A stretch of 50,679 nucleotides of DNA from Chloroflexi bacterium GWC2_73_18 (GTDB lineage Bacteria > Chloroflexota > Limnocylindria > Limnocylindrales > CSP1-4): the NCBI GenBank assembly GCA_001794945.1, contig MGMJ01000044.1:1415-52093 (forward strand). Reading direction: 5' to 3'. Positions within the stretch are counted from its first letter, which is position 1. Each line of letters starts with the position of its first letter. Positions 1 through 50,679 of this stretch are shown one piece after another. A program made the position numbers and the translations under genes. The notes beneath the pieces are model-generated. The model made no database searches, was not told where the DNA came from, and saw only the letters and a program-made list of their open reading frames with translations.

Positions 1-1
1 G

Positions 2-565
2 ATCGAGGCAGCGGGCGGCGCCGTCGTCAGCGAACTGGCGCCCCGGGCGCGCCCGACCCACGGCACCTACCCGCGCCGCAACCGGCTGATCGCGGCCCTC
101 GCCGACCAGGTCGTCGTGGTGGAGGCGCCTCGACGGAGCGGTGCCCTCAACACCGCTCACTGGGCGGCCGAGCAGGGTCGCGACCTCTACGTCGCTCCGG
201 GACGGCCCGGCGACCGTGCCACGGCCGGGTGCCTCTACCTGCTGCACGACCTGCCGGACTGCCGCCCGGTCGTCGGTGTGCAGACGCTGCTCGAGGACCT
301 GGGCCTGGCGGGGGCTGCCGAAGGACAGGTCGTGGCGGGCGCCGGGGCCGGTCTCGCGGTCCTGGTCGGCGCGCTGCCGGCGACCGAGGGCGTTGTCGCC
401 GCCGGGCTGCGGGACGGTCCGACGACGCCGGACCGGCTGGCACGGACCACCGGCCTGCCGATCGAGCAGGTCGTCGCCGCGCTCGGCCTGCTCGAGCTGC
501 GCGGCTATGCCCGGGCGGCTGCGGGGCTCTACCTGCCGGCGGGCGACCTGGTGACCGGTGCCTGA
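2..565 (+). CDS. dprA: DNA-processing protein DprA/Smf, C-terminal part (5' end lies outside the window)
   Basis: The frame is open from the window edge. The translation ...GTYPRRNRLIAALADQVVVVEAPRRSGALNTAHWAAEQGRDLYVAPGR matches the conserved DprA core (FPxRNRxI...VvEA..SGaLiTA...GR.v.avPG). The gene lies upstream of topA, which is a common dprA context. Confidence 0.85.
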   Translation: MEAAGGAVVSELAPRARPTHGTYPRRNRLIAALADQVVVVEAPRRSGALNTAHWAAEQGRDLYVAPGRPGDRATAGCLYLLHDLPDCRPVVGVQTLLEDLGLAGAAEGQVVAGAGAGLAVLVGALPATEGVVAAGLRDGPTTPDRLARTTGLPIEQVVAALGLLELRGYARAAAGLYLPAGDLVTGA

Positions 566-586
566 GGTGGGGCCGGAGGCGGTCGG

Positions 587-611
587 GACGGCCGTGGCGA
601 AACGGGCCGTC
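587..611 (+). terminator. GC hairpin downstream of dprA (7-bp stem gacggcc/ggccgtc, 11-nt loop)
   Basis: An inverted repeat read directly from the sequence, 22 nt after the dprA stop. There is no U-tract, which is common in high-GC genomes. Confidence 0.25.
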
Positions 612-720
612 GGGCACTACCCGACCCTGCCGCGGCGCCGCAGATTCGGGGCGACGCGCAGGGTGGGCGTGTCACAGGCGGCGCGGCTCCGGCCGCGTCC
701 ATCCGGAAGGAGTCCTGACC

Positions 721-1347
721 GTGGCTCACGTGCATACGATGCCGGGCGCCCGGGCGATGCCCGCGGCGCAGCGTACGGCCGAGGTCGAGGCGGCCGCCCG
801 CGTGGCCGATCCCGCTCCCCTGGGGCTGGCGGCCTTCGCCCTCACGACCTTCGTGCTCTCGGTCGCCAACGCCGGCCTGATCGGTGCCAGCTCGATCCAG
901 GTCGTGCTCGGGCTGGCGCTCTTCTACGGCGGCCTCGCCCAGCTCCTGGCGGGGATGTGGGAGTTCCGCAACGGCAACACCTTCGGGGCGACCGCCTTCA
1001 GCTCGTACGGCGCCTTCTGGCTCAGCTTCGCCGCGTTCTCCTTCTGGTTCGCGCCGGGGCTCGAGGCGGCGGACAGGGCCGGCGCGACCGGCACGTTCCT
1101 GCTCGCCTGGGGGATCTTCACCGCCTACATGTGGATCGCCTCGCTCCGCCATGCCCCGTCGGTGATGATCGTCTTCCTGCTGCTGACGGTCACCTTCTTC
1201 GTCCTCTCGGCGAGCGATTTCGCGGCCAGCGAGCCGCTCCGGCGGCTGGGCGGGTACCTGGGCATCGCGACCGCCTTCGCCGCCTGGTACGCCTCCGCGG
1301 CGGCGGTCATCGACGAGGCGTTCGGCCGGCCGCTGCTGCCCCGCTGA
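721..1347 (+). CDS. satP: GPR1/FUN34/YaaH-family acetate/succinate channel
   Basis: The translation ...NPAPLGLAAFALTTFVLS...FYGGLAQLLAGMWEFRNGNTFGATAFSSYGAFWLS... carries the family signature (NPxPLGL ... FGxTAFxSYGxFW) and six hydrophobic segments. A GTG start at 721 lies 8 nt after AAGGAG (707-712). Alternative ATG starts are at 739 and 757. Confidence 0.8.
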   Translation: MAHVHTMPGARAMPAAQRTAEVEAAARVADPAPLGLAAFALTTFVLSVANAGLIGASSIQVVLGLALFYGGLAQLLAGMWEFRNGNTFGATAFSSYGAFWLSFAAFSFWFAPGLEAADRAGATGTFLLAWGIFTAYMWIASLRHAPSVMIVFLLLTVTFFVLSASDFAASEPLRRLGGYLGIATAFAAWYASAAAVIDEAFGRPLLPR

Positions 1348-1526
1348 ACCTCACGCCGCATCCGCCGGAGCGTCCCCCGGTGGGCTGCCGGTCCGCGCTC
1401 CGAACGGCCGGTTTGCGGCGACGGCGGCGCCTGTAGTACCCTGCCGCCATCAGACAGGGGTCCCGGCAGGGTCGGGAACAGCCCCACGATGCCGTCCTGA
1501 ACCAACGAGCCAGGAGCCTGTTCCTA

Positions 1527-3179
1527 TTGCATAGGGTCCTCGCCGCCGCGGCCGCCCTCGTCGTCCTCGCCCCCATCTATCTCACCCTCGTCGCGCGACG
1601 GGGCATCGTGGCGCGCCTCGCGCTGGCCCTCGGCATCGGCGGGATCCTCCTGACGACGGCTCTCGGCGCCACGAGCACCCCGGCCTCCGCTCACCTCACC
1701 GCCCCGGTCAGCGCCCAGCAGGTCGCCACCCTCGCCGCTCCGGTGCGAACCGGCTGGACGGCGCGCCAGGGGATCGAGCTCGGTTTCACCGTGGCCATGG
1801 ACCGCGCCTCGGTCGAGGCGGCGCTGCGGGTCTCACCGCAGAGCCGCTACCGGGTCGACTGGGACGCCGCCGGCACGATGGTGACGGTGCTTCCGGTGGG
1901 GACCTGGCAGCCCTCCACGATCTACACGATCTCGGTCGGGCCGGGCGCCCGCTCCCTCTCGGGTGCCCCGCTCGCCCGGATCTCGCCGGTGATCGTCTTC
2001 ACCGAGGCGGCCCCGACCGGACAGCTCGCCGCCACGGCGCCGCTGGGTGAGCGGGTCAGCCCCGAGACCGGCATCCGCATCACCTTCTCGCGGCCGGTCG
2101 ACCTGGCCAGCCTGCGCGCCGCCTTCTCGATCGAGCCGGCCGTCGCCGGCCACTTCGAGATCGTCGGCCGACGCGCCTCGCCGCGGACGGTGACGTGGTA
2201 CCCGGATGCGCCTCTCGTTCCCGACACCGAATACGCCATCACCTTCAGCCGCGCCGTGACCGACCGCGACGGCGTCGCCGTCGCCGACGCGCCGCGGCTC
2301 GTCGTGCGCACGATCGATCGGCCGGGGGTCGTCCGCTTCCGCCCGCGCGACCACGAGAACGGGATCGACCGCTACGCCCTCGTCAGCGTCCGCTTCACGC
2401 AACCGATGGACCGGGCCTCGACGGAGGCCGCCTTCAGCCTCTCCGGCGTCGACATGAAGAAGGGCAAGCTCTGGTGGGCCGAGAACGACACCGTGCTCGT
2501 CTTCGACTCGCCGGTCGCGCTGGAGTACGGCAAGGCCTACGTCATGACCGTCGCTCCGAGCGCGCGCTCCAAGACGGGTGTGCCGATCTCCGACGACCAG
2601 ACGGCCGTCGCCCGCACGGCCTTCCGTGTCGAACCGGCGCCGGTGATCCGACAGACCAGCGGCACCGGCGGCGGTGGCAGCGGGGGCAGCGGGGGCGGCG
2701 GGGGCAGCGGCGGCGGCGGCGGAGACACGAGCGGCGCGCCGTGGCTCGCCGCCGAGCAGCTCATGCTCCAGCTGGCTAACTGCACCCGCACCGGCGGCTG
2801 GGTCCTCTCCGACGGCAGCTGCCGCGGCTACGGTTCCAACGGCACCGCGCCGCTCGTCCTCGACAGCCGGATCTCCACCCTGGTCTCGCGGCCGTGGGCC
2901 AAGTACCTCGCCTCGACCGGCCAGCTCTACCACGGCGACCCGGGCTCGCGCCTTGCCAGCGCCGGGTACACCAACCGCTACTGGGGCGAGAACCTCACCT
3001 GGTACTCCGGGAGCCCGACCGCCGGCGCCATCGCCAGCGAGCTCTTCTACCAGAGCGAGAAGCCGTACAACGGCGGCCACTACCGCAACCTGATGGACGC
3101 GCGCTTCAAGCGCGTCGGGATCGGGGCCTGGGTCGTCGGCGGACGGATCTGGTTCGTCATGGACTTCTGGGGCGGCTGA
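1527..3179 (+). CDS. Exported/membrane-anchored protein: three SbsA-Ig-like (Big_5-type) repeats, a Gly/Ser linker and a C-terminal CAP/SCP (PR-1-like) domain
   Basis: There are N-terminal hydrophobic segments. A module of the form SP..G..V....I.I.FS.PMD..S occurs three times. The linker reads GTGGGGSGGSGGGGGSGGGGG. The C-terminus (...GENLTWYSG...SEKPYNGGHYRNLMDARFKRVGIGAWVVGGRIWFVMDFWGG) is CAP/YkwD-like. A TTG start at 1527 lies 10 nt after AGGAG (1512-1516). An alternative GTG at 1608 gives a classical signal peptide, MARLALALGIGGILLTTALGATSTPASA. Confidence 0.75.
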   Translation: MHRVLAAAAALVVLAPIYLTLVARRGIVARLALALGIGGILLTTALGATSTPASAHLTAPVSAQQVATLAAPVRTGWTARQGIELGFTVAMDRASVEAALRVSPQSRYRVDWDAAGTMVTVLPVGTWQPSTIYTISVGPGARSLSGAPLARISPVIVFTEAAPTGQLAATAPLGERVSPETGIRITFSRPVDLASLRAAFSIEPAVAGHFEIVGRRASPRTVTWYPDAPLVPDTEYAITFSRAVTDRDGVAVADAPRLVVRTIDRPGVVRFRPRDHENGIDRYALVSVRFTQPMDRASTEAAFSLSGVDMKKGKLWWAENDTVLVFDSPVALEYGKAYVMTVAPSARSKTGVPISDDQTAVARTAFRVEPAPVIRQTSGTGGGGSGGSGGGGGSGGGGGDTSGAPWLAAEQLMLQLANCTRTGGWVLSDGSCRGYGSNGTAPLVLDSRISTLVSRPWAKYLASTGQLYHGDPGSRLASAGYTNRYWGENLTWYSGSPTAGAIASELFYQSEKPYNGGHYRNLMDARFKRVGIGAWVVGGRIWFVMDFWGG

Positions 3180-3204
3180 GCGCGGCGCCCCGGCGGGCCT
3201 GGCG

Positions 3205-3507
3205 ATGATCCGCGGCGCGGTGATCCATCTGCTCGAAGCGCAGCCTCTGCTGGCCGACCTGCCGGCGCTCCCGGCGGCGGCCGACACGCTGCTGGTCTGC
3301 ACCAACCTGCGCGACCTGAGCGGCAAGCGACCGACCTTCATCGACAGCAGCGACTCGACCTTCGTCATCCCCTGGCCGACGATCCGCTTCGTGGAGATCC
3401 CGGCCGGCGCCGCCGAGGAGACGGCCAGGCTGGCCGCCGCCGAGGCCGAGGCGGCGGAACCGCTGGAGCTCGACGAGGACTTCCTGCGCCGGATACGCGA
3501 GGCCTGA
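3205..3507 (+). CDS. Hypothetical 100-aa protein with an acidic C-terminal tail
   Basis: The ORF has strong GC3 codon bias like its neighbours and fills the gap before topA. I recognise no domain (MIRGAVIHLLEAQPLLADLP...FVIPWPTIRFVEIP...ELDEDFLRRIREA). Confidence 0.5.
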   Translation: MIRGAVIHLLEAQPLLADLPALPAAADTLLVCTNLRDLSGKRPTFIDSSDSTFVIPWPTIRFVEIPAGAAEETARLAAAEAEAAEPLELDEDFLRRIREA

Positions 3508-3569
3508 GCGCGCTCTCCGCCGCGCGCCGCGCCCAGGCCGGAGTAAGCGGGCGCCAAGAGGGCCGATGC

Positions 3570-3575
3570 TACACT
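3570..3575 (+). promoter_or_regulatory. Candidate -10 hexamer TACACT for a leaderless topA transcript
   Basis: TACACT is followed by 8 nt and then ATG 3584, which gives the canonical TopA N-terminus MKSLVVVESPAKAKTI. There is no Shine-Dalgarno sequence. Confidence 0.35.
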
Positions 3576-3583
3576 CCGGCCCG

Positions 3584-5998
3584 ATGAAGAGCCTGGTCGT
3601 GGTCGAATCCCCGGCGAAGGCGAAGACGATCGAGCGCTACCTCGGCGCCGATTTCCGCGTCCTCGCCTCGTACGGGCATGTGCGCGACCTGCCGGAGAAC
3701 CCCGGCAAGGGGAAGCTCGGGGTCGACGTCGAGCACGACTTCGCGCCGGAGTACGTCGTCGTCGACGAGCGCCGCCGCCAGGTCGAGGCGATCGCCCGTG
3801 CCGCGCGGTCGGCCGAGGCGGTCTACCTCGCCACCGACCTCGACCGCGAGGGGGAGGCGATCGCCTGGCACGTGGCCGAGGCGGCCCGCATCCCGCACGA
3901 GAAGGCGCTGCGGGTCACCTTCAGCGAGATCACCCCGGGCGCGATCCGCGACGCCTTCGCCCATCCGCGCGGCATCAACCGTGACCTCGTCGACGCCCAG
4001 CAGGCGCGCCGGGTGGTCGATCGGCTGGTCGGCTACACGCTCAGCCCGCTCCTCGGCAAGAAGGTCCGTGCCGGTCTTTCGGCCGGGCGGGTCCAGTCGG
4101 TCGCCGTCCGCCTCGTCGTCGATCGCGAGCGGGAGATCGCCGAGTTCGTGCCACGCGAGTACTGGACGCTCCAGGCCTTGCTCCGTGCTCCGGACGGCAC
4201 GCAGTTCGCCGCGGAGCTGGTGCGGATCGACGGTGAGAAGGCCGAGGTCGGCGACGAGGCGGAGGCGCGTGGTCATGCCGCGGCGATCCGGTCGGCCGTA
4301 GCGACGGTGACGCAGGTGGCGGTGACGGGCCGTCGCCGCGCGCCGGCGCCGCCGTTCACCACCAGCACGCTCCAGCAGGAGGCGAGCCGCAAGCTCGGCT
4401 TCTCGCCGAAGCGGACGATGAGCGTCGCCCAGCGGCTCTACGAGGGCGTCGAGACGGCCGAGGGGCAGGTCGGCCTGATCACCTACATGCGCACCGACTC
4501 GGTCACGATCGCCGGCGTGGCCATGGGCGAGGCGCGCGAGACGATCCGCGAGCGCTTCGGGTCGGACTACGCGCTGGCCCGCGGCCGGGCCCACCGGACC
4601 CGCACGCGGGGCGCACAGGAGGCGCACGAGGCGATTCGCCCGACCTCGTTCCGACGCGATCCCGACGCGCTGGGCGCGCATCTCTCGCGCGACGAGGCGC
4701 GCCTCTACCGCCTCATCTGGCAGCGTGCCCTGGCCAGCCAGATGGCCGACAAGCGGATCGAGACGACGACGGTCGAGATCGAGGCCGGTCGCTACGGCCT
4801 GCGCGCCGGCGCCTCGCGCACGATCTTCGATGGATTTGCCCGCGTCTACACCGAGGGCCGCGACGACGGCGAGGAGGAGGCCGAGCGCCGCCTGCCTCCG
4901 CTCGCCGAGGGCGGCCGCGTCGGCGTCCTCGACGTCGTCGCCGACCAGCACTTCACCGAGCCGCCACCCCGCTACACCGAGGCGGGCCTGATCAGGGCGC
5001 TCGAGGAACACGGGATCGGGCGTCCCTCGACCTATGCGGCGACCCTCTCGACGATCGTCGACCGCGGCTACGTGAGGGTCGAGAAGGGGCGTCTCCGACC
5101 CGAGCCGGTGGCCGAGGTGGTGACCGACCTGCTCGTCCGTCACTTCGCCGAGTTCGTGGATCCCGAGTTCACGGCCCGTCTCGAGGAGGACCTCGACGCC
5201 GTGGCCGCCGGCCGCCGCGAATGGGTGCCGCTGCTGCGCGACTTCTACGAGCCGTTCCGCCGGCAGGTCGACACGGTACGAAAGACGACGCGCCGGCGCG
5301 ATTTCACCACCGAGCCGTCCGGCGAGACCTGCTCCGAGGGACATCCGATGGTGATCCGGCTGGGGCGCTCGGGCCGCTTCCTCGCCTGCTCGCTCTACCC
5401 GGAACACCGCGAGACGCGCGAGCTCCCGGTCGAGCAGGGCGGCGTCCCGGCGCCGGCCGAGCTGCCGGGGACCGGGGAGCCGTGCCCCGTGTGCGGTACC
5501 ACCGAGGGCGGTCTGCTGGCGACGCGGCGGAGCCGCTTCGGCCCCTTCCTCGGCTGCGGGCGCTACCCGGCCTGCGCATACATCCGCCGCGCTGAACGTC
5601 CGGCCGTCGCCCAGCTGGCCTTCGAGGTGCGCTGCCCGACCTGCCGGGAGGGCCATCTCGTGGCGCGCCGGGCGCGGCGGAACCGGTCGGTCTTCTGGGG
5701 CTGTTCGCGCTACCCGCGGTGCGACTTCGCCACCTCCCACGAACCGCTCGGCCCGGTGCACGACGTGGACGGGGCGGCCGTCGCCCGCCGGGGCGAGGCC
5801 GCCCTCTGCCTCGGTTGCGGGGCGCCGGTGGAGGTGCCCGGGGGCACCGCTCCGGGCAGCCCGCTACCCGGCGGCTCGCCCGACCCGGAGGCGATCCGCC
5901 GGCGCGCCCCGGTGGCGCGGCGGAGCGCACGCGGCTCGCGCGGGAGGGGCGCGGGACGTCCGGTGGCGGGCCGCCGCGCGGCGGCGCCGCGGGCGTGA
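3584..5998 (+). CDS. topA: DNA topoisomerase I
   Basis: The evidence is the TOPRIM N-terminus VVVESPAKAKTIERYLG, the active-site region LITYMRTDS, C-terminal zinc ribbons (CPVCG...GCGRYPAC and CPTCREG...GCSRYPRC) and an Arg-rich tail. An upstream in-frame ATG at 3566 is an alternative start. Confidence 0.95.
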   Translation: MKSLVVVESPAKAKTIERYLGADFRVLASYGHVRDLPENPGKGKLGVDVEHDFAPEYVVVDERRRQVEAIARAARSAEAVYLATDLDREGEAIAWHVAEAARIPHEKALRVTFSEITPGAIRDAFAHPRGINRDLVDAQQARRVVDRLVGYTLSPLLGKKVRAGLSAGRVQSVAVRLVVDREREIAEFVPREYWTLQALLRAPDGTQFAAELVRIDGEKAEVGDEAEARGHAAAIRSAVATVTQVAVTGRRRAPAPPFTTSTLQQEASRKLGFSPKRTMSVAQRLYEGVETAEGQVGLITYMRTDSVTIAGVAMGEARETIRERFGSDYALARGRAHRTRTRGAQEAHEAIRPTSFRRDPDALGAHLSRDEARLYRLIWQRALASQMADKRIETTTVEIEAGRYGLRAGASRTIFDGFARVYTEGRDDGEEEAERRLPPLAEGGRVGVLDVVADQHFTEPPPRYTEAGLIRALEEHGIGRPSTYAATLSTIVDRGYVRVEKGRLRPEPVAEVVTDLLVRHFAEFVDPEFTARLEEDLDAVAAGRREWVPLLRDFYEPFRRQVDTVRKTTRRRDFTTEPSGETCSEGHPMVIRLGRSGRFLACSLYPEHRETRELPVEQGGVPAPAELPGTGEPCPVCGTTEGGLLATRRSRFGPFLGCGRYPACAYIRRAERPAVAQLAFEVRCPTCREGHLVARRARRNRSVFWGCSRYPRCDFATSHEPLGPVHDVDGAAVARRGEAALCLGCGAPVEVPGGTAPGSPLPGGSPDPEAIRRRAPVARRSARGSRGRGAGRPVAGRRAAAPRA

Positions 5999-6963
5999 CG
6001 GGCGCCGAGGCGCTCGACCGGTTCCTGCGCGCCCTCGAGGCGCGCCAGGCCTCGCCACACACCCGGCGTGCCTACCGCAGCGCCGTCGGCGCCTTCCTGG
6101 CGTGGCTGGAGGGGCGCGGGGAGCCCTGGCAGGGTCCGCCGCGGGCGAGCCTGCGGCGCTACCTGGCCGAGTGGGCCGACCGCGGCCTCGCGCGCTCCTC
6201 GATCGTCAGCCGGCTCGCCGCGTTGCGCAGCTTCTACCGGCACGCGCGGCGGCAGGGCTGGGTGACCGGCGATCCGTGGGGTGCCGTCGCCACGCCTCGC
6301 CAACCGCGACGCTTGCCGCGGGCGCTCGGCCGCGAGGAGGTGGAGGCGCTGCTGGAGGGCCCCGGTCCGGGCGAGGCCGAGATGGACGAGGCGGGGAACC
6401 CGGCGCGGCCCCTGCCGGCCGCGCTGGCGGGCCGAGACCGGGCACTCTGGGAGACCGCGTACGCGGCCGGGCTGCGCGTCTCGGAGCTGGCCGGGGCCAC
6501 CGTCGCCGACCTCGACCTGCGGCGTGGCGAGCTGCGCGTGCTGGGGAAGGGCGCCAGGGAGCGCATCGGCCTGCTCGGGCGACCGGCGCGCGAGGCGCTG
6601 GCGGACTACCTGACGGAGGCGCGCCCGCTGCTCGCCGCCCGCGGCCCGGCCGGCGACGCGCTCTTCCTCAACCACCGCGGCGCCCCGCTCGGCGTCCGTG
6701 GCATCCGCTACCGCCTGGAGCGGTGGCGCGTCGCCGCCGGCCTGCCGGCCGGCGTCAGCCCGCACACGCTGCGCCACTCCTTCGCCACGCACCTGCTCGA
6801 CGGTGGCGCCGACCTGCGGGTGGTCCAGGAGCTGCTCGGGCACGTCAGCCTGGCGACGACCCAGGTCTACACGCACGTCTCGCCGGGGCGGCTGCGCGCG
6901 GCGTACCGGCGGGCCCACCCGCGTGCCGGCTCGAGCGACCCGGCCGGCCCGCGCCGAGGGTGA
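5995..6963 (+). CDS. xerC: Tyrosine recombinase, XerC/XerD family
   Basis: The N-terminal SAM-like domain reads LDRFLRALEARQASPHTRRAYRSAVGAFLAWL. The catalytic C-terminus reads HTLRHSFATHLLDGGADLRVVQELLGHVSLATTQVYTHV. GTG 5995 overlaps the topA stop (GTGA). Confidence 0.85.
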   Translation: MTGAEALDRFLRALEARQASPHTRRAYRSAVGAFLAWLEGRGEPWQGPPRASLRRYLAEWADRGLARSSIVSRLAALRSFYRHARRQGWVTGDPWGAVATPRQPRRLPRALGREEVEALLEGPGPGEAEMDEAGNPARPLPAALAGRDRALWETAYAAGLRVSELAGATVADLDLRRGELRVLGKGARERIGLLGRPAREALADYLTEARPLLAARGPAGDALFLNHRGAPLGVRGIRYRLERWRVAAGLPAGVSPHTLRHSFATHLLDGGADLRVVQELLGHVSLATTQVYTHVSPGRLRAAYRRAHPRAGSSDPAGPRRG

Positions 6964-8534
6964 CCGTGACCGGTCGCGCGATCGCTCGCGCGGGTCTCGT
7001 CGTCACGGCCGCGTTCTTCGCCTCGCGCGTCCTCGGCTGGCTCCGCCTGGCGATCATCGGCACGCAGTTCGGGGCGAGCCCCGAGCTGGACGCCTACTTC
7101 GCCGCCTTCCGCATCCCCGACGCCATCTTCCAGTTCGTCGCTGCCGGGGCGCTCGCCTCGGCGCTCATCCCGGTGCTGACGGGGCTGCTGACGGCGGGGG
7201 AGGACGCACGCGCCTGGCGCGTCGTCTCGACCGTCGCCAACCTGATGCTCCTGGCGTTGCTGGTGCTGGCCGGCGCGTTCGCTCTCGCCGCGCCGGTGCT
7301 GATGCCGGCGATCACGCCCGGCTTCGACGCCGCCCAGACGGCGCGCACCGTGGAGCTGACGCGGATCATGCTCCTCTCGCCCGTCTTCCTGGCGCTCGGT
7401 GCGGTCGCCACCAGCGTTCTCAACACGCTCGGGCGGTTCGGTGCATCGGCGCTCGCCCCGATCGTCTACAACCTGGGGATCATCGCCGGTGCCGTCTTCC
7501 TCGCCCCCCGGATGGGTGTCAGCGGGCTGGCCGTGGGCGTCGTCCTCGGTGCCATCGGGCACCTGGCGGTGCAGGTGCCGCCCCTACGCGGACGGATGCG
7601 GTACGCGGCGGCGATCGACCCGGCCGACCCGGCGGCGCGCCAGACCTTCCTCCTCCTCGTGCCGCGCACGATCGGCCTGGCGGCCGGTCAGATCACCTTC
7701 CTCGTCAACACGAGTTTCGCCTCGGGCCTCGCCAGCGGGGCGATCACCGCCTACAACGTCGCCTTCACCGCGCTGCAGATCCCGATCGGCCTGATCGGCG
7801 TCCCGCTCGGGGTCGTTCTCCTCCCGTCCATGGCACAGGCGATCGCCGGGGGCGCCACGGCGCGATTCGCCGACCTGGTGCTCCGCTCGCTCCGGCTGAT
7901 CGCCTTCGTCATGCTGCCGCTCACCGGGCTGATGATGGTCCTGCGGCGCGAGGGCGTGGCGCTCCTCTTCGAGAGCGGGCGTTTCGACGCGAAGGCGGTC
8001 GAGCTGACCGCCGATGCGCTCCTCGTCTTCCTCGTCGGCCTCAGCGCCCACGCCATGATCGCCATCCTGGCGCCGGCCTTCTATGCCGGCAAGGACACGC
8101 GGACGCCGGTCCTGGCCGCGATCCTCGCGGTCGGCGTGAACGTCGCCATCGCCGCCCTGACGGTCGGGCCGCTCGGCCTGCGCGGGCTCGCCCTGGCGAT
8201 CGCCGCGGGCGCCTGGCTGGAGGTCGGCGTCCTGCTCGTGCTCCTGCGGCGGCGGGCGCCCGAGGTGGCGCTGGGACGGCTCGCCCGGGGGACCACCGTC
8301 TTCGCCGGAGGCGCCCTGCTCGCGGCGGGCGTGGCGCTCCTCGCGGCGCGGCTGCTCGACCCGTTGCTGGCGCCGGGCGCCGGGAAGGCGGCGCTCCTGG
8401 TCGGGCTGGCGCTCGCCGGCGCGGCGGCCACGGCGACCTATGTCGCCTACGCGGCGGTGCTGCGGATCCCGGAGTTGCCGGCGCTGGCGTCGCTCCTGCA
8501 CGACGCGCTCGGCCGGCGGAAGGGCCCGGCGTGA
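6960..8534 (+). CDS. murJ: Lipid II flippase MurJ/MviN
   Basis: The translation is ...FFASRVLGWLRLAIIGTQFGASPELDAYFAAFRIPDAIFQFVAAGALASALIPVL..., with about 14 predicted TM segments. GTG 6960 overlaps the xerC stop (GTGA). An alternative GTG is at 6966. Confidence 0.9.
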   Translation: MTVTGRAIARAGLVVTAAFFASRVLGWLRLAIIGTQFGASPELDAYFAAFRIPDAIFQFVAAGALASALIPVLTGLLTAGEDARAWRVVSTVANLMLLALLVLAGAFALAAPVLMPAITPGFDAAQTARTVELTRIMLLSPVFLALGAVATSVLNTLGRFGASALAPIVYNLGIIAGAVFLAPRMGVSGLAVGVVLGAIGHLAVQVPPLRGRMRYAAAIDPADPAARQTFLLLVPRTIGLAAGQITFLVNTSFASGLASGAITAYNVAFTALQIPIGLIGVPLGVVLLPSMAQAIAGGATARFADLVLRSLRLIAFVMLPLTGLMMVLRREGVALLFESGRFDAKAVELTADALLVFLVGLSAHAMIAILAPAFYAGKDTRTPVLAAILAVGVNVAIAALTVGPLGLRGLALAIAAGAWLEVGVLLVLLRRRAPEVALGRLARGTTVFAGGALLAAGVALLAARLLDPLLAPGAGKAALLVGLALAGAAATATYVAYAAVLRIPELPALASLLHDALGRRKGPA

Positions 8535-8566
8535 GCGACGATGCGCCCGTGAGCGACGATGCGCCC
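8531..8566 (+). repeat. Perfect 18-bp tandem duplication, gtgagcgacgatgcgccc x2
   Basis: Read directly from the sequence: 8531-8548 equals 8549-8566. It encodes VSDDAP-VSDDAP. The first copy contains the GTGA junction between the murJ stop and the next gene's start. Confidence 0.95.
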
Positions 8567-9715
8567 CTGGGCGGCGACATGCTCCAGGTCGAGGAGATCC
8601 GCGACGCGGCAGGCGTCGAGGCGCTCGTCCCGGCGTGGCGCCGTCTCGCCGCCGAGGCGGCCCGTTCGCCTTTCGAGTCGCCCGACTGGCTCGTCCCCTG
8701 GTGGAGGACCTACGGCGCCGGCGAGATGGAGCCGCGCCTCCTGGCCTGGCGCGCCGGCGGGCGGTTGGCCGCCGTCGCGCCGCTGGCGCGCCGCGATCTG
8801 CGGCGGTTCGGGCGGCCGATCCGCGAGCTCGCCTTCTGGGCGGGTGGCGGCTCCCTGCTGAGCGGCTGTGTCGACCTCCTCGCGGTCGAGGCCGACCGCC
8901 CCGCCGCGCTGGCGGGGCTCGGCGCCTGGCTGCAGGCGCCGGGTAACGACTGGGACGTGCTGCACTTCCTGCGCCTGCCGTACGGATCGTCGTCGGCCGG
9001 GGCGCTGCGGGCCTGGGCCGATACGGCGCCCTGGCGGTACCTCTCGCTGACCGGCGCCTTCCGCTCCGAGACCTTCACGATCGACCTGCCGGCGGACGCC
9101 GCGGGCTGGCACGGCCATCTCGGGCCCAAGGCCCGCCACAACATGCGCCGCGAGGTCCGTCTCTTCGCCCGCGAGCGGGGCGGTACGATCGAGCGGGTCG
9201 TCGACGCCGCGGCGGCCGGAGAGCTGGTGGCCGCCCTTGAGCGCCTGATGGGGCGGCACTGGGGTGACGAGGAGAAGTACTTCCGCCACGACCCCGCCTT
9301 CGGCGGCTTCGCCGTCGAGGCCCTGACGGCGATGCTCCTGAGCGGTTCGGCCTACGCCTTCGTGGCCCGCGATGGCGGGGGGATCCGGGCCTGCCTCGTC
9401 AACTTCGCCCTCGGCGGGCGGGCCGTTGCGGTCCTCATCGGGGTCGATCGCGATCCCGCCTTCCGCGCCTTCTCGCTCGGCAAGAACCTCTTCGACGCGG
9501 CGATCGACGAGGCGGTCGCGCGTGGCTGCCGGAGCTACGACTTCCTGTGGGTGGGCGGCTACAAGGAGACGTTCTGGCACGCCGCGCCGCGGAGACTGGA
9601 GAGCGGCCTGGTGGCGCGCGGGACGACCGGGGCACTGGTGGCGGCGTACGCCGCGATGCGCCGGCTCGCCCTGCCCCGCCTCGCCCGGGCGCTGCGACGG
9701 AGGCCGGCGGCATGA
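8531..9715 (+). CDS. CelD/BioF2-like GNAT-fold (Fem-like) acyl/aminoacyl transferase
   Basis: The translation ...SPFESPDWLVPWWRTYG...WDVLHFLRLP...LGPKARHNMRREVR...LERLMGRHWG...RAFSLGKNLFDAAIDEAVARGCRSYDFLWVGGYKETFW matches the CelD-like Acetyltransf_6 pattern (F.sp.W...W; ...D...G...YK..W). Possible starts are GTG 8531, GTG 8549 or ATG 8579. Confidence 0.75.
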   Translation: MSDDAPVSDDAPLGGDMLQVEEIRDAAGVEALVPAWRRLAAEAARSPFESPDWLVPWWRTYGAGEMEPRLLAWRAGGRLAAVAPLARRDLRRFGRPIRELAFWAGGGSLLSGCVDLLAVEADRPAALAGLGAWLQAPGNDWDVLHFLRLPYGSSSAGALRAWADTAPWRYLSLTGAFRSETFTIDLPADAAGWHGHLGPKARHNMRREVRLFARERGGTIERVVDAAAAGELVAALERLMGRHWGDEEKYFRHDPAFGGFAVEALTAMLLSGSAYAFVARDGGGIRACLVNFALGGRAVAVLIGVDRDPAFRAFSLGKNLFDAAIDEAVARGCRSYDFLWVGGYKETFWHAAPRRLESGLVARGTTGALVAAYAAMRRLALPRLARALRRRPAA

Positions 9716-10785
9716 GCGCGGCCGCGCCGGACCCGGGGCTCCTCGCGCGCGACGACGCCGCCTGGGACGCCTTCGTGGCGGCGGCCCCGGGAGGCTCGTA
9801 CCTGCAGACGACGGCGTGGGCCGAGGTGAAGCGCCCGAACGGCTGGACGGCCCTGCGGATCGCCACGGCCGGCCCGGCCGGTGCGGTCGTGGGCGCGCAG
9901 GTGCTGGTCCGACGCGTCCGCGGCCTGCCCTGGGCGTTCGGATACGCGCCGCGCGGGCCCGTCGTCTCCGGCGACCTCGACCGGGTCGCCCTGTCCGCCT
10001 TCACCGGCGCCCTGCGCGAGCGCGCGCGGGGCGCGCGCGTCGGCCACGTGCGCATCGACCCGGAGATCGAGGCGGACGAGCGGCTCGCCGGGGAGTTCGC
10101 CACCGCCGGCTGGCGTCCCGCGCCGGCGATCCAGCCCGAGGTCACCCGGGTCATCGACCTCGGCCGGAGCGAGGCGGAGCTCTGGTCGGACCTCCGCCCC
10201 AAGTGGCGCCAGTACGTCAACGGCGCCCGGCGTGCCGGCGTGCGCCCGGTGGAGGGCTCGGGCGAGCGGTTGGACGAGTTCTACCGTCTCTACGCCGCGA
10301 CGGCCAGGCGAGCCGGCTTCCTCTCCCGCTCGGAGGGCGCGCAGCGGCTCCTCTGGGAGGCGTTCGCGGGGCGTGGCATGGCCCGGCTGCTCTTCGCCGA
10401 GACCGCCGGCGGCGAGGCGGTGGCGACGCTCCTGCTGCTCGCCTGCGGCCGGCGCATCACCGAGGTCTACGGAGGGATGAGCGAGGCCGGGGCGGTCTCG
10501 CGCGCCAACTACCTGCTCAAGTGGGAGGCGATCCGCCGCGCCCGCGAGGCGGGCTTCGGCAGCTACGACCTGTGGGGCATGGTGACGCCGGGGATCGCCC
10601 ACTTCAAGACCGGCTTCGGCGGCCGCGAGGTCCGCTACGTGGGGGCCCGGGACCTGGTCATCGATCCCCTGGGGCGGGCCGCCTTCGAGACGGGTGTCCG
10701 GCTTCGCGCCGCGTGGGAGCGCCGCCGGCACGGCGCACGGGGAGTGCGGGACGCGGCCGGCGGTGGCGGGGAGGCCGGGGCGTGA
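9712..10785 (+). CDS. FemAB-family peptidoglycan interpeptide-bridge aminoacyltransferase (copy 1)
   Basis: The translation is WDAFVAAAPGGSYLQTTAWAEVKRPNGW...LRPKWRQYVNGARRAGV...YGGMSEAGAVSRANYLLKWEAIRRAREAGFGSYDLWG...GIAHFKTGFGG, a typical FemX/FemAB layout. ATG 9712 overlaps the upstream stop (ATGA). Confidence 0.8.
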   Translation: MSAAAPDPGLLARDDAAWDAFVAAAPGGSYLQTTAWAEVKRPNGWTALRIATAGPAGAVVGAQVLVRRVRGLPWAFGYAPRGPVVSGDLDRVALSAFTGALRERARGARVGHVRIDPEIEADERLAGEFATAGWRPAPAIQPEVTRVIDLGRSEAELWSDLRPKWRQYVNGARRAGVRPVEGSGERLDEFYRLYAATARRAGFLSRSEGAQRLLWEAFAGRGMARLLFAETAGGEAVATLLLLACGRRITEVYGGMSEAGAVSRANYLLKWEAIRRAREAGFGSYDLWGMVTPGIAHFKTGFGGREVRYVGARDLVIDPLGRAAFETGVRLRAAWERRRHGARGVRDAAGGGGEAGA

Positions 10786-11834
10786 TCGAGGAACTGGCGG
10801 CGCCGGCGGCCGAGGCGTGGGATGCATGCACCGTCCACGCTCCCGGCGGGCATGTCCTCCAGTCGTTCGCCTGGGCCGAGCAGTGTCGCGCCGACGGCTG
10901 GATCCCCCGCTTCCTCGCCTGGGACGACGGCTGCGCCGCGCTCGCCCTGACGCACCGTCTGCCGCCGCTTCCCGGCGTCACGGTCTACCTCTCGCGGGGA
11001 CCGGTGCCCGGCGCCGACCCTCCCGGGCGGCTCGCCGGGCGGATCGTCGAGGCCGGCGCCTGGCTGGCGGCGCGGGGCGCCATGGTCGTCGCCGCCGACC
11101 CCGAGGTGGGGGACGACGCGGCCTACCGGGCGGCGTTGATGGCGGGGGGCTTCCGCCCGACCGAGGAGATCCAGCCCGCCCGCCACCGGATGCGGCTCCC
11201 GCTACCGCCCGGCGCCGACGAGACGGGTGTCTGGGCGGGAGTCGGCCGCTCGACGCGCCAGCGGATCGAGCAGGCGCGGCGGGCGGGGCTCGTCGTGCGG
11301 GAGGACGCCGAGGGGACCCGGCTGGCGCGCTTCGGCGAGCTGCTCGGGGAGACGGCCGAGCGGCGCGCCTTCAGCTTCTCGCGGTCGTTCTTCCTTGCCT
11401 GGTGGCGCCGTGCCCTGGCGGCCGGCCTCGCCCGCTTCCTGGTCGTGGAGGCCGACGGACGCCTGCTGGGCGGGCTCTACCTGTACCGCCACGGCGGCCG
11501 CTACTCGACCGCCCACAGCGCCGACGACGCCGACGCCCGGCACGAGCACCCCGGAGTGATGCACCTGCTCCGCTGGGAGGCGATCCGCCTGGCGATCGCG
11601 GAAAGGGCGCCGGAGCTCGACCTCGGCGGGGTCGACGTCGCCGGTGCGCGCCGCCCGCCGCGACCGGGCGAGCCGATGTACGGCCTCTACGAGCACAAGC
11701 GGAGTTTCGGCGCCGAGTGGGTCGAGCAGGCCGGGGCCCACGAGCTGGTGGCGCGGCCCTGGCTCTACCGGCTGGCCCTCGCCGGGCGCGCGGTCCGTCG
11801 CACGCTGCGGCCGGCCGGTCGAGGAGCGCCGTGA
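10782..11834 (+). CDS. FemAB-family peptidoglycan interpeptide-bridge aminoacyltransferase (copy 2)
   Basis: The translation is WDACTVHAPGGHVLQSFAWAEQCRADGW...STRQRIEQARRAGL...YLYRHGGRYSTAHSA...PGVMHLLRWEAIRLAIAERAPELDLGGV...GLYEHKRSFGA. GTG 10782 overlaps the upstream stop (GTGA). Confidence 0.8.
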   Translation: MIEELAAPAAEAWDACTVHAPGGHVLQSFAWAEQCRADGWIPRFLAWDDGCAALALTHRLPPLPGVTVYLSRGPVPGADPPGRLAGRIVEAGAWLAARGAMVVAADPEVGDDAAYRAALMAGGFRPTEEIQPARHRMRLPLPPGADETGVWAGVGRSTRQRIEQARRAGLVVREDAEGTRLARFGELLGETAERRAFSFSRSFFLAWWRRALAAGLARFLVVEADGRLLGGLYLYRHGGRYSTAHSADDADARHEHPGVMHLLRWEAIRLAIAERAPELDLGGVDVAGARRPPRPGEPMYGLYEHKRSFGAEWVEQAGAHELVARPWLYRLALAGRAVRRTLRPAGRGAP

Positions 11835-13429
11835 ACGCCAACGCCGCCGGCCGCGAGGCGCGCCCGCTGGGCGAGCTCATCGGCCTGCTCGCGGCGCGGG
11901 GCCACCTGCGCAACGTCCGCGCGGGACCGGCGGCCGGACCGGCGCAGCCGGCCACCGTGGCCGCCGTGCCGGTGCGGGGCGTGGCCTACGACTCGCGCCG
12001 CGTCGGACCGGGGACGCTCTTCGTCGCCGTCCCCGGCCTCCACGTCGACGGCCACGAGTACGCTCCGGGGGCGGTCGCGGCGGGCGCCAGCGCGCTCGTG
12101 GTCGAGCAGCCGCTCGAGGCGCTCGCCGTGCCGCAGCTCGTCGTGAAGCGGAGCCAGTTCGCCCTTGCCACGGCGGCCGCCTGGTGGGAGCGGTGGCCGG
12201 CGCGGGAACTGGGCGTGATCGGGGTCACCGGCACGGACGGCAAGACGACGACGACCTTCCTGGTGGCGGCCATCCTCGCCTCCGCCGGGCTGCCGGCGGG
12301 ACTGGTCGGCACGGTCGAGATCGGGATCGGCGGGCGCCGCGCGCCCAACGAGGCGCGCACGACGACGCCCGAGGCGCCCGAGCTGCAGGGCTTCCTGCGT
12401 GCCATGGTCGAGGCGGGTGATCGCTTCGCCGTCCTCGAGGCGACCTCCCATGGACTCGCCCTCGAGCGGGTCGGCGAGATCGCCTTCGACGTGGGCGTGC
12501 TCACCAACCTGACTCATGAGCACCTGGAGTTCCACGGCACCCACGAGGCCTACCGCACCGCCAAGCGGAGCCTCTTCGAGCGGCTCGCCGTGACCGCCGA
12601 GAACCCCGACAAGGGCTGGGGCAAGCAGGCCGTCCTCAACCGCGACGACCGCTGGTTCGCGGAGTTCGCGGCGGCCGCCCGCGACAGCGGTGCCCGGATC
12701 CTCACCTACGGCGCCGACCCCGCCGCCGACGTCCGCGTGTCCGCGGTCGAGGAGGATGCGCGGCACCTGCGCCTGGGGATCGCCACGGCGCGCTGGCGGG
12801 GCGACGTGGCGCTCCGTCTCGCCGGCCGCTTCAACGTCCACAACGCGCTGGCGGCAGCCGCGGTCGGGGAGGCGCTGGGCCTCGACCCGGGGGCGATCCG
12901 CGCCGGCCTCGAGAGCGTCGCCGGGGTGCCGGGGCGGATGGAGCGGATCGACCTCGGCCAGCCGTTCGGCGTCATCGTGGACTACGCCCACACGCCCGAC
13001 TCGCTCGAAAAGGTGCTCCAGATCCTGGCGCCCGTGGCGGCCGCGGCGGGAGGCGGGCTGATCGCCGTCTTCGGCTCGGCCGGCGAGCGCGACGTCGTGA
13101 AGCGCCCGCTGATGGGCCGCATCGCCGGCGATCGTGCCCGCCTCGTGGTCGTGACCGACGAGGACCCGCGGCTCGAGGACCGTCAGGCCATCCTGGAGCA
13201 GATCGCCGGGGGAGCGCGCGCGGCGGGGCGCGTCGACGGGCGGGACCTGCTCGTCGTCGCCGACCGCGACGCGGCGATCGCGGCCGCTTTCGAGCGGGCG
13301 CGGCCGGGCGATGTCGTGCTCCTTGCAGGAAAGGGGCACGAGGGCTCGATCATCTACGGCACCGAAAAGCGCCCCTGGGATGACCGGGAGGCGGCCCGCC
13401 GGGCCCTCCGCGCCCTGGGCCACGGGTGA
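11831..13429 (+). CDS. murE: UDP-N-acetylmuramoyl-L-alanyl-D-glutamate--diamino-acid ligase MurE
   Basis: The evidence is the Mur-ligase P-loop GVTGTDGKTTT, the central motif HLEFHGT and the C-terminal motif TDEDPR in place of the DAP-type DNPR motif (the Arg is retained). GTG 11831 overlaps the upstream stop (GTGA). Confidence 0.9.
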   Translation: MNANAAGREARPLGELIGLLAARGHLRNVRAGPAAGPAQPATVAAVPVRGVAYDSRRVGPGTLFVAVPGLHVDGHEYAPGAVAAGASALVVEQPLEALAVPQLVVKRSQFALATAAAWWERWPARELGVIGVTGTDGKTTTTFLVAAILASAGLPAGLVGTVEIGIGGRRAPNEARTTTPEAPELQGFLRAMVEAGDRFAVLEATSHGLALERVGEIAFDVGVLTNLTHEHLEFHGTHEAYRTAKRSLFERLAVTAENPDKGWGKQAVLNRDDRWFAEFAAAARDSGARILTYGADPAADVRVSAVEEDARHLRLGIATARWRGDVALRLAGRFNVHNALAAAAVGEALGLDPGAIRAGLESVAGVPGRMERIDLGQPFGVIVDYAHTPDSLEKVLQILAPVAAAAGGGLIAVFGSAGERDVVKRPLMGRIAGDRARLVVVTDEDPRLEDRQAILEQIAGGARAAGRVDGRDLLVVADRDAAIAAAFERARPGDVVLLAGKGHEGSIIYGTEKRPWDDREAARRALRALGHG

Positions 13430-14043
13430 GCGAACGGCTCCGCTCGTCGTCGCCACGTCCCGCTCGGCCCGCGGCCCCGCCCGGCTCGCCGACCCTCGTC
13501 ATCGTGGCCGGCCTCCCGGGGCGCGGCAAGAGCTGGCTGGCGCGCCATCTCGCCGCCGCCCACGCGCGGCGCCCGGGCGCCCGCCCGCTCGTCGTCGTCG
13601 AGACGGATCGGATCCGTCTCGAGCTGACCGGCGGCCGGCCGCTCCACACGCCGGGCGAGAACGCGGCCGTCCATGCCGAGGCCCGTCGCCGCCTGGCCGC
13701 GGCGATCGCCGCCGGCGCCCACGCGGTCATCGACGCGACCTCGCTGGCGAGCGCCCACCGGGCGCAGCTGCGCCGGCTCGCCGATCGTTCGGGCGCGCGC
13801 ACCCTCCTCGCCTGGTGCGAACTCGAGGACGCGGTCGCCGCCCGACGCTTCGCCCTCCGTCGCGGACGTCTGGACGCGGCCGACGTTTCCACCGCCGACG
13901 AGGCGGTCGCCGAACGGATGGCCGCGGCGGTGGAACGGCCGCGGCGCGCCCTCCACGTCCGCCCGTCGAGCGCGCGCGCAGCGGTGCGAACGCTCGCCGC
14001 CGACCTGGCCGGGCTGCAGGAGGCGGAAGAGGCGTTGCTATGA
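13426..14043 (+). CDS. P-loop ATPase/kinase (AAA_33-like)
   Basis: A Walker A motif, VIVAGLPGRGKSWLA, sits near the N-terminus of a small (~205 aa) protein. GTG 13426 overlaps the murE stop (GTGA). I recognise no more specific family. Confidence 0.65.
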   Translation: MSERLRSSSPRPARPAAPPGSPTLVIVAGLPGRGKSWLARHLAAAHARRPGARPLVVVETDRIRLELTGGRPLHTPGENAAVHAEARRRLAAAIAAGAHAVIDATSLASAHRAQLRRLADRSGARTLLAWCELEDAVAARRFALRRGRLDAADVSTADEAVAERMAAAVERPRRALHVRPSSARAAVRTLAADLAGLQEAEEALL

Positions 14044-14044
14044 T
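14039..14044 (+). promoter_or_regulatory. Candidate -10 hexamer TATGAT in front of relA
   Basis: TATGAT is followed by 8 nt and then ATG 14053. The only GGAG directly abuts the ATG, which is too close to act as a Shine-Dalgarno. The hexamer overlaps the upstream stop codon. Confidence 0.3.
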
Positions 14045-14052
14045 GGTCGGAG

Positions 14053-16284
14053 ATGTCGATCGAGCCGGCCGGCGCTCCGCCGGCACCCGCCAGCAGGGGG
14101 GAGGCCCGCCGGGCCCGCAGCCCGGTGACCGTGACGCCGCGCGCGCTGGACGTCCTGGAGGCGCGGCTCGAAGCGGAGATCCGGGTCCACTACCCCCAGG
14201 CTGACCTCTCCGACGTCCGGCGCGCCTACGAGTTCGCCGTCGAGGCCCACGTCGAGCAGCGCCGCGCCTCGGGAGAGCCGTACGTCACGCATCCGATCGC
14301 CGCCGCGCAGATCCTCGCCGAGCTCGGCCTCGACCCGGTGGCGATCCAGGCGGCGCTCCTGCACGACCTCCCCGAGGACACCGGCTTCGGCATCGCCGAC
14401 GTCGAGGAGCGCTTCGGCGTGGAGATCGCGCACCTGGTCGACGGGGTGACCAAGCTGTCCCGCTTCTCCACGCTCTCCCACGAGGAGCAGCAGGCCGAGA
14501 ACATCCGCAAGATGTTCCTGGCCATGGCGGAGGACATCCGCGTCGTCCTGATCAAGCTGGCCGATCGGCTCCACAACATGCGCACCCTCGGCGCCCTGCC
14601 GCTCGAGAAGCAGGTCCGGATCGCCCGCCAGACCATGGAGATCTACGCGCCGCTGGCGGAGCGGCTCGGCATCTGGCAGATGAAGTGGGAGCTGGAGGAC
14701 CTGGCCTTCAAGGCGCTCGAGCCGGAGGGCTTCCGCTCGCTCGCCTCGCAGCTCGACACGCGCCGCCGGGCGCGCGAGGCGTACGTCCAGCGGGCCATCG
14801 CCACGCTCGCGGCCGAGCTGGCGAAGGCCGGCATCGCGGCCGAGCTGTCGGGCCGCCCCAAGCACATCTTCAGCATCTGGAAGAAGATGCAGCGCAAGAG
14901 CGCGGAGTTCGGCGAGATCTACGACGTCTACGCCATCCGCGTCCTGGTCGAGGAGCTGAAGGACTGCTACGCCGCCCTCGGCGTCGTCCACTCGCTCTGG
15001 CGCCCCATCCCCGGGCAGTTCGACGACTACATCGCCATGCCCAAGGGGAACCTCTACCAGAGCCTCCACACCGCCGTCGTTGCCGTCGACGGCAAGCCCC
15101 TGGAGATCCAGATCCGGACCGCGGCGATGCATCGGGTCGCCGAGATCGGCATCGCCGCGCACTGGCGGTACAAGGAGGGCTCCAAGAGCGACCGCGAGTA
15201 CGACGCCAAACTCGCTTGGGTCCGCCAGCTCCTCGACTGGCAGCGCGAGGTCTCCGACGCGCGCGAGTTCGTGGAGGGGATCAAGCTCGACATCTTCCAG
15301 GACCAGGTCTTCGTCTTCACCCCGAGGGGCGAGGTGAAGGACCTGCCGGCCGGGGCGACGCCGCTCGACTTCGCCTACCGGATCCACACCGACGTCGGCC
15401 ACCGTTGCATCGGTGCCAAGGTCAACAACCGCCTGGTGCCCCTCGACTACCGGCTGAAGAGCGGCGACATCGTCGAGATCGTGACCACGAAGGGCGCCCA
15501 CGGCCCCTCGCGCGACTGGCTCAACATCGTCCGCACCAGCCACGCCCGCGAGAAGATCCGTCAGTGGTTCAAGCGCCAGCAGCGCGATGAGAACATCCAG
15601 CACGGCCGCGAGGCGCTCGATCGGGAGCTGCGCCGGCTGGCGCGAACCTCGCTCCACGCGCTCGGCTCGGAGGCGCTGGCCGAGATCGCGAGGGCCTACA
15701 ACCACGACGGCCTTGACGACTTCTACGCGGCGGTCGGCTACGGCGCCATCGCCGCCCAGACGGTGGTCATGCGGCTGGGCATCGCCGACGACCGCGAGGT
15801 GGCGCTGCCGTCGACCGCGCCGCCCGCGCCGGCGCGCACCGGCGGCGTCCGGGTCAAGGGCGTCGGCGACCTGTTGACCCGCTTCGGCAGGTGCTGCTCG
15901 CCCATCCCGGGTGACCCGATCGTCGGTTTCGTGACCCGCGGCAAGGGGGTGACCGTCCACCTGCGCACCTGCTCGACGGTGGTCAATGAGCGGGACGTCG
16001 AGCGGCTGATCGACGTCGAGTGGGAGACGCAGGCCCAGCAGCAGACCTACCCGATCGCCATCCGCGTGGAGGCCTACGACCGGACCGGGCTGCTGAGCGA
16101 CATCACCAACGTCGTGGCCGAGAACAAGATCAACATCCTGGCCGCCAACGTCGCCGTCCACCCCGACCACACCGCCACGGTGAACGCCACGCTGCAGGTC
16201 GCGTCCGTAGCCCAGCTCGCCCGTGTCCTGGCCCGCATCGAGGGCGTCCGCGACGTCTACTCGGTCCAGCGCGAGACGAGCTAG
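14053..16284 (+). CDS. relA: Bifunctional (p)ppGpp synthetase/hydrolase RelA/SpoT (Rel)
   Basis: The evidence is the HD hydrolase domain (HPIAAAQIL...LLHDLPEDT), the synthetase domain (...IFSIWKKMQRK...YDVYAIRVLV...YQSLHTAV), a TGS domain (VFTPRGEVKDLPAGATPLDFAYRIHTDVG) and a C-terminal ACT-like domain. Confidence 0.95.
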   Translation: MSIEPAGAPPAPASRGEARRARSPVTVTPRALDVLEARLEAEIRVHYPQADLSDVRRAYEFAVEAHVEQRRASGEPYVTHPIAAAQILAELGLDPVAIQAALLHDLPEDTGFGIADVEERFGVEIAHLVDGVTKLSRFSTLSHEEQQAENIRKMFLAMAEDIRVVLIKLADRLHNMRTLGALPLEKQVRIARQTMEIYAPLAERLGIWQMKWELEDLAFKALEPEGFRSLASQLDTRRRAREAYVQRAIATLAAELAKAGIAAELSGRPKHIFSIWKKMQRKSAEFGEIYDVYAIRVLVEELKDCYAALGVVHSLWRPIPGQFDDYIAMPKGNLYQSLHTAVVAVDGKPLEIQIRTAAMHRVAEIGIAAHWRYKEGSKSDREYDAKLAWVRQLLDWQREVSDAREFVEGIKLDIFQDQVFVFTPRGEVKDLPAGATPLDFAYRIHTDVGHRCIGAKVNNRLVPLDYRLKSGDIVEIVTTKGAHGPSRDWLNIVRTSHAREKIRQWFKRQQRDENIQHGREALDRELRRLARTSLHALGSEALAEIARAYNHDGLDDFYAAVGYGAIAAQTVVMRLGIADDREVALPSTAPPAPARTGGVRVKGVGDLLTRFGRCCSPIPGDPIVGFVTRGKGVTVHLRTCSTVVNERDVERLIDVEWETQAQQQTYPIAIRVEAYDRTGLLSDITNVVAENKINILAANVAVHPDHTATVNATLQVASVAQLARVLARIEGVRDVYSVQRETS

Positions 16285-16286
16285 CC

Positions 16287-16303
16287 CCCCGGCGCCACCG
16301 GGG
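16287..16303. terminator. Short GC hairpin (ccccgg-cgcca-ccgggg) between the convergent relA and cupredoxin genes
   Basis: A 6-bp inverted repeat lies in the 26-nt gap between two convergent stop codons. It could act as a bidirectional terminator. Confidence 0.3.
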
Positions 16304-16310
16304 CGCCTGC

Positions 16311-16892
16311 TCAGGGGCGGCGCAGGCGCAGCAGCCCGAGGCCGAGCGCAGCCGCGACGACGGCGATCGCGAGCGGGAGGACGTCGTCGGCTCCGCCGCC
16401 GGGCTCCTCGCCCCTCGACCCGGGACCGCCGGGCGCCGGGCTGACATCCCCGCCGGGAGCGGGGGACGCGGCCGCGCCCGTCGGCGTGACCGGCGCCGGC
16501 GAGGCGGGGGCCGCGGTGACGACGACCGTGCCGCGCATCGAGGAGTGGAGGGAGCAGTGGTAGGCATGGCTCCCCGGTGTCGTGAAGGTGACCCGGAAGG
16601 TCGACCCGGCCTCGGAGAGGTAACCGCTCCCCTCGAAGTCGCCGGCGACGTCGGGCGTGACCGTGTGCTGCTCCGGATCCGAGCGCATCGTCCAGGTCAC
16701 CGACTCGCCGGCGACGACGGTGACGGTCGCCGGCCGGAAGGCGAAGTCCTGGATCAGCACGGCCGCATCAGCGGCCCGGGCGTGCTGCGTCGGGGTCGCC
16801 GTGCCCGCGGCAAGGCTCGCCGCGAGCGCGGTGCACGCCACGGCCCGGGCGGCCGCCGCCGGCATCCGCTTTGACACGAGGGAAGAGGGCAT
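16311..16892 (-). CDS. Type-1 (blue) copper cupredoxin, amicyanin-like, with signal peptide and C-terminal TM anchor
   Basis: A cupredoxin beta-sandwich (FAFRPATVTVVAGESVTWTMRSDPEQHTVTP...FRVTFTTPGSHAYHCSLHSSMRGTVVV) carries the copper ligand set H...C-x2-H-x2-M. There is an N-terminal signal (KRMPAAAARAVACTALAASLAAGTA) and a Pro/Gly-rich linker followed by LPLAIAVVAAALGLGLLRLRRP. Possible starts are ATG 16892 or ATG 16865. Confidence 0.75.
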   Translation of the reverse strand: MPSSLVSKRMPAAAARAVACTALAASLAAGTATPTQHARAADAAVLIQDFAFRPATVTVVAGESVTWTMRSDPEQHTVTPDVAGDFEGSGYLSEAGSTFRVTFTTPGSHAYHCSLHSSMRGTVVVTAAPASPAPVTPTGAAASPAPGGDVSPAPGGPGSRGEEPGGGADDVLPLAIAVVAAALGLGLLRLRRP

Positions 16893-17017
16893 TCGAGGGG
16901 GACTACGCCGATCGCCCGGTCGACGGATCTGTCGGCGGGAAACCGCGGACGGCTCTCCGCCGTACCGAGCGGTGATACGTGCCCACCGTGCGCACGCCCC
17001 AGAGGAGGAACCCGATC

Positions 17018-17605
17018 GTGAGACGTCTGCTGGTGCTGCTGGCCATCCCTGCCGTCCTGCTGGCCGCACCCGTCGTGGCGGCCGGAGGGCTGCATGCCAC
17101 CTTCCCGTTGAACGGCTCGCAGGAGGTACCGTCCGTCTCGACCGCGGGGACCGGCAACGCCGTCCTCGACATCAACGCGGCCGAGACCCAGATCACCTAC
17201 TCGGTGACCTACAGCGGCCTCACGGGGCCCATCACCGGGGCCCATCTGCACCTCGGCGCGAGGGGCGCCAACGGCGGCGTCCTCTTCGCCCTTGCCGGCG
17301 GTCCGAGCCCGAGCCCGCTTACCGGCGCGCTGACCGCCGCCGACCTCGCGGCCACCGGGGACGTGAGCACCTTCGCCCAGGCGATCGACGCCATCAAGCA
17401 CGGCAGGGTCTACGTCAACATCCACACGGCGGCCAACCCCGGTGGTGAGATCCGCGGGCAGGTGCCCGCCCTCCTGCCGCCGACCGACGTCGCTCCCGGT
17501 GCGACCGCCCCTGACGGTGCCCCCTCAGGGACCGTGCTCCTGCTCGTGGTCGGGATCGCGGGACTTCTCGTGGCGCGGAGGCGCTTCGGCACGGCGAGCC
17601 GCTGA
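17018..17605 (+). CDS. CHRD-domain protein with signal peptide and C-terminal TM anchor
   Basis: The CHRD signature is present (LNGSQEVPSVSTAGTGNAVL...ITYSVTYSGLTGPITGAHLHLGARGANGGVLF...VNIHTAANPGGEIRGQV). GTG 17018 lies 9 nt after AGGAGG (17003-17008). The C-terminus reads ...GTVLLLVVGIAGLLVARRRF. Confidence 0.8.
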   Translation: MRRLLVLLAIPAVLLAAPVVAAGGLHATFPLNGSQEVPSVSTAGTGNAVLDINAAETQITYSVTYSGLTGPITGAHLHLGARGANGGVLFALAGGPSPSPLTGALTAADLAATGDVSTFAQAIDAIKHGRVYVNIHTAANPGGEIRGQVPALLPPTDVAPGATAPDGAPSGTVLLLVVGIAGLLVARRRFGTASR

Positions 17606-17634
17606 CCGAGCCCACGACCGGCTCACGACGCCGA

Positions 17635-17660
17635 GCGGGCGGCCTGCCATGGCCGCCCGC
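17635..17660 (+). terminator. Strong GC hairpin after the CHRD gene (10-bp stem gcgggcggcc/ggccgcccgc, 6-nt loop)
   Basis: A perfect 10-bp inverted repeat lies 30 nt after the stop codon. Confidence 0.45.
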
Positions 17661-17739
17661 CCCCTTCACGACCGGCGGGAGCGCCGCCGGAGCCCGCCCC
17701 CCGGGGCCCGCCCGAGTCTCCGATCGGTCGGGCTGCCGC

Positions 17740-17745
17740 TAGACT
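17740..17745 (+). promoter_or_regulatory. Candidate -10 hexamer TAGACT for a leaderless hisS transcript
   Basis: TAGACT is followed by 7 nt and then ATG 17753. There is no Shine-Dalgarno. It sits downstream of the hairpin at 17635-17660. Confidence 0.4.
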
Positions 17746-17752
17746 TCGGCCC

Positions 17753-19054
17753 ATGCCCGCCTTCCGCGCCCCGCGCGGCACCCGCGACATCCTCCCCGCC
17801 GAGGGGCCCGCCTGGGCCCGGCTCGCGGCGATCGCCGCCGACCTGGCGCGCCGCTACGGCTACGCCCCCATCGAGACGCCGCTCTTCGAGCTGACGGCGA
17901 TCTTCGAGCGCGGCCTCGGGGAGGGGACGGACGTCGTCGAGAAGGAGCTGTTCCGGCTCGAGACGCGCGGCGACGAGGTGAGCGCGCTCCGCCCCGAGAA
18001 CACCGCCGGCATCGTGCGCGCCTACCTCGAGCACGGGATGCAGACCTGGCACCAACCGGTTCGGCTCTCCACCATCGGTTCGATGTTCCGCTACGATCGC
18101 CCGCAGGCCGGCCGCTACCGCCAGTTCCACCAGTGGGACGCGGAGGCGATCGGCGACCCGGGACCCGCCATCGACGCCGAGCTGGTCGAGCTGAACGCCC
18201 GGTTCTACGCCGAGGTCGGCCTCACCGAGGTACGGGCCAGGCTCAACTCGATCGGCGATCCTGCCTGCCGGCCCGGCTACGTCGCCGAGCTGACCGCCTT
18301 CTACCGCCGCCGCGAGGCGCTCATCCCCGAGGGCGACCGCCGGCGGGTCGCGACGAACCCGCTCCGCCTCCTCGACTCGAAGGAGGAAGCGCTGGTCGCC
18401 CTTAACGCCGACGCTCCGCGCATCGTCGAGCGGCTCTGTGCCACCTGCGCCGAGCACTTCGCCGCCGTTCGCGTTCACCTCGACGCGCTCGGCATCGCCT
18501 ACGAGCTGGAGCCGCGCCTGGTGCGCGGGCTCGACTACTACACCCGCACCGCCTGGGAGTTCTACCGCGCCGGTGCCGAGGGCCAGCAGCAGGCGCTCGG
18601 CGGTGGCGGGCGCTACGACGGGCTGGCCGAGCTGCTCGGTGGACGGCCGACGCCCGGCATCGGCTTTGCCATCGGCCTCGAGCGGGTGATCCTGGCCCTC
18701 GAGGCCCAGGAGAGCCCGCACGCCCGACCGCCGTCACCTGGCCCGGCCGCGGTCGTCGTGGGAGCGGACCCGGACGACACGGCGACCCGCCTGCGCATCG
18801 CCACGGAGCTGCGGGCCGCCGGCCTCTCCGTGCGTGCCGACCTGGGGCGGCGCCGGCTCGGCCGCCAGCTGGAGGGCGCCGCTCGCGAGGGCGCCCACTT
18901 CGCGGTGATCGTCGGCGACGAGCTGGCCGCGGGGAACGTGCTCGTCCGCGACCTCGAGGCGGGGACGCAGCGGACCGTACCACTCGGCGGTCTCGCCCGC
19001 CACATCGCCCGTGGCGAGGCGCAGCACCGCCACGGGGTCGCCGCCGAGGAGTAG
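17753..19054 (+). CDS. hisS: Histidine--tRNA ligase
   Basis: The N-terminus is MPAFRAPRGTRDILPAE. Class II motifs are present (MFRYDRPQAGRYRQFHQ; VRGLDYYTRTAWEF; GGGRYDGL), followed by a C-terminal anticodon-binding domain. Confidence 0.95.
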   Translation: MPAFRAPRGTRDILPAEGPAWARLAAIAADLARRYGYAPIETPLFELTAIFERGLGEGTDVVEKELFRLETRGDEVSALRPENTAGIVRAYLEHGMQTWHQPVRLSTIGSMFRYDRPQAGRYRQFHQWDAEAIGDPGPAIDAELVELNARFYAEVGLTEVRARLNSIGDPACRPGYVAELTAFYRRREALIPEGDRRRVATNPLRLLDSKEEALVALNADAPRIVERLCATCAEHFAAVRVHLDALGIAYELEPRLVRGLDYYTRTAWEFYRAGAEGQQQALGGGGRYDGLAELLGGRPTPGIGFAIGLERVILALEAQESPHARPPSPGPAAVVVGADPDDTATRLRIATELRAAGLSVRADLGRRRLGRQLEGAAREGAHFAVIVGDELAAGNVLVRDLEAGTQRTVPLGGLARHIARGEAQHRHGVAAEE

Positions 19055-19065
19055 CTCCGCTCCGC

Positions 19066-19071
19066 TACGAT
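19066..19071 (+). promoter_or_regulatory. Candidate -10 hexamer TACGAT 6 nt upstream of the aspS ATG
   Basis: TACGAT is followed by 6 nt and then ATG 19078. There is no Shine-Dalgarno in the 23-nt hisS-aspS gap. Confidence 0.3.
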
Positions 19072-19077
19072 GCCCGC

Positions 19078-20913
19078 ATGAGCCTATCGACCAGCTACCG
19101 GACCCACACCTGCGGGGAGCTGCGCGCCGCCGACGCCGGCGCGGAGGCCGCCCTCGCCGGCTGGGTCCACCGCCGCCGCGACCAGGGCGGCCTCATCTTC
19201 CTCGACCTGCGCGACCGCCACGGGATCACCCAGGTCGTCATCGACGAAGCGTCCGCACCGGAGGCGCACACGGCCGCAGAGGAGCTGCGCACCGAGTTCG
19301 TCGTCCAGGTGCGTGGGCGCGTCGAGCGCCGCCCCGCCGGCACGGAGAACCTGAAGCTCCCGACCGGCGAGATCGAGCTGCGGGGGCGCGCTGTCCGCCT
19401 CCTCGCCGAGGCGAGGACGCCGCCCTTCTACATCAACGAGCCCGATGCGGTGATCGAAGAGGCGCTCCGCCTCCGCTACCGCTACCTCGACCTGCGCCGC
19501 GAGGAGATGCAGCGCCGCCTGGCGATGCGCGCCGCGCTCGTCACGGCCATCCGGGCCTTCCACGATGCCAGCGGCTTCGTCGAGGTCGAGACGCCGATCC
19601 TCATCAAGTCGACGCCCGAGGGGGCGCGCGACTTCATCGTCCCCTCCCGCTTCCAGCCCGGGAGCGTCTACGCTCTCCCGCAGTCGCCGCAGCAGCTCAA
19701 GCAGCTGCTCATGGTCGCCGGCACCGACCGCTACTACCAGATCGCGCGCTGCTTCCGCGACGAGGACCTGCGCGGCGACCGCCAGCCCGAGTTCACCCAG
19801 CTCGACCTGGAGATGAGCTTCGTGGCCGAGGACGACGTCATGGCCTTCGTGGAGGCGATGGTCATCGACGTCTCCCGGAAGGTCGCGCCCGAGCGGCCGA
19901 TCGCGCTGATCCCATTCCCGCGCTTCACTTACGAGGTGGCGCTCGAGCGCTTCGGCTCCGACAAACCCGACCTCCGCTTCGGGCTCGAGCTGGTGGACCT
20001 GGGCTCCGCCGTGGCCGGCGCCGGCTATCGCGTCTTCGACTCGACGCTCGCCGCCGGCGGACGGGTGATGGGGATCGTGGTGCCGGGCGGGGCGGGTATC
20101 TCGCGCTCGCAACTCGAGGAGTACGAGACGGCGGCCAGGCGCTTCGGGGCGAAGGGGCTGATCTGGATCGCGATCGAGCCGGACGGGCGGGGCCGCGTCC
20201 GCTCCACGATCTTCAAGGCGGTCGGCGAGGAAAGGACCGAAGCGATCGCCGTCGCCGCCGGGGCGGGGCCAGGCGACCTCGTCCTCGTCGTCGCCGACGC
20301 GAACATCACCTGCCAGGAGATCCTGGGCAAGCTCCGCGTCGAGGCTGGCAGGGGCCTCGGCCTGGCCGACCCGGACCTCCTCTCCTACTGCTGGGTCCAC
20401 CGTTTCCCGATGTACCACTGGGACGGCGAGAACGGCCGCTGGGACGCGACGCATAACCCCTTCAGCGCGCCGGTCCCCGCGGACGAGCCGCTCCTGGCGA
20501 CCCTCTCCGGCGACCCGACACAGCCTTCGCCAGAGGACCCGGCAGGGCGGGCGCGCGCCCAGCAGTACGACATCACCCTCAACGGCTGGGAGCTCGGCGG
20601 CGGCTCGGTGCGGATCCACCGACGCGAGCTGCTGGAGCGCTCCTTCGCCCTGATGGGTCACTCCTACGAGGGGATGCGGGAGCGCTTCGGCGGGATCCTC
20701 GAGGCGTTCGAGTACGGCGCCCCGCCGCACGGCGGGATCGCCCTCGGCATCGACCGCTGGGCCGCCCTCTTCGCCCGCGTCGAGAACATCCGCGAGGTGA
20801 TGGCCTTCCCCAAGACGCAGTCGGGGAGCGACCTGATGCTCGGCGCCCCCTCGCCGGCCGAGCCGCACCAGCTGGAGGAACTCGGTCTCCGCTCCGTGCC
20901 GCCGGAAGGGTAG
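19078..20913 (+). CDS. aspS: Aspartate--tRNA ligase
   Basis: The evidence is the N-terminal OB fold (RTHTCGELR...GWVHRRRDQGGLIFLDLRDRHG), class II motif 2 (QIARCFRDEDLRGDRQPEFTQLD), a GAD insertion, and motif 3 (GGIALGIDRW). Confidence 0.95.
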   Translation: MSLSTSYRTHTCGELRAADAGAEAALAGWVHRRRDQGGLIFLDLRDRHGITQVVIDEASAPEAHTAAEELRTEFVVQVRGRVERRPAGTENLKLPTGEIELRGRAVRLLAEARTPPFYINEPDAVIEEALRLRYRYLDLRREEMQRRLAMRAALVTAIRAFHDASGFVEVETPILIKSTPEGARDFIVPSRFQPGSVYALPQSPQQLKQLLMVAGTDRYYQIARCFRDEDLRGDRQPEFTQLDLEMSFVAEDDVMAFVEAMVIDVSRKVAPERPIALIPFPRFTYEVALERFGSDKPDLRFGLELVDLGSAVAGAGYRVFDSTLAAGGRVMGIVVPGGAGISRSQLEEYETAARRFGAKGLIWIAIEPDGRGRVRSTIFKAVGEERTEAIAVAAGAGPGDLVLVVADANITCQEILGKLRVEAGRGLGLADPDLLSYCWVHRFPMYHWDGENGRWDATHNPFSAPVPADEPLLATLSGDPTQPSPEDPAGRARAQQYDITLNGWELGGGSVRIHRRELLERSFALMGHSYEGMRERFGGILEAFEYGAPPHGGIALGIDRWAALFARVENIREVMAFPKTQSGSDLMLGAPSPAEPHQLEELGLRSVPPEG

Positions 20914-20932
20914 GGCCCGGCGCTTCCGGCGG
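20899..20932 (+). terminator. Hairpin spanning the aspS stop codon (10-bp stem ccgccggaag/cttccggcgg, 14-nt loop)
   Basis: A perfect 10-bp inverted repeat read from the sequence. The aspS stop TAG (20911-20913) lies in the loop. Confidence 0.35.
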
Positions 20933-20948
20933 GGAGCAGCGGCGCGAG

Positions 20949-21040
20949 CCCGGGTCGCCCCGTTTCGACCGGATCCCGCCCGGGGGGATCACCTGCCCCG
21001 GGTCGCCCGTTTGGCAAGGGGTTCCCGCCCGGGGGGAATG
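20949..21040. repeat. Two tandem ~45-48-bp direct repeats, each ending in a 19-bp GC-rich palindrome (gatcccgcccggggggatc; gttcccgcccggggggaat)
   Basis: Copy 1 is cccgggtcgccccgtttcgaccggatcccgcccggggggat (from 20949). Copy 2 is cccgggtcgcccgtttggcaaggggttcccgcccggggggaat (from 20998). They are about 75-80% identical by eye and lie in the intergenic region after aspS. Confidence 0.7.
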
Positions 21041-21042
21041 CG

Positions 21043-21781
21043 GTGGGGGTTGGACGGCCCGGGCTCGCCTCCGGGCCGGCTGCGACCCGTCCGCGCGCCA
21101 TCTCGGGCTCCGCGCCACGCTCGTCGGCGGGCGTTCTCCCGACCGGCGACCCGGGGAGGCGTGATCCCGGCGGCGTCAGCACGCCCCATTCCCCCGGGGC
21201 GGGAATCCGGAAGATCCGCGGCCGCGGCGGCTCCTCCTACGGCGTCTACGGCTCGAGCGACTCTTCGTACGGCGTCCACGGCTACAGCAACGCCACCGAC
21301 CAACCGGCGACGGTCGGTCAGTCCGGTGGCAACAGCACCGGGGTCCTCGGCTACGGCGGTTCGGCCGCGCTGCCCTTCGCCCGTTCAGGACCGGCGTCTA
21401 CGGCGCGCCGTCCAGGAGAGTAGATGCATCGGGGTGTACGGGCGCAGCACCGCCGGGCGCGGCGCCTTCGGCCAGGCGACGAGCGGAGTGGGCGTCTGGG
21501 GCGCCACCGTGAGCGGCTACGCCCTGCGCGCCTCCGGCCGGGTCACGTTCGACGACGCGAGCGGCACGGCCACGATCACGGCAGGCACGAAGAGCAAGAC
21601 CGTCACCCCTGGCTTCGATCTCACGACGAGCACGAAGGTCCTGGTCACTCTTCTGGGCAACCCCGGCGGAAGCACCGTGGTCCAACGCGTGGCCGTCAAC
21701 GCCACCACCGACACCTTCACCGTCTACCTCACCGCCGACGCGACGGCCAGCACGAAGTTCGCCTGGTTCGTCATCAGCTGA
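21043..21781 (+). pseudogene. Decayed paralogue A of the GVxG-repeat/WFVIS secreted protein (compare 35777-36949)
   Basis: Frame 1 (21043-21378) holds a degenerate signal region (TRPRAISGSAPRSSAGVLPTGDPG versus SRRALLAAS...GRPLPTRAANGDPV in the intact copy). Only about 4 repeats remain (GGSSYGVYGSSDSSYGVHGYSNATDQPATVGQSGGNSTGVLGYGG). At least three indels lie between 21377 and 21410, and frame 1 hits a stop at 21421. Frame 2 then reads ...GVYGRSTAGRGAFGQATSGVGVWG...VTFDDASGTATITAGTKSKTVTPGFDL...FTVYLTADATASTKFAWFVIS*. Confidence 0.75.
21188..21206. repeat. Third copy of the GC-rich palindrome (attcccccggggcgggaat), inside pseudogene A at its internal-deletion junction
   Basis: Its reverse complement, attcccgccccgggggaat, nearly equals the palindrome at 21021-21039. 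It sits exactly where homology to the intact paralogue is interrupted, between the mature N-terminus and the last repeats. Confidence 0.65.
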
Positions 21782-21799
21782 GAGGATGCCGACCCGGCC

Positions 21800-22416
21800 T
21801 TGCGGCCGGCCGGCGGGGCCGCCATACCGCGGCACCAAGCGCGCGGGGGGCGTCGAAGCGTGGTCCCCCTTCGCCCGGCCGCCAGCGCCGTGCCGACGCC
21901 GGCGTCGAAGACCGGCGTTCACGGCCGGAGCGACGCGACCGACGGGTACGGCGTCCACGGGCGGGCCGCGGATGGGATCGGGGTACTCGGCGTCTTGGGC
22001 ACACCGCCCAGCGCCCACCAACTGGAATACGCCGCTTCCGGCGTCCACGGGTACAGCTTCGACGGCATGGGGGTCTACGGCTACTGCGAGAACCTCCGGG
22101 CCGTCAACGCCTGGTGCCCCAATGGGATCGCCGTCGAGGCGACGAGTCAGAACGGGCCGGCCCTCGTGGTCGAGGGCAAGGTCACCTTCACGACCGCCGG
22201 CCTCTCCACGATCCGGTCCGGCAGCGACCGGGTCACGGTCACCCCGGGCGTCGGCATCGAGAGCACGAGCAAGATCCTCTGCACCCTGCACGGCAGCCCC
22301 GGCGGGGCGACCGCGATCCAGCGTGTCGTCCGCCACCCCGACGCCGATACGTTCACCATCTACGCCACGGCGAACGTGGCGAGCGAGTGTCCGTCTCCTG
22401 GTTCGTGATCAGCTGA
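21800..22416 (+). pseudogene. Short or decayed paralogue B of the GVxG-repeat/WFVIS protein
   Basis: The frame-2 ORF (21800-22408) has no convincing signal peptide. It begins homology at ...AVPTPASKTGVHGRSDATDGYGVHGRAADGIGVLG and carries the C-terminal domain (VTFTTAGLSTIRSGSDRVTVTPGVGIESTSKILCTLHGSPGGATAIQRVV...TFTIYATA). Between the conserved Tyr and Trp codons there are 35 nt where the paralogues have 36. This throws the family C-terminus VSVSWFVIS* into frame 1 (stop at 22414-22416). Confidence 0.6.
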
Positions 22417-23191
22417 GCGCGCCGACCAGGTCGGGTCGGAGGAGCAGGATCGCGAGGTAGGCCACCAGTGCCCAGCGGAGCGGCAGCACGGGGAGGTGGC
22501 CGATCGGCAGGAAGGCGTTGGCGGCGTAGGCGACGGTGTAGGCGAGGGCGACCGGGAGCGGGTCGCGCAGGAGGAGCACGCCGACGAGGAGCGATTCCGA
22601 GAAGCGGTCGGTGGCGCGGTCGACGTGAGGCCGGTGCTCGCCGCGGCGCCGGGCGTCGACGCCGTCGATCATGTCGAAGACGAGCGACGCGACGAGGAGG
22701 GCGAACGCCGGGGCGACCGCTCCTCCGAGCCGGGCGGCCGCCGCCGCGAAGCACGCCCAGGCCGCGAGGCGCGACACGTCGCGCGACGCCACCGGCAGCG
22801 GCAGCCAGCCGAGGGCGGCGTCGGCGGCGATCGCCACGGCGCGGCCCATGTCGACCCGCGGCGTCTCGCGGATCGCCCGGTACGGATGGCTCGCCCCGCT
22901 CATGTAGTCGAGGAAGAGGTGTACCAGGATGCAGACCAGGACAAGGGCACCGGCGGTCCGGTCGAACGTTGCGATGACAAGGCCCGCCGTGATCCAGAGG
23001 ACGCTGCCGAGCAGCTCGTGGAGGATCGTCCGGGCGTGCTGCATCCCGCCGATCCTTGGACGCAGCGACCGCAGGTGGAGGAGGTGATCAGCATCGGGGA
23101 GGACCGAGAGGGCGACCGCCGCGACGCGGTACTCCTCGGGGAAGAACGCCGAGATCCCCAGTCCGACGGCGACGTGGGTGACGCCGGTCAC
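22409..23191 (-). CDS. Polytopic membrane protein: N-terminal DUF457/YdjM-like metal-hydrolase module fused to a short CDP-alcohol-phosphatidyltransferase-like module
   Basis: The N-terminus, VTGVTHVAVGLG...LPDADHLLHLRS...HARTILHEL, resembles the YdjM family (THxxxG...PDxDH...HRxxxH). The C-terminal half carries FDMIDGVDARRRGEHRPHVDRATDRF, resembling the D-x2-DG-x2-AR...D-x3-D motif but lacking the conserved Gly. GTG 23191 lies 4 nt after GGGGGAG. Its stop overlaps the paralogue-B stop within the palindrome tcagctga. Confidence 0.6.
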   Translation of the reverse strand: MTGVTHVAVGLGISAFFPEEYRVAAVALSVLPDADHLLHLRSLRPRIGGMQHARTILHELLGSVLWITAGLVIATFDRTAGALVLVCILVHLFLDYMSGASHPYRAIRETPRVDMGRAVAIAADAALGWLPLPVASRDVSRLAAWACFAAAAARLGGAVAPAFALLVASLVFDMIDGVDARRRGEHRPHVDRATDRFSESLLVGVLLLRDPLPVALAYTVAYAANAFLPIGHLPVLPLRWALVAYLAILLLRPDLVGALS

Positions 23192-23213
23192 GGGACTCCC
23201 CCACGGCTCGTTC

Positions 23214-23912
23214 CTATCGGATCCGTGGCGGTGGGGCAGGGGAGAGGTCGGCCGCGGGCACCCGCTCGCCCCAGTCGGGCGGCAGGACCCCGACCGGCTC
23301 GGGCGGGCCCTCGAAGCGCGGCAGCGCTTCCTGCGCGGTCTCGCGGTCGTGGGTCGTTCCCGGATCCCCCAGCTCCACGGGCCGGATCGGGGCGCCACCC
23401 TCGACCAGCGCGTCGACGATCTCGCGCGGGGTCAGCGAGGCAGCCATTCCGTCGAGGCGCGGCCGGAGTGCGACGGGGACCAGGACCGGCCAGCCGCGCT
23501 CGCCCCGATAGGCCGGGGCGATGATCGCCGCCCGAGCGGTGCCGTGGGCCTCGATCAGCGAGGTGACCGTCTCGGGATCGACGTGGACGTAGAAGGCGGG
23601 CCAGAGGAGCACCGCATCGGTCCCCTCCACCTCGGAGCGAGCCATGTCGATGGCGCGGGCGATCCGGCCAGCCGGCCCCGCTTCGGCCGGGGCCGGCTCG
23701 GCCAGGGTGACCGGTGCGCCCGCCAGCGCCGCGGCGACCGCGCCGTCGGGGTCGGCCGCCACGACGACGACCGGGAGCGCGCCGCCGGACCAGGCGACGT
23801 CGGCGAGGCGGCGAACGGCGGGCTGGCCGCCGACTTCGAAGAGCGAGCGGTCGGGCAAGGCGGCGAGGATGAGCGCGGCGACGGTCACGGCGCCATGGTA
23901 CACGCGGCCCAC
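23214..23912 (-). CDS. MobA/MocA-like nucleotidyltransferase (NTP_transf_3-type) with a degenerate N-terminal Gly loop
   Basis: The translation is ...AALILAALPDRSLFEVGGQPAVRRL...AVLLWPAFYVHVDPETVTSLIEAHG...IIAPAYRGERGWPVLV..., matching the MocA/MobA pattern (LAAG.S.R.G; ...D.P.v...t...L; G.rGhPvl). However, LAAGxSxRxG is replaced by LAALPDRSLF. The start is uncertain: GTG 23912, 23903 or 23888. Confidence 0.6.
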   Translation of the reverse strand: MGRVYHGAVTVAALILAALPDRSLFEVGGQPAVRRLADVAWSGGALPVVVVAADPDGAVAAALAGAPVTLAEPAPAEAGPAGRIARAIDMARSEVEGTDAVLLWPAFYVHVDPETVTSLIEAHGTARAAIIAPAYRGERGWPVLVPVALRPRLDGMAASLTPREIVDALVEGGAPIRPVELGDPGTTHDRETAQEALPRFEGPPEPVGVLPPDWGERVPAADLSPAPPPRIR

Positions 23913-23927
23913 GGCGCTGCCGCGTTG

Positions 23928-23933
23928 TACGAT
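23928..23933 (+). promoter_or_regulatory. Candidate -10 hexamer TACGAT for a leaderless cysteine desulfurase transcript
   Basis: TACGAT is followed by 6 nt and then GTG 23940, giving [12 protein letters not shown], the canonical NifS/IscS N-terminus. There is no Shine-Dalgarno. Confidence 0.4.
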
Positions 23934-23939
23934 CGCGCC

Positions 23940-25121
23940 GTGCCGATCTACCTCGATCACGCCGCCACGACGCCGCTCCGTGCAGAGGCGCTCGAGGCGA
24001 TGCTGCCGTACCTCACCGCCGAGTACGGCAACCCCTCGTCCGCCCACGGCGCGGGCCGTCGCGCCCGCCTCGCGCTGGACGAGGCACGGGAGCGCTTCGC
24101 TGCGGCGATCGGGGCACAGCCGCGGGAGATCGTCTTCGCCGGCACCGGCACCGAGGCGACGAACCTCGCCGTCAAGGGCGCGGCCTGGGCGGCCAAGGCG
24201 CGCGGCCATCACCTCGTCACCTCATCGGTCGAACATCATGCCACCCTCCATGCGATGCGCTACCTGGAGAAGTTCGGCTTCGAGGTGACCGAGCTGCCGG
24301 TCGACCGCTACGGGCGGGTCGACCCCGAACACCTGGCGGCGGCGATCATCGACCGGACCACGCTCGTCTCGCTCATCTGGGCCAACAACGAGGTCGGCAC
24401 GATCCAGCCGATCGCCGAGCTGATCGCCAGGATCCGGGAGCACAAGGGAGTCCTCATCCACCTCGACGCGGTCCAGGCGGCGGCCCATCTCGAGCTCGAC
24501 GTGCGGCAGCTGGGCGCGGACCTGGTCAGCTTCAGCGCCCACAAGTTCGAGGGGCCGAAGGGGATCGGCGCGCTCTGGATCCGCCACGGCACGACGCTTC
24601 TGCCGCAGACGCAGGGCGGTCCCCAGGAGCGCCACCGGCGTGCCGGCACCGAGAACGTCGCCGGGGCGGTCGGCATGGCGGTCGCCTGCGAGCTCAACCG
24701 CGCCGAACGAGCGGAGACGTCCAGGCGGCTCCGCCGCCTGCGCGATCGGCTGCGCGAGGCGGTCCTGGCCGTTCCCGGCGTCGAGCTGACCGGTCACCCG
24801 CGCGAGCGGCTTCCGAACCATCTGTCGGTCGTCGTCCGCGACACGGAGGGCGAATCGGTCGCCGTGGCCCTCGACCTCGACGGCCTCTGCTGCTCGACCG
24901 GCTCGGCCTGCGACAGCGGCTCCAACGAGGTGAGCCACGTCCTGACGGCGATGGGCTACCCGGAGGAGGAGGCGCGCGGCGCCCTCCGTTTCACGCTGGG
25001 CCGCGGCACGACCGAGGAGGAGATCGAGCGCTGCCGGGCGGCGATCCCCGAGACGATCGAGCGGCTGCGAGCGGCGGCGCTGGTCCTCGCGGAGACGCTC
25101 GGGGAGGGGGTGCGGACGTGA
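23940..25121 (+). CDS. iscS: Cysteine desulfurase (NifS/IscS/YrvO-type, class V aminotransferase)
   Basis: The evidence is [10 protein letters not shown]...[12 protein letters not shown], the PLP lysine region [16 protein letters not shown], and the active-site Cys loop STGSACDSG. It lies directly upstream of mnmA, as yrvO-trmU does in Bacillus. Alternative in-frame starts are ATG 23895 and TTG 23925. Confidence 0.9.
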
Positions 25122-25137
25122 GGCGCCGATCCCCACG

Positions 25138-26253
25138 GTGAACCGGCGCGTCCTCGTCGCCATGTCCGGCGGGGTCGACTCGTCGGTCGCGGCGGCGCTC
25201 CTGGTGGATTCCGGGGCCGAGGTGATCGGCGTCTGGATGCGACTCCATGACGTCGCCGACGCGTACAGCGAGTTCAAGAAGAGCTGCTGCTCGCTCGACG
25301 CCGCCGACGACGCGCGGCGGGTCGCCGGACAGCTCGGCATCCCCTTCTACGTCATGAACCTGGAGCGTGAGTTCGCCGCCGGTGTCCTCGGCCCGTTCCT
25401 GCGCGCCTACCGGGAGGGCCGCACGCCCTCGCCCTGCGTGGAGTGCAACACGGAGGTGAAGTTCGGAGCGCTCCTGGGGCGGGCGCGGCACCTCTACGGG
25501 TGCGACGCGGTCGCCACCGGCCACTACGCGCGCGTCGAGGCGGTCGAGGACGCCTCGGCGCCCGGCGGTCGGCGCTACCGGCTGCGCCGGGGCCGCGACG
25601 CGGCCAAGGACCAGAGCTACTTCCTGTACGGGCTCGGCCAGGCGCAGCTGACCCATACCGTCTTCCCGCTCGGGGAGCTGGAGAAGGGCGCGGTGCGCGA
25701 CGTCGCCCGCCAGCTCGGCCTGGCGACCGCCGAGAAGCCGGAGTCGCAGGAGATCTGCTTCGTCCCCGGCGGCGACTACCGCGAGGCGCTCCGCATGCGA
25801 GCCGGCTGGACGGAGACGCCCGGGCCGCTCGTCGACGTCGATGGGCGGGTGGTGGGAGAGCACCGCGGCGTGGCGGCCTACACGGTCGGCCAGCGTCAGG
25901 GCCTCGGCGTGGCGCTGGGGGAGCGCCGCTACGTCGCCCGCCTGGACCCGGCCGCCAACCTGGTCCGGCTTGGCCGGCGCGAGGACCTGCTGCAGCGCTC
26001 ATTCGCCGTCGAGGATCTCTCCTTCGTCGCCGGTGACGCCCCGGCTCGGAGCGGCTTCGAGACCGCCGTCCAGGTCCGCCACCGCGCGGCGGCGATCCCG
26101 GCACGCATCCGACCCGCGCGGGAGGGGAACGGCGACGGGGACCGCTGGCACGTCGAGACCGAGCGACCCGTCTGGGCCGCTGCGCCTGGCCAGGCCTGTG
26201 TCTTCTACGACGCTGACATCGTCCTGGGCGGCGGCCGCATCGCCCGGGAATGA
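25138..26253 (+). CDS. mnmA: tRNA-specific 2-thiouridylase MnmA
   Basis: The evidence is the PP-loop [15 protein letters not shown], the catalytic Cys regions (PSPCVECN; QEICF) and the motif [12 protein letters not shown]. Confidence 0.95.
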
Positions 26254-26302
26254 TGGGACGCAGTCGAGTGCGCCCACGGTCCCGGACGCAGAGAACGGAA
26301 CT

Positions 26303-26552
26303 GGGCCGCTGGGCGACGTCTTCGCGCTGGGGGCGGCGGCGACCTGGGGGATCACTCGGTCATGATCGGGGAACCGTGGCTGGCGCTCCTCTACGCCACC
26401 TTCTTCAGCGTCGTGCTGGCCAACCTGCTCTGCTTCGCGGCGATCCACCGCGTCGGGACGGCGCGAGCCGCCCTCTTATCTACCTGGAGCCGTTCTACGG
26501 CGTCCTCTTCGGCCGGACGCGCCGGCCGCCGATCGCCGAGCCGGGCGTCTGA
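26303..26552 (+). pseudogene. Remnant of an EamA/DMT-family transporter gene
   Basis: Frame 2 reads GPLGDVFALGAAATWGI, which is TM1-like (..WG motif), and then hits a stop at 26363. Frame 1 reads PWLALLYATFFSVVLANLLCFAAIHRVGTARAALLS, and frame 3 continues with LIYLEPFYGVLFG (the EamA pattern ...G.ar.s...yl.P....l.g). Only about 80 of the expected ~300 residues remain, across at least two frame changes. Confidence 0.55.
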
Positions 26553-26554
26553 GG

Positions 26555-26560
26555 TAGGCT
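26555..26560 (+). promoter_or_regulatory. Candidate -10 hexamer TAGGCT in front of the methyltransferase gene
   Basis: TAGGCT is followed by 8 nt and then ATG 26569. There is no Shine-Dalgarno. Confidence 0.3.
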
Positions 26561-26568
26561 GACGCGCG

Positions 26569-27633
26569 ATGAACCCCTTCGTCGAGCGGCTCTCGCGCTC
26601 GGCCGCCGGTTTCTTCGACGTGGTGACGGTCTACCTGGGCGACCGGCTCGGCTACTACCGCGCCCTCGCCGACGTCGGGTCGCTGACCTCGGTGGAGCTG
26701 GCGGAGCGGACCGCAACCGCGGAGCGCTACGCACGCGAGTGGCTCGAGCAGCAGGCGTCGACCGGGATCCTGGAGGTCGCCCGGCCATCGGCCGACCCGC
26801 TCGCCCGGCGCTACCGTCTGCCGGCCGCTCATGCCACCGTGCTCCTCGACCGCGACAGCCTCGACTACCTGGCGCCCATGCCCCGCTCGCTCGCCCGCGC
26901 GGTGCGCTTCCTGCCCGCCGTCCTGGAGGCGTTCCGCACCGGCCGGGGGGTCGAGGAGGGCGCGTACGCCGAGGCCGATCTGGACGAGCTGGCCGAGGAC
27001 AACCGGCCCGCCTTCCTGATCCGCCTGGGACGCGAGTGGCTCCCCGCTATCCCCGGGGTCCACGCGCGCCTCGGGGCCGAGCCGCCCGCTCACGTGGCAG
27101 ACATCGGCTGCGGGACGGGCTGGTCGGCGATCGCCATGGCCCAGGCGTACCCGAAGGCGCGGATCGATGGCCTCGACCTCGACGAGACGCGGATCGCCAG
27201 GGCCCTGCGGAACGCCGCCGATGCCGGGCTCTCCGGGCGGGTCCGTTTCGAGGCGCGAGACGCGGCGCGCCTGCCGGATGGCGGGCCATACGACCTGGTG
27301 ACCGCCTTCGAGACGATCCATGACATGGCGCGGCCGGTGGATGTGCTGCGCGCGGTCCGCGGCGCGCTGCGTGAGGACGGGGCGATGCTCATCGCCGACG
27401 AGCGGGTCGCCGACACGTTCACCGCCCCGGCGGCCGAGATCGAGCAGCTCGTCTACGGCTGGAGCGTCCTCTCCTGCCTCCCGGAGGGGATGGTCGGGCC
27501 CGACCCGGCCGGTACCGGCGCGGTGATGCGCCCGGCGACCCTGCGACGCTACGCGGAGGAGGCGGGCTTCCGGTCGTTCGAGGTCCTGCCCATCGATTAC
27601 GAGCTGTGGCGCTTCTACCTGCTGCGCCCGTGA
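26569..27633 (+). CDS. Class I SAM-dependent methyltransferase with an N-terminal winged-helix (dimerisation-like) domain
   Basis: The N-terminal wHTH-like region reads LGYYRALADVGSLTSVELAERTATAERYAREWLEQQASTGIL. SAM motif I is VADIGCGTGWSAIAMA and the post-I acidic residue is in DGLDLD. Motif II/III region: YDLVTAFETIHDM...LREDGAMLIAD. Confidence 0.8.
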   Translation: MNPFVERLSRSAAGFFDVVTVYLGDRLGYYRALADVGSLTSVELAERTATAERYAREWLEQQASTGILEVARPSADPLARRYRLPAAHATVLLDRDSLDYLAPMPRSLARAVRFLPAVLEAFRTGRGVEEGAYAEADLDELAEDNRPAFLIRLGREWLPAIPGVHARLGAEPPAHVADIGCGTGWSAIAMAQAYPKARIDGLDLDETRIARALRNAADAGLSGRVRFEARDAARLPDGGPYDLVTAFETIHDMARPVDVLRAVRGALREDGAMLIADERVADTFTAPAAEIEQLVYGWSVLSCLPEGMVGPDPAGTGAVMRPATLRRYAEEAGFRSFEVLPIDYELWRFYLLRP

Positions 27634-27645
27634 GGCGGGGGCGCG

Positions 27646-27671
27646 CCGGCCGTGGAGCGGGCGGCGGCCGG
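27646..27671 (+). terminator. GC hairpin after the methyltransferase gene (7-bp stem ccggccg/cggccgg, 12-nt loop)
   Basis: An inverted repeat read from the sequence, 13 nt after the stop. Confidence 0.3.
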
Positions 27672-27703
27672 GCCGCAGGTGCCGGCATGAGACCCTCCGC
27701 CTG

Positions 27704-27982
27704 ATGCCGGAGATCGGACCGGCGCCGGTCCTGGCGCTCCTGGCCGGCACCTTCCACACCGCCCTCTTCGTGCTGATCCGGGACTCGCGCGAGCGACTCC
27801 TCCTCTCCTACGTGGCCGCGGTCCTCGGGGCGCTGGCGGGGGACGCGCTCGGCGGGCGTGTCGGCGGCGACCCGTTGCGGATCGGAGATTTCAGCCTGCT
27901 CTGGGCATCGGCGTTCGCCTGGATCGGGCTCCTGCTCGTCTGGCTCGTCGCCCAGCTCGGCCCGGAGCGACGCGCGCGCTGA
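27704..27982 (+). CDS. Small hypothetical membrane protein (92 aa, ~3 TM segments)
   Basis: The ORF has strong GC3 bias and three hydrophobic stretches (PVLALLAGTFHTALFVLI; LLLSYVAAVLGALAG; LLWASAFAWIGLLLVWLVA). I recognise no family. Confidence 0.55.
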   Translation: MPEIGPAPVLALLAGTFHTALFVLIRDSRERLLLSYVAAVLGALAGDALGGRVGGDPLRIGDFSLLWASAFAWIGLLLVWLVAQLGPERRAR

Positions 27983-28070
27983 CGGAGCGTGCGCCGGACC
28001 GACCCGGAAGCAGGACGCCGCTGGCGGCCCGTGATCGGCTCCCCGCCGCCGCCCCGCCTGCGCGGTTTGG

Positions 28071-28076
28071 TACCGT
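28071..28076 (+). promoter_or_regulatory. Candidate -10 hexamer TACCGT for a leaderless alaS transcript
   Basis: TACCGT is followed by 7 nt and then ATG 28084. There is no Shine-Dalgarno. Confidence 0.35.
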
Positions 28077-28083
28077 AGCCCTG

Positions 28084-30864
28084 ATGCAGCCGATCCCCCA
28101 CCTTCCCGCCGACGAGATCCGGCGGCGCTTCGTCGCGTTCTTCGCCGCGCGCGGCCACGAGGTCGTCCCGAGCGCCGGCCTGGTGCCCGCCGGCGACCCG
28201 ACCCTCCTCTTCACCAACTCGGGCATGGTCCAGTTCAAGGACGTCCTGACCGGCCGCGAGACGCGCTCCTACAGCCGCGCCGTCGACTACCAGCGCTGCC
28301 TCCGCGTCGCCGGCAAGCACAATGACTTCGAGGAGGTCGGGCGAACGCCGCGCCACCACACCCTCTTCGAGATGCTCGGCAACTGGAGCTTCGGCGATTA
28401 CTTCAAACGCGAGGCGATCGCCTGGGCCTGGGAGCTCCTCACCGATGGCTACGGCATCCCCGGCGATCGGCTGGCCGCCACCGTCTATGGCGACGACGAG
28501 GAGGCCTACGCCGCCTGGCACGAGATGATCGGCCTGCCACCCGAACGGATCGCCCGCTGGGGTGACATCGCCTCCGGCGACGAGAAGAACTTCTGGCGGA
28601 TGGCCGACACGGGCCCGGCCGGTCGCTGCAGCGAGGTCCACTTCGACCGCGGCGCCGAGTTCAGCGAGGGCGACTTCTGCATCCCCGACCACTCGGAGGT
28701 CTGCCCGCGCTGGCTGGAGGTCTGGAACCTCGTCTTCATGGAGTTCGAGCGCTTCGCCGACGGGACGCTGGAAGAGCTCCCCTTCAAGAGCGTCGACACC
28801 GGCATGGGCCTCGAGCGCCTCGCCAGCGTCGTCCAGGGCGCCGGCTCCAACTACGACACCGACCTTTTCCTGCCGCTCCACGACCGGATGCGCGACCTGC
28901 TCGGCCACGAGCCGGCCGAGTTCGAGTCGCAGCGCTTCAGCTACCAGGTGATCGCCGACCACGCTCGCGCCGTCACCTTCCTGGTCGCCGACGGCGTGAC
29001 GCCTTCCAACGAGGACCGCGGCTACGTCCTGCGCCGGATCCTCCGCCGGGCCGCCCGTCACGGCCGGCTGCTGGGCTACGCGAAACCGTTCCTGGCCGAG
29101 ATCGCCGACGTCGTCGTCGACGTCATGGCGCCGGCCTACCCGTACCTGGCGGACGAGCGCCCCCGGATCATCGACGTGATCCGCCGCGACGAGGCGCTCT
29201 TCGCGCGGACGCTCGATGCGGGGGTGAAGCATCTTGAGTCGGCGATCCTCAAGGCCTACGCGCTCCGGCCCCATCGGATAGGTGCGTCGCACATCCCCGA
29301 GGCCATGGTCGGTAGGCGCGCGGAGGAGCTGCCCGCAAGTGCACCGGTGATGGACGGGGCCGACGCCTTCCGCCTCCACGACACCTACGGCTTCCCCGTG
29401 GACCTCACCGTCGAGCTGGCGGCCGAGCGCGGCGTGCGTGTCGACCGGCCGGGCTTCGAGGAGGCGCTCGCGGAGCAGCGGGCGCGTTCGCGCGCGGGCA
29501 CGAAGGGAGAGCTGGCGCGGCTGGCGCAGATGACGCAGCTCTACGAACAGCTGGCGCGGCGGGCCGGTGAGACACGCTTCGTCGGCTACGAGACGACCGC
29601 CCACGCCGGCCGCGTCCTGGCGATCCTGCGCGACGGGATCGAGTACGAGGAGCTCGCCGGCGAGGGCGCTGCCGAGGTCATCCTCGACGTCACCCCCTTC
29701 TACGGCGAGGGCGGTGGGCAGATCGGCGACCGCGGGGCGCTCCGCGGCGGGGGCCCGGAGGCGGCCGCCGTCTTCGAGGTCGAGGACACGCAACGGCCGG
29801 TGGTGGGACTGATCGTCCACCGCGGACGGCTCGCCGGCTCGCTCCGGGTCGGCCAGACCGTCCACGCCGAGGTCGACGCGGGGCGGCGCGCCCGCACGAT
29901 GCGCAACCACACCGGCACGCACCTCCTCCACCGCGCCCTGCGCAACGTGGTCGGCCCGGCCGCCCGCCAGGCGGGGTCGCTCGTGACTCCGCAGTACCTC
30001 CGTTTCGACTACCCGCTCGACCGCCCGCTGGCGGGCGAGGAGCGCCTTGCCATCGAGGACGAGGTGCGCCGCATCATCCGCGAGGACCGGCCCGTCACTC
30101 CCAGGCAGGTGACCATGGGCGAGGCGGTCGAGCTGGGCGCGGACGCGTTCTTCGACGAGAAGTACGGCGAGACGGTGCGGATCGTCGAGGTCGCCGGCTA
30201 CAGCCGCGAGCTGTGCGGTGGGACGCACTGCGCCGCGACGGGCCAGGTCGGCGGCTTCGTCATCGTGGGCGACCGACCCATCGGTTCGGGCATGCGCCGC
30301 GTCGAGGCGCTCACCGGCGACGGAGCGGACGCGCTCGCCCGCGGCCGCCTGGCCGCCCTCGACCGGGTCGCCGAGCTGGTCGGCGCGCCGGACCCGTCGG
30401 CAGCAGCCGAGCGCGTGGCCATGCTGCAGGGGCGCCTCCGCGAGCTGGAGCGTCGCCTGCGCGCCGGCGGGGGCGGCCTCCCGAAGCCGGCCGAGCTGGC
30501 GCGCAGGGCGGACGAACTGGCGCCCGACGTCCGCTGGGTCTCGGCCGAGGTCGACCTCGGCTCGGTCGAGGAGCTGAAGGCCTACGCCCGCGACGTGCGC
30601 GGCGCGCTCCCCTCGGGCGTCATCGCCCTCGTCCTCGCCGGCGATGAGCCGCAGCTCTTCGTGACGGTCAGCGAGGACCTCGTGGCACGAGGCCTTTCGG
30701 CCGCCGAGCTGGTGCGCGTCGGGGCGGCGGCGATCGGCGGCCGCGGCGGCGGCCGGCCGGAGATGGCCCAGGGGAAGGGGCGGGGTCGCCAACGCGCCGG
30801 CGAGGCCCTCGCGGCGATGCGCGATACGGCGACCGCGGGCCTGGCGGGCGCCAGCGGGGCCTGA
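28084..30864 (+). CDS. alaS: Alanine--tRNA ligase
   Basis: The evidence is FTNSGMVQFKDV, RVAGKHNDFEEVG, the editing-domain motifs HTGTHLLH and CGGTHC, and the C-terminal DHHA1 motif GGRGGGRPEMAQGKG. At 926 aa it is longer than typical AlaRS because of a ~20-25 aa insertion before AFRLHDTYGFP. Confidence 0.95.
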   Translation: MQPIPHLPADEIRRRFVAFFAARGHEVVPSAGLVPAGDPTLLFTNSGMVQFKDVLTGRETRSYSRAVDYQRCLRVAGKHNDFEEVGRTPRHHTLFEMLGNWSFGDYFKREAIAWAWELLTDGYGIPGDRLAATVYGDDEEAYAAWHEMIGLPPERIARWGDIASGDEKNFWRMADTGPAGRCSEVHFDRGAEFSEGDFCIPDHSEVCPRWLEVWNLVFMEFERFADGTLEELPFKSVDTGMGLERLASVVQGAGSNYDTDLFLPLHDRMRDLLGHEPAEFESQRFSYQVIADHARAVTFLVADGVTPSNEDRGYVLRRILRRAARHGRLLGYAKPFLAEIADVVVDVMAPAYPYLADERPRIIDVIRRDEALFARTLDAGVKHLESAILKAYALRPHRIGASHIPEAMVGRRAEELPASAPVMDGADAFRLHDTYGFPVDLTVELAAERGVRVDRPGFEEALAEQRARSRAGTKGELARLAQMTQLYEQLARRAGETRFVGYETTAHAGRVLAILRDGIEYEELAGEGAAEVILDVTPFYGEGGGQIGDRGALRGGGPEAAAVFEVEDTQRPVVGLIVHRGRLAGSLRVGQTVHAEVDAGRRARTMRNHTGTHLLHRALRNVVGPAARQAGSLVTPQYLRFDYPLDRPLAGEERLAIEDEVRRIIREDRPVTPRQVTMGEAVELGADAFFDEKYGETVRIVEVAGYSRELCGGTHCAATGQVGGFVIVGDRPIGSGMRRVEALTGDGADALARGRLAALDRVAELVGAPDPSAAAERVAMLQGRLRELERRLRAGGGGLPKPAELARRADELAPDVRWVSAEVDLGSVEELKAYARDVRGALPSGVIALVLAGDEPQLFVTVSEDLVARGLSAAELVRVGAAAIGGRGGGRPEMAQGKGRGRQRAGEALAAMRDTATAGLAGASGA

Positions 30865-32126
30865 TGGACCTCCTGCGTCGGCTCTGGCGGCGCGACGAGC
30901 TGGGACGGCTCGACGCCTGCACGGCGTTGGACGTGGGCACCGAGTTTGCCAAGGCGCTCGTCTTCGCCGTCGACGAGGCGGGCCACGGCGAGGTTCGCGG
31001 GGTCGGCCGCCAGCGCCAGGGCCTCAGCCACATGCAGTCCGGCACGGTGGCCGACATCGCCGCCGTCGTCGACAATTGCGCGGTCGCCCTCCAGGCGGCC
31101 GAGGAGATGGCGGGCTTCCGTCCGACGCAGGTCGTCATCGGCATCGCCGGGGAGCTGGTCAAGGGCTTCACCACCGTCCGCTCGCAGGAACGCAAGCGCC
31201 CCGAACAGCCGATCGGCGAGGCGGAGCTGAGCCGGCTGATCGAGACGATCCAGCAGGAAGCGCAGCGAACCGCCGAGAAGGCGATCACCTGGGAGACCGG
31301 GCTCCCCACCGTGGACGTCCGTCTCGTCCACGCGGCCGTCACCGGCGCGACCGTCGACGGCTACCCGGTCACCAGCCCGATCGGCTTCCAGGGGCGTCAC
31401 CTCCAGGTCGGCATCTTCGACGCCTACGCGCCGCTCGTCCATCTCGGCGCCCTCCAGTCGGTGGCGGCGCAGCTCGACCTGGACCTCCTCGCCGTCGTCG
31501 CCGAGCCCTACGCCGTGGCGCGCTGTCTCGGCGGTGTCGGGGTCCAGCAGTCGGGCGGCCTCTTCGTCGATGTCGGCGGCGGCACGACCGACGTGGCGCT
31601 GGTGCGGGGCGGCGGCATCGAGGCGACCCGGATGTTCGCATTGGGCGGTCGCGCCTTCACCCGGTCGATCGCCGACGGGCTGGAACTCCCCTTCGCCCGC
31701 GCCGAGGCGCTCAAGATCGACGTCGCGCGCGGCCTCGACGTCGCCGAGCGCGCTCGGGTGGAGGCGATCGTGGCCGAGGACGTCGCCGTCTGGTCGGCCG
31801 GCGTCGAGCTCGTCCTGGAGGAATTGTCCGGCGAGGAGCTGCTGCCGAACCGGATCTTCCTCTGCGGCGGCGGCGCGGGGCTGCCGCAGATCCCGGCCGC
31901 GCTCGGGGATGCCCGTTTCGCCGACCGGCTCCCGTTCGGACGGCCGCCCGAGGTGCGCGTCCTGGCGCCCGACCAGGTCGAGTCGATCGGGGACGTGACC
32001 GGGCTGCTCGTCGATCAGCAGGATGTCACCCCGCTGGCGCTCGCCTACCAGGCGATCGAGCTGCACGCGGAGGAGGCGCCGCTCGACGCGACGCTGCGGC
32101 GCGTCCTGCGCGCCATGAAGGTGTAG
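30864..32126 (+). CDS. FtsA-like actin-fold ATPase (SHS2/1C-type insertion, C-terminal amphipathic helix)
   Basis: Phosphate-1 is LDVGTEFAKALVF, phosphate-2 is FVDVGGGTTDVALV and the adenosine motif is IFLCGGGAGLPQI. An inserted domain follows GIAGELVKG, as in FtsA. The C-terminus is LDATLRRVLRAMKV. The ATG overlaps the alaS stop (TGATG). Confidence 0.75.
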   Translation: MDLLRRLWRRDELGRLDACTALDVGTEFAKALVFAVDEAGHGEVRGVGRQRQGLSHMQSGTVADIAAVVDNCAVALQAAEEMAGFRPTQVVIGIAGELVKGFTTVRSQERKRPEQPIGEAELSRLIETIQQEAQRTAEKAITWETGLPTVDVRLVHAAVTGATVDGYPVTSPIGFQGRHLQVGIFDAYAPLVHLGALQSVAAQLDLDLLAVVAEPYAVARCLGGVGVQQSGGLFVDVGGGTTDVALVRGGGIEATRMFALGGRAFTRSIADGLELPFARAEALKIDVARGLDVAERARVEAIVAEDVAVWSAGVELVLEELSGEELLPNRIFLCGGGAGLPQIPAALGDARFADRLPFGRPPEVRVLAPDQVESIGDVTGLLVDQQDVTPLALAYQAIELHAEEAPLDATLRRVLRAMKV

Positions 32127-32128
32127 GG

Positions 32129-33721
32129 GTGGGCGTTCTCTACCTCGAGATCGATGACGAGATCACCTCGGCGGCGGCAAGGCTGCGGGCGGCCGCAGCC
32201 GGGCCGGTGGCGCTCGTCCTGCCGGCCGGCTCGCATCTGGCCAGCAGCCGCATCAACTTCCGGCTCCTGGCGCGCGAGGCGGCGGCGCGCGGCCAGGCGC
32301 TCGCCATCGTGTCGCCCGAGGCGGCGGCGCGGGCGCTCGCGCTGGCGGCGGCGCTGCCGGCCTACGCCACGGTGCGGGAGTACGAGGCGGCGGCCGCGGA
32401 GGGGTCGGCGGCGGCGCCGGGCGCGGCCGCCGGCGGGCCGGTCCCGACGGTCGAGGCCGAGGCGCCGGGCGAGGAGGAGGCGGCGCCGGCGGCGGCCGGT
32501 GCCCGCCCGGCCGCGGCGGCGGCACTGCCGGTCGTGCGCGGCGAGGCGCGGCGCGGGGAGCGGCCGTCCCGCCGCCGCTGGCTGGCGGTCGGGCTCCTCC
32601 TGCTCATCGTCGCCGGTGGCGGCGGTGGCGCGGCCGCCTACTTCGTCGTCCCCGAGGCGCGGGTCACGGTGACCCCGCGCCTGGAGGCGATCGGGCCGGT
32701 CAGCTTCAGCGTGACCGCCGATCCGGAAGCGACCGCGGTCGACGCCGCGGCGGGGATCGTGCCGGCCGAGCGGCCGACGCTGCGGGTGGAGGCGAGCGGC
32801 ACCTACGAGGCGAGCGGCGTCCGCGTGGACGAGACCAAGGCGTCGGGCGTGGCGCGCTTCCGCAGCGAGAACACCCTCTTCGACGTCACCGTACCGGCGG
32901 GGACACGCCTCTCGACCGCTTCCGGCGCCGGCTTCGTGACCACCGCCGCGGCGGTCGTCCCGAAGGCCTCGTTCGCCACCGGTCCCACCGCCCGGGACGT
33001 CACCATCGAGGCGATCGATCCCGGCCCCGCCGGGAACGTCCCCGCCGGAGCGATCACGCGCGAGCCCTCCACGCTCGCCGCCGCGCTGGTCACCGTCTCC
33101 AACCCCTCGGCCACGACCGGCGGGTCGCGCACCGAGGTGAAGCTCATCGCCCAGGAGGACTATGATGCCGCGGTCGTCGACCTCCAGGCGAAGCTGGACG
33201 AGGCCTTCCGGGCCCGCCTCGTCACCACCACGACGACACCCGAGGGTTCACGCATCTTCCCTGACACCGCGCGCCTGGGGGCCGCCACCTTCGACCCCGA
33301 GCCGGCCGTCGTCGTCGGCAGCGAGGCGGAGTCCTTCGTACTGGTCGCCAGGGCGAACGGCCGGGCGAGCGCGGTCGACCTCGACCAGATCGACCGGCTC
33401 GGCGCCGAGCGGCTGCGGGGCGAAGTGGCGTCCGGCCTCGTCCTGCTCGAGGACTCACTGAAGGTGGAGTGGAGTCCGGGGGGTGGATCAGACCCGAGCC
33501 AGGTCGTCTTCGAGGTGACCGCGCAAGGGAGTGGCTACCGCCGGATCGACGCCGCCGCACTCAAGGCGGCGATCGTCGGCCGGCCGCTCGGCGAGGCGCT
33601 GGGGATCCTCGCCGGCTATGGCGAGGCGCGGGTCGAGCTGACGCCCGACTGGTTCGGGCGGATCCCCTCGCTCGACTTCCGGGTCGTCGTCGAAGTCGCG
33701 CCGGTGCCGGAGGCGCCGTGA
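32129..33721 (+). CDS. Bitopic membrane protein: conserved cytoplasmic N-domain, Ala/Pro/Glu-rich linker, one TM segment, extracytoplasmic baseplate-J/gp47-like domain
   Basis: The N-domain reads LYLEIDDEITSAAARLRAAAAGPVALVLPAGSHLASSRINFRLLAREAAARGQALAIVSPE. The TM segment is WLAVGLLLLIVAGGGGGAAAYFVV. The ectodomain (GVARFRSENTLFDVTVPAGTRLSTASGAGFVTT...VTIEAIDPGPAGNVPAGAITREPS...VTVSNPSATTGGSRTE) fits the Baseplate_J pattern (v.iPaGt.l.t..G..f.t...v.v.A...G..gNv.ag.I...v.N....tGG). GTG 32129 lies 2 nt after the FtsA-like stop, and its own stop overlaps the ruvX GTG. Confidence 0.7.
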   Translation: MGVLYLEIDDEITSAAARLRAAAAGPVALVLPAGSHLASSRINFRLLAREAAARGQALAIVSPEAAARALALAAALPAYATVREYEAAAAEGSAAAPGAAAGGPVPTVEAEAPGEEEAAPAAAGARPAAAAALPVVRGEARRGERPSRRRWLAVGLLLLIVAGGGGGAAAYFVVPEARVTVTPRLEAIGPVSFSVTADPEATAVDAAAGIVPAERPTLRVEASGTYEASGVRVDETKASGVARFRSENTLFDVTVPAGTRLSTASGAGFVTTAAAVVPKASFATGPTARDVTIEAIDPGPAGNVPAGAITREPSTLAAALVTVSNPSATTGGSRTEVKLIAQEDYDAAVVDLQAKLDEAFRARLVTTTTTPEGSRIFPDTARLGAATFDPEPAVVVGSEAESFVLVARANGRASAVDLDQIDRLGAERLRGEVASGLVLLEDSLKVEWSPGGGSDPSQVVFEVTAQGSGYRRIDAAALKAAIVGRPLGEALGILAGYGEARVELTPDWFGRIPSLDFRVVVEVAPVPEAP

Positions 33722-34176
33722 CGCGCGTGCTGGGGATCGACCTGGGGGAGCGCCGCATCGGGATCGCCGTCTCCGATGACGAGGCACGAGCGGCACGGCC
33801 GCTGGCGACGCTCCGGCGGGGGTCGCCCGGGGCCGACGCGCGTGCGCTGGTAGGGCTCGCTGGCGAGCACGGTGCCGTGGAGCTGGTCGTCGGCCTGCCC
33901 CTCGAGGCGGATGGGAGCGACGGTCCGCAGGCCCGGCTGACGCGGGAGTGGGCGGCGGCCCTCGGCGCCGCGAGCGGGCTTGCGGTCTGCTTCCGCGACG
34001 AGCGCGAGACGAGCCTGCGCGCGGAGGCGCGGCTGGGAGCGCCGCGGCGTGGCCGGGCCGGTGGGCCGCCGACCGCGGCGCAACGCGGTGCCAGGCGCGC
34101 CCGGGTGGACCGCGAGGCGGCCGCGCTCATCCTCCAGGCGGAGCTGGACGGGCGTCATGGGGTCTCCGGCCGGTGA
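33718..34176 (+). CDS. ruvX: Putative pre-16S rRNA nuclease / Holliday-junction-resolvase-like YqgF
   Basis: The translation is VLGIDLGERRIGIAVSD...ELVVGLPL..DGS.GPQA...W...DERETS..A. GTG 33718 overlaps the upstream stop (GTGA). Confidence 0.85.
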   Translation: MTRVLGIDLGERRIGIAVSDDEARAARPLATLRRGSPGADARALVGLAGEHGAVELVVGLPLEADGSDGPQARLTREWAAALGAASGLAVCFRDERETSLRAEARLGAPRRGRAGGPPTAAQRGARRARVDREAAALILQAELDGRHGVSGR

Positions 34177-34298
34177 GCGGGCCCCGGCGACCGGTGGGCG
34201 GGCAGGCACGCCCCCGTGAGGTCGGTGGGATCCGATCCGGGCGGTTCGACCCGCGTGGCGCGGGCGGTGAGGGGAGCCGGGTCGTACGCGGGCGTGGC

Positions 34299-35516
34299 AT
34301 GCGCCAGGCGGGCGGCGACGGTGGCGGGCGTTTCGGCTGGCTCCGCTTCCTCATCTTCGCCGTCGGCCTGGCGGCGACCGTCGTCGTCCTCTTCCTCGCC
34401 ATCGCCGGTCCCGCCATCGGCGACGCCTTCCGGGACCTGGCGAGCAGGAACCCCGAGGCGCTGCGCCTCCCCTTCGTGGCCGACATCGTCCGCAACGAGC
34501 TGGGACCGGACCTTGCCGAGCCGGCCGGCACCGACCCCACCGAGATCCGCTTCGAGGTGCTTCCCGGCTTGACCGCCGTCGAGATCGGGGCGCAGCTCGA
34601 GGAGGCCGGCCTGCTTCGTGACGGGCTCGCCTTCACCTACCTGGTCGTCACCCAGGGCCTCGCCGGCGAGATCGAGGCGGGGACCTACAAGTTGCGTGCC
34701 ACCATGACGCCGGCCGAGATCGTCAAGCGACTTCAGCAGGCCCCGATCGTGACGGTGACGGTGCCGCTCCGCGAGGGGCTGCGTGTCGAGCAGGTGACGG
34801 CGAAGCTCCTCACACTGCCGCTGGAGATGGACGTCGCCATGTTCTACGGACTGGTGCAGCACCCCTCGGAGCAGTTGCTGGCCGACTACCCGTGGATCGG
34901 CCTGCCGGCCGGGCGAAGCCTGGAGGGATACCTCGCCCCCGCCACCTACGAGGTCGAGCCCGACATCGAGCCGGGGGCGCTCCTGCGCCTGATGCTCGAC
35001 CGCTTCCACGACGAGATCGGCCAGGAGACCCTCGACGAGATCACCGCCCAGGGCCGCAGCCTGTACGAGATCCTGACGCTCGCCTCGATCGTGGAGCTGG
35101 AGACGCCGCTCGACGAGGAGCGCCCGCTCATCGCCGGCGTCTACCAGAACCGGCTCGACCGCGAGATGCTCCTCAACGCCGATCCGACCGTCCTCTATGC
35201 GCGCGACACGGTCGAGCTGGAGAAGGTGACGCTCCCCGACTGGGTCAGCTACTACTTCTGGAACCGCCTCGACGTGCCGCTGGCGGAGTACCAGGTCCCC
35301 GAGGCCCTGCAGGGTTACCAGACCTACCAGGTCCGTGGGCTGATCCCCGGGCCGATCTGCACCCCCACGCGCCCCTCGATCGCGGCGGCCATCGCCCCCG
35401 ACACGGAGACCGGCTTCCTCTACTTCGTCGCCATCCCCGACGGCGGCGGCAAGCACGCCTTCGCCAAGACGCTCGAGGAGCACGAGGCGAACCTCAGGAA
35501 GTACGGCTACCTGTGA
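34299..35516 (+). CDS. mltG: Endolytic murein transglycosylase MltG (YceG family)
   Basis: The evidence is an N-terminal TM segment (WLRFLIFAVGLAATVVVLFLAIA), a LysM-like region, the catalytic region ILTLASIVELE, and YQTYQVRGLIPGPICTP (the family pattern is YNTY..GLPPGPI.nP). An alternative in-frame GTG start is at 34194. Confidence 0.85.
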   Translation: MRQAGGDGGGRFGWLRFLIFAVGLAATVVVLFLAIAGPAIGDAFRDLASRNPEALRLPFVADIVRNELGPDLAEPAGTDPTEIRFEVLPGLTAVEIGAQLEEAGLLRDGLAFTYLVVTQGLAGEIEAGTYKLRATMTPAEIVKRLQQAPIVTVTVPLREGLRVEQVTAKLLTLPLEMDVAMFYGLVQHPSEQLLADYPWIGLPAGRSLEGYLAPATYEVEPDIEPGALLRLMLDRFHDEIGQETLDEITAQGRSLYEILTLASIVELETPLDEERPLIAGVYQNRLDREMLLNADPTVLYARDTVELEKVTLPDWVSYYFWNRLDVPLAEYQVPEALQGYQTYQVRGLIPGPICTPTRPSIAAAIAPDTETGFLYFVAIPDGGGKHAFAKTLEEHEANLRKYGYL

Positions 35517-35592
35517 GTGGCCGGCGTCTTCGCGCCGTCGCCGAGGGGGTGTGCCGGCCACCTCGGATCGGAGTACCCGGCCCAAAGGCCGG
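35517..35592 (+). terminator. Two GC hairpins after mltG (gtggccggc...gccggccac, 35517-35561; ccggcc-caaa-ggccgg, 35577-35592)
   Basis: Inverted repeats read from the sequence, starting 1 nt after the mltG stop. Confidence 0.35.
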
Positions 35593-35619
35593 CAGCGGGA
35601 GCGGCGGGCCTCGCGGCTC

Positions 35620-35649
35620 TTGACCGGCGGCGCACAATGGGCCCATCCT
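35620..35649 (+). promoter_or_regulatory. Possible sigma-70-type promoter for the repeat-protein gene (TTGACC, 18 nt, CATCCT)
   Basis: A near-consensus -35 (TTGACC, 35620-35625) lies in a 260-nt intergenic region. The -10 is weak. The downstream gene has a GAGGGAGG Shine-Dalgarno 9 nt before ATG 35777. Confidence 0.25.
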
Positions 35650-35776
35650 GGGCGGGAGGCGTCGACGCGCGGTCCATCCATCAGCCACGGTCGCCCCCCT
35701 GACCGCGCCGAGCCACTGGCGAGCCCGGCCCGCCCGGCTGGGTGGGGCTGCGCGCCCCCGAGGGAGGGTCCTCGCC

Positions 35777-36949
35777 ATGGCCATCGAGACCGCCGTTCCC
35801 CGTTCCCGTCGCGCCCTCCTCGCCGCCTCGCTGGGCGGCCTCGCCGCCCTGGCGGCACAGGCCCTGGGGCGTCCGTTGCCGACCCGTGCCGCCAACGGCG
35901 ACCCGGTGACCGTGGGCGGCACGTTGAGCGGCACGGCGATCACCAAGATCGCCAACAGCACCAACAGCAACACCGTCTTCTGGGGCGCCAGCAGCAGCGG
36001 GGTCGGCGTCTACGGCACCAGCAGCTCCTCCAGCGGCGTCCGCGGCGAGAGCAGCGGCGGGCGCGGCGTCTACGGCCTCAGCGGCGGTGACACCGGTGTC
36101 TTTGGCGAGAGCAGCGCGGTCGGGGTCTACGGCACCAGCAGCGGCATCGGCGAAAACGGGGTCGGCGTCTACGGCTACAGCAACTCCGCCTACGGCGTCC
36201 TTGGCCAGAGCGGCTCCTTCACCGGCGTCTACGGCATCAGCACGAGCGGGGTCGGCGTCGTGGGCGAGAGCAGCGCGGTCACCGGCGTCGAAGGCACCGC
36301 CACAAGTGGGGTCGGCGTTTCCGGCACGAGCAGCTCCTCCTACGGCGTGTACGGCACGAGCAGCTCCCTCTACGGCGTCTACGGCATCAGCACCTCGTCC
36401 TACGGCGTCCTCGGCCGGAGCCTCGCCCCGGACCGGCCGGCGATCGTCGGCCGGTCGAATGGCGACAACACGGGCATCCTCGGCTACTCGGGTTCCGGCG
36501 CCGTGCCCACCTCGCCCACCAAGACGGGCGTCTTCGGCTACGCCGTGCAGGACGCGGCGTCGCGCGGGGTGACGGGGCGCACGACCGAGGGCCGCGGCGT
36601 CAACGGGATGGCCACGACGGGCCGTGGCGTCTACGGCTACGCCAGCTCCGGGGTCGGCGTCTACGCCACCTGCGGGACCGGGGGGACCGCCCTCCAGGCC
36701 CAGGGCCCCGTCCACTTCAGCAGCGCCGGGCTGGCAGCCATCGCCAGCGGTACGAGCGACGTGACCGTGACGCCGGGGATCGATCTCGGCAGCGGCACCA
36801 AGGTGCTGGTCACGCTCATGGGCAACCCCGGCAGCACCGCCACCGTCGTCCACCGCGTCGCCGTGCACCCGCTCGCCGACTCGTTCACCGTCTACCTCAC
36901 CGGCACCGCCACTGGCGACACGAGGGTCGCCTGGTTCGTCATCAGCTAG
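35777..36949 (+). CDS. Tat-signal secreted protein with ~21 decapeptide S-x-x-G-V-(Y)-G repeats and a conserved ~90-aa C-terminal domain ending WFVIS (uncharacterised family)
   Basis: A twin-arginine signal is present: MAIETAVPRSRRALLAASLGGLAALAAQALG...TRA/AN. Residues ~72-297 are repeats such as SSSGVGVYGT, SSSSSGVRGE, SSGGRGVYGL, SGGDTGVFGE...SSSSYGVYGT, SSSLYGVYGI, STSSYGVLGR. The C-terminal domain reads VHFSSAGLAAIASGTSDVTVTPGIDLGSGTKVLVTLMGNPGSTATVVHRVAVHPLADSFTVYLTGTATGDTRVAWFVIS*. Two paralogous remnants lie at 21043-22416. Confidence 0.85.
   Translation: MAIETAVPRSRRALLAASLGGLAALAAQALGRPLPTRAANGDPVTVGGTLSGTAITKIANSTNSNTVFWGASSSGVGVYGTSSSSSGVRGESSGGRGVYGLSGGDTGVFGESSAVGVYGTSSGIGENGVGVYGYSNSAYGVLGQSGSFTGVYGISTSGVGVVGESSAVTGVEGTATSGVGVSGTSSSSYGVYGTSSSLYGVYGISTSSYGVLGRSLAPDRPAIVGRSNGDNTGILGYSGSGAVPTSPTKTGVFGYAVQDAASRGVTGRTTEGRGVNGMATTGRGVYGYASSGVGVYATCGTGGTALQAQGPVHFSSAGLAAIASGTSDVTVTPGIDLGSGTKVLVTLMGNPGSTATVVHRVAVHPLADSFTVYLTGTATGDTRVAWFVIS
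35990..36415 (+). repeat. Coding tandem array of 14 units of ~30 bp (AGCAGC-N8-10-GGCGTCTACGGCAnC)
   Basis: Read directly from the sequence. The units are 27-42 bp, mostly 30 bp, and recur with GGCGTCTACGGC cores. More degenerate units continue to about 36667. Confidence 0.85.
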
Positions 36950-36950
36950 A

Positions 36951-36977
36951 CGGCTCCCGCTCGCCTCTTCGGAGCCG
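36951..36977 (+). terminator. GC hairpin directly after the repeat-protein gene (7-bp stem cggctcc/ggagccg, 13-nt loop)
   Basis: An inverted repeat starting 2 nt after the TAG stop. Confidence 0.35.
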
Positions 36978-37078
36978 CGCTCCGCGCCGTCGCCGGGGCG
37001 CCTCTGTGCCTCGTCGGCGCGCTATCCTCCCGCGATGACCATCGCCCGCGTGCCTACCAGCAATCTGTACGGCTGCCA

Positions 37079-38302
37079 GTGAGCGGCCGATGGAGTCGCG
37101 TCCGCCCGGCCGATCTTGAGCGCTGGGCCGCGGCCGATCTGGCTGCGCGGCCGGCGCGACTGGCGCGGCTGCGCCAGCGGATGGCGGCCGAGGGCGTGGA
37201 CGCCTGCTTCACCGTCCGCCGCGAGAACATCCGCTACCTGACCGGCTTCGGGCTCGCCGACGGCGAGGAGAAGGTGGCCGGCCATTCCGGGCAGTCGTTC
37301 GTCAGCGGCGACGAGGTCGTCGTGCTGGCCGACTCGCGCTACACGATCCAGGCCCGGGAGCAGGCGCCGGAGGCGCGGGTCGAGAGCTGCGGCTACGACC
37401 TGCGCGCCCGCTGGAAGGAGCTGGTCCGCACGCTCCGGCCGCTCGACCGGCGGCGTCGCCGAGTCCGACGCCTGGCCATCGAGGCCGGCTTCGTCTCGCA
37501 CGCGCTGTGGGATCGCCTCGCCGCCGCGGCGCCCGACGTCGAACTGGTGCCGGCGGAAGGCTGGGTGGAGGAGCAGCGGGCGGCGAAGGAGCCGGCCGAG
37601 GTCGAGCGGATCGCCGCTGCCTGCGTTCTCGGTGACGCAGCGCTGACGGCGCTCCTGCCGGCGATCCGGCCCGGTGTCACCGAGGCCGAGCTCGCCTGGG
37701 AGCTGGAGGCCTGGCTGCGCACCCATGGCGCCGAGGCGCTCGCCTTCCCGGTCGCCTGCCTGGCCGGCGAGCGGGCGGCCCTGCCGCACGGCTCTCCCGG
37801 CGGGCGCCGGATCCGCCGCGGCGAGGTGCTCCTCTTCGATTTCGGGGCGCAGGTCGCCGGGTACCGGAGCGACATGACACGGACGCTCTTCGTCGGTGAG
37901 CCGCGGCGGCGCGACCGCGCGATCCACGAGCTGGTGGCCCGCGCCCAGGAGGCGTCGTTCGCCACGCTGGGAGACGCCCTCGCTCGCGGCCGGTCGATCT
38001 CCGGCCGGGAGGTCGATGCGGCCGCTCGCGCCGTCATCGTTGCTGGCGGCCACGGCGACCACTTCGGCCACGGGACGGGCCACGGGATCGGTCTCGCCAC
38101 CCACGAGCTGCCGGCGCTGAGCGCGTCGGCTCCGGAGGGTGAGCCGCTCCCATCGCCCACCGTCTTCTCCGTCGAACCCGGGGTCTACCTTGACGGTGTG
38201 TGCGGCGTGCGGATCGAGGACCTGGTCGTCTACGAGGCCGCTCAAGGGCGCCTCGAACGGCTGACCCGCTTCCCGCGGGAGGTGACGGTCGTCGGGGAGT
38301 AG
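37079..38302 (+). CDS. Xaa-Pro aminopeptidase/dipeptidase (peptidase M24B)
   Basis: A creatinase-like N-domain is followed by a pita-bread catalytic domain with metal ligands (LLFDFGAQVAGYRSDMTRT; HGTGHGIGLATHE; VFSVEPGVY; GVRIEDLVV). It lies upstream of efp, like yqhT-efp in Bacillus. Confidence 0.9.
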   Translation: MSGRWSRVRPADLERWAAADLAARPARLARLRQRMAAEGVDACFTVRRENIRYLTGFGLADGEEKVAGHSGQSFVSGDEVVVLADSRYTIQAREQAPEARVESCGYDLRARWKELVRTLRPLDRRRRRVRRLAIEAGFVSHALWDRLAAAAPDVELVPAEGWVEEQRAAKEPAEVERIAAACVLGDAALTALLPAIRPGVTEAELAWELEAWLRTHGAEALAFPVACLAGERAALPHGSPGGRRIRRGEVLLFDFGAQVAGYRSDMTRTLFVGEPRRRDRAIHELVARAQEASFATLGDALARGRSISGREVDAAARAVIVAGGHGDHFGHGTGHGIGLATHELPALSASAPEGEPLPSPTVFSVEPGVYLDGVCGVRIEDLVVYEAAQGRLERLTRFPREVTVVGE

Positions 38303-38570
38303 GCCGCCCCCGGCGCGTCGCAGGAGCGTCGCCGACGTTTCTGCGTCGCACGAAGAGGGTTCGTCTTACGGGCGGACCCCGATCGCCGTGGCCATCCAGG
38401 GCACGCCTCGTCGCCGGCGCCGCACGAGCGGCCGCGGCGACGCCACGGGCGCGGCCGGCCTCGTCAGGGGCCCCCATCGCACATGACACGAAGCCCCTTC
38501 GTATCCCGTGCAAAGCGCCCGCCCTCGCCCGCAGGTCGGCTGGTTCGTCATCGGGTCGAGCGGTCTCGGC

Positions 38571-38576
38571 TAGAAT
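38571..38576 (+). promoter_or_regulatory. Candidate -10 hexamer TAGAAT upstream of efp
   Basis: This is the most AT-rich hexamer in a 345-nt intergenic region. It lies 72 nt upstream of ATG 38649, which has its own AGGAGA Shine-Dalgarno (38631-38636). Confidence 0.3.
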
Positions 38577-38648
38577 CCTGGTCCATCTCGACGACCCGCT
38601 GGCGGGCATCGGCCAGCCGCGCGCCACCGACAGGAGAAGCCCACCTCC

Positions 38649-39206
38649 ATGGTCTCGACCGGCGACCTGCGCAAGGGGATCGCCATCGAGCTCGACGGCG
38701 AGCTCTGGCAGGTCCTCGACTACCACCACATCAAGATGGGCCGCGGCTCGGCGCAGGTGCGGATCAAGCTGCGCAACGTCAAGAAGGGCCAGACGATCGA
38801 GCGAAGCTTCCAGGCCGGGGAGAAGTGGCCGCGTGCCTGGCTCGACCGACGGTCGATCCAGTACCTCTACCGCGATGGCGACGACTTCCACTTCATGGAC
38901 GCGGAGTCGTTCGAGCAGTTCTCGCTGAGCGCCGAGCAGCTCGACGATTCCGTCAGCTTCCTGAAGGAGGGGATGACCCTCGACCGCGTCAACTATGAGG
39001 GCGAGACGATCGGGGTCGAGCTGCCGGTCACGGTCGACCTGGTGGTGACCCAGACCGAGCCGGGCTTCGCCGGCGACACCCAGACCGGCGCCCGCAAGCA
39101 GGCGACCCTCGAGACCGGGCATGTCGTCATGGTGCCGCTCTTCGTCGACGCCGGCGACACGATCCGCGTCGACACACGGACCGGGGAGTACCAGACCCGC
39201 GTCTAG
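38649..39206 (+). CDS. efp: Elongation factor P (Arg32-type tip loop, KMGRGSA)
   Basis: The translation is MVSTGDLRKGIAIELDGELWQVLDYHHIKMGRGSAQVRIKLRNVKKG...GDTQTGARKQATLETGHVVMVPLFVDAGDTIRVDTRTGEYQTRV. Confidence 0.95.
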   Translation: MVSTGDLRKGIAIELDGELWQVLDYHHIKMGRGSAQVRIKLRNVKKGQTIERSFQAGEKWPRAWLDRRSIQYLYRDGDDFHFMDAESFEQFSLSAEQLDDSVSFLKEGMTLDRVNYEGETIGVELPVTVDLVVTQTEPGFAGDTQTGARKQATLETGHVVMVPLFVDAGDTIRVDTRTGEYQTRV

Positions 39207-39216
39207 CGGGTCGGCC

Positions 39217-40560
39217 ATGTTCTCCTGGGGCGACGCGCCCGTCCCCGGCGCGCGCGGGCTGCGGATCCTCAGCGTCGGGGAGGTGACGCGTCGCGTCCGC
39301 GAGGCGATCCGCACGGACGAGCTGCTCCGCGATCTGTGGGTGGAGGGCGAGGTCGGACGGGTCACCGTCAGCGCCGCCGGCCACGCCTACTTCACCCTCA
39401 AGGACGAACGCGCCCAGCTCGAGTGCGTCTGGTTCCGCGATGAGCGGCTCGCCTCGGCCTTCGAGGCGCGCACCGGGCTGCGCGTCGTGGCCCACGGCCG
39501 GCTCGATCTCTTCGAGCAGCAGGGCCGCGTGCAGCTGTACGTCGAGTCGCTCCAGCCGGCCGGTTTCGGCGACCTGGCGCTTCGTCTCGAAGAGCTGAAG
39601 GCGCGTCTCTCGGCCGAGGGGCTCTTCGATGCCGCTCGCAAGCGGCCGCTCCCCCCGTTGCCGCAGACGATCGGCGTGGTGACGTCTCCGAGCGGCGCCG
39701 TCTGGCACGACATCCGCCAGGTCCTGGCGCGCCGCTGGCCGCTGGCGCGCGTCCTCCTGGCTCCCTGCCTGGTGCAGGGCGAGGCGGCGCCCCCCACGAT
39801 CGTGGCCGCCCTCGGCCGGCTGGACCGCTACGGCGAGGTGGTGGGCGTCGCCGGGACGCCGGAGCTGGCGCCGGCCGTCGTGATCCTGGCGCGCGGCGGC
39901 GGCTCGCTGGAGGACCTGTGGGCCTTCAACGACGAGCGGGTGGTACGGGCCGTCGTGGGCCATCCCGTCCCGGTCGTCTGCGGCGTCGGCCACGAGGTCG
40001 ACGTGACCCTGGCTGACCTCGCTGCCGACATCCGTGCGCCGACCCCGTCGGCGGCCGCCGAGCTCGTCGCCCCCGACCGCGTCGCGTTCATGGCCGGGCT
40101 GCACGCGCGCGCGCGACAGATGGCGCGTGCCGTCGAGTCCGCCCTCGAGACGCCCCGCCGGCAGGTCTTCGAGGAGCGACGCGCGCTCGACCGCCTCCGG
40201 CCCGACGCCGTCCTCGCCGCCGAGCGGGAGCGAGCGGGACTCCTGCTCGACCGGGCGACGCGCGCCCTGGCGGCGCGCCTCGGGGAGGGGCGCAACCGCC
40301 TGGCCCGGTCCGGCGAGCGCCTGCCGTTGCTGGTGGCGGCGCGGTTGCGCGGGGCCTCGGCCCGGCTCGCCGCGACGGAGGCGGCGCTCTCCGCGCTCGG
40401 CCCATTCGCCACGCTCGAGCGCGGGTACGCGATCGTGCGGGACCGCGATGGGGCGATCGTCCGCGACGCGGCTACCCGCTCGCGCGGGGAGGACCTGTCG
40501 ATCCGCCTGGCACGGGGGGAACTGGATGCGCGCGTCGAGCGCGTCCGGCCGGCGCAGTAG
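39217..40560 (+). CDS. xseA: Exodeoxyribonuclease VII large subunit
   Basis: The N-terminal OB fold reads LSVGEVTRRVREAIRTDELLRDLWVEGEVGRVTVSAAGHAYFTLKDE. The catalytic region reads IGVVTSPSGAVWHDI...ILARGGGSLEDLWAFNDE, followed by a long C-terminal coiled coil. Confidence 0.9.
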   Translation: MFSWGDAPVPGARGLRILSVGEVTRRVREAIRTDELLRDLWVEGEVGRVTVSAAGHAYFTLKDERAQLECVWFRDERLASAFEARTGLRVVAHGRLDLFEQQGRVQLYVESLQPAGFGDLALRLEELKARLSAEGLFDAARKRPLPPLPQTIGVVTSPSGAVWHDIRQVLARRWPLARVLLAPCLVQGEAAPPTIVAALGRLDRYGEVVGVAGTPELAPAVVILARGGGSLEDLWAFNDERVVRAVVGHPVPVVCGVGHEVDVTLADLAADIRAPTPSAAAELVAPDRVAFMAGLHARARQMARAVESALETPRRQVFEERRALDRLRPDAVLAAERERAGLLLDRATRALAARLGEGRNRLARSGERLPLLVAARLRGASARLAATEAALSALGPFATLERGYAIVRDRDGAIVRDAATRSRGEDLSIRLARGELDARVERVRPAQ

Positions 40561-40561
40561 G

Positions 40562-40696
40562 ATGAGGCTGCTCGTCTTCCTCGTGGCGGTGCTGCTCGTG
40601 GCGGTCGCCGGCGCCGGCGCTGGTATGCTCCTCGCGCCGTTGACCGGCCGCCGGGTGGAGCGGCTCGCGGAGGACGAAGGAGACGATGGCGACTGA
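40562..40696 (+). CDS. Small (44 aa) membrane protein with a YtxH-like motif, wedged between xseA and xseB
   Basis: The translation is MRLLVFLVAVLLVAVAGAGAGMLLAPLTGRRVERLAEDEGDDGD. It has GC3-biased codons. The ATG lies 1 nt after the xseA stop, and the ORF overlaps the xseB start by 11 nt. The G..LLAP.tGr..R motif resembles YtxH. Confidence 0.5.
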   Translation: MRLLVFLVAVLLVAVAGAGAGMLLAPLTGRRVERLAEDEGDDGD

Positions 40697-40988
40697 GACC
40701 GTCTCCGGGCCGCCCGGCCCGGAGACGAACGGGGCGGGCGGGAGCGCGGACCCGGGGACGCTCCCCTTCGATCGCGCCCTGGCCGAACTCCAGGAGACGG
40801 TGACCCGCCTGGAGAGCGGCGGGCTGCCGTTGGAGGAGGCGATCACGCTATACGAGCGCGGCGTGGCGCTGCACGAGCGCTGCGCCCGGCTCCTGGCCGA
40901 TGCCGAGCTGCGCGTCCAGCGCCTGGTCGAGAGGGCCGGCGGGGCGCTCCAGGCGATCGAACTGTCGCCCGACGACCAGGACGGCTGA
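40686..40988 (+). CDS. xseB: Exodeoxyribonuclease VII small subunit
   Basis: The translation FDRALAELQETVTRLESGGLPLEEAITLYERGVALHERCARLLADAELRVQRL matches the XseB helical hairpin. A GAAGGAG Shine-Dalgarno lies just upstream. Confidence 0.85.
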   Translation: MATETVSGPPGPETNGAGGSADPGTLPFDRALAELQETVTRLESGGLPLEEAITLYERGVALHERCARLLADAELRVQRLVERAGGALQAIELSPDDQDG

Positions 40989-41049
40989 GGGCGGCGGGGT
41001 GGTGACCGTGCGCTACGATGGGCCGGGCCCCGTGGGCGACCCGACGAAG

Positions 41050-43053
41050 ATGGCGATCCTCCCCGATATCCACGGTCCAGAGGACCTGCGCTCCCTCTCC
41101 CATGCCGAGCTGACGCGGCTCTGCCGGGAGATCCGTGCCGTCATCATCGAGACGGTGGCGCAGACCGGCGGTCATCTCGGCTCGTCACTGGGCGCCGTCG
41201 AGCTGGCCGTCGCCCTCCACCGCACCCTCGAGTCGCCGCGCGACCGGGTGCTGTGGGACACCGGCCACCAGGCCTACGCCCACAAGCTGCTCACCGGACG
41301 CCTCGAGCGCTTCGGGACGCTCCGCCAGGTCGGGGGCATCGGGGGCTTCCCGCGGCGCAGCGAGTCGCCGCATGACGTCTTCGACGGGGGCCACGCCGGC
41401 ACCGGCCTTTCCATCGCCCAGGGGCTCGCCAACGCCCGCGACCTCCAGGGGCTCGAGCATCGTGTCGCCGTCGTCGTCGGCGACGCGGCGCTCATCAGCG
41501 GCCTCTCGCTGGAGGCGCTCAACGATATCGGCCACCGCCCCAGCCAGCTGCTGATCGTGCTCAACGACAACGAGATGTCGATCAGCCCCACGGTCGGCGC
41601 GCTCAGCACGTACCTGTCGCGCATCAAGCTCTCCGGAACGTGGCGCACCACCAAGGGCGCCTACGACCACCTGGTCGAGCGGGTCCCGCTCGCGGGACGG
41701 ACGCTGCTCGACCTGTCGCGCCGGCTGCGTCGGTCGGTCGTCACCTTCGCCCAGCCCGGCCAGCTCTTCGAGGATCTCGGCATCACCTACATCGGGGTGA
41801 TCGACGGGCACGATCTCCACGCGCTGGAGAGCACGCTCCGGGCCGCCCTCGTGTTGCGCACGCCGGTGCTCGTCCACGTTCGCACCCAGAAGGGGCGCGG
41901 CTACCCGCCGGCCGAGATCGACCGGATCTCGTTCCACGGCGCGGCGCTCCCCGAGATGAAGCTCGCCCCGGCACACGAGCGGGCGCTCGCCGAGCGTGCC
42001 CTCGACGGCGAAGGGGAGGCGACGCCGTCGCAGGAGCAGGCCGCGGTGGCGCGCCGCAAGCCGCCGACCTACACCCAGGTGCTGGCGCAGGAGCTGGTTG
42101 CCATCGCGGCCGAGGACCCGCGGGTCGTGGCGATCACCGCCGGCATGCCGACCGGCACCGGGCTGAGCCGCATCCAGGAGGCCTGCCCGGACCGCTTCAT
42201 CGACGTCGGCATCTGTGAACCGCACGCCGTGACGCTGGCGACCGGCCTGGCCCTCGGCGGGATGCGCCCGTTCGTGGCGGTCTACTCGACCTTCCTCCAG
42301 CGCGCCCTCGACGCGCAGGTCCACGACGCCTGCCAGAACGACCAGCCGGTCGTCATCGGCGTCGACCGCGCCGGGCTCGTCGGGGAGGACGGCACGAGTC
42401 ACCAGGGGATCTTCACGATCCCGGCCCAGCGACAGATCCCGAACATGGTGGTCGCCTCCCCGAAGGATGAGCAGGAGCTCCGCTCGCTGCTCCGCACCGC
42501 CTTCGCACAGGAGCATCCCTTCGCCCTCCACTACCCGCGCGACCCCGGCTTCGACCTGCCGCCCGCGCAGCCGCGGGTGCTGCCGGTCGGGCGCGGGGAG
42601 CTGCTCCGCGCGGGGACCGAGATCCTGCTGGTGGGCTTCGGCCCGATCGTGGGGCGGGCGCTGGCGGCGGCCGAGCGCCTGGCCGCCGAGGGCTGGTCGG
42701 TCGGGGTGGTCAACGGGCGCTTCGCCCAGCCGCTCGACCGCGACCTGATCGCGGCCGAAGCGCGTGGCAAACGGCTGGTGGTGACCCTCGAGGAGAGCGT
42801 CGCGGCGGGCGGCTTCGGTGGCGCCGTCCTCGAGGCGCTGGCGGCGGCCGGTCTCGATGACGCGACCGTCCGCGAGGTGCCGGCGCTGGTGATCGGGATC
42901 CCGGCCGGGCGCTTCGTCGACCACGGTGCGGTCGCCGACCTGCGGCGGGCGCTCCGCCTCGACACGGACGGGATCGTGGAGCAGGTCCGCGAGGCGCTCG
43001 AGCGGCTCGGCGCCCGGCCGGCGCTGCCGCTCCAGGCGACGCGCACGGCCTGA
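41050..43053 (+). CDS. dxs: 1-deoxy-D-xylulose-5-phosphate synthase
   Basis: The N-terminus is MAILPDIHGPEDLRSLSHAELTRLCREIR...GGHLGSSLGAVELAVALH. Other motifs are DTGHQAYAHKLLTGR and the TPP motif VVVGDAALISGLSLEALN...VLNDNEMSIS, followed by C-terminal transketolase-like domains. Confidence 0.95.
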   Translation: MAILPDIHGPEDLRSLSHAELTRLCREIRAVIIETVAQTGGHLGSSLGAVELAVALHRTLESPRDRVLWDTGHQAYAHKLLTGRLERFGTLRQVGGIGGFPRRSESPHDVFDGGHAGTGLSIAQGLANARDLQGLEHRVAVVVGDAALISGLSLEALNDIGHRPSQLLIVLNDNEMSISPTVGALSTYLSRIKLSGTWRTTKGAYDHLVERVPLAGRTLLDLSRRLRRSVVTFAQPGQLFEDLGITYIGVIDGHDLHALESTLRAALVLRTPVLVHVRTQKGRGYPPAEIDRISFHGAALPEMKLAPAHERALAERALDGEGEATPSQEQAAVARRKPPTYTQVLAQELVAIAAEDPRVVAITAGMPTGTGLSRIQEACPDRFIDVGICEPHAVTLATGLALGGMRPFVAVYSTFLQRALDAQVHDACQNDQPVVIGVDRAGLVGEDGTSHQGIFTIPAQRQIPNMVVASPKDEQELRSLLRTAFAQEHPFALHYPRDPGFDLPPAQPRVLPVGRGELLRAGTEILLVGFGPIVGRALAAAERLAAEGWSVGVVNGRFAQPLDRDLIAAEARGKRLVVTLEESVAAGGFGGAVLEALAAAGLDDATVREVPALVIGIPAGRFVDHGAVADLRRALRLDTDGIVEQVREALERLGARPALPLQATRTA

Positions 43054-43058
43054 CGAGG

Positions 43059-43865
43059 GTGACCTCGCGGCCCGGGAACCGCGTCCGGCTCGATCAGCTG
43101 ATCGTCGAGCGAGGGCTGGCGGAGTCGCGGGCGCGCGCCCAGGCGCTCCTGCTCGCGGGCCGGATCCGCGCCGGGGCCGGGGCGGGGGCGCGCGTCGACC
43201 GGCGGCCGGGCGATCTCGTTGCCCCGGACCTCCCGCTCGCGGTCAAGCAGACGCCGGCCTGGGTCTCGCGCGGCGGCGAGAAGCTCGCCGCGGCGCTCGA
43301 TCGTTTCCTCGCGGACGACCCGGGCGTCGATCCGGCGGGACGGGTCTGCCTCGACGTCGGTGCCTCGACGGGCGGTTTCACCGACGTCCTGTTGCGGCGT
43401 GGCGCGCGCCGTGTCTATGCTCTCGACGTGGGCCGCGGGCAGCTCGCCGAGTCGCTTCGGACCGATCCGCGTGTCGTCTCGCTGGAGCGCACGAACGCGC
43501 GCCAGCTCGCCCCCGACGCGGCCGCGCCGGTGCGGCTCCCCGAGCCGGTGACGTTCGCCACGGTGGACGTCTCCTTCATCTCGCTGGAGAAGGTTCTCGG
43601 CCCGCTGGCCGCGACCTTCGCGCCGGGGGGTGGGCGGATCGTGGCGCTGGTGAAGCCTCAGTTCGAGGCCGGGCGCGAGCAGGTGCGCCGCGGCGTCGTG
43701 CGTGACCCGGCGGTCCACCGGGCCGTGCTCGAGCGGATCCGGCGACACGCGGCGGGGCTCGGCCTCGGGGTGCGGGGCGAGACGCCCTCACCCCTGGTCG
43801 GCCCGGCCGGCAACCGGGAGTTCTTCCTCGATCTCGAGGTGCCGCCGCGCGAGGGCGGGACGTGA
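43059..43865 (+). CDS. tlyA: TlyA-family rRNA 2'-O-ribose methyltransferase
   Basis: An S4-like N-terminus (RLDQLIVERGLAESRARAQALLLAGRI) is followed by an FtsJ fold (VSRGGEKLAAAL...CLDVGASTGGFTDVLLRRGARRVYALDVGRGQL). Confidence 0.9.
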   Translation: MTSRPGNRVRLDQLIVERGLAESRARAQALLLAGRIRAGAGAGARVDRRPGDLVAPDLPLAVKQTPAWVSRGGEKLAAALDRFLADDPGVDPAGRVCLDVGASTGGFTDVLLRRGARRVYALDVGRGQLAESLRTDPRVVSLERTNARQLAPDAAAPVRLPEPVTFATVDVSFISLEKVLGPLAATFAPGGGRIVALVKPQFEAGREQVRRGVVRDPAVHRAVLERIRRHAAGLGLGVRGETPSPLVGPAGNREFFLDLEVPPREGGT

Positions 43866-44695
43866 AGCGCCTCGGCTTCGCCTTCAACCCCACCAATCCG
43901 GCGGCCGAGGCGCTGCGCGACCGCGCCCTCGCCTGGTGTGCCGCGCACGCCCTCGAGGCGTGGGCCCACCCGGCCGACCACGACGCCATCGTGGGCGAGC
44001 TGGGCGACAGCGATGCCGTCGTCGTCCTGGGCGGAGACGGCACCTTCCTGCGCGCCGCGCGCGCCGTGGCGACCGGCGAGGTTCCGATCGTCGGCGTCAA
44101 CCTGGGCAAGATCGGCTTCCTCTCCAAGGTCGAGGCGGAGGGTCTCGAGATGCTGCTCGACCAGCTCGTGGCCGGCACCTACACGCTCGAGCCGCGGATG
44201 GCTCTCGACGCCGCGGTGCGCCCCGGCGGAGGACCGGCCACGGCCAGGTACGTCGGCATGAACGAGGCGGCGATCGTGCGCGGAGCGCAGGCCCGCGTGG
44301 TACGCCTCGGCGTCGAGATCGGCGGCTCCCACCTGGCCACCTTCATCGCCGACGGCCTGGTCGTCGCCACGCCGACCGGCTCGACCGGCTACTCCTTCTC
44401 GGCCGGCGGACCGATCCTCGATCCGGTCGGCCGCAACCTCGTGGTGACCCCCATCGCCGCCTACCTCGCCGCCATCCGCTCGGTGGTGGTCAGCCCCCAG
44501 CATGCGGTGGTCGTGCGCGTGGTGGACGCCTTCGACGTGCTGCTCAACATCGACGGGCACGTCGACGTCGCGCTGGCCGTCGGCGACGTGGTGGAGGTCC
44601 AGGCACGCAGCCAGCCGGTCCGCTTCGTGGTGCCCGCGGGGGCCCTGCCGTTCTGGGATTTGCTCCGGCAGAAGGCGGAGCTGCTGCCCTCGTGA
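43862..44695 (+). CDS. nadK: NAD kinase
   Basis: The translation includes VVVLGGDGTFLRAAR...PIVGVNLGKIGFL...ADGLVVATPTGSTGYSFSAGGPIL. GTG 43862 overlaps the tlyA stop (GTGA). Confidence 0.9.
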   Translation: MKRLGFAFNPTNPAAEALRDRALAWCAAHALEAWAHPADHDAIVGELGDSDAVVVLGGDGTFLRAARAVATGEVPIVGVNLGKIGFLSKVEAEGLEMLLDQLVAGTYTLEPRMALDAAVRPGGGPATARYVGMNEAAIVRGAQARVVRLGVEIGGSHLATFIADGLVVATPTGSTGYSFSAGGPILDPVGRNLVVTPIAAYLAAIRSVVVSPQHAVVVRVVDAFDVLLNIDGHVDVALAVGDVVEVQARSQPVRFVVPAGALPFWDLLRQKAELLPS

Positions 44696-45657
44696 ACGGG
44701 GAGCAGGGGGGAGCTGGCGCGCAGCGCATGAGCGCGCGCGAGCGCCGCGGGCCCGTGGCGCTCGAGGAGGCGGTCGCCGGCTACCTGCTCTTCCTGCGCG
44801 TCGAACGCGGCCTCTCGCCGCGCAGCATCGAGGCCTACCGCGCGGACCTCCGCGACTTCGCCGCCGCGGCGCCGAGGATCGCCGCCTGGGCTCGCACCCC
44901 CGAGCCGGCGCAGCGCTACCTGCAGACGCTCCGCGTCGAGCGGCACCGTGCCCCCGGCACCATCCGGCGACGCGCCGCGGCGATCCGCGCCTTCTACCGC
45001 TTCGCCTTCGGCGAGGAGGTGATCGGGGTCGACGTCGGCGGGCTCCTCGACCTGCCGCGCCAGGCCCGGCGGTTGCCCGACGTCCTCGAGGTCGCCGACG
45101 TGGAACGGCTGCTGGAGGCGCCCGACCCGGCCGATCCGCGCGGCCTCCGCGACCGGGCGCTCCTCGAGCTCCTCTACGCCAGCGGCCTGCGCGTCGGCGA
45201 GGCGGTCGGGCTCGACGCCGAGGACCTCTCGCTGGAGGGGGCCTTCGTGCGGGTCCTGGGCAAGGGGGGCCGCGAGCGGCTCGTGCCCGTCGGGGAGCCG
45301 GCCATGGCCGCCCTCGGCCGCTATTCGGACACGGTCCGTCCCGCCTGGCTCGCCCGTGGTCACGTGGCCCCCGTCCACGGCGGGCCGCTCTTCCTCTCGG
45401 CGCGCGGACGGCGGCTCACCCGCCAGGCCGCCTGGATGATCGTCCGCGCGGCCGCCACCCGCGCCGGGACGCGCGGCCACGTGTCGCCGCACACGCTGCG
45501 CCACTCGTTCGCCACCCATCTCCTCGAGGGCGGCGCCGACCTGCGCGTCGTCCAGGAGTTGCTCGGACATGCGAGTATCAGCACGACGCAGCTCTACACG
45601 CACCTGACGGGGCCGCGCATCAAGGAGGTCTACGCCCGCGCCCACCCGCGCGCCTGA
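44692..45657 (+). CDS. xerD: Tyrosine recombinase, XerD/XerC family
   Basis: The translation includes AGYLLFLRVERGLSPRSIEAYRADLRDF...RDRALLELLYASGLRVGEAVGL...HTLRHSFATHLLEGGADLRVVQELLGHASISTTQLYTHL. GTG 44692 overlaps the nadK stop. An alternative ATG start is at 44728. Confidence 0.85.
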   Translation: MNGEQGGAGAQRMSARERRGPVALEEAVAGYLLFLRVERGLSPRSIEAYRADLRDFAAAAPRIAAWARTPEPAQRYLQTLRVERHRAPGTIRRRAAAIRAFYRFAFGEEVIGVDVGGLLDLPRQARRLPDVLEVADVERLLEAPDPADPRGLRDRALLELLYASGLRVGEAVGLDAEDLSLEGAFVRVLGKGGRERLVPVGEPAMAALGRYSDTVRPAWLARGHVAPVHGGPLFLSARGRRLTRQAAWMIVRAAATRAGTRGHVSPHTLRHSFATHLLEGGADLRVVQELLGHASISTTQLYTHLTGPRIKEVYARAHPRA

Positions 45658-45691
45658 GCGTGGCGGCCGGGCCGCACCAGGAGGCAGAGGC

Positions 45692-46369
45692 ATGCGCTAC
45701 GCGGACACGCTGATGTCGGAGGGCGAACACGTCGTCCTCCGCAGCCGCCAGCACTGGCTGGCGCTCCTCATCGAGGGCCGGACGGGGATCGGGCTCTTCA
45801 TCCTCGGGCTGATCGTCTTCATCGTCGTGCAGTGGCTGAAACTGACAGCGATCGAAGGGGTGGCCGGCTGGGCGACGCTGGCCCTGGTGGTCGTCGGCGC
45901 GTTCCTCTTCGGCTGGAAGCTCTGGAACTGGTGGGCACAGGACTACCTGGTCACCAACCGGCGGATCCTCAAGGTGGAGGGGGTCTTCAACAAGCGCTCG
46001 GCTGACTCGAGCCTGGAGAAGATCAACGACGCCGTCCTCGAGCAGAACGTCGTCGGCCGGCTCCTCGGCTACGGCGACCTCAACATCCTGACCGCGGCCG
46101 ACCAGGCGATCGACGAGTACCGCATGCTCAACCACGCCCCTGATTTCAAGCGTCAGATGCTCAACCAGAAGCACCAGCTCGAGCTCGAGCTGGAGGGCGG
46201 TATCCAGGTGACGGCGCCGCTCCGTGCCGCCGAGCCGGCCGCCGAGCCGGCCGCCCAGGCCGAGGAGGTGACCGAGACGCTCGCCCGCCTGGCCGACCTG
46301 CGCGACCGCGGGGCGATCACGCCCGAGGAGTACGAGACCAAGAAGCAGGAGCTGCTCGGCCGGCTCTAG
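45692..46369 (+). CDS. Membrane bacterial-PH (YdbT/bPH_2-like) domain protein with a C-terminal SHOCT domain
   Basis: Two TM segments are followed by YLVTNRRILKVEGVFNKRSADSSLEKINDAVLEQNVVGRLLGYGDLNI (PH-like). The C-terminus LARLADLRDRGAITPEEYETKKQELLGRL is the SHOCT pattern. An AGGAGG Shine-Dalgarno is at 45678-45683. Confidence 0.75.
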   Translation: MRYADTLMSEGEHVVLRSRQHWLALLIEGRTGIGLFILGLIVFIVVQWLKLTAIEGVAGWATLALVVVGAFLFGWKLWNWWAQDYLVTNRRILKVEGVFNKRSADSSLEKINDAVLEQNVVGRLLGYGDLNILTAADQAIDEYRMLNHAPDFKRQMLNQKHQLELELEGGIQVTAPLRAAEPAAEPAAQAEEVTETLARLADLRDRGAITPEEYETKKQELLGRL

Positions 46370-46393
46370 CGGTCCGGCGGCCGCCCCGCTCGG

Positions 46394-46413
46394 CCCTCGG
46401 TCGCGGCCGAGGG
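46394..46413 (+). terminator. GC hairpin after the PH/SHOCT gene (ccctcgg-tcgcgg-ccgaggg)
   Basis: A 7-bp inverted repeat 25 nt after the stop. It is followed by TACGAT (46418-46423), a possible -10 for the next gene. Confidence 0.3.
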
Positions 46414-46462
46414 GCGATACGATACGGCGCGACTCTCACCACCCGACAGGAGGCGCGCCCCT

Positions 46463-47095
46463 GTGCTGTTCGACCTCGACCCGACCCGCCTGATCGCCGC
46501 CGGGGTGATCCTGCTGGTCGGCTTCCCCGTCCACGAGTTCTCGCACGCCCTGGCCGCCTACCGGCTGGGCGACTCGACCGCCCGCTTCCTTGGCCGGCTC
46601 ACCCTCAACCCGCTCGCCCATCTCGACCCATTCGGTGCCCTGGCGCTGCTGCTCACCGGGATGGTCGGCTGGGCGAAGCCGACGCCGGTCAACCCGGTCA
46701 ACCTCTCCGGCGGCCGGCGCGGCGAGGCACTGGTGGCCGCCGCCGGACCGCTCTCCAACCTGGTGCTGGCGATGCTCTTCGCCATCCCGTTCCGCGCGAT
46801 CGTCGCCCTCGGGCTCCGGAATGACGTTCCGATCGAGCTCCTTCGCATCCTCGACTTCTGCGTCCTGATCAACCTGGCCCTCATGCTCTTCAACCTGGTC
46901 CCCATCCCGCCGCTCGACGGATACAGGGTGCTGCTCGGCCTGGTCGACCCGCGGACCGCCTGGCGCCTGCGCGCCTACGAGCCGTACGCCATGTACGGCC
47001 TGCTCATCCTCGTCTTCCTGCTCGCCGCCACGCCCCTCCGTTTCGCCTTCGGGCGGCTCCTCGACGCGATGACCGGCTTCCTGATCGGTGTCTAG
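46463..47095 (+). CDS. Site-2-protease-family zinc metalloprotease (peptidase M50)
   Basis: The HExxH motif lies in a TM segment (FPVHEFSHALAAY). Also present are GRLTLNPLAHLDPFG and the LFNLVPIPPLDG motif. GTG 46463 lies 9 nt after AGGAGG. Confidence 0.85.
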   Translation: MLFDLDPTRLIAAGVILLVGFPVHEFSHALAAYRLGDSTARFLGRLTLNPLAHLDPFGALALLLTGMVGWAKPTPVNPVNLSGGRRGEALVAAAGPLSNLVLAMLFAIPFRAIVALGLRNDVPIELLRILDFCVLINLALMLFNLVPIPPLDGYRVLLGLVDPRTAWRLRAYEPYAMYGLLILVFLLAATPLRFAFGRLLDAMTGFLIGV

Positions 47096-47603
47096 GGGCG
47101 GCCCGGCGATCGCCTGGTGGCGCGGCAAGATCGGCCGGTTTCGGGGCCATCTGCGCTCCACGGTGCGGCCCGAAGAACGCGAGGAGCTCGCCGGTTGGCT
47201 GACGCCGGCCCAGCTGGCGCTCTTCGAGGCGATGCCGGTCGCCGACCGGCGCCACGGGCTCGATGTGGTCGCCGCCCTTCGCACGGCCGGTCACGGCAAC
47301 GACCGCGAGCTGCTGCTGGCCGGCCTCCTCCACGACGCGGGCAAGGGTCCCCGGGTCCGGCTCTGGCACCGCGTCGCCTGGTCGCTCACCGAGCGTTACG
47401 GGGCCTGGATCGCCGCTTCCGCGCGCCGGCTGCCGGGCGGCCGCGAGGGGCTCGAGCGGCTGGCGCACCATGCCGACCGGTCGGCGGAGCTGGCGCGCGC
47501 GGCGGGGGCGTCGGAGCGGACCGCCGCCCTGATCCGCCATCGTGCGGCGCCGCAGGACGGGCCGGCGCTCGAGGCGCTCCGCCTGGCCGACGAGGGGAGC
47601 TGA
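47088..47603 (+). CDS. HD-domain phosphohydrolase-like protein
   Basis: The HD superfamily signature is present: ...VADRRHGLDV...LLAGLLHDAGKG...HHADRSAE. GTG 47088 overlaps the upstream gene by 8 nt. Confidence 0.7.
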   Translation: MSRGGPAIAWWRGKIGRFRGHLRSTVRPEEREELAGWLTPAQLALFEAMPVADRRHGLDVVAALRTAGHGNDRELLLAGLLHDAGKGPRVRLWHRVAWSLTERYGAWIAASARRLPGGREGLERLAHHADRSAELARAAGASERTAALIRHRAAPQDGPALEALRLADEGS

Positions 47604-47604
47604 C

Positions 47605-48399
47605 GTGACCGCACCCTCGCTGGAGGTGACCCTTCGGCCGGACCGCGCCGGCACGGCGACGCCGGTCATCCGCATCGGCGCCTTCGACGGGCCGCTGGCG
47701 CTGCTGCTGGCGGTCATCGAGGCCCGCCGGCTCGACGTCCTCACCGTGCCGCTCGGCGATCTCGCCGAGGCCTTCCTCGAGGCGCTGGCGCACCTGGAGG
47801 GCGACCGCCTGCCCAGCCTCTCCTCCTTCGTCGAGGTGGCGGCGCAGCTGATCCTGATCAAGTCACGGGCCCTCCTGCCGCGGCCGCTCGCCCCGCCGCC
47901 GGGGGAAGGGCTCGAGGAGGGGTTCGATCCCGAGGAGGAGTTGCGTCGGCGCCTCGTCCTCTACCGTGCCTACCGCGACGCTGGGCGGCGGCTCGCGGAG
48001 CGGCTGGCGTGGCCCGGTCTCTTCCACCGCGAGGCGGGCGTGGCCGCTGCGGCCGGCCTCGCCGGGGCGCGACCGCCGCAGGAGCCGACGCTCGATCCGG
48101 CCGCGCTGGCGGACGCCCTCCGCGGGCTGGCCCGCCTCCTCCCGCCTCCCGAGCTGGCCCCCGGGCGGCTCGTCCGTGAGATCACCATGGAGGAGCGCGC
48201 CGAGGCGATCCGCGCCGCCCTTCGCGCGGCCCCGGTCATCGTTCTCCAGGAGCTGCTGCGGGGCGTGCGCGACCGGGTCGTGGCGGCGGTCACCTTCCTG
48301 GCCATGCTCGAGCTGGTCAAGCGACGCGAGCTGATCGTGGAGCAGGCCGAGCCGTGGGGGCCGATCGTCTGCCGCCGTCCCGGGGAGGGGGGCGCGTGA
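47605..48399 (+). CDS. scpA: Segregation and condensation protein A
   Basis: The translation includes FDGPLALLLAVIEARRLDVLTVPLGDLAEAFLEAL...FVEVAAQLILIKSRALLP...VAAVTFLAMLELVKRRELIVEQ. GTG 47605 lies after a GAGGGGAG sequence. Confidence 0.85.
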   Translation: MTAPSLEVTLRPDRAGTATPVIRIGAFDGPLALLLAVIEARRLDVLTVPLGDLAEAFLEALAHLEGDRLPSLSSFVEVAAQLILIKSRALLPRPLAPPPGEGLEEGFDPEEELRRRLVLYRAYRDAGRRLAERLAWPGLFHREAGVAAAAGLAGARPPQEPTLDPAALADALRGLARLLPPPELAPGRLVREITMEERAEAIRAALRAAPVIVLQELLRGVRDRVVAAVTFLAMLELVKRRELIVEQAEPWGPIVCRRPGEGGA

Positions 48400-48941
48400 A
48401 CGCGGACCCGCCGGGCGAGCCGACCCTCGCCCAGCTCGAGGCGCTCTTCTTCGTCGCCGAGCGGCCGCTCTCGCGCCGCGAGATCGCCCGGCTCGCGGGC
48501 ACCGATGTGGGGACGGTCGACGAGCGCCTCGGCGATCTCCAGGTGGCGCTGCGAGAGCGTGGGATCCGCCTCGTCGCGGCCGGGGAGCGGGTCGAGCTGG
48601 TGACCGCGCCGGAGGCGGGGGCCCTGATCGCCCGCTACATCGGGGCGGAGGGGCTGCGGCTCACCCCGGCCGGGCTGGAGACGCTGGCCATCGTCGCCTA
48701 TCGCCAGCCGGTCACCCGCAGCCTCATCGACGGGATCCGCGGCGTCGATTCCGAGTACGTGCTGCGGACGCTGCTGCACCGGCGGCTCGTCGTCGAGCTG
48801 GGGCGCGCCGACACCCCCGGCCGGCCGTACCTCTACGGCACCGGCTTCGAGTTCCTGGAGCGCTTCGGGTTGACCAGCCTCGACGACCTGCCGCCGCTCG
48901 AGGCGGAGATCGCGGCGACCCTGGCCGGCGAGGATGCCTGA
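48396..48941 (+). CDS. scpB: Segregation and condensation protein B
   Basis: The translation includes LEALFFVAERPLSRREIA...LTPAGLETLAIVAYRQPVTRSLIDGIRGVDSEYVLRTLLHRRLV...GRPYLYGTGFEFLERFGL. GTG 48396 overlaps the scpA stop (GTGA). Confidence 0.9.
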   Translation: MNADPPGEPTLAQLEALFFVAERPLSRREIARLAGTDVGTVDERLGDLQVALRERGIRLVAAGERVELVTAPEAGALIARYIGAEGLRLTPAGLETLAIVAYRQPVTRSLIDGIRGVDSEYVLRTLLHRRLVVELGRADTPGRPYLYGTGFEFLERFGLTSLDDLPPLEAEIAATLAGEDA

Positions 48942-49749
48942 GGAGCGGCTCCAGAAGGTGCTCGCCGCGGCCGGCGTCGCCTCGCGGCGGGCGGCCGAGG
49001 CGCTGGTGGCGGCCGGGCGCGTCACCGTCGACGGGCGCGTCGCGGTGGTGGGCGAGCGGGTCGACCCGGAGCGCGCCGTCGTCGCCGTGGACGGCCGGCC
49101 GGTCGGCCCGGTGCGGCGGCACGTCTACCTCGTTCTGGCCAAGCCGATGGGGGTGACCAGCACGGTCGCCGATCGCCACGCCGCCCGGACCGTCCTCGAG
49201 CTGGTCCCGGCCGAGCTCCGCGCCGAAGCCGGACGGCTCTATCCGGTCGGGCGCCTCGATCGCGACTCCGAGGGGCTGCTCCTCCTCACCAACGATGGGG
49301 CCTGGGCGGAGCGGCTTCTCCACCCGCGGTACGAGGTCGAGCGCGAGTACTCGGTCGGTCTGCGACGTCCGCTGGGCGAGATCCAGGTCGATGCGCTGAC
49401 GAGGGGCATCGGGATGACCGAGGGACTGGCCCGGCTCGAGGTCCTCCGGCCGGCGAGCGCGGTCGAGGTGCGCCGGCTGGTCGGCCTTCTCGACCCGCCG
49501 CCACCTCCGCTCACCTGGTATCGCGCCACGCTGCGGCAGGGCTGGAAGCGCCAGCTGCGACGGATGTTCGTGGCGGTCGGGGCACCGATCGCGCGGCTGG
49601 TGCGCGTGCGCATCGGCACGATCCGGCTCGCCGAGCTGCGCACCGGCGAGACGCGCCAGCTGAGCGGCCGGGAGATCGGCCGGCTCGCCGCGCTGGCGCG
49701 TGACGCCGATCGGCGGGGGTCACGGCTTTCCGGGCCGGAGCGGCCTTGA
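48934..49749 (+). CDS. rluB: Pseudouridine synthase, RsuA/RluB family
   Basis: The S4 domain reads RLQKVLAAAGVASRRAAEALVAAGRVTVDG. The catalytic motif is YPVGRLDRDSEGLLLLTNDG, and YEVEREY is also present. Confidence 0.85.
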   Translation: MPEERLQKVLAAAGVASRRAAEALVAAGRVTVDGRVAVVGERVDPERAVVAVDGRPVGPVRRHVYLVLAKPMGVTSTVADRHAARTVLELVPAELRAEAGRLYPVGRLDRDSEGLLLLTNDGAWAERLLHPRYEVEREYSVGLRRPLGEIQVDALTRGIGMTEGLARLEVLRPASAVEVRRLVGLLDPPPPPLTWYRATLRQGWKRQLRRMFVAVGAPIARLVRVRIGTIRLAELRTGETRQLSGREIGRLAALARDADRRGSRLSGPERP

Positions 49750-49786
49750 CTCTCGCCCCGTGTGAGGGCCCAGGGTAGGCGAGGCG

Positions 49787-50599
49787 ATGAGAGACCTGGT
49801 GCCGATCGGCCGCTTCTCCAGGGTGAGCCGGCTCACCATCGCGGCGCTCCGGCATTACGACGAGCTCGGCCTGCTGCGGCCGGCGCACGTGGATCCGGAT
49901 TCGGGCTACCGCTACTACAGCCTGGCGCAGGCGGGCGACGCCGAGCGGATCCGCCTGCTCCGATCGCTGGAGATGCCGCTGGACGAGATCCGCGCCCTGC
50001 TCGATGAGCGGGAGGCAGCGTTGCGGCGCCGACTCCTGGAGCGGCACCGCGGGCGGCTCGAGGAGCGGCTCGCCGGCTCCCAGGCCTCACTCGCCTTCCT
50101 GCAGCGCCTGCTCGACGAGGAGGTGGGTCCCATGGACTACGAGATCAAGATCCGCGAGACGCCGCCGCAGCCGATGTTGAGCGTCCGCCGGCACACGTCG
50201 CTGCCCGAGCTCGGGCCGCTGATGGGGCGGACATACGGCGAGCTGTTCGGCTACCTCGGCCGGAACGGGATCCGGCCGGCCGGGCCGCCGTTCGCCATCT
50301 ACCATGACCCGGACTTCCGCGAGGAGGACATCGACGTCGAGATGGGCGTCCCACTGGCGGAGCCGGTCGCCGGCGAGGGCGAGCTGCGCGGCGGCGAGTT
50401 GCCGGCCGGGCCGGCCGCCTACACGTTGCACGGCGGACCCTACGAAGAGATCGGCCCGGCCTACCAGGCGCTGGTCGGCTGGATGCAGGTCCACGGCCAC
50501 GAGGGCGCCGGCCCGCCGCGGGAGGTCTACCTGGTGGGGCCGGGCCAGGCGCCCGACCCCTCGGGCTACCGGACCGAGATCGTCTGGCCGATCCGCTAG
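49787..50599 (+). CDS. MerR-family transcriptional regulator with a C-terminal GyrI-like effector-binding domain
   Basis: A MerR HTH (IGRFSRVSRLTIAALRHYDELGLLRP...GYRYYSLAQ) and a coiled coil are followed by a GyrI-like domain (...PFAIYHDPDF...DIDVEMGVPL...REVYL). Confidence 0.85.
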   Translation: MRDLVPIGRFSRVSRLTIAALRHYDELGLLRPAHVDPDSGYRYYSLAQAGDAERIRLLRSLEMPLDEIRALLDEREAALRRRLLERHRGRLEERLAGSQASLAFLQRLLDEEVGPMDYEIKIRETPPQPMLSVRRHTSLPELGPLMGRTYGELFGYLGRNGIRPAGPPFAIYHDPDFREEDIDVEMGVPLAEPVAGEGELRGGELPAGPAAYTLHGGPYEEIGPAYQALVGWMQVHGHEGAGPPREVYLVGPGQAPDPSGYRTEIVWPIR

Positions 50600-50679
50600 G
50601 AGCGTGTGTCGGTATTGGCCAGCGGGGCCACGCGGGCGGGTGCGAGAATCTGGTATGCGCACCAAGACGTTCCGCCCGT

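Follow-up and report, generated by a model that had tools for sequence, protein, structure and literature searches.

Two 5'-truncated, frameshifted gene copies downstream of aspS in a Chloroflexi genome look like products of ordinary gene-family decay

Two tandem stretches of DNA downstream of aspS in the genome of Chloroflexi bacterium GWC2_73_18 raise the question of whether broken gene copies are simply decaying or are kept as a silent store of sequence. They lie in a 50,679-nucleotide stretch, referred to here as the window, from an uncultured groundwater member of the Chloroflexota (probably Limnocylindria). A preliminary description, made from the sequence alone, regarded the two (copies A and B) as relatives of an intact repeat-protein gene in the window; by default they were pseudogenes of a repeat-prone family and, alternatively, promoterless donor cassettes for gene conversion into the intact gene. 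The family relationship of both was borne out, as each matched a family HMM with an E value of about 1e-40.

Judged from their sequences, members of the parent family are Tat-exported proteins with G-x-G-V-x-G repeats and a beta-sandwich C-terminal domain of ~90 residues ending WFVI(S/G). Typical members have 260 to 320 aa. The HMM was built from 15 members, and six-frame hmmsearch of the 2.9-Mb genome revealed 26 copies, 17 intact and nine broken. The intact genes, spread over about 15 contigs, all carry a Tat signal of their own, and at least nine of the 17 also have their own riboswitch. Besides A and B, broken copies are found on C47, C53, C108, C103, C111, C32 and C113; seven of the nine have kept the 3' part and lost the 5' part. 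No Pfam or NCBIfam model matched any family copy, a genome-contig scan with an intact protein as query gave no matches, and a literature search on c-di-GMP-II-GAG found nothing relevant. The family is present in a related genome (G004) and absent from four other good assemblies, and in none of 13 related genera did the 7 kb 3' of aspS contain a member of it.

The features of copy A and its upstream region are as follows.

20969..21209, forward strand: non-coding repeat element of ~240 nt (blastn, nhmmer, alignments)
21215..21781, forward strand: copy A, a probable 5'-truncated family pseudogene (hmmsearch, blastn, mosaic profile)
21380..21405, forward strand: frameshift zone of A (DNA alignment with three paralogues, sequence)
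21434..21781, forward strand: 115-aa ORF on A with a GTG start (called genes in L042-L045, cluster P0001)

Copy A spans about codon 108 through to the stop (TGA, 21779-21781) of a family member of ~300 aa. In the six-frame search two of its frames matched the model, one at positions 98-164 and the other at 111-307 (E 3e-41). The last repeats and the complete C-terminal domain, ending KFAWFVIS, are present, as had been noted from the sequence. However, the 130 to 140 residues thought to have been lost from its interior are not an internal loss: A has no internal deletion, and instead lacks the first ~107 codons. By blastn, the C113 gene is 73% identical to it at the DNA level, and C135:16376-16757 reaches 81%. 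An intact counterpart is P0007, a protein of 287 aa with 61% amino acid identity and the same combination of segments.

Frame changes do occur in A between 21377 and 21410, although they result from two 1-nt deletions rather than the three indels originally counted. One is in the run GCCC(C)G (a C run, about 21380-21382) and the other in GGC(T)ACGCC (about 21404/21405). They put TGVYG into a third frame and lead to a premature TAG at 21421-21423. The 115-aa ORF that follows encodes the C-terminal domain alone, without a signal peptide. A fold search with this domain gave weak matches at best (E at least 0.04), all of them to C-terminal domains, those of phage tailspikes and of a pyocin fibre.

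The region immediately upstream of A (21043-21214) had been taken for a decayed signal followed by an LPT..GDP N-terminus. It is in fact the repeat element, of which there are at least nine copies in the genome (blastn, nhmmer). In the element, two GATTCCCGCCCGG-type units are directly repeated and one further copy lies inverted at the 3' end; the terminal stem stays paired via CG to AU double changes. It has no match in Rfam, and with all filters off it scored negative bits against the family HMM, equal to control copies at unrelated loci; the genome has 227 occurrences of GGCGACCCGG. The core of the element ends at 21209 and family homology of A begins 5 nt on, at 21215, so the truncation point of A adjoins the element. 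For the Tat signal (..PRSRRALLAAAAGGLAALAAQALGRP..) there was no match in either copy: the HMM hits left model positions 1-97 uncovered in A and 1-116 in B, with negative bits when filters were switched off. With no match to the signal region, A and B are fragments and not complete family members.

Copy B and its surroundings comprise the following.

21782..21879, forward strand: A-B spacer without family homology (alignments of B to C61 and L063 begin at 21880-21887)
21880..22416, forward strand: copy B, a probable pseudogene that lacks its 5' part and belongs to a distinct short subfamily (alignments, hmmsearch)
22391..22392, forward strand: frameshift of B (alignments with C61 and L063)

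Copy B matched model positions 117-299 (E 5e-40, six-frame hmmsearch) and corresponds to codons ~117-292 of the gene in L063, which is intact, encodes 292 aa and is from another metagenome. There is no internal deletion; the type of gene it comes from is naturally short (292 aa), and B keeps the whole of its 3' two-thirds. Identity to the L063 gene is 81% over the whole length of B (L063 nucleotides 349-879), and the protein encoded there carries MTIDATLPQTRRALLAGAIGGLAALTAQ and a CPVSWFVIS end. The C61 gene is 87% and 81% identical to B at its two ends and shares a 39-nt perfect match at 21880-21918. A start of B 19 nt after A, as first described, holds only for a mechanical TTG ORF, whereas homology begins at 21880, 99 nt past the stop of A. 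The 5' third of B, expected in the spacer, is gone. The single 1-nt deletion reported near the end of B was confirmed by alignment with intact relatives, which have TGTCCCGTC where B, having lost one C, has TGTCCGTC (22388-22395). Consequently the frame now ends at 22406-22408, after ..ECPSPGS, instead of after ..CPVSWFVIS at the ancestral stop (TGA, 22414-22416). In each of the two copies roughly the first 110 codons are gone, including the start codon and Tat signal.

A repeat-rich MAG could contain errors or chimeric joins that make intact short paralogues appear broken. The genome is a 137-contig MAG, its 26 similar family copies might confuse an assembler, and the 1-nt deletions of A and B sit in short C runs. 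Nevertheless, the frameshifts of A were reproduced base for base in six independently assembled contigs from several samples, and that of B in three. These consensus contigs (ENA ERZ28564412, ERZ909595, ERZ27254739, ERZ909596 and ERZ27254727; JGI 3300025309) come from different assembly runs, with k127 and k141 names, an ANAN16 scaffold and a JGI assembly. Their only differences from the window are SNPs, at 21086, 21264, 21278 and 21824, and two SNP haplotypes are represented. Since the same lesions appear in independent contigs, they are not assembly errors and, on the evidence of these sequences, the disruptions in A and B are real. Even with the indels repaired, both copies would still be without a start, signal or leader. 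It is therefore extremely improbable that A and B are intact short paralogues.

Nothing resembling an expression apparatus was seen at the two copies. A search of Rfam over 20800-22500 with E up to 10 gave only noise, with no riboswitch before A or B, no sigma-70-like promoter was seen before either, and there was no promoter or leaderless-type signal ahead of the start of the 115-aa ORF of A or the 182-aa ORF of B. Without a riboswitch leader, A and B are outside c-di-GMP-II regulation.

Both copies are sufficiently open for public gene callers to annotate hypothetical proteins of 115 aa on A and 182 aa on B, in several public assemblies. These might be expressed as stand-alone proteins, perhaps by read-through from aspS, as no terminator-like site was found between aspS and B. 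An AlphaFold model of the 115-aa ORF is a beta-sandwich with pLDDT above 90 at residues ~40-116, so the C-terminal domain of A folds confidently alone in the model. All invariant family residues of this domain are kept in both A and B. Pairwise dN/dS of the C-terminal domains was below 1 (A versus C135b, 0.46; B versus C61, 0.59) and similar to that of intact pairs (median 0.69). Branch-wise triplet values were noisy (0.14 to 0.52 for A, 0.43 to 1.24 for B) and too outgroup-dependent, because the family is reticulate. Neutral evolution of the domains was not demonstrated, as dN/dS appears not to be raised. On the other hand, neither ORF has a signal peptide, while the domain otherwise always ends a Tat-exported protein, and neither start is preceded by the signals looked for above. 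In addition, the frameshift of B destroys the invariant W-F-V-I terminus. Among 5.8 billion proteins the search found only five short relatives, one of which is the sequence of the 115-aa ORF itself (100%) and another a further fragment from the same genome. Expression of A and B as new short proteins is therefore unlikely.

The remaining question is whether sequence moves from A and B into intact genes. The proposed recipient and its leader are given below.

35646..35739, forward strand: c-di-GMP-II-GAG riboswitch aptamer before the intact gene (Rfam RF03169, 61.6 bits versus a gathering score of 40)
35777..36949, forward strand: intact 390-aa family member, belonging to the 17 intact copies; both A and B have closer relatives than this gene

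Several observations are what would be expected if A, B and perhaps other 5'-truncated copies were promoterless archives used by gene conversion to diversify a surface fibre encoded by expressed family genes. The broken copies are mostly 3'-only (seven of nine), the C-terminal domains of A and B look intact with dN/dS below 1, and segment trees with AU tests showed that A combines two paralogue lineages by recombination. Exactly at their 5' edges, B (39 nt), the C53 fragment (59 nt) and the C108 fragment (35 nt) match intact genes perfectly. A block of 25 to 31 nt that codes for AKTGVYGYA has the same sequence in many paralogues and could be a crossover site.

The relationship to the gene at 35777-36949 is, however, not close. 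Its DNA identity is 71.5% to A, with a longest shared run of 21 nt (permutation p = 0.13), and 68% to B, with a longest run of 10 nt (p = 0.88). The identical blocks of 19 and 21 nt originally noted as shared with this gene, 14 kb away, do exist but are no sign of exchange, being typical of the family, where the longest identical run has a median of 18 nt over all 325 pairs. The permutation test is liberal, mainly flagging the conserved AKTGVYGYA block, and even so nothing involving A or B survived correction over the 325 pairs, including the 39-nt block of B and C61. The best partners of the fragments are only ~81% identical overall.

Exchange between the loci in population data had been set beforehand as a test of donor cassettes. 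No mosaic alleles were found at 35777-36949, which is identical in 9 to 11 independent consensus contigs from several samples with two haplotypes, or at the C61 gene, the closest paralogue of B, which is identical in four independent contigs. Furthermore, there is no single expression site, as the 17 intact genes have their own Tat signals and at least nine their own riboswitches. The segment trees put the direction of transfer into A and not out of it. These results leave the idea of A and B as donors for 35777-36949 without support, and promoterless archives feeding expressed family genes are very unlikely.

From the trees, the mosaicism of A appears to show old recombination within the family; because intact P0007 elsewhere has the same combination of segments, the mosaic is probably old. 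This also weakens a further idea, that the frameshifts of A mark a recent recombination junction. An end of a mobile element common to the fragments was considered as well and rejected since their upstream sequences are unrelated; the lack of common flanking sequence likewise speaks against archived cassettes. In a broader form of the proposal, the 3' modules of A, B, C53, C47 and C108 would be a reservoir for segmental, many-to-many gene conversion. In this way the C-terminal halves would be reshuffled in a family of 17 genes for riboswitch-controlled surface fibres, in a free-living member of the groundwater Chloroflexota. The modules are bounded by the conserved AKTGVYGYA-coding block and the WFVIS-coding end, and the driver would perhaps be phage or grazer pressure. 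We consider a distributed reservoir of this kind highly improbable.

Most probably, then, A and B are non-functional pseudogene relics of a large gene family whose expansion is specific to this lineage. The default reading of the preliminary description is supported by the real lesions, the absent signal and riboswitch, the seven further broken copies and the existence of an intact B-type gene. A and B may descend from two complete genes that had been inserted in tandem between aspS and a mocA-like gene. Deletions would then have taken the 5' parts of both, in A possibly because one copy of the repeat element recombined with another, and the frameshifts would have followed once selection was relaxed. 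As the C-terminal domains still look constrained, inactivation of A and B may be recent relative to the divergence of the copies. The whole family probably follows a birth-and-death course, in which members are duplicated, recombine ectopically and are lost, with A and B on the side of loss.

This is a routine case of gene-family decay in uncultured Chloroflexota and it corrects the annotation: the hypothetical proteins of 115 and 182 aa are, on this reading, relics, and the apparent signal remnant is an unrelated repeat element. A recombining family of 26 copies, many of them led by riboswitches, suggests a fast-evolving surface structure. Only if fragment sequence moves into intact genes would the locus be a notable example of programmed variation outside pathogens.

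In such programmed systems, silent copies diversify an expressed gene by gene conversion, as pilS does for pilE and the vls cassettes for vlsE. Like Neisseria pilE/pilS (and also Borrelia vlsE/vls, Anaplasma msp2 and the Treponema tprK donor sites), the present locus has tandem copies that are promoterless, lack the 5' part of the gene but retain the 3' part, and have short conserved DNA blocks in common with full-length genes. In contrast to those systems, there is no single expression locus, identity between donor and recipient is far lower (68 to 82% overall), and no mosaic alleles were found in consensus contigs of the intact genes checked. There are only two copies, rather than an array beside an expression site, and no dedicated cis element was found. 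A second parallel is with surface proteins controlled by c-di-GMP-II riboswitches, as intact family members lie directly behind an RF03169 aptamer, although A and B lost or never had this leader. A and B also resemble decayed paralogues in bacterial surface or secreted protein families that evolve by birth-and-death. The family here differs in being uncharacterised, in having many members behind a c-di-GMP-II-GAG riboswitch, and in that the C-terminal domains of A and B still appear constrained at the protein level. It shares with them a large within-genome family, length-variable repeats, truncations and frameshifts in short homopolymers, together with ectopic recombination, patchy presence among related genera and intergenic relics.

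It is well supported that copies A (21215-21781) and B (21880-22416), the 5'-truncated relics downstream of aspS, are pseudogenes of the family of Tat-signal, G-x-G-V-x-G-repeat, WFVIS-ended secreted proteins. This was the default reading of the preliminary description, and it holds: both copies carry real frameshifts and have lost their 5' parts, and B has an intact counterpart in a public metagenome contig (L063).

The interval was read in three frames from the ORF list and the sequence. Frame 1 is open over 21043-21423, with family repeats from about 21217 (...GGSSYGVYGSSDSSYGVHGYSNATDQPATVGQS...), while frame 2, to 21781, terminates in ...GRVTFDDASGTATITAGTKSKTVTPGFDLTTSTKVLVTLLGNPGGSTVVQRVAVNATTDTFTVYLTADATASTKFAWFVIS. 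A has lost one base in GCCC(C)G at about 21380-21382 (compared with the intact gene and the family genes on contigs C113 and C135 (C135b) of the source genome) and one in GGC(T)ACGCC at about 21404/21405. Jointly, these losses move TGVYG to a third frame and create TAG at 21421-21423. The distance from CTCGGC to ACCGGCGTCTAC is 38 nt in A, 39 in the C113 gene and the intact gene, and 42 in C135b. Three indels had been proposed within 21377-21410; frame-changing losses do lie in this zone, but there are two, each of a single base.

The third ORF (21800-22408) ends in ...TIYATANVASECPSPGS, with ...VSWFVIS and its stop one frame over, to 22416. B aligns with the family gene on C61 from 21880 (first 39 nt identical, 87% over 112 nt and 81% through the C-domain), with one base missing in B. 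When JGI metagenome contigs were scanned with the B ORF, a single locus was found, L063 (WBZO01013875.1); its intact 292-aa product carries a Tat signal and ends in ...CPVSWFVIS. B corresponds to nucleotides 349-879 of this gene (81% identity over the whole length of B), including the middle of B, which seemed unique within the source genome. What remains in B is therefore codons ~117-292 of a subfamily gene that is short by nature, without internal deletion. Compared with L063, one C was lost in TGTCCCGTC at 22391-22392, so the single deletion thought to displace VSWFVIS is borne out by both comparisons. The 98 nt between the stop of A and 21880 contain no family sequence.

Through the exact aspS protein, six independent contigs were found, which differ in sample and assembly run:
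ENA ERZ28564412, ANAN16 scaffold
ERZ909595 and ERZ909596, groundwater (SRR1658466, SRR1658463; PRJNA268031)
ERZ27254739 and ERZ27254727
JGI 3300025309

The frameshift zone of A is covered by all six and the B frameshift by three, and no indel differences in A or B were found among them. In and around the copies the contigs differ only by SNPs, at 21086, 21264, 21278 and 21824, so that at least two haplotypes are represented. Assembly error, already judged unlikely, is thus a very unlikely source of the lesions, which are older than the split of the haplotypes.

What precedes A is a dispersed element. In blastn of 20914-22500 against the source genome, family homology was seen only from 21215, and 20933-21225 matched C137:20308-20592, C51:10508-10731 and C62:16584-16862. 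A profile of these four stretches found nine copies in the genome:
window 20969-21209 (core), ~240-nt non-coding element, delimited from alignments
C137:20291-20606, C62:16567-16878, C51:10484-10774 and C37:4800-5044, further copies
C53:88294-88558, C27:203-463, C41:38186-38439 and C9:13235-13476, further copies

In the element, a conserved CCACGCTCGGCGG core is accompanied by two direct GATTCC(C/A)GCC(C/A)GG units and, at the 3' end, by an inverted one; pairing in its terminal stem is maintained by CG to AU double changes (covariation). It has no match in Rfam; a MITE-like element and a structured RNA are both conceivable. Compared with the family profile with every HMMER filter disabled, 20914-21230 scored -2.8 to -5.4 bits in its three frames, and element copies at unrelated loci scored -1.5 to -3.6 bits. 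The stretch from 21043 is thus not a decayed signal peptide. Nor do the nucleotide blocks shared with the intact copy mark an N-terminus of A, being weak evidence at 227 (GGCGACCCGG) and 8489 (CCGACC) occurrences in the genome. Instead of 130-140 repeat residues missing internally, A lacks about its first 107 codons and has no internal loss. Overall, then, the copies and frameshifts described earlier are real, whereas neither the signal remnant nor the internal deletions stand, nor does the weight given to shared blocks.

A becomes homologous to the C113 gene at 21215, so the element core adjoins the truncation point within 5 nt. That the deletion in A ends exactly at the element suggests an element-mediated deletion. 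Gene order was compared in 13 related genera: 0.07-3 kb beyond aspS comes a mocA-like gene on the opposite strand, then the cysteine desulfurase gene, with no family gene between these neighbours. In the simplest history, a tandem pair of complete family genes would have been inserted 3' of aspS in this lineage, the 5' parts of both would have been removed by deletions, and single-base losses in C runs would have come afterwards.

The family is far bigger than could be seen from the window. The window is C44:1415-52093 of the source genome (2.93 Mb, 137 contigs, 73% G+C, 89.6% complete), which was searched by six-frame hmmsearch with a profile built from 15 intact members:
15 complete genes on about 15 contigs, 280-535 aa, each with ..PRSRRALLAAAAGGLAALAAQALGRP..
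2 genes cut by contig ends, C114 and C135b (the latter intact, 270 aa, in another assembly, P0008)
9 broken or fragmentary copies: A, B, C47:27-484, C53:6661-7122, C108:7311-7563, C103:19838-20346, C111:21590-22228, C32:1853-1984 and a second piece on C113 (18582-18689)

The 3' part is kept and the 5' part gone in seven of the nine broken copies. The C47 and C108 fragments have a frameshift within the C-domain, the C103 copy is split across several frames, and the C111 copy keeps its riboswitch and signal, with most of the remainder gone. The intact gene in the window (35777-36949) encodes 390 aa and combines G-x-G-V-x-G repeats with a twin-arginine signal and the C-terminal domain also seen in A and B; neither this protein nor those of the A/B-interval ORFs matched Pfam or NCBIfam. 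Public homologues, where named from Candidatus Limnocylindria bacterium, are typically 260-320 aa, so a length below 390 aa is normal for the family. The family is patchy among relatives: the related genome G004 has about nine copies, often tandem and some in open frames of just 222-276 aa, and four other good assemblies have none.

Upstream of the intact gene lies a riboswitch:
35646-35739, c-di-GMP-II-GAG aptamer (RF03169; Rfam, 61.6 bits)

An Rfam search upstream of A and B found no aptamer of this kind. About ten aptamer matches in the genome lie directly 5' of family genes, one of them just below the gathering score. The genome is unusually rich in the motif (17 above the gathering score in 2.9 Mb), and eight further aptamers above that score are not 5' of any family member (C43:23212-23296, C112:46175-46259, C45:16188-16276, C111:11181-11264, C96:14127-14212, C118:5444-5527, C47:1309-1396 and C70:2165-2251). 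The intact B-type locus on L063 (1042-1851 and 2653-3531) has no RF03169 aptamer at gathering score; its gene lies in surroundings unrelated to the aspS locus, 3' of a gene for an ArsM-like SAM methyltransferase.

Alternatively, A and B might be silent donor cassettes for 35777-36949, the other reading put forward in the preliminary description, which also noted identical blocks that they share with it. The longest identical run is 21 nt for A (71.5% identity over 568 columns; permutation p = 0.13) and 10 nt for B (68.3%; p = 0.88), against a median of 18 nt over all 325 family pairs, and both copies have closer relatives than this intact gene. Instead of one expression site, the family has 17 intact genes, and the upstream sequences of the broken fragments are unrelated to one another. 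The exact 390-aa protein occurs on six contigs from five samples, and contigs reached through the neighbouring peptidase gene revealed another haplotype, with SNPs at 37291 and 37408. Mosaic alleles, which the preliminary description proposed to look for, were not seen: none of these contigs differs within the repeats or C-domain, although, being consensus sequences, they would not show minority variants. The C61 gene, the best partner of B, is identical in four assemblies. The cassette reading is therefore unsupported for 35777-36949 and improbable in general. The only cluster of differences at the intact locus is in L055 (ENA ERZ978281, SRR1658344), with six substitutions and a 1-nt gap at 35736-35796, covering the riboswitch 3' end, leader and codon 7, less than 100 nt from the contig end; an artefact of the contig end or a tract derived from a paralogue may explain it.

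A itself is a mosaic. In sliding windows, it is C113-like over 21215-21330 (81-95% identity) and C135b/C114-like over 21395-21630 (73-90%, against 46-65% for C113). Segment trees and AU tests, with the tested groups named after the trees had been inspected, agree with this:
21215-21375, groups with C113 (77/88); union with C135b/C114 rejected, p = 0.012
21431-21634, groups with C135b and C114 (100/99); union with C113 rejected, p = 0.0002
last 147 nt, grouping undecided

The switch falls at the frameshift zone and at the family's best-conserved DNA block (AAGACCGGCGTCTACGGCTACGC). In a different metagenome, P0007, an intact protein of 287 aa, combines its segments in the same way (61% identity), and the mosaic therefore probably predates the inactivation of A. 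Long perfect matches (C14-C21, 64 nt; C44i-C111 fragment, 60; C21-C53 fragment, 59; C135a-C47 fragment, 45) confirm that family members, whether intact or broken, commonly undergo exchange or recent duplication. In three 5'-truncated fragments, a match among the family's longest to an intact gene lies exactly at the 5' homology edge (B 21880-21918 with C61, 39 nt; C53:~7060-7119 with C21, 59 nt; C108:7311-7345 with window 36695-36729, 35 nt), for which a recombination hot spot, alignment ascertainment or constraint may account.

Selection was estimated by the Nei-Gojobori method over the last ~115-170 codons:
A and C135b, dN 0.168, dS 0.362, dN/dS 0.46
B and C61, dN 0.314, dS 0.534, dN/dS 0.59
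120 intact pairs, median dN/dS 0.69

Since dN/dS is generally high in the family, this comparison has little power, and branch-wise triplet values swing with the choice of outgroup. Every invariant C-domain residue is present in A and B. These data fit recent inactivation, although continued constraint could give the same picture.

A and B are an ordinary case of gene-family decay within an interesting family. An AlphaFold model of the C-terminal 116 residues of A, built with 14 paralogues, is a beta-sandwich (pLDDT > 90 for residues ~40-116). Foldseek against the PDB gave weak matches only (E at least 0.04), with C-terminal domains from phage tailspikes, depolymerases and a pyocin fibre at the top; this likeness of the predicted fold, though compatible with a secreted fibre, is a lead rather than evidence.

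Follow-up and report, generated by a model that had tools for sequence, protein, structure and literature searches.

Our analysis places a pair of adjoining genes, without description in the literature, between alaS and ruvX-mltG of Chloroflexi bacterium GWC2_73_18 (class Limnocylindria); they encode an FtsA/PilM-class actin-fold ATPase (gene 1) and a membrane protein with a single transmembrane (TM) helix and a phage baseplate-wedge-like ectodomain (gene 2). The gene structure, folds, conservation, synteny and lack of phage context of this pair are established. The pair is probably a cell-envelope system, and our leading reading, which we hold with about equal measures of confidence and doubt, is that it is a vertically inherited chromosomal pair that couples an ATPase at the cytoplasmic face of the membrane to wall remodelling in a manner resembling RodZ and MreB.

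The window, meaning the whole stretch of 50,679 nucleotides that was analysed, carries on its plus strand alaS (alanyl-tRNA synthetase, 28084..30864) directly upstream of gene 1 (30864..32126), followed by gene 2 (32129..33721), ruvX/yqgF (33718..34176; Pfam RuvX 7.6e-29, TIGR00250) and mltG, whose translation is that of a YceG endolytic transglycosylase (34299..35516; Pfam YceG 2.5e-67, TIGR00247) and whose start is uncertain (GTG at 34281 or 34284, or ATG at 34299). We assigned alaS from its open reading frame (ORF) and sequence, and its counterpart in homologous loci has tRNA-synt_2c, tRNA_SAD and DHHA1 domains. The tight packing described in the first-pass annotation is borne out by the ORFs and sequence, as the alaS TGA (30862-30864) has one base in common with the gene 1 ATG, a 2-base gap separates the gene 1 TAG from the gene 2 GTG at 32129, and the gene 2 TGA (33719-33721) overlaps the ruvX GTG at 33718 (GTGA). 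The GC content of the pair does not depart from that of the window. The same annotation stated that no other phage genes are present, which holds for phage structural genes (no tail, sheath, tube, spike, gp25/W or gp48/I gene was found in the window); an Xer-type tyrosine recombinase of the Pfam 'Phage_integrase' family lies at 5719-6963.

The gene 1 product (420 amino acids, identical to protein P0121 of this genome) matches the Pfam FtsA profile PF14450 over its cut-off (E 8e-15), the significant hit that had been set as a check, and also matches MreB_Mbl (5e-7). Its AlphaFold2 model (pLDDT 89.3, pTM 0.88) finds FtsA as the best fold in Foldseek (E 7.9e-31) and PilM as the second (1e-22), with the FtsA-FtsN(1-29) complex 7q6i as the top match, and superposes on FtsA along the whole chain (TM 0.71-0.82, ~390-410 columns) at an identity of only 14-20% to solved FtsAs. 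All of the ATP motifs first read from the sequence are in place, namely phosphate-1 (ALDVGTEFAKA, residues 21-31, 30924..30956; D23 and G25 invariant in the alignment), phosphate-2 (FVDVGGGTTDVALV, residues 234-247, 31563..31604; D236, G238 and T242 invariant) and the adenosine-binding motif (FLCGGGAGLP, residues 332-341, 31857..31886; G335 invariant, G336 and L340 nearly so across the family). An inserted subdomain, probably equivalent to subdomain 1C of FtsA and PilM, occupies residues 89-190 (31128..31433) and is modelled as beta-beta-alpha-beta-beta elements; its proposed FtsA style is implied by the superposition but not by the Pfam SHS2_FTSA profile, which was not detected in gene 1 at E <= 0.1. 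The amphipathic moment peaks at residues 1-11 and 406-420. The second peak coincides with the C-terminal amphipathic helix that had been proposed (PLDATLRRVLRAMKV, residues 406-420, 32079..32123; helix at 406-418 in the model), which has a muH of 0.61-0.78, at least that of the E. coli FtsA membrane-targeting sequence, and lies at the extreme C terminus in every lineage aligned. The first falls on a basic amphipathic helix at residues 2-12 (DLLRRLWRRDE, 30867..30899), which is predicted with a pLDDT below 50 and at which a MxFWRR-like motif is conserved among homologues. Some members of the gene 1 family carry a fused TIR or caspase domain.

Gene 2 starts with GTG and encodes a bitopic membrane protein of 530 amino acids, whose AlphaFold2 model (pLDDT 88.9) and PF04865 match agree with the order of parts read at first pass. 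A cytoplasmic alpha/beta N-domain (residues 1-92, 32129..32404; pLDDT ~95) is modelled with a beta-alpha-beta-alpha-beta-alpha topology and is the best conserved portion of the protein, being kept in candidate phyla radiation (CPR) bacteria, Ktedonobacteraceae and the Bacillota-like locus; it had no match among Pfam profiles or PDB sequences, and hints of STAS were sub-threshold only. It is followed by a disordered Ala/Pro/Glu-rich linker (residues 93-148, 32405..32572; pLDDT below 50 at 98-149) that varies in length among homologues, as seen from heavily gapped columns, and by the TM helix at the hydropathy maximum (residues 149-174, modelled at 149-172, 32573..32650). The segment RRGERPSRRR precedes this helix and predicts a cytoplasmic N terminus by the positive-inside rule, a pattern repeated in 8/8 lineages. 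The remainder (residues 175-530, 32651..33718; modelled at about 176-525) lies outside a single TM helix, as had been proposed, at a size of roughly 355 residues and not the 330 or so first estimated.

Within this ectodomain, residues 232-336 (32822..33136) form a beta-barrel of the Baseplate_J type, with matches above threshold to PF04865 (E 1.2e-9, 38.3 bits against a cut-off of 21.1) and to PHROG_6, 'baseplate wedge subunit' (3.9e-13). Profile alignment also pairs the barrel with Mu gp47 and phi812 ORF62. Foldseek finds the ectodomain collinear with wedge proteins of the J/gp47 type, with 8kea_d as a PDB match (E 7.3e-9; also 9euf, 9gb2 and 9ki1) and 45 matches below 1e-3 in BFVD, nearly all of them baseplate J or wedge proteins. 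Against five baseplate structures the E values run from 7e-9 to 1e-4 over ~340-380 columns at a TM of <= 0.25 and an rmsd above 30 A, and only the ~110-residue barrel superposes tightly (rmsd 2.7-3.6 A, 105-117 columns). The barrel also resembles that of GlxA, both by profile (PF21110, E 0.0066, under its cut-off) and by Foldseek (E ~7e-6, 21-23% identity). To call the fold 'domesticated' presumes a direction from phage to cell, which goes beyond the data; GlxA, a cellular protein, has the same barrel.

More than 230 homologues of gene 2 were found, and the gene occurs in at least 473 GTDB species genomes. Hundreds of Chloroflexota carry the pair at this position, as do CPR/Patescibacteria and one or more Bacillota-like genomes, and a cellular system is therefore likelier than a phage remnant. 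In our survey of neighbourhoods, the order alaS-gene 1-gene 2-ruvX-mltG-pepQ-efp is kept in 84/84 Limnocylindria-type loci, so that the linkage is invariable in this group, and related arrangements recur elsewhere: alaS-gene 1-gene 2-ruvX-mltG-bacA in Ktedonobacteraceae, SLT-alaS-gene 1-gene 2-ruvX-mltG with mreB nearby in Berkelbacteria, the alaS-ruvX-mltG slot in another Patescibacteria genome and in a hot-spring contig, and alaS-IreB-gene 1-gene 2-..-ruvX-DUF1292-mltG-U32 in a Bacillota-type locus. In one lineage the pair adjoins ftsK and a rodZ-like gene, and at another locus it lies near a RuvX-YceG fusion and a LysM/CHAP hydrolase; the partners in these non-Limnocylindria loci are full-length, collinear gene 2 homologues. 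The pair is thus neither sporadic nor found beside tail genes, of which there were none in the homologous loci. Across the 84 loci, median identity is 72% for gene 1, 76% for efp and 65% for alaS, while within gene 2 the N-domain stands at 59% and the ectodomain at 38%; judged by these sequence comparisons gene 1 is as conserved as EF-P.

While guilt by association is ambiguous here, because the operon also holds the non-envelope genes alaS and ruvX, genomic context together with rate covariation suggests an envelope, wall or division role for the pair. Mirror-tree rate covariation (43 loci, controlled for alaS, pepQ and efp) was 0.56-0.62 for the gene 2 ectodomain and MltG, 0.50 for gene 1 and the gene 2 N-domain, 0.41-0.43 for the N-domain and MltG, and 0.18-0.32 for all remaining pairings of gene 1 or the ectodomain, those with RuvX included; because residual phylogeny remains, every pair passes the permutation test, and only the ranking is informative. 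Covariation between fast-evolving proteins outside the cytoplasm may also be trivial.

These results lead us to propose that gene 1 would be held at the cytoplasmic face of the membrane by its terminal amphipathic helices and would contact the folded cytoplasmic N-domain of gene 2. Gene 2 spans the membrane once and presents its baseplate-wedge-like ectodomain in the wall compartment, where the ectodomain would have a scaffolding or regulatory part alongside MltG, the glycan-strand terminase encoded in the same operon. In this way a nucleotide-dependent filament or oligomer in the cytoplasm would be tied to the remodelling of peptidoglycan outside the membrane in growth or division. The logic would be that of MreB-RodZ, with FtsA-FtsN and PilM-PilN as looser parallels. 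The module itself would be of cellular origin or in long cellular use.

Among the alternatives, the one that survives best is that gene 1 is the divergent, relocated FtsA of this lineage and gene 2 its divisome partner, an analogue of FtsQ/DivIB or FtsN, the two being part of a Z-ring anchor. We consider this unlikely. In its favour, FtsA ranks ahead of PilM as the closest fold, the C-terminal helix is FtsA-like, the high conservation of gene 1 is typical of core cytoskeletal proteins, ftsK adjoins the pair in one lineage, and JGI labels gene 1 orthologues 'cell division protein FtsA'. On the other hand, gene 1 stays well below the cut-offs of the FtsA equivalog TIGR01174 (97.4 bits against 175.85) and of PRK09472 (42.2 against 409), the missing SHS2_FTSA match and the low identity to solved FtsAs point the same way, and NCBI names the protein only 'FtsA domain-containing'. 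Neither ftsZ nor ftsQ was found in the window, and no ftsZ, ftsQ or dcw gene stands beside the pair in ~90 homologous loci, in agreement with the earlier claim that the pair lies outside a dcw/ftsZ context. The presence of the pair in a Bacillota-type locus also speaks against a relocated FtsA: because Bacillota almost always carry ftsA beside ftsZ, gene 1 is probably an extra paralogue there.

It is improbable, in our judgement, that the pair serves type IV pili, competence or another trans-envelope fibre as a PilM-like platform, with gene 2 replacing PilN/PilO as the alignment component in the membrane. The fold ranking does put PilM second, type IV pili are used heavily by CPR bacteria, the relatives in Berkelbacteria and Peregrinibacteria bear the NCBI name 'pilus assembly protein PilM', and in the hot-spring contig a prepilin peptidase lies three genes downstream, with ruvX, mltG and aroE between it and the pair. 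The matches to PilM_2 (PF11104, 14.5 bits against 27) and to TIGR01175 (29.1 against 133) are weak and under cut-off, however, and none of the pair-carrying loci, the window included, has a pilN, pilO, pilP, pilQ, pilB, pilC, pilT or pilin gene beside the pair. Moreover, gene 2 begins with a folded domain of 90 residues and a linker of ~55 residues instead of a short PilN-type peptide, and the Peregrinibacteria relative that does lie near pilin genes has no gene 2 called next to it and, at 29% identity, is the farthest of the homologues that we compared.

Equally doubtful is a partnership with the non-envelope neighbours, in which the pair would act at the membrane as a tether or regulator for AlaRS or for RuvX-dependent ribosome maturation, or play some other non-wall role. 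The overlapping stop and start codons join the pair to alaS and ruvX and not to mltG, and in most lineages the pair does lie between these two genes. Against this, translation offers no evident use for 355 extracytoplasmic residues, gene 1 and the ectodomain covary with RuvX only at the low end of the ranking, Bacillus and actinobacteria have the alaS-ruvX-mltG order with no such pair in it, and one lineage has the pair by ftsK and the rodZ-like gene instead.

The idea that the two genes are a prophage in decay, what is left of a contractile injection system or a defence against phages, which could draw on the Baseplate_J and PHROG_6 matches, the phage baseplate-like fold of gene 2 and the TIR or caspase fusions, is effectively refuted and receives next to no credence from us, since tail, sheath, tube and spike genes were found neither in the window nor in homologous loci, tblastn against 50,697 phage records and a search of IMG/VR returned no relative, the PADLOC defence-system search gave no match, GC content is in line with the window, and the pair keeps a fixed housekeeping-operon position across phyla under strong purifying selection, all of which upholds the first reading of the pair as something other than a phage remnant.

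We return to the coupling of an inner-face ATPase to wall remodelling and to how such a pair compares with known systems. Gene 2 has the barrel and the GNV and TxGG motifs in common with Baseplate J, gp47, T4 gp6 and TssF, and it is 3Di-collinear with the baseplate proteins of A-1(L), phi812, phiCD508 and Mu over the span given above. Unlike baseplate wedge proteins, it is membrane-anchored, extracytoplasmic, fused to a cytoplasmic domain and encoded in a housekeeping operon without gp25/W, gp48/I, tube, sheath or spike partners; whereas Baseplate_J proteins belong to soluble particles, the TM helix and cytoplasmic domain of gene 2 are kept in all lineages. Domain 2 of GlxA offers the same small beta-barrel in a protein that is cellular, membrane-associated and from a Terrabacteria lineage, but only the barrel is common to both, GlxA being an enzyme (the Streptomyces radical copper oxidase) with another overall architecture.

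An FtsA/PilM-type ATPase next to a bitopic partner was part of the first reading, and the folds and the architecture of gene 2 confirm this layout. The pair resembles FtsA with FtsN or FtsQ in its closest fold, C-terminal helix, ATP motifs and bitopic partner, and differs in that gene 1 falls under the equivalog cut-offs, is distant in sequence and is never beside ftsZ in the loci surveyed; FtsN, furthermore, offers a short peptide where gene 2 offers a folded domain. With PilM-PilN it has in common an ATPase gene followed directly by the gene of a bitopic partner and the second-closest fold, but gene 2 is about 3x the size of PilN, is unrelated to it in architecture and has no linked pilus genes. 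MreB-RodZ likewise combines an inner-face actin-fold ATPase with a bitopic partner that has a folded N-domain of ~90 residues, a linker, one TM helix and a beta-rich ectodomain, in a wall-related genomic context. Differences remain, as gene 1 belongs with FtsA and PilM, not with MreB, and has a probable 1C-type insert, the N-domain of gene 2 has an alpha/beta fold where RodZ has a helix-turn-helix (Pfam gave no HTH_25 or RodZ_C match in gene 2), its ectodomain has the baseplate-wedge fold, and pair-carrying genomes have separate mreB or rodZ-like genes. In topology and logic, and in these alone, gene 2 resembles RodZ more than it does PilN or FtsN, both of which use short peptides.

The slot between alaS and ruvX-mltG holds two genes that form a deeply conserved cellular gene pair, apparently undescribed so far; a literature search on the pair, its folds, its synteny, and the essential genes of Saccharibacteria returned no description of it. 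All genes of the locus lie on the forward strand. The final A of the TGA that closes alaS (28084-30864) is also the first base of the ATG of gene 1 (30864-32126), which encodes 420 amino acids and ends in TAG, and two bases past this TAG, at 32129, lies the GTG start of gene 2, a reading frame of 530 codons that ends at 33721 and whose Shine-Dalgarno-like AAGGTG sits within the 3' end of gene 1. The gene 2 stop is in turn overlapped by the GTG start of ruvX at 33718, and mltG follows downstream from about 34299. The open reading frame coordinates thus agree with the boundaries and overlaps proposed in the first-pass annotation, and Pfam and NCBIfam profiles confirm the RuvX and YceG/MltG assignments. 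The GC content is about 74% over the whole window, with no compositional break at the locus, and a promoter and terminator scan from alaS to pepQ, uninformative at 74% GC, found nothing.

Several features of the surrounding DNA deserve mention in their own right. A partial peptidoglycan-precursor cluster at about 5719-13430 (forward strand) comprises a Xer-type tyrosine recombinase, the lipid II flippase MurJ, two FemAB/Acetyltransf_6 genes, and a Mur ligase, so the organism probably builds a wall with interpeptide bridges. Upstream of alaS, between mnmA and a small open reading frame, a SAM-dependent methyltransferase with an Rv2258c-like winged-HTH N-domain (26569-27633, forward strand) is missing at that position in related loci with listed genes. 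The spacing between mltG and pepQ is about 0-180 nt in nearly all related Limnocylindria loci; here it accommodates a 1.5-kb cassette made up of a c-di-GMP-II-GAG riboswitch variant (RF03169; 35646-35739, forward strand; 61.6 bits, where the gathering threshold is 40) and, just 3' of it at 35777-36949 on the same strand, a 390-amino-acid repeat protein that is rich in Gly and Ser, bears a twin-arginine-type signal (SRRALL), and has no Pfam match.

The conserved product of gene 1, of identical sequence to a Chloroflexi bacterium GWC2_73_18 protein, belongs to the FtsA/PilM class, and its ATP-binding motifs are intact. It matches the Pfam FtsA profile PF14450 (E = 8e-15), as had been anticipated from its motifs, and in a 29-sequence cross-lineage alignment D23, G25, D236, G238, T242, and G335, which are part of the phosphate-1, phosphate-2, and adenosine motifs of the actin fold, are invariant. 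The solved structures closest to its AlphaFold2 model (pLDDT 89.3, pTM 0.88) are the FtsA proteins of Vibrio, E. coli, Xenorhabdus, S. aureus, and T. maritima (E = 7.9e-31 to 1e-22, TM 0.66-0.82, at only 14-20% identity), followed by PilM (E about 1e-22 to 1e-18) and then EutJ, with MreB and Hsp70 far behind. From this ranking we assign gene 1 an architecture of the FtsA/PilM type, in which residues 89-190 probably form the 1C-type insert. The same ranking lends itself to the reading that gene 1 is a divergent sole FtsA and gene 2 its divisome partner; the equivalog model TIGR01174, however, gave 97 bits against a cut-off of 176, by which we rejected gene 1 as an FtsA equivalog, and the Pfam search did not detect the SHS2_FTSA profile in it. 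That the pair is instead a PilM-like pilus platform would draw on the same structural comparison, in which PilM ranks behind FtsA. The strongest amphipathic segments in the whole protein are found at its extreme termini (residues 1-11 and 406-420), with moments no lower than the one calculated for the membrane-targeting sequence of E. coli FtsA, and the C-terminal helix is present in all lineages aligned.

Two metagenomic full-length members of the gene 1 family, P0261 and P0266 (41% and 37% identity), have long extensions at the N-terminus, one with a Peptidase_C14 caspase domain and the other with a TIR domain; conflict or cell-death systems may thus have taken up some paralogs of the actin-fold family.

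The product of gene 2 is bitopic, with a conserved domain in the cytoplasm and an ectodomain of probably wedge-like fold. Its AlphaFold2 model (pLDDT 88.9) has four parts, namely an N-terminal alpha/beta domain (N-domain; residues 1-92, pLDDT about 95), a disordered linker (residues 98-149), a single transmembrane helix (residues 149-172), and a mostly beta ectodomain (residues 176-525). The N-domain is placed in the cytoplasm because a basic stretch precedes the transmembrane helix, a pattern also seen in eight divergent homologs. Profile searches of the N-domain against PDB sequences and Pfam gave no significant match, and the hints of a STAS fold were all subthreshold, including one at rank 45 in Foldseek against the PDB; a match to a designer PPR protein was discarded as a repeat artifact. 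The first reading had also recognized a Baseplate_J pattern in the ectodomain, and residues 232-336 indeed match PF04865 above its gathering score (E = 1.2e-9); gene 2 also matches the PHROG_6 family "baseplate wedge subunit" (3.9e-13). Foldseek against the PDB paired the ectodomain with the wedge protein of cyanophage A-1(L) (8kea, E = 7.3e-9), with further baseplate wedge proteins of phi812 (9euf), phiCD508 (9gb2), and Mu (gp47, 9ki1), and also with the barrel domain of GlxA; among predicted viral structures, 45 matches fell below 1e-3, nearly all of them baseplate J or wedge proteins. Long alignments to baseplate proteins are collinear over 340-390 columns but reach a TM score of at most 0.25, and tight superposition is limited to the barrel (about 110 residues, rmsd 2.7-3.6 Å); GNV and TxGG motifs are common to gene 2, Mu gp47, and phi812 ORF62. 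Since only the barrel superposes tightly, its homology to the baseplate-wedge barrel is secure, while the rest of the ectodomain is probably, not demonstrably, wedge-like.

We detected more than 230 homologs of gene 2, and relatives occur in at least 473 GTDB species genomes, the best 80 of which all belong to Limnocylindria-type Chloroflexota; close homologs are labeled Limnocylindria or Limnocylindrales, and when a diverse alignment of gene 2 served as the profile, to reach a wider taxonomy, Limnocylindria again saturated the matches. Some metagenome-assembled genomes (MAGs) with a Limnocylindria-type locus (L059 and several others) carry odd NCBI labels such as Candidatus Sulfotelmatobacter, "uncultured Anaerolineaceae," or Thermomicrobiales; their loci match the window as closely as those of Limnocylindrales do, which suggests that they are mislabeled or misbinned. 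In all 84 Limnocylindria-type loci the order is (mnmA ..) alaS-gene 1-gene 2-ruvX-mltG-pepQ-efp. Median identity to the window proteins across these loci falls from efp (76%) through gene 1 (72%), alaS (65%), the gene 2 N-domain (59%), ruvX (58%), and mltG (47%) to the gene 2 ectodomain (38%).

Gene 1, searched exhaustively against 1.84 billion cluster representatives, yielded 324 clusters below 1e-30, with full-length relatives at 50% to 29% identity; by their source names, these relatives belong to Ktedonobacteraceae, Ca. Berkelbacteria, Ca. Dormibacteria, and other Patescibacteria. Their loci read alaS-gene 1-Baseplate_J (932 aa)-ruvX-mltG-bacA in Ktedonobacteraceae, SLT-alaS-gene 1-532-aa protein-ruvX-mltG with mreB nearby in Berkelbacteria, alaS-gene 1-545-aa protein-ruvX in Patescibacteria, and alaS-gene 1-Baseplate_J-ruvX-mltG-aroE on a hot-spring contig. 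The contig L093 carries a Bacillota-type locus, alaS-IreB-gene 1-Baseplate_J-aldo/keto reductase-ruvX-DUF1292-mltG-U32 peptidase, whose order is like that of Bacillus; in the stretch 6669-11370 the pair has IreB (yrzL-like) on one side and ruvX and DUF1292 (yrzB-like) on the other, the aldo/keto reductase being inserted 3' of gene 2, so the small Firmicutes genes and the pair coexist rather than replace one another. A role tied to AlaRS or RuvX would fit the flanks of most of these loci. In a 35% GC genome the order is gene 1-680-aa protein-ftsK-rodZ-like. On the contig L092, gene 1 lies 2.5 kb upstream of a 553-aa protein; directly 3' of this gene 2 homolog, RuvX and YceG/MltG form a single 531-aa protein (12487-14082), and a LysM-LysM-CHAP hydrolase follows the fusion. 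In these loci the unannotated partners are full-length, collinear gene 2 homologs (BLASTP 3e-21; hhalign 99% probability over 500-540 columns). A distant Peregrinibacteria relative of gene 1 (29% identity) has another context, and none of the genes called next to it resembles gene 2.

That the pair is a remnant of a phage or a defense system would have the Baseplate_J match in its favor, yet tblastn against a phage collection found no relatives, an IMG/VR scan no matching contig, and PADLOC models no match, and this origin was rejected. Nor does the pair occur merely sporadically beside phage tail genes, its order being kept throughout the Limnocylindria-type loci and in several other lineages. 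No phage structural genes were found in the window, whose other genes are of a housekeeping kind (topA, the Xer-type recombinase, murJ, the two FemAB-family genes, the Mur ligase, relA, hisS, aspS, a cysteine desulfurase-type gene, mnmA, pepQ, efp, xseA, and dxs). We hold with high confidence that the pair is not a phage remnant, as the first-pass annotation had suggested. An apparent fusion of the two genes (P0331) was rejected as Rosetta-stone evidence: it comes from L095 (ENA contig_18811), a long-read metagenome assembly with breaks in alaS as well as in gene 1, so it is probably an indel artifact. Long-read contigs of this kind yield spurious "fusion" proteins in clustered protein databases.

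Across phyla, the pair forms part of a core operon that also contains mltG. Beyond synteny, support for a mechanism comes from the far stronger constraint on the cytoplasmic parts (gene 1 and the gene 2 N-domain) than on the ectodomain and from mirror-tree correlations over 43 loci, controlled for alaS, pepQ, and efp divergence. Partial correlations were 0.50 for gene 1 with the N-domain, 0.56-0.62 for the ectodomain with MltG, 0.41-0.43 for the N-domain with MltG, and 0.18-0.32 for gene 1 or the ectodomain with any other partner; because residual phylogeny remains, all pairs pass the permutation test, and only the ranking, which is weak evidence for coupling of gene 1 to the N-domain and of the ectodomain to MltG, is informative. 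Gene 1 would attach to the membrane via its terminal amphipathic helices and contact the N-domain of gene 2, whose ectodomain would act in the wall compartment jointly with MltG. We give such a cell-wall coupling mechanism about even chances.

More tentatively, and as one joint proposal that we consider possible but doubtful as a whole, the pair could be an unrecognized ancient morphogenetic system of Terrabacteria, probably essential, common to Chloroflexota (Limnocylindria, Ktedonobacteria, and Dormibacteria), CPR/Patescibacteria, and some Bacillota-like lineages, in which an FtsA paralog drives or positions an extracytoplasmic wedge-fold assembly that works on the wall with MltG. It might then be the first case in which cells use the wedge fold of contractile tails for something other than injection, or it might be a cellular relative of that fold's ancestor.

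Little is known of the cell biology of Chloroflexota and CPR/Patescibacteria, two abundant and mostly uncultured groups, and the pair, conserved like EF-P and fixed in a core operon beside MltG, is a strong candidate to fill a gap in the envelope growth or division machinery of both; it may also link them as a genomic trait held in common. A baseplate-J fold that is anchored in the membrane and set among housekeeping genes extends the known uses of what has been regarded as a fold of phage tails, type VI secretion systems (T6SS), and contractile injection systems alone and raises the question of which way it moved between cells and viruses. The labels currently given to orthologs ("cell division protein FtsA," "PilM," and "baseplate J/gp47 family protein") can distort the numbers of divisome genes, pilus genes, and prophages that are counted in MAGs. 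The finding is real, and it is more general than a first reading of one sequence could know.

The closest functional analogy is MreB-RodZ, which, like the pair, combines an actin-like protein with a partner made up of a folded cytoplasmic domain, a linker, a transmembrane helix, and a beta-rich outer domain, while FtsA-FtsN and PilM-PilN are looser analogies. The pair is an instance of this known plan of an actin-like ATPase plus a bitopic adaptor, here with a membrane-anchored baseplate-wedge fold.

Follow-up and report, generated by a model that had tools for sequence, protein, structure and literature searches.

Between the genes mltG and pepP of the uncultured bacterium represented by the MAG 'Chloroflexi bacterium GWC2_73_18' lies a long, repetitive open reading frame, which raises the question of what kind of protein it encodes and what purpose such a protein would serve. 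The product, OGN87329.1 (locus tag A2X23_05670), is annotated as hypothetical. A sequence-only reading of the window, by which we mean the whole stretch of 50,679 nucleotides that was analysed, had described an unnamed Tat-exported repeat protein, possibly a flat-faced beta-solenoid acting as a surface adhesin, an ice- or mineral-binding face or a fibre. The strongest functional clue on the protein is a riboswitch in the leader of the gene. Because the gene lies directly behind this c-di-GMP-type variant riboswitch, it probably encodes a signal-switched surface fibre or adhesin, and on balance we lean towards a second-messenger-switched, Tat-exported extracellular fibre or adhesin; of the functions considered earlier, the adhesin or fibre is the one that the riboswitch strengthens.

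The reading frame, its signal peptide and its insertion

The reading frame (35777..36949, forward strand) starts with ATG, encodes 390 amino acids, and is a genuine gene for an uncharacterised repeat protein, predicted to be secreted, of an uncultured Chloroflexota. The product begins with a twin-arginine signal, continues with about 20 G-V-x-G decapeptide units and ends in a C-terminal beta-sandwich of 90 amino acids, encoded as follows:

35777..35890, forward strand: signal peptide of the twin-arginine (Tat) type covering residues 1-38, predicted to be cleaved after T-R-A
35891..35998, forward strand: conserved cap at the start of the mature protein, family consensus ANGDPVTVGG..T.T..T.I.N.., in which T56 is invariant
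35999..36676, forward strand: array of about 20 decapeptides with the consensus G-V-x-G-x-S-T-S-G-x, recognised by periodicity, pooled units and tandem DNA repeats
36677..36949, forward strand: C-terminal beta-sandwich of about 90 amino acids, modelled with six strands (residues 317-389) at pLDDT above 90, ending in AWFVIS, and the stop codon

The N-terminus reads MAIETAVPRSRRALLAASLGGLAALAAQALGRPLPTRA and contains S-R-R-x-L-L, a 17-residue h-region and T-R-A|A; the Tat motif, the h-region and the cleavage site are found together in SRRALLAASLGGLAALAAQALGRPLPTRA|A. When 65 family sequences were aligned, R11, R12 and A38 were invariant and L15, G20, A24, A29, G31, R32 and P33 were conserved in at least 90%. 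The arginine pair was present in all 65 of these sequences and in 116 of 120 overall, and the twin-arginine signal proposed from the focal protein is therefore a family-wide property. The Tat-signal models of Pfam and NCBIfam did not match the focal protein, and the PDB sequences, searched with the protein and with full-length and C-terminal profiles of the family, returned a single match, that of the family profile to the SRRALL lumenal targeting peptide of PsbU, which is of the Tat type. These residues suggest that the family proteins are exported by Tat in a folded state. As the earlier reading supposed, the family has no name: no meaningful match to the focal protein was found in Pfam, NCBIfam, PHROGs, PADLOC or the PDB sequences, nor did the family libraries match the 65 homologues, ten long homologues or the alternative heads in any meaningful way. 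The publications searched on Limnocylindria and the variant riboswitch made no mention of this protein.

The neighbours of the reading frame are YceG/mltG, the M24 peptidase gene pepP, and efp. In about 45 relatives mltG and pepP are directly adjacent, whereas in the window a 1.45-kb cassette separates them. This cassette, comprising a candidate promoter, the aptamer, a Shine-Dalgarno sequence and the reading frame, is an insertion at the mltG/pepP junction of a Limnocylindria-type Chloroflexota genome, which bears out the earlier proposal that the gene had been inserted into a conserved mltG / pepP-efp neighbourhood. Outside the reading frame the following features were found:

35528..35546, forward strand: upstream imperfect direct repeat bounding the cassette (CTTCGCGCCGTCGCCGAGG), 17 of 19 positions identical to 36980-36998 at a spacing of 1452 bp
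35620..35625, forward strand: TTGACC box, a candidate -35 promoter element, conserved and located 5' of the aptamer
35646..35739, forward strand: c-di-GMP-II-GAG riboswitch aptamer (Rfam RF03169, clan CL00127)
35740..35776, forward strand: putative expression platform, read from sequence and folding, with a GC hairpin (35744-35758), the Shine-Dalgarno sequence GGGAGGG (35762-35768) and CUCGCCAUGGC
36952..36976, forward strand: weak hairpin GGCTCC-N13-GGAGCC, 3' of the stop codon, read from the sequence
36980..36998, forward strand: downstream copy of the cassette-bounding direct repeat (CTCCGCGCCGTCGCCGGGG), partner of 35528-35546

An identity of 17 in 19 between the flanks was reached in none of 300 shuffles of the 124/129-nt flanks and in one of 60 shuffles of flanks of about 200 nt. 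The homologous locus L106 is bounded by homologous repeats and L107 by a different one. Because the same flanking repeat occurs in the window and in L106, the repeat belongs to the cassette, and its interpretation as a target-site duplication was dropped. The possibility of an integron cassette was also dropped, since an attC-like site was absent and the insertion has its own promoter and leader. TTGAC is unchanged in the window and in the three leaders of L104; as a sigma-70 consensus scan called no full promoter, the promoter role of TTGACC is one that we infer. The hairpin behind the stop codon has no T-run and was not called by a terminator scan.

The variant riboswitch and its expression platform

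The earlier description of the locus included the gene's own Shine-Dalgarno sequence, which is GGGAGGG, and flanking hairpins. The hairpins on the upstream side do exist, and they were identified as a c-di-GMP-II-class variant riboswitch that had been missed. The downstream hairpin is weak. The match to RF03169 covers the whole model (positions 1-86 of 86) and scores 61.6 bits (E 5e-12), the gathering threshold being 40. It is the sole Rfam match in the window, is on the same strand as the gene and ends 37 nt before the ATG. In L104 (three times), L106, L107 and L108, aptamers of clan CL00127 precede a family gene by 10-37 nt; L105 and L109 have one too, cut off by the contig end. Of the loci of the closest homologues, 9 of 9 have the aptamer in front of the gene, and it is found in 0 of 66 related pepP loci that lack the gene (315 kb). 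At the more distant family members, L001-L023, no aptamer was detectable, and riboswitch control is therefore clade-specific and not family-wide. Between the window and L104, about 80% of the leader nucleotides are conserved, and the encoded proteins are about 46% identical. Seven aptamers, which share 83% identity and are too alike for covariation, showed a double change in one of 19 base pairs, and their core nucleotides are nearly invariant. These variants, c-di-GMP-II-GAG/GCG, thereby gain a concrete and recurrent target gene, with a highly conserved aptamer of 94 nt and a simple expression platform.

The identity of the ligand requires caution, because the best-scoring models for these aptamers are the variants RF03169 and RF03170 and not the canonical RF01786. 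Weinberg et al., in PNAS in 2017, are said to have defined the GAG and GCG variants, to have left their ligand unestablished, and to have suggested an altered ligand specificity by which other signalling molecules might be sensed. Since GAG and GCG are such variant classes, c-di-GMP may be the wrong ligand. It could be that the gene is regulated as described here while the aptamer senses a different, possibly novel, small molecule, which would place the protein in a physiological programme other than the motile-to-sessile switch; the reported suggestion counts for this, and the near invariance of the core in all seven aptamers would fit a specific pocket. However, the element belongs to the c-di-GMP-II clan, lower-scoring members of CL00127 also pass their own thresholds at 35646-35739, and a GGDEF gene is located 4 kb from the cassette in L108. 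In addition, a secreted repeat protein is a typical type of gene downstream of c-di-GMP-II riboswitches (PMC6366702, PMC9481103). We regard a different ligand as a possibility to be taken seriously, if on the whole an unlikely one.

A role for c-di-GMP, or a related signal, would be in line with what has been reported for other bacteria. In C. difficile, c-di-GMP turns on type IV pilin and the sortase-anchored adhesins CD2831 and CD3246 through class II riboswitches (PMC6366702), and tandem c-di-GMP-II riboswitches are mostly located 5' of a gene for a surface-anchor protein (PMC9481103). The cassette resembles CD2831, CD3246 and pilA1 in that the 5' leader contains a class-II-type aptamer and the gene behind it is for a secreted or surface protein, and in the expected ON logic, by which a second messenger would be tied to adhesion (PMC6366702, PMC6447587). 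There are also differences: here the organism is an uncultured Chloroflexota, the aptamer is the GAG variant RF03169, which may have another ligand, control in the leader of 73% G+C is probably translational and not by a terminator, and the protein is unrelated, with a Tat signal in place of Sec/LPXTG, decapeptide repeats and no sortase motif.

Thermodynamic folding gave modest support for an ON switch here as well. The platform element CUCGCCAUGGC is complementary to the aptamer segment GAGCCACUGGCGAG, and in the minimum-energy fold the 3' half of the aptamer is paired with the Shine-Dalgarno/AUG region. In six of seven leaders, the Shine-Dalgarno sequence and AUG were predicted to be less accessible behind the real aptamer than behind shuffled versions of it; the shuffle fractions for sequestration were 2-17% in six leaders and 49% in L108. 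In the absence of the ligand, pairing of the aptamer's conserved 3' half (GAGCCACUGGCGAG) with the Shine-Dalgarno/AUG region would block translation, and binding of c-di-GMP or a related signal would close the aptamer and free the ribosome-binding site, so that the protein would be made.

The decapeptide array and the C-terminal domain

The decapeptide consensus was obtained from 1,369 units pooled across 250 family proteins, and the array includes a conserved junction, ..P.AP.KTGV(Y/F)GYA.QD..(A/S)RGV.G.. At lag 10 the residue autocorrelation reached 0.35, where the background is about 0.1. From residue 77 to about residue 300 there are 19-20 G-V-x-G units, 13 of them with exact 10-residue spacing, which is close to the earlier count of about 21 units with 14 near-perfect; tandem DNA repeats of about 30 bp had also been described, and repeats of 30 and 60 bp were found at 35984-36409. 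A tabulation of repeat numbers in relatives had been proposed, and across the family the number does vary, from 6 to 30 motifs, in correlation with protein length (r=0.87). AlphaFold2 models of the focal protein and of a homologue, P0016, had overall pLDDT values of 79 and 84, with 70-88 in the array of the focal protein and 85-93 in that of P0016.

One explanation would make the array a flat-faced beta-solenoid, monomeric and binding to ice, minerals or another regular surface, with WFVIS as a sorting signal. In its favour, the 10-residue period is strict, Gly recurs at fixed places in the unit and the outward positions are rich in Ser/Thr. The partial alternation of units together with the 60-bp DNA periods would suit a two-unit coil, and some homologues come from permafrost or soil MAGs. 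However, in the two independent monomer models the arrays are confidently predicted essentially without beta-bridges, and DSSP assigned no strands to them except for one hairpin each; in the absence of a beta-ladder from both models, a classical beta-solenoid is unsupported. Likewise, no Pfam or NCBIfam solenoid family was matched by the focal protein even at E<=10, no relevant match was found among 65 family members, and Foldseek matched no solenoid structure. The distribution of the family tracks lineage and not habitat, and nothing speaks for an ice- or mineral-binding face. Together with what is described below for the terminus, this makes the solenoid explanation very doubtful. The array is also distinct from other periodic proteins: RTX nonapeptides, YadA/Hep_Hag repeats, pentapeptide repeats and the 16-mer of ice-nucleation proteins share short Gly-rich units with one conserved aliphatic residue each, whereas here the period is 10, Asp for Ca2+ is absent, no HMM matches and the AlphaFold models contain no beta-ladder.

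The terminal WFVIS had been regarded as an invariant pentapeptide that might serve in sorting or anchoring. Its coding motif does occur three times in the window (21764, 22399 and 36932) against none expected, but the motif is not invariant in the family, where the pattern is [AGS]-W-[FHLI]-[VLA]-[FIL]-[GSNV], the commonest form is AWHVFG (30 of 120), AWIVLG and others are also seen, and W alone is at least 90% conserved. Since the terminus varies and forms the last beta-strand of the sandwich, a role as a sorting signal is not supported; the protein ends straight in this strand, and the layout of LPXTG, PEP-CTERM, PGF-CTERM and similar signals was not found. The domain profile recovered 3,934 representative clusters (50% identity), and the domain was C-terminal in all of the best 150.

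In a Foldseek comparison of the C-terminal domain with the PDB, the top 15 matches were all tailspike C-terminal domains (probability 0.91-1.0, E 0.011-0.15). The matches included cyanophage Pam1 (7eea; rmsd 2.9 A over 76 columns, 26% identity), the Klebsiella K1 lyase (7w1c/d), Sf6 (2vbm) and K64-1 S2-4 (9k4a). Their alignments span 76-95 columns with 16-27% identity, and the rmsd is 2.9-3.9 A except for the K1 lyase chains, where it is 6.6-6.7 A. The whole model matched nothing in the PDB at E<0.1; against BFVD the E-values were 1.2e-5 for the whole model and 1.6e-4 for the best match within the C-terminal domain. The predicted C-terminal head appears to resemble phage tailspike C-terminal domains in fold, with marginal E-values and without support at the sequence level. 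Phage tailspikes and fibres also share with this family a small C-terminal beta-sandwich after a long repetitive region, and exchangeable heads on a common stalk. In contrast, the family has no sequence homology to them and no beta-helix enzyme domain, and the present protein differs by its signal peptide, its riboswitch control and the location of its gene among chromosomal housekeeping genes.

These likenesses could mean that the gene is a domesticated phage receptor-binding protein, as part of a prophage or tailocin or as a phage decoy. The C-terminal domain and the overall 3Di pattern are like those of tail fibres and tailspikes, the heads are modular, the gene moves as a cassette, and phage-type integrase and tRNA genes are found near some copies. 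Nevertheless, tblastn found no match in 50,697 phage genomes, no PHROG matched, and a scan of 2.9 million viral contigs with two peptide patterns revealed no relative within the sensitivity of those patterns. Around the gene lie housekeeping genes and none for phage structural proteins, and the protein has a Tat signal and its own riboswitch, which are not known from phage tail proteins. A phage origin is therefore extremely improbable. Filaments of the BclA and adenovirus-fibre types owe their length to a repeat array, the number of repeats differing among alleles and paralogues, and are capped by a compact beta domain at the C-terminus. By this general description the cassette protein would be comparable, although its repeat is a G-V-x-G decapeptide and neither collagen GXY nor the 15-residue triple beta-spiral.

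The family and its proposed role

All 16 genome matches in a scan with the C-terminal alignment were Chloroflexota MAGs, several of them labelled Limnocylindrales. The family is very large and lineage-specific, and its Tat-signal decapeptide-repeat proteins are unexplained by current structure libraries. Several paralogues occur per genome, tandem arrays among them, and in P0115 and P0028 the same stalk carries other C-terminal domains. Across seven long contigs the gene neighbourhood is not conserved, and looking for a cell-wall anchor, a lipobox, a sortase motif or a partner gene gave nothing. A secreted, Gly/Ser/Thr-rich and abundant family with several paralogues per genome might instead supply a structural envelope component, such as an S-layer-like or sheath subunit, with the riboswitch merely tuning envelope remodelling, and Foldseek gave a weak and insignificant match to the Sap S-layer assembly domain (E 0.4). 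However, a genome usually has one S-layer gene, which is stable and highly conserved, whereas fast decay, length variation and head swaps are seen here, and an SLH or other wall-binding module was not found. We consider this explanation quite unlikely. That the gene spreads like a cassette, forms tandem arrays, swaps heads and decays rapidly suggests that this putative surface component is under strong diversifying pressure.

For the second-messenger-switched fibre or adhesin that we favour, the following course of events can be proposed. Once translated, the protein would leave the cell by Tat and may form an extracellular or cell-surface fibre, as an adhesin or a matrix component, in which the length-variable decapeptide stalk would carry a distal 90-amino-acid beta-sandwich with a fold like that of the trimeric phage tailspike C-terminal domains. 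The number of repeats would determine how far such a fibre reaches, and the exchangeable head at the C-terminus would determine its specificity. This suggests a possible route by which abundant uncultured Chloroflexota of soil and groundwater (Limnocylindria) could switch their surface properties via a second messenger. A further and bolder proposal is that the G-V-x-G array adopts an undescribed non-alpha/non-beta fold, such as a PPII-type bundle or a new oligomeric fibre, and that the family is at the same time the principal, perhaps sole, output of the orphan GAG/GCG variants in uncultured Limnocylindria. The two together are speculative and rather unlikely; if both were true, the cassette would offer a handle on a new fibrous architecture as well as on the ligand and lifestyle switch of the variant aptamers.

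The decay of family members can be seen within the window itself. The two other WFVIS copies noted in the earlier reading are present, but they are decayed, lack a signal peptide and are readable only through frameshifts. No aptamer was found 5' of the first of them. They were located as follows:

20932..21781, forward strand: decayed paralogue 2, from tblastn and three-frame translation, with no signal peptide, at least two frameshifts and an intact-looking C-terminal domain ending in FAWFVIS
21800..22416, forward strand: decayed paralogue 3, which starts in the junction region and has a frameshift just before ..VSWFVIS

Anatomy of the encoded protein and its family

The best-supported account is that of a riboswitch-gated, Tat-exported extracellular fibre, in which a decapeptide stalk of variable length would be capped by an exchangeable beta-sandwich head. 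A rise of a cyclic-dinucleotide-type signal would lead to synthesis of the protein, which may act as an adhesin or matrix component in a sessile programme. The analysis establishes the anatomy of the gene and protein, the family, the aptamer with its gene linkage, the insertion and the similarity in fold of the head; ligand, ON direction, export, oligomeric state and function are inferences. The open reading frame (35777..36949, +) starts with ATG and encodes a 390 aa product identical to OGN87329.1, recorded as "hypothetical protein A2X23_05670" of Chloroflexi bacterium GWC2_73_18. In the N-terminus, MAIETAVPRSRRALLAASLGGLAALAAQALGRPLPTRA/ANGD, the twin-arginine motif S-R-R-x-L-L is followed by an h-region of 17 residues and by T-R-A, a site of the cleavage type. 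The RR motif was found in 116 of the 120 best homologous proteins, at least three of the four exceptions (P0003, P0027, P0094) looking N-terminally truncated, and R11 and R12 were invariant in an alignment of 65 sequences, which agrees with the twin-arginine signal proposed in the sequence-only reading. Furthermore, the family profile matched a single stretch among PDB sequences, SRRALL in the lumenal targeting peptide of PsbU, and this would fit a Tat-type signal.

The decapeptide array, with ~30-bp tandem repeats in the DNA, was also present much as that reading had described it: 19-20 G-V-x-G units lie within residues 77 to ~300, 13 of them at exact 10-residue spacing, the lag-10 residue identity is 0.35 versus a background of ~0.1, and the gene contains tandem repeats of 30 and 60 bp. 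Across the family the G-[VILT]-x-G motif occurs 6-30 times per protein, the count being correlated with protein length (r=0.87), and the consensus pooled from 1,369 exactly spaced units is G(100%)-V(89%)-x-G(94%)-x-S/A(87%)-T/S-S/T-G(71%)-x.

A word-indexed search returned more than 1,285 homologues, every one hypothetical and none with a Pfam domain. The profile of the last 88 residues matched 3,934 representative clusters (50% identity level, E<=1e-3), and in all of the 150 best matches among these clusters the C-terminal domain was located at the extreme C-terminus. All 16 matches in species-representative genomes were Chloroflexota MAGs, several labelled Candidatus Limnocylindrales or CSP1-4 and others Chloroflexia or Anaerolineaceae. 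The protein had no match in Pfam, NCBIfam, PHROGs, PADLOC or PDB sequences, in accordance with the sequence-only reading, which had recognised no named family in it, and the family is previously undescribed.

Three instances of the WFVIS-coding motif are present in the window versus 0 expected, and WFVIS had been regarded as invariant and as a possible sorting or anchoring signal. It is not invariant, as the family C-terminus is [AGS]-W-[FHLI]-[VLA]-[FIL]-[GSNV], most commonly AWHVFG. Since the terminus is variable and conservation reaches 90% or more for the Trp only, WFVIS is a local form of the last strand of the C-terminal domain. In some members the stalk is kept and the C-terminal domain is different. 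In P0115 (last ~190 aa) a ..GDLFVDAAGSMWVCVAGG.. segment precedes a ~150-aa region ending in ITGYYA; in P0028 the alternative domain is the last ~60 aa. Both proteins have the signal and stalk of the family. Neither alternative head had a Pfam or PHROG match. In two "MFD" MAGs (L015 5156-6524, L009 5606-6495) family genes were broken across two or three reading frames, and these are either pseudogenes or assembly indel errors in GC-rich repeats.

Predicted structures of stalk and head

In an AlphaFold2 model of the protein, built from a 65-sequence alignment (mean pLDDT 78.9), residues 317-389 formed a six-stranded beta-sandwich (pLDDT >90), and the repeat array, at pLDDT 70-88, had nearly no DSSP strand or helix. 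A second model, of the shorter riboswitch-bearing homologue P0016 (295 aa, 40 sequences), reached a mean pLDDT of 84, with a repeat region at 85-93 that was strandless apart from one hairpin. The sequence-only reading had likened these regular repeats to a flat-faced beta-solenoid. The beta-ladder expected of a conventional monomeric beta-solenoid was absent from both models, and therefore this fold is unsupported; a monomeric solenoid that binds ice or mineral is, in our view, quite unlikely. Foldseek found no match to the repeats in the PDB; the repeat is without structural precedent in the libraries searched. The models would fit either a non-alpha/non-beta packing, for example of polyproline-II segments, or a chain requiring partners, as in an oligomeric fibre. 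A subunit of the envelope or S-layer is an improbable alternative to the fibre.

The top 15 PDB matches of the P0016 C-terminal domain were all phage tailspike C-terminal domains, including cyanophage Pam1 7eea (rmsd 2.9 A, 76 columns, 26% identity, E 0.011), K64-1 depolymerase, Klebsiella K1 lyase and Sf6. Likewise, the focal model gave its best BFVD matches, at E-values of 1e-5 to 1e-3, to tail-fibre and tailspike proteins of phages. This similarity might suggest a domesticated phage receptor-binding protein. Phage sequence relatives were found neither by tblastn against 50,697 phage genomes, nor in PHROGs, nor among 2.9 million viral contigs scanned; the link to phage proteins is structural only, and domestication appears very unlikely.

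The aptamer and proposed translational control

Alignment of the regions upstream of family genes revealed a conserved leader, which in the window is ~80% identical to three leaders of a tandem array on the metagenome contig L104, where the proteins are only ~46% identical. The leader contains:

35646-35739 (+): full-length c-di-GMP-II-GAG riboswitch aptamer (RF03169, 61.6 bits versus a gathering score of 40, E 5e-12)
35744-35758: GC hairpin between aptamer and ATG
35762-35768: Shine-Dalgarno sequence GGGAGGG between aptamer and ATG

The aptamer was the sole Rfam match in the 50.7-kb window. Among the loci of the closest homologues, RF03169 was also found in L104 (three aptamers, 69-76 bits), L107 (70 bits) and L108 (76.5 bits), and L106 was matched best by RF03170, the sister variant c-di-GMP-II-GCG (62 bits); both are variant riboswitch classes. 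In these four loci 10-37 nt separate the aptamer 3' end from the start codon. A custom covariance model derived from all seven aptamers also detected the aptamer 3' part where contigs L105 and L109 are truncated at the 5' end, so that the aptamer is present at 9/9 focal-clade loci, partially at these two contig ends. Upstream of the distant members of the family (L001-L023) the model gave no credible match, and 315 kb of related loci without the gene yielded none. The association is particular to this gene family and confined to one clade of it; such a close link with the orphan GAG/GCG variants provides an experimental handle on both the family and the variants. The L106 aptamer (4875-4964) matches RF03170 best, yet it is near-identical to the window's GAG-type aptamer and lies ahead of an orthologous gene; the two Rfam families may be one functional class in this lineage. 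One Chloroflexia MAG has a malK-III RNA motif (RF03009, 73.9 bits; L022 9244-9338) at ~2.4 kb downstream of its family gene.

A terminator scan detected no U-rich terminator between aptamer and ATG. In the minimum-energy fold of the free leader, the conserved aptamer segment GAGCCACUGGCGAG was paired with CUCGCCAUGGC, which spans the start codon. For the seven leaders, the probability that the Shine-Dalgarno sequence and AUG are unpaired was 0.15-0.35 in the free leader versus 0.33-0.76 with the aptamer nucleotides withheld. In six leaders sequestration of the site was stronger with the real sequence than with shuffled aptamers, of which 2-17 in 100 equalled it; the L108 leader showed no excess (49/100). 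These folding predictions weakly to moderately favour a translational ON switch.

Riboswitch-controlled surface proteins are already known as a kind, and the aptamer class is present in Rfam. Tandem c-di-GMP-II riboswitches have a surface-anchor protein gene downstream in most cases (PMC9481103). A GGDEF gene is located 4 kb from the L108 cassette (riboswitch plus gene), which shows the lineage to have c-di-GMP signalling. The variants were reportedly only proposed by Weinberg et al. 2017 (PNAS) as possibly recognising different signalling molecules, and we found no later literature on the ligand of RF03169 or RF03170; a ligand other than c-di-GMP is conceivable, if somewhat unlikely.

Insertion, tandem arrays and decay

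The neighbour order is alaS, an FtsA-like gene, YceG/mltG, the cassette, M24 pepP, efp, xseA and dxs, and the remainder of the window is likewise housekeeping. At ~45 metagenome loci (pepP 61-73% identical) the mltG-pepP gap is ~50-120 bp and contains no family gene, and in the closest relatives the mltG stop is a few bases from the pepP start, which bears out the insertion postulated earlier. The first ~10 codons of pepP (start at 37079) are unlike those of the closest relatives L024-L027; the insertion seems to have replaced the original pepP 5' end and start, uncoupling pepP from mltG. Repeats and further copies are as follows:

35528-35546 and 36980-36998: direct repeat (17/19) flanking the 1,452-bp insert
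L106, 4775-4807 / 5866-5898: flanking repeat of 33 nt that includes the window's repeat sequence
L107, 2605-2645 / 3770-3810: flanking repeat of ~40 nt, different sequence
~20932-21781: copy 2, without signal peptide, at least two frameshifts required for reading
21800-22416: copy 3, starting within the junction region, with a frameshift immediately ahead of WFVIS

Direct repeats of 19-41 nt bracket the cassette in three of four loci examined, and the 17/19 match was reached in 0/300 flank shuffles (1/60 with longer flanks). Because the window and L106 have the same repeat sequence, the repeat belongs to the cassette; target duplication was rejected as its origin, and it is probably a remnant of the next unit in a tandem array. 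No transposase was found near the cassette, and seven long contigs contained no conserved partner gene. Copy number turns over: family genes occur in tandem, six of them within 6.3 kb on L104 and as pairs on L006 and L010. In L104 (1-6363) one of the six genes is frameshifted, three have their own aptamer, and two immediately follow another copy, an arrangement suggestive of bicistronic units.

Decay is common. Two further WFVIS copies in the window had been noted and do exist, as frameshifted remnants rather than intact genes. They stand in tandem (20932-22416), with aspS on one side and the gene of a YdjM-like membrane protein on the other, and have neither signal peptide nor aptamer; their C-terminal domains are nonetheless legible.

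Transfer RNA genes lie ~70-420 bp from family genes in several loci (L001 7667-7738, L009 5330-5402, L108 6039-6111, L020 5741-5813), and L107 has a phage-type integrase 2.8 kb from the family gene; these may hint at tRNA-proximal insertion. Amid the housekeeping genes of the window, two ORFs (32154-32669, 172 aa; 13311-14201, 297 aa) had no Pfam match. A further protein that is probably secreted is encoded at 1527-3176; it combines Big_5 Ig-like domains with a CAP domain, and its gene contains a Gly-coding CGG/GGC microsatellite at 2666-2736.
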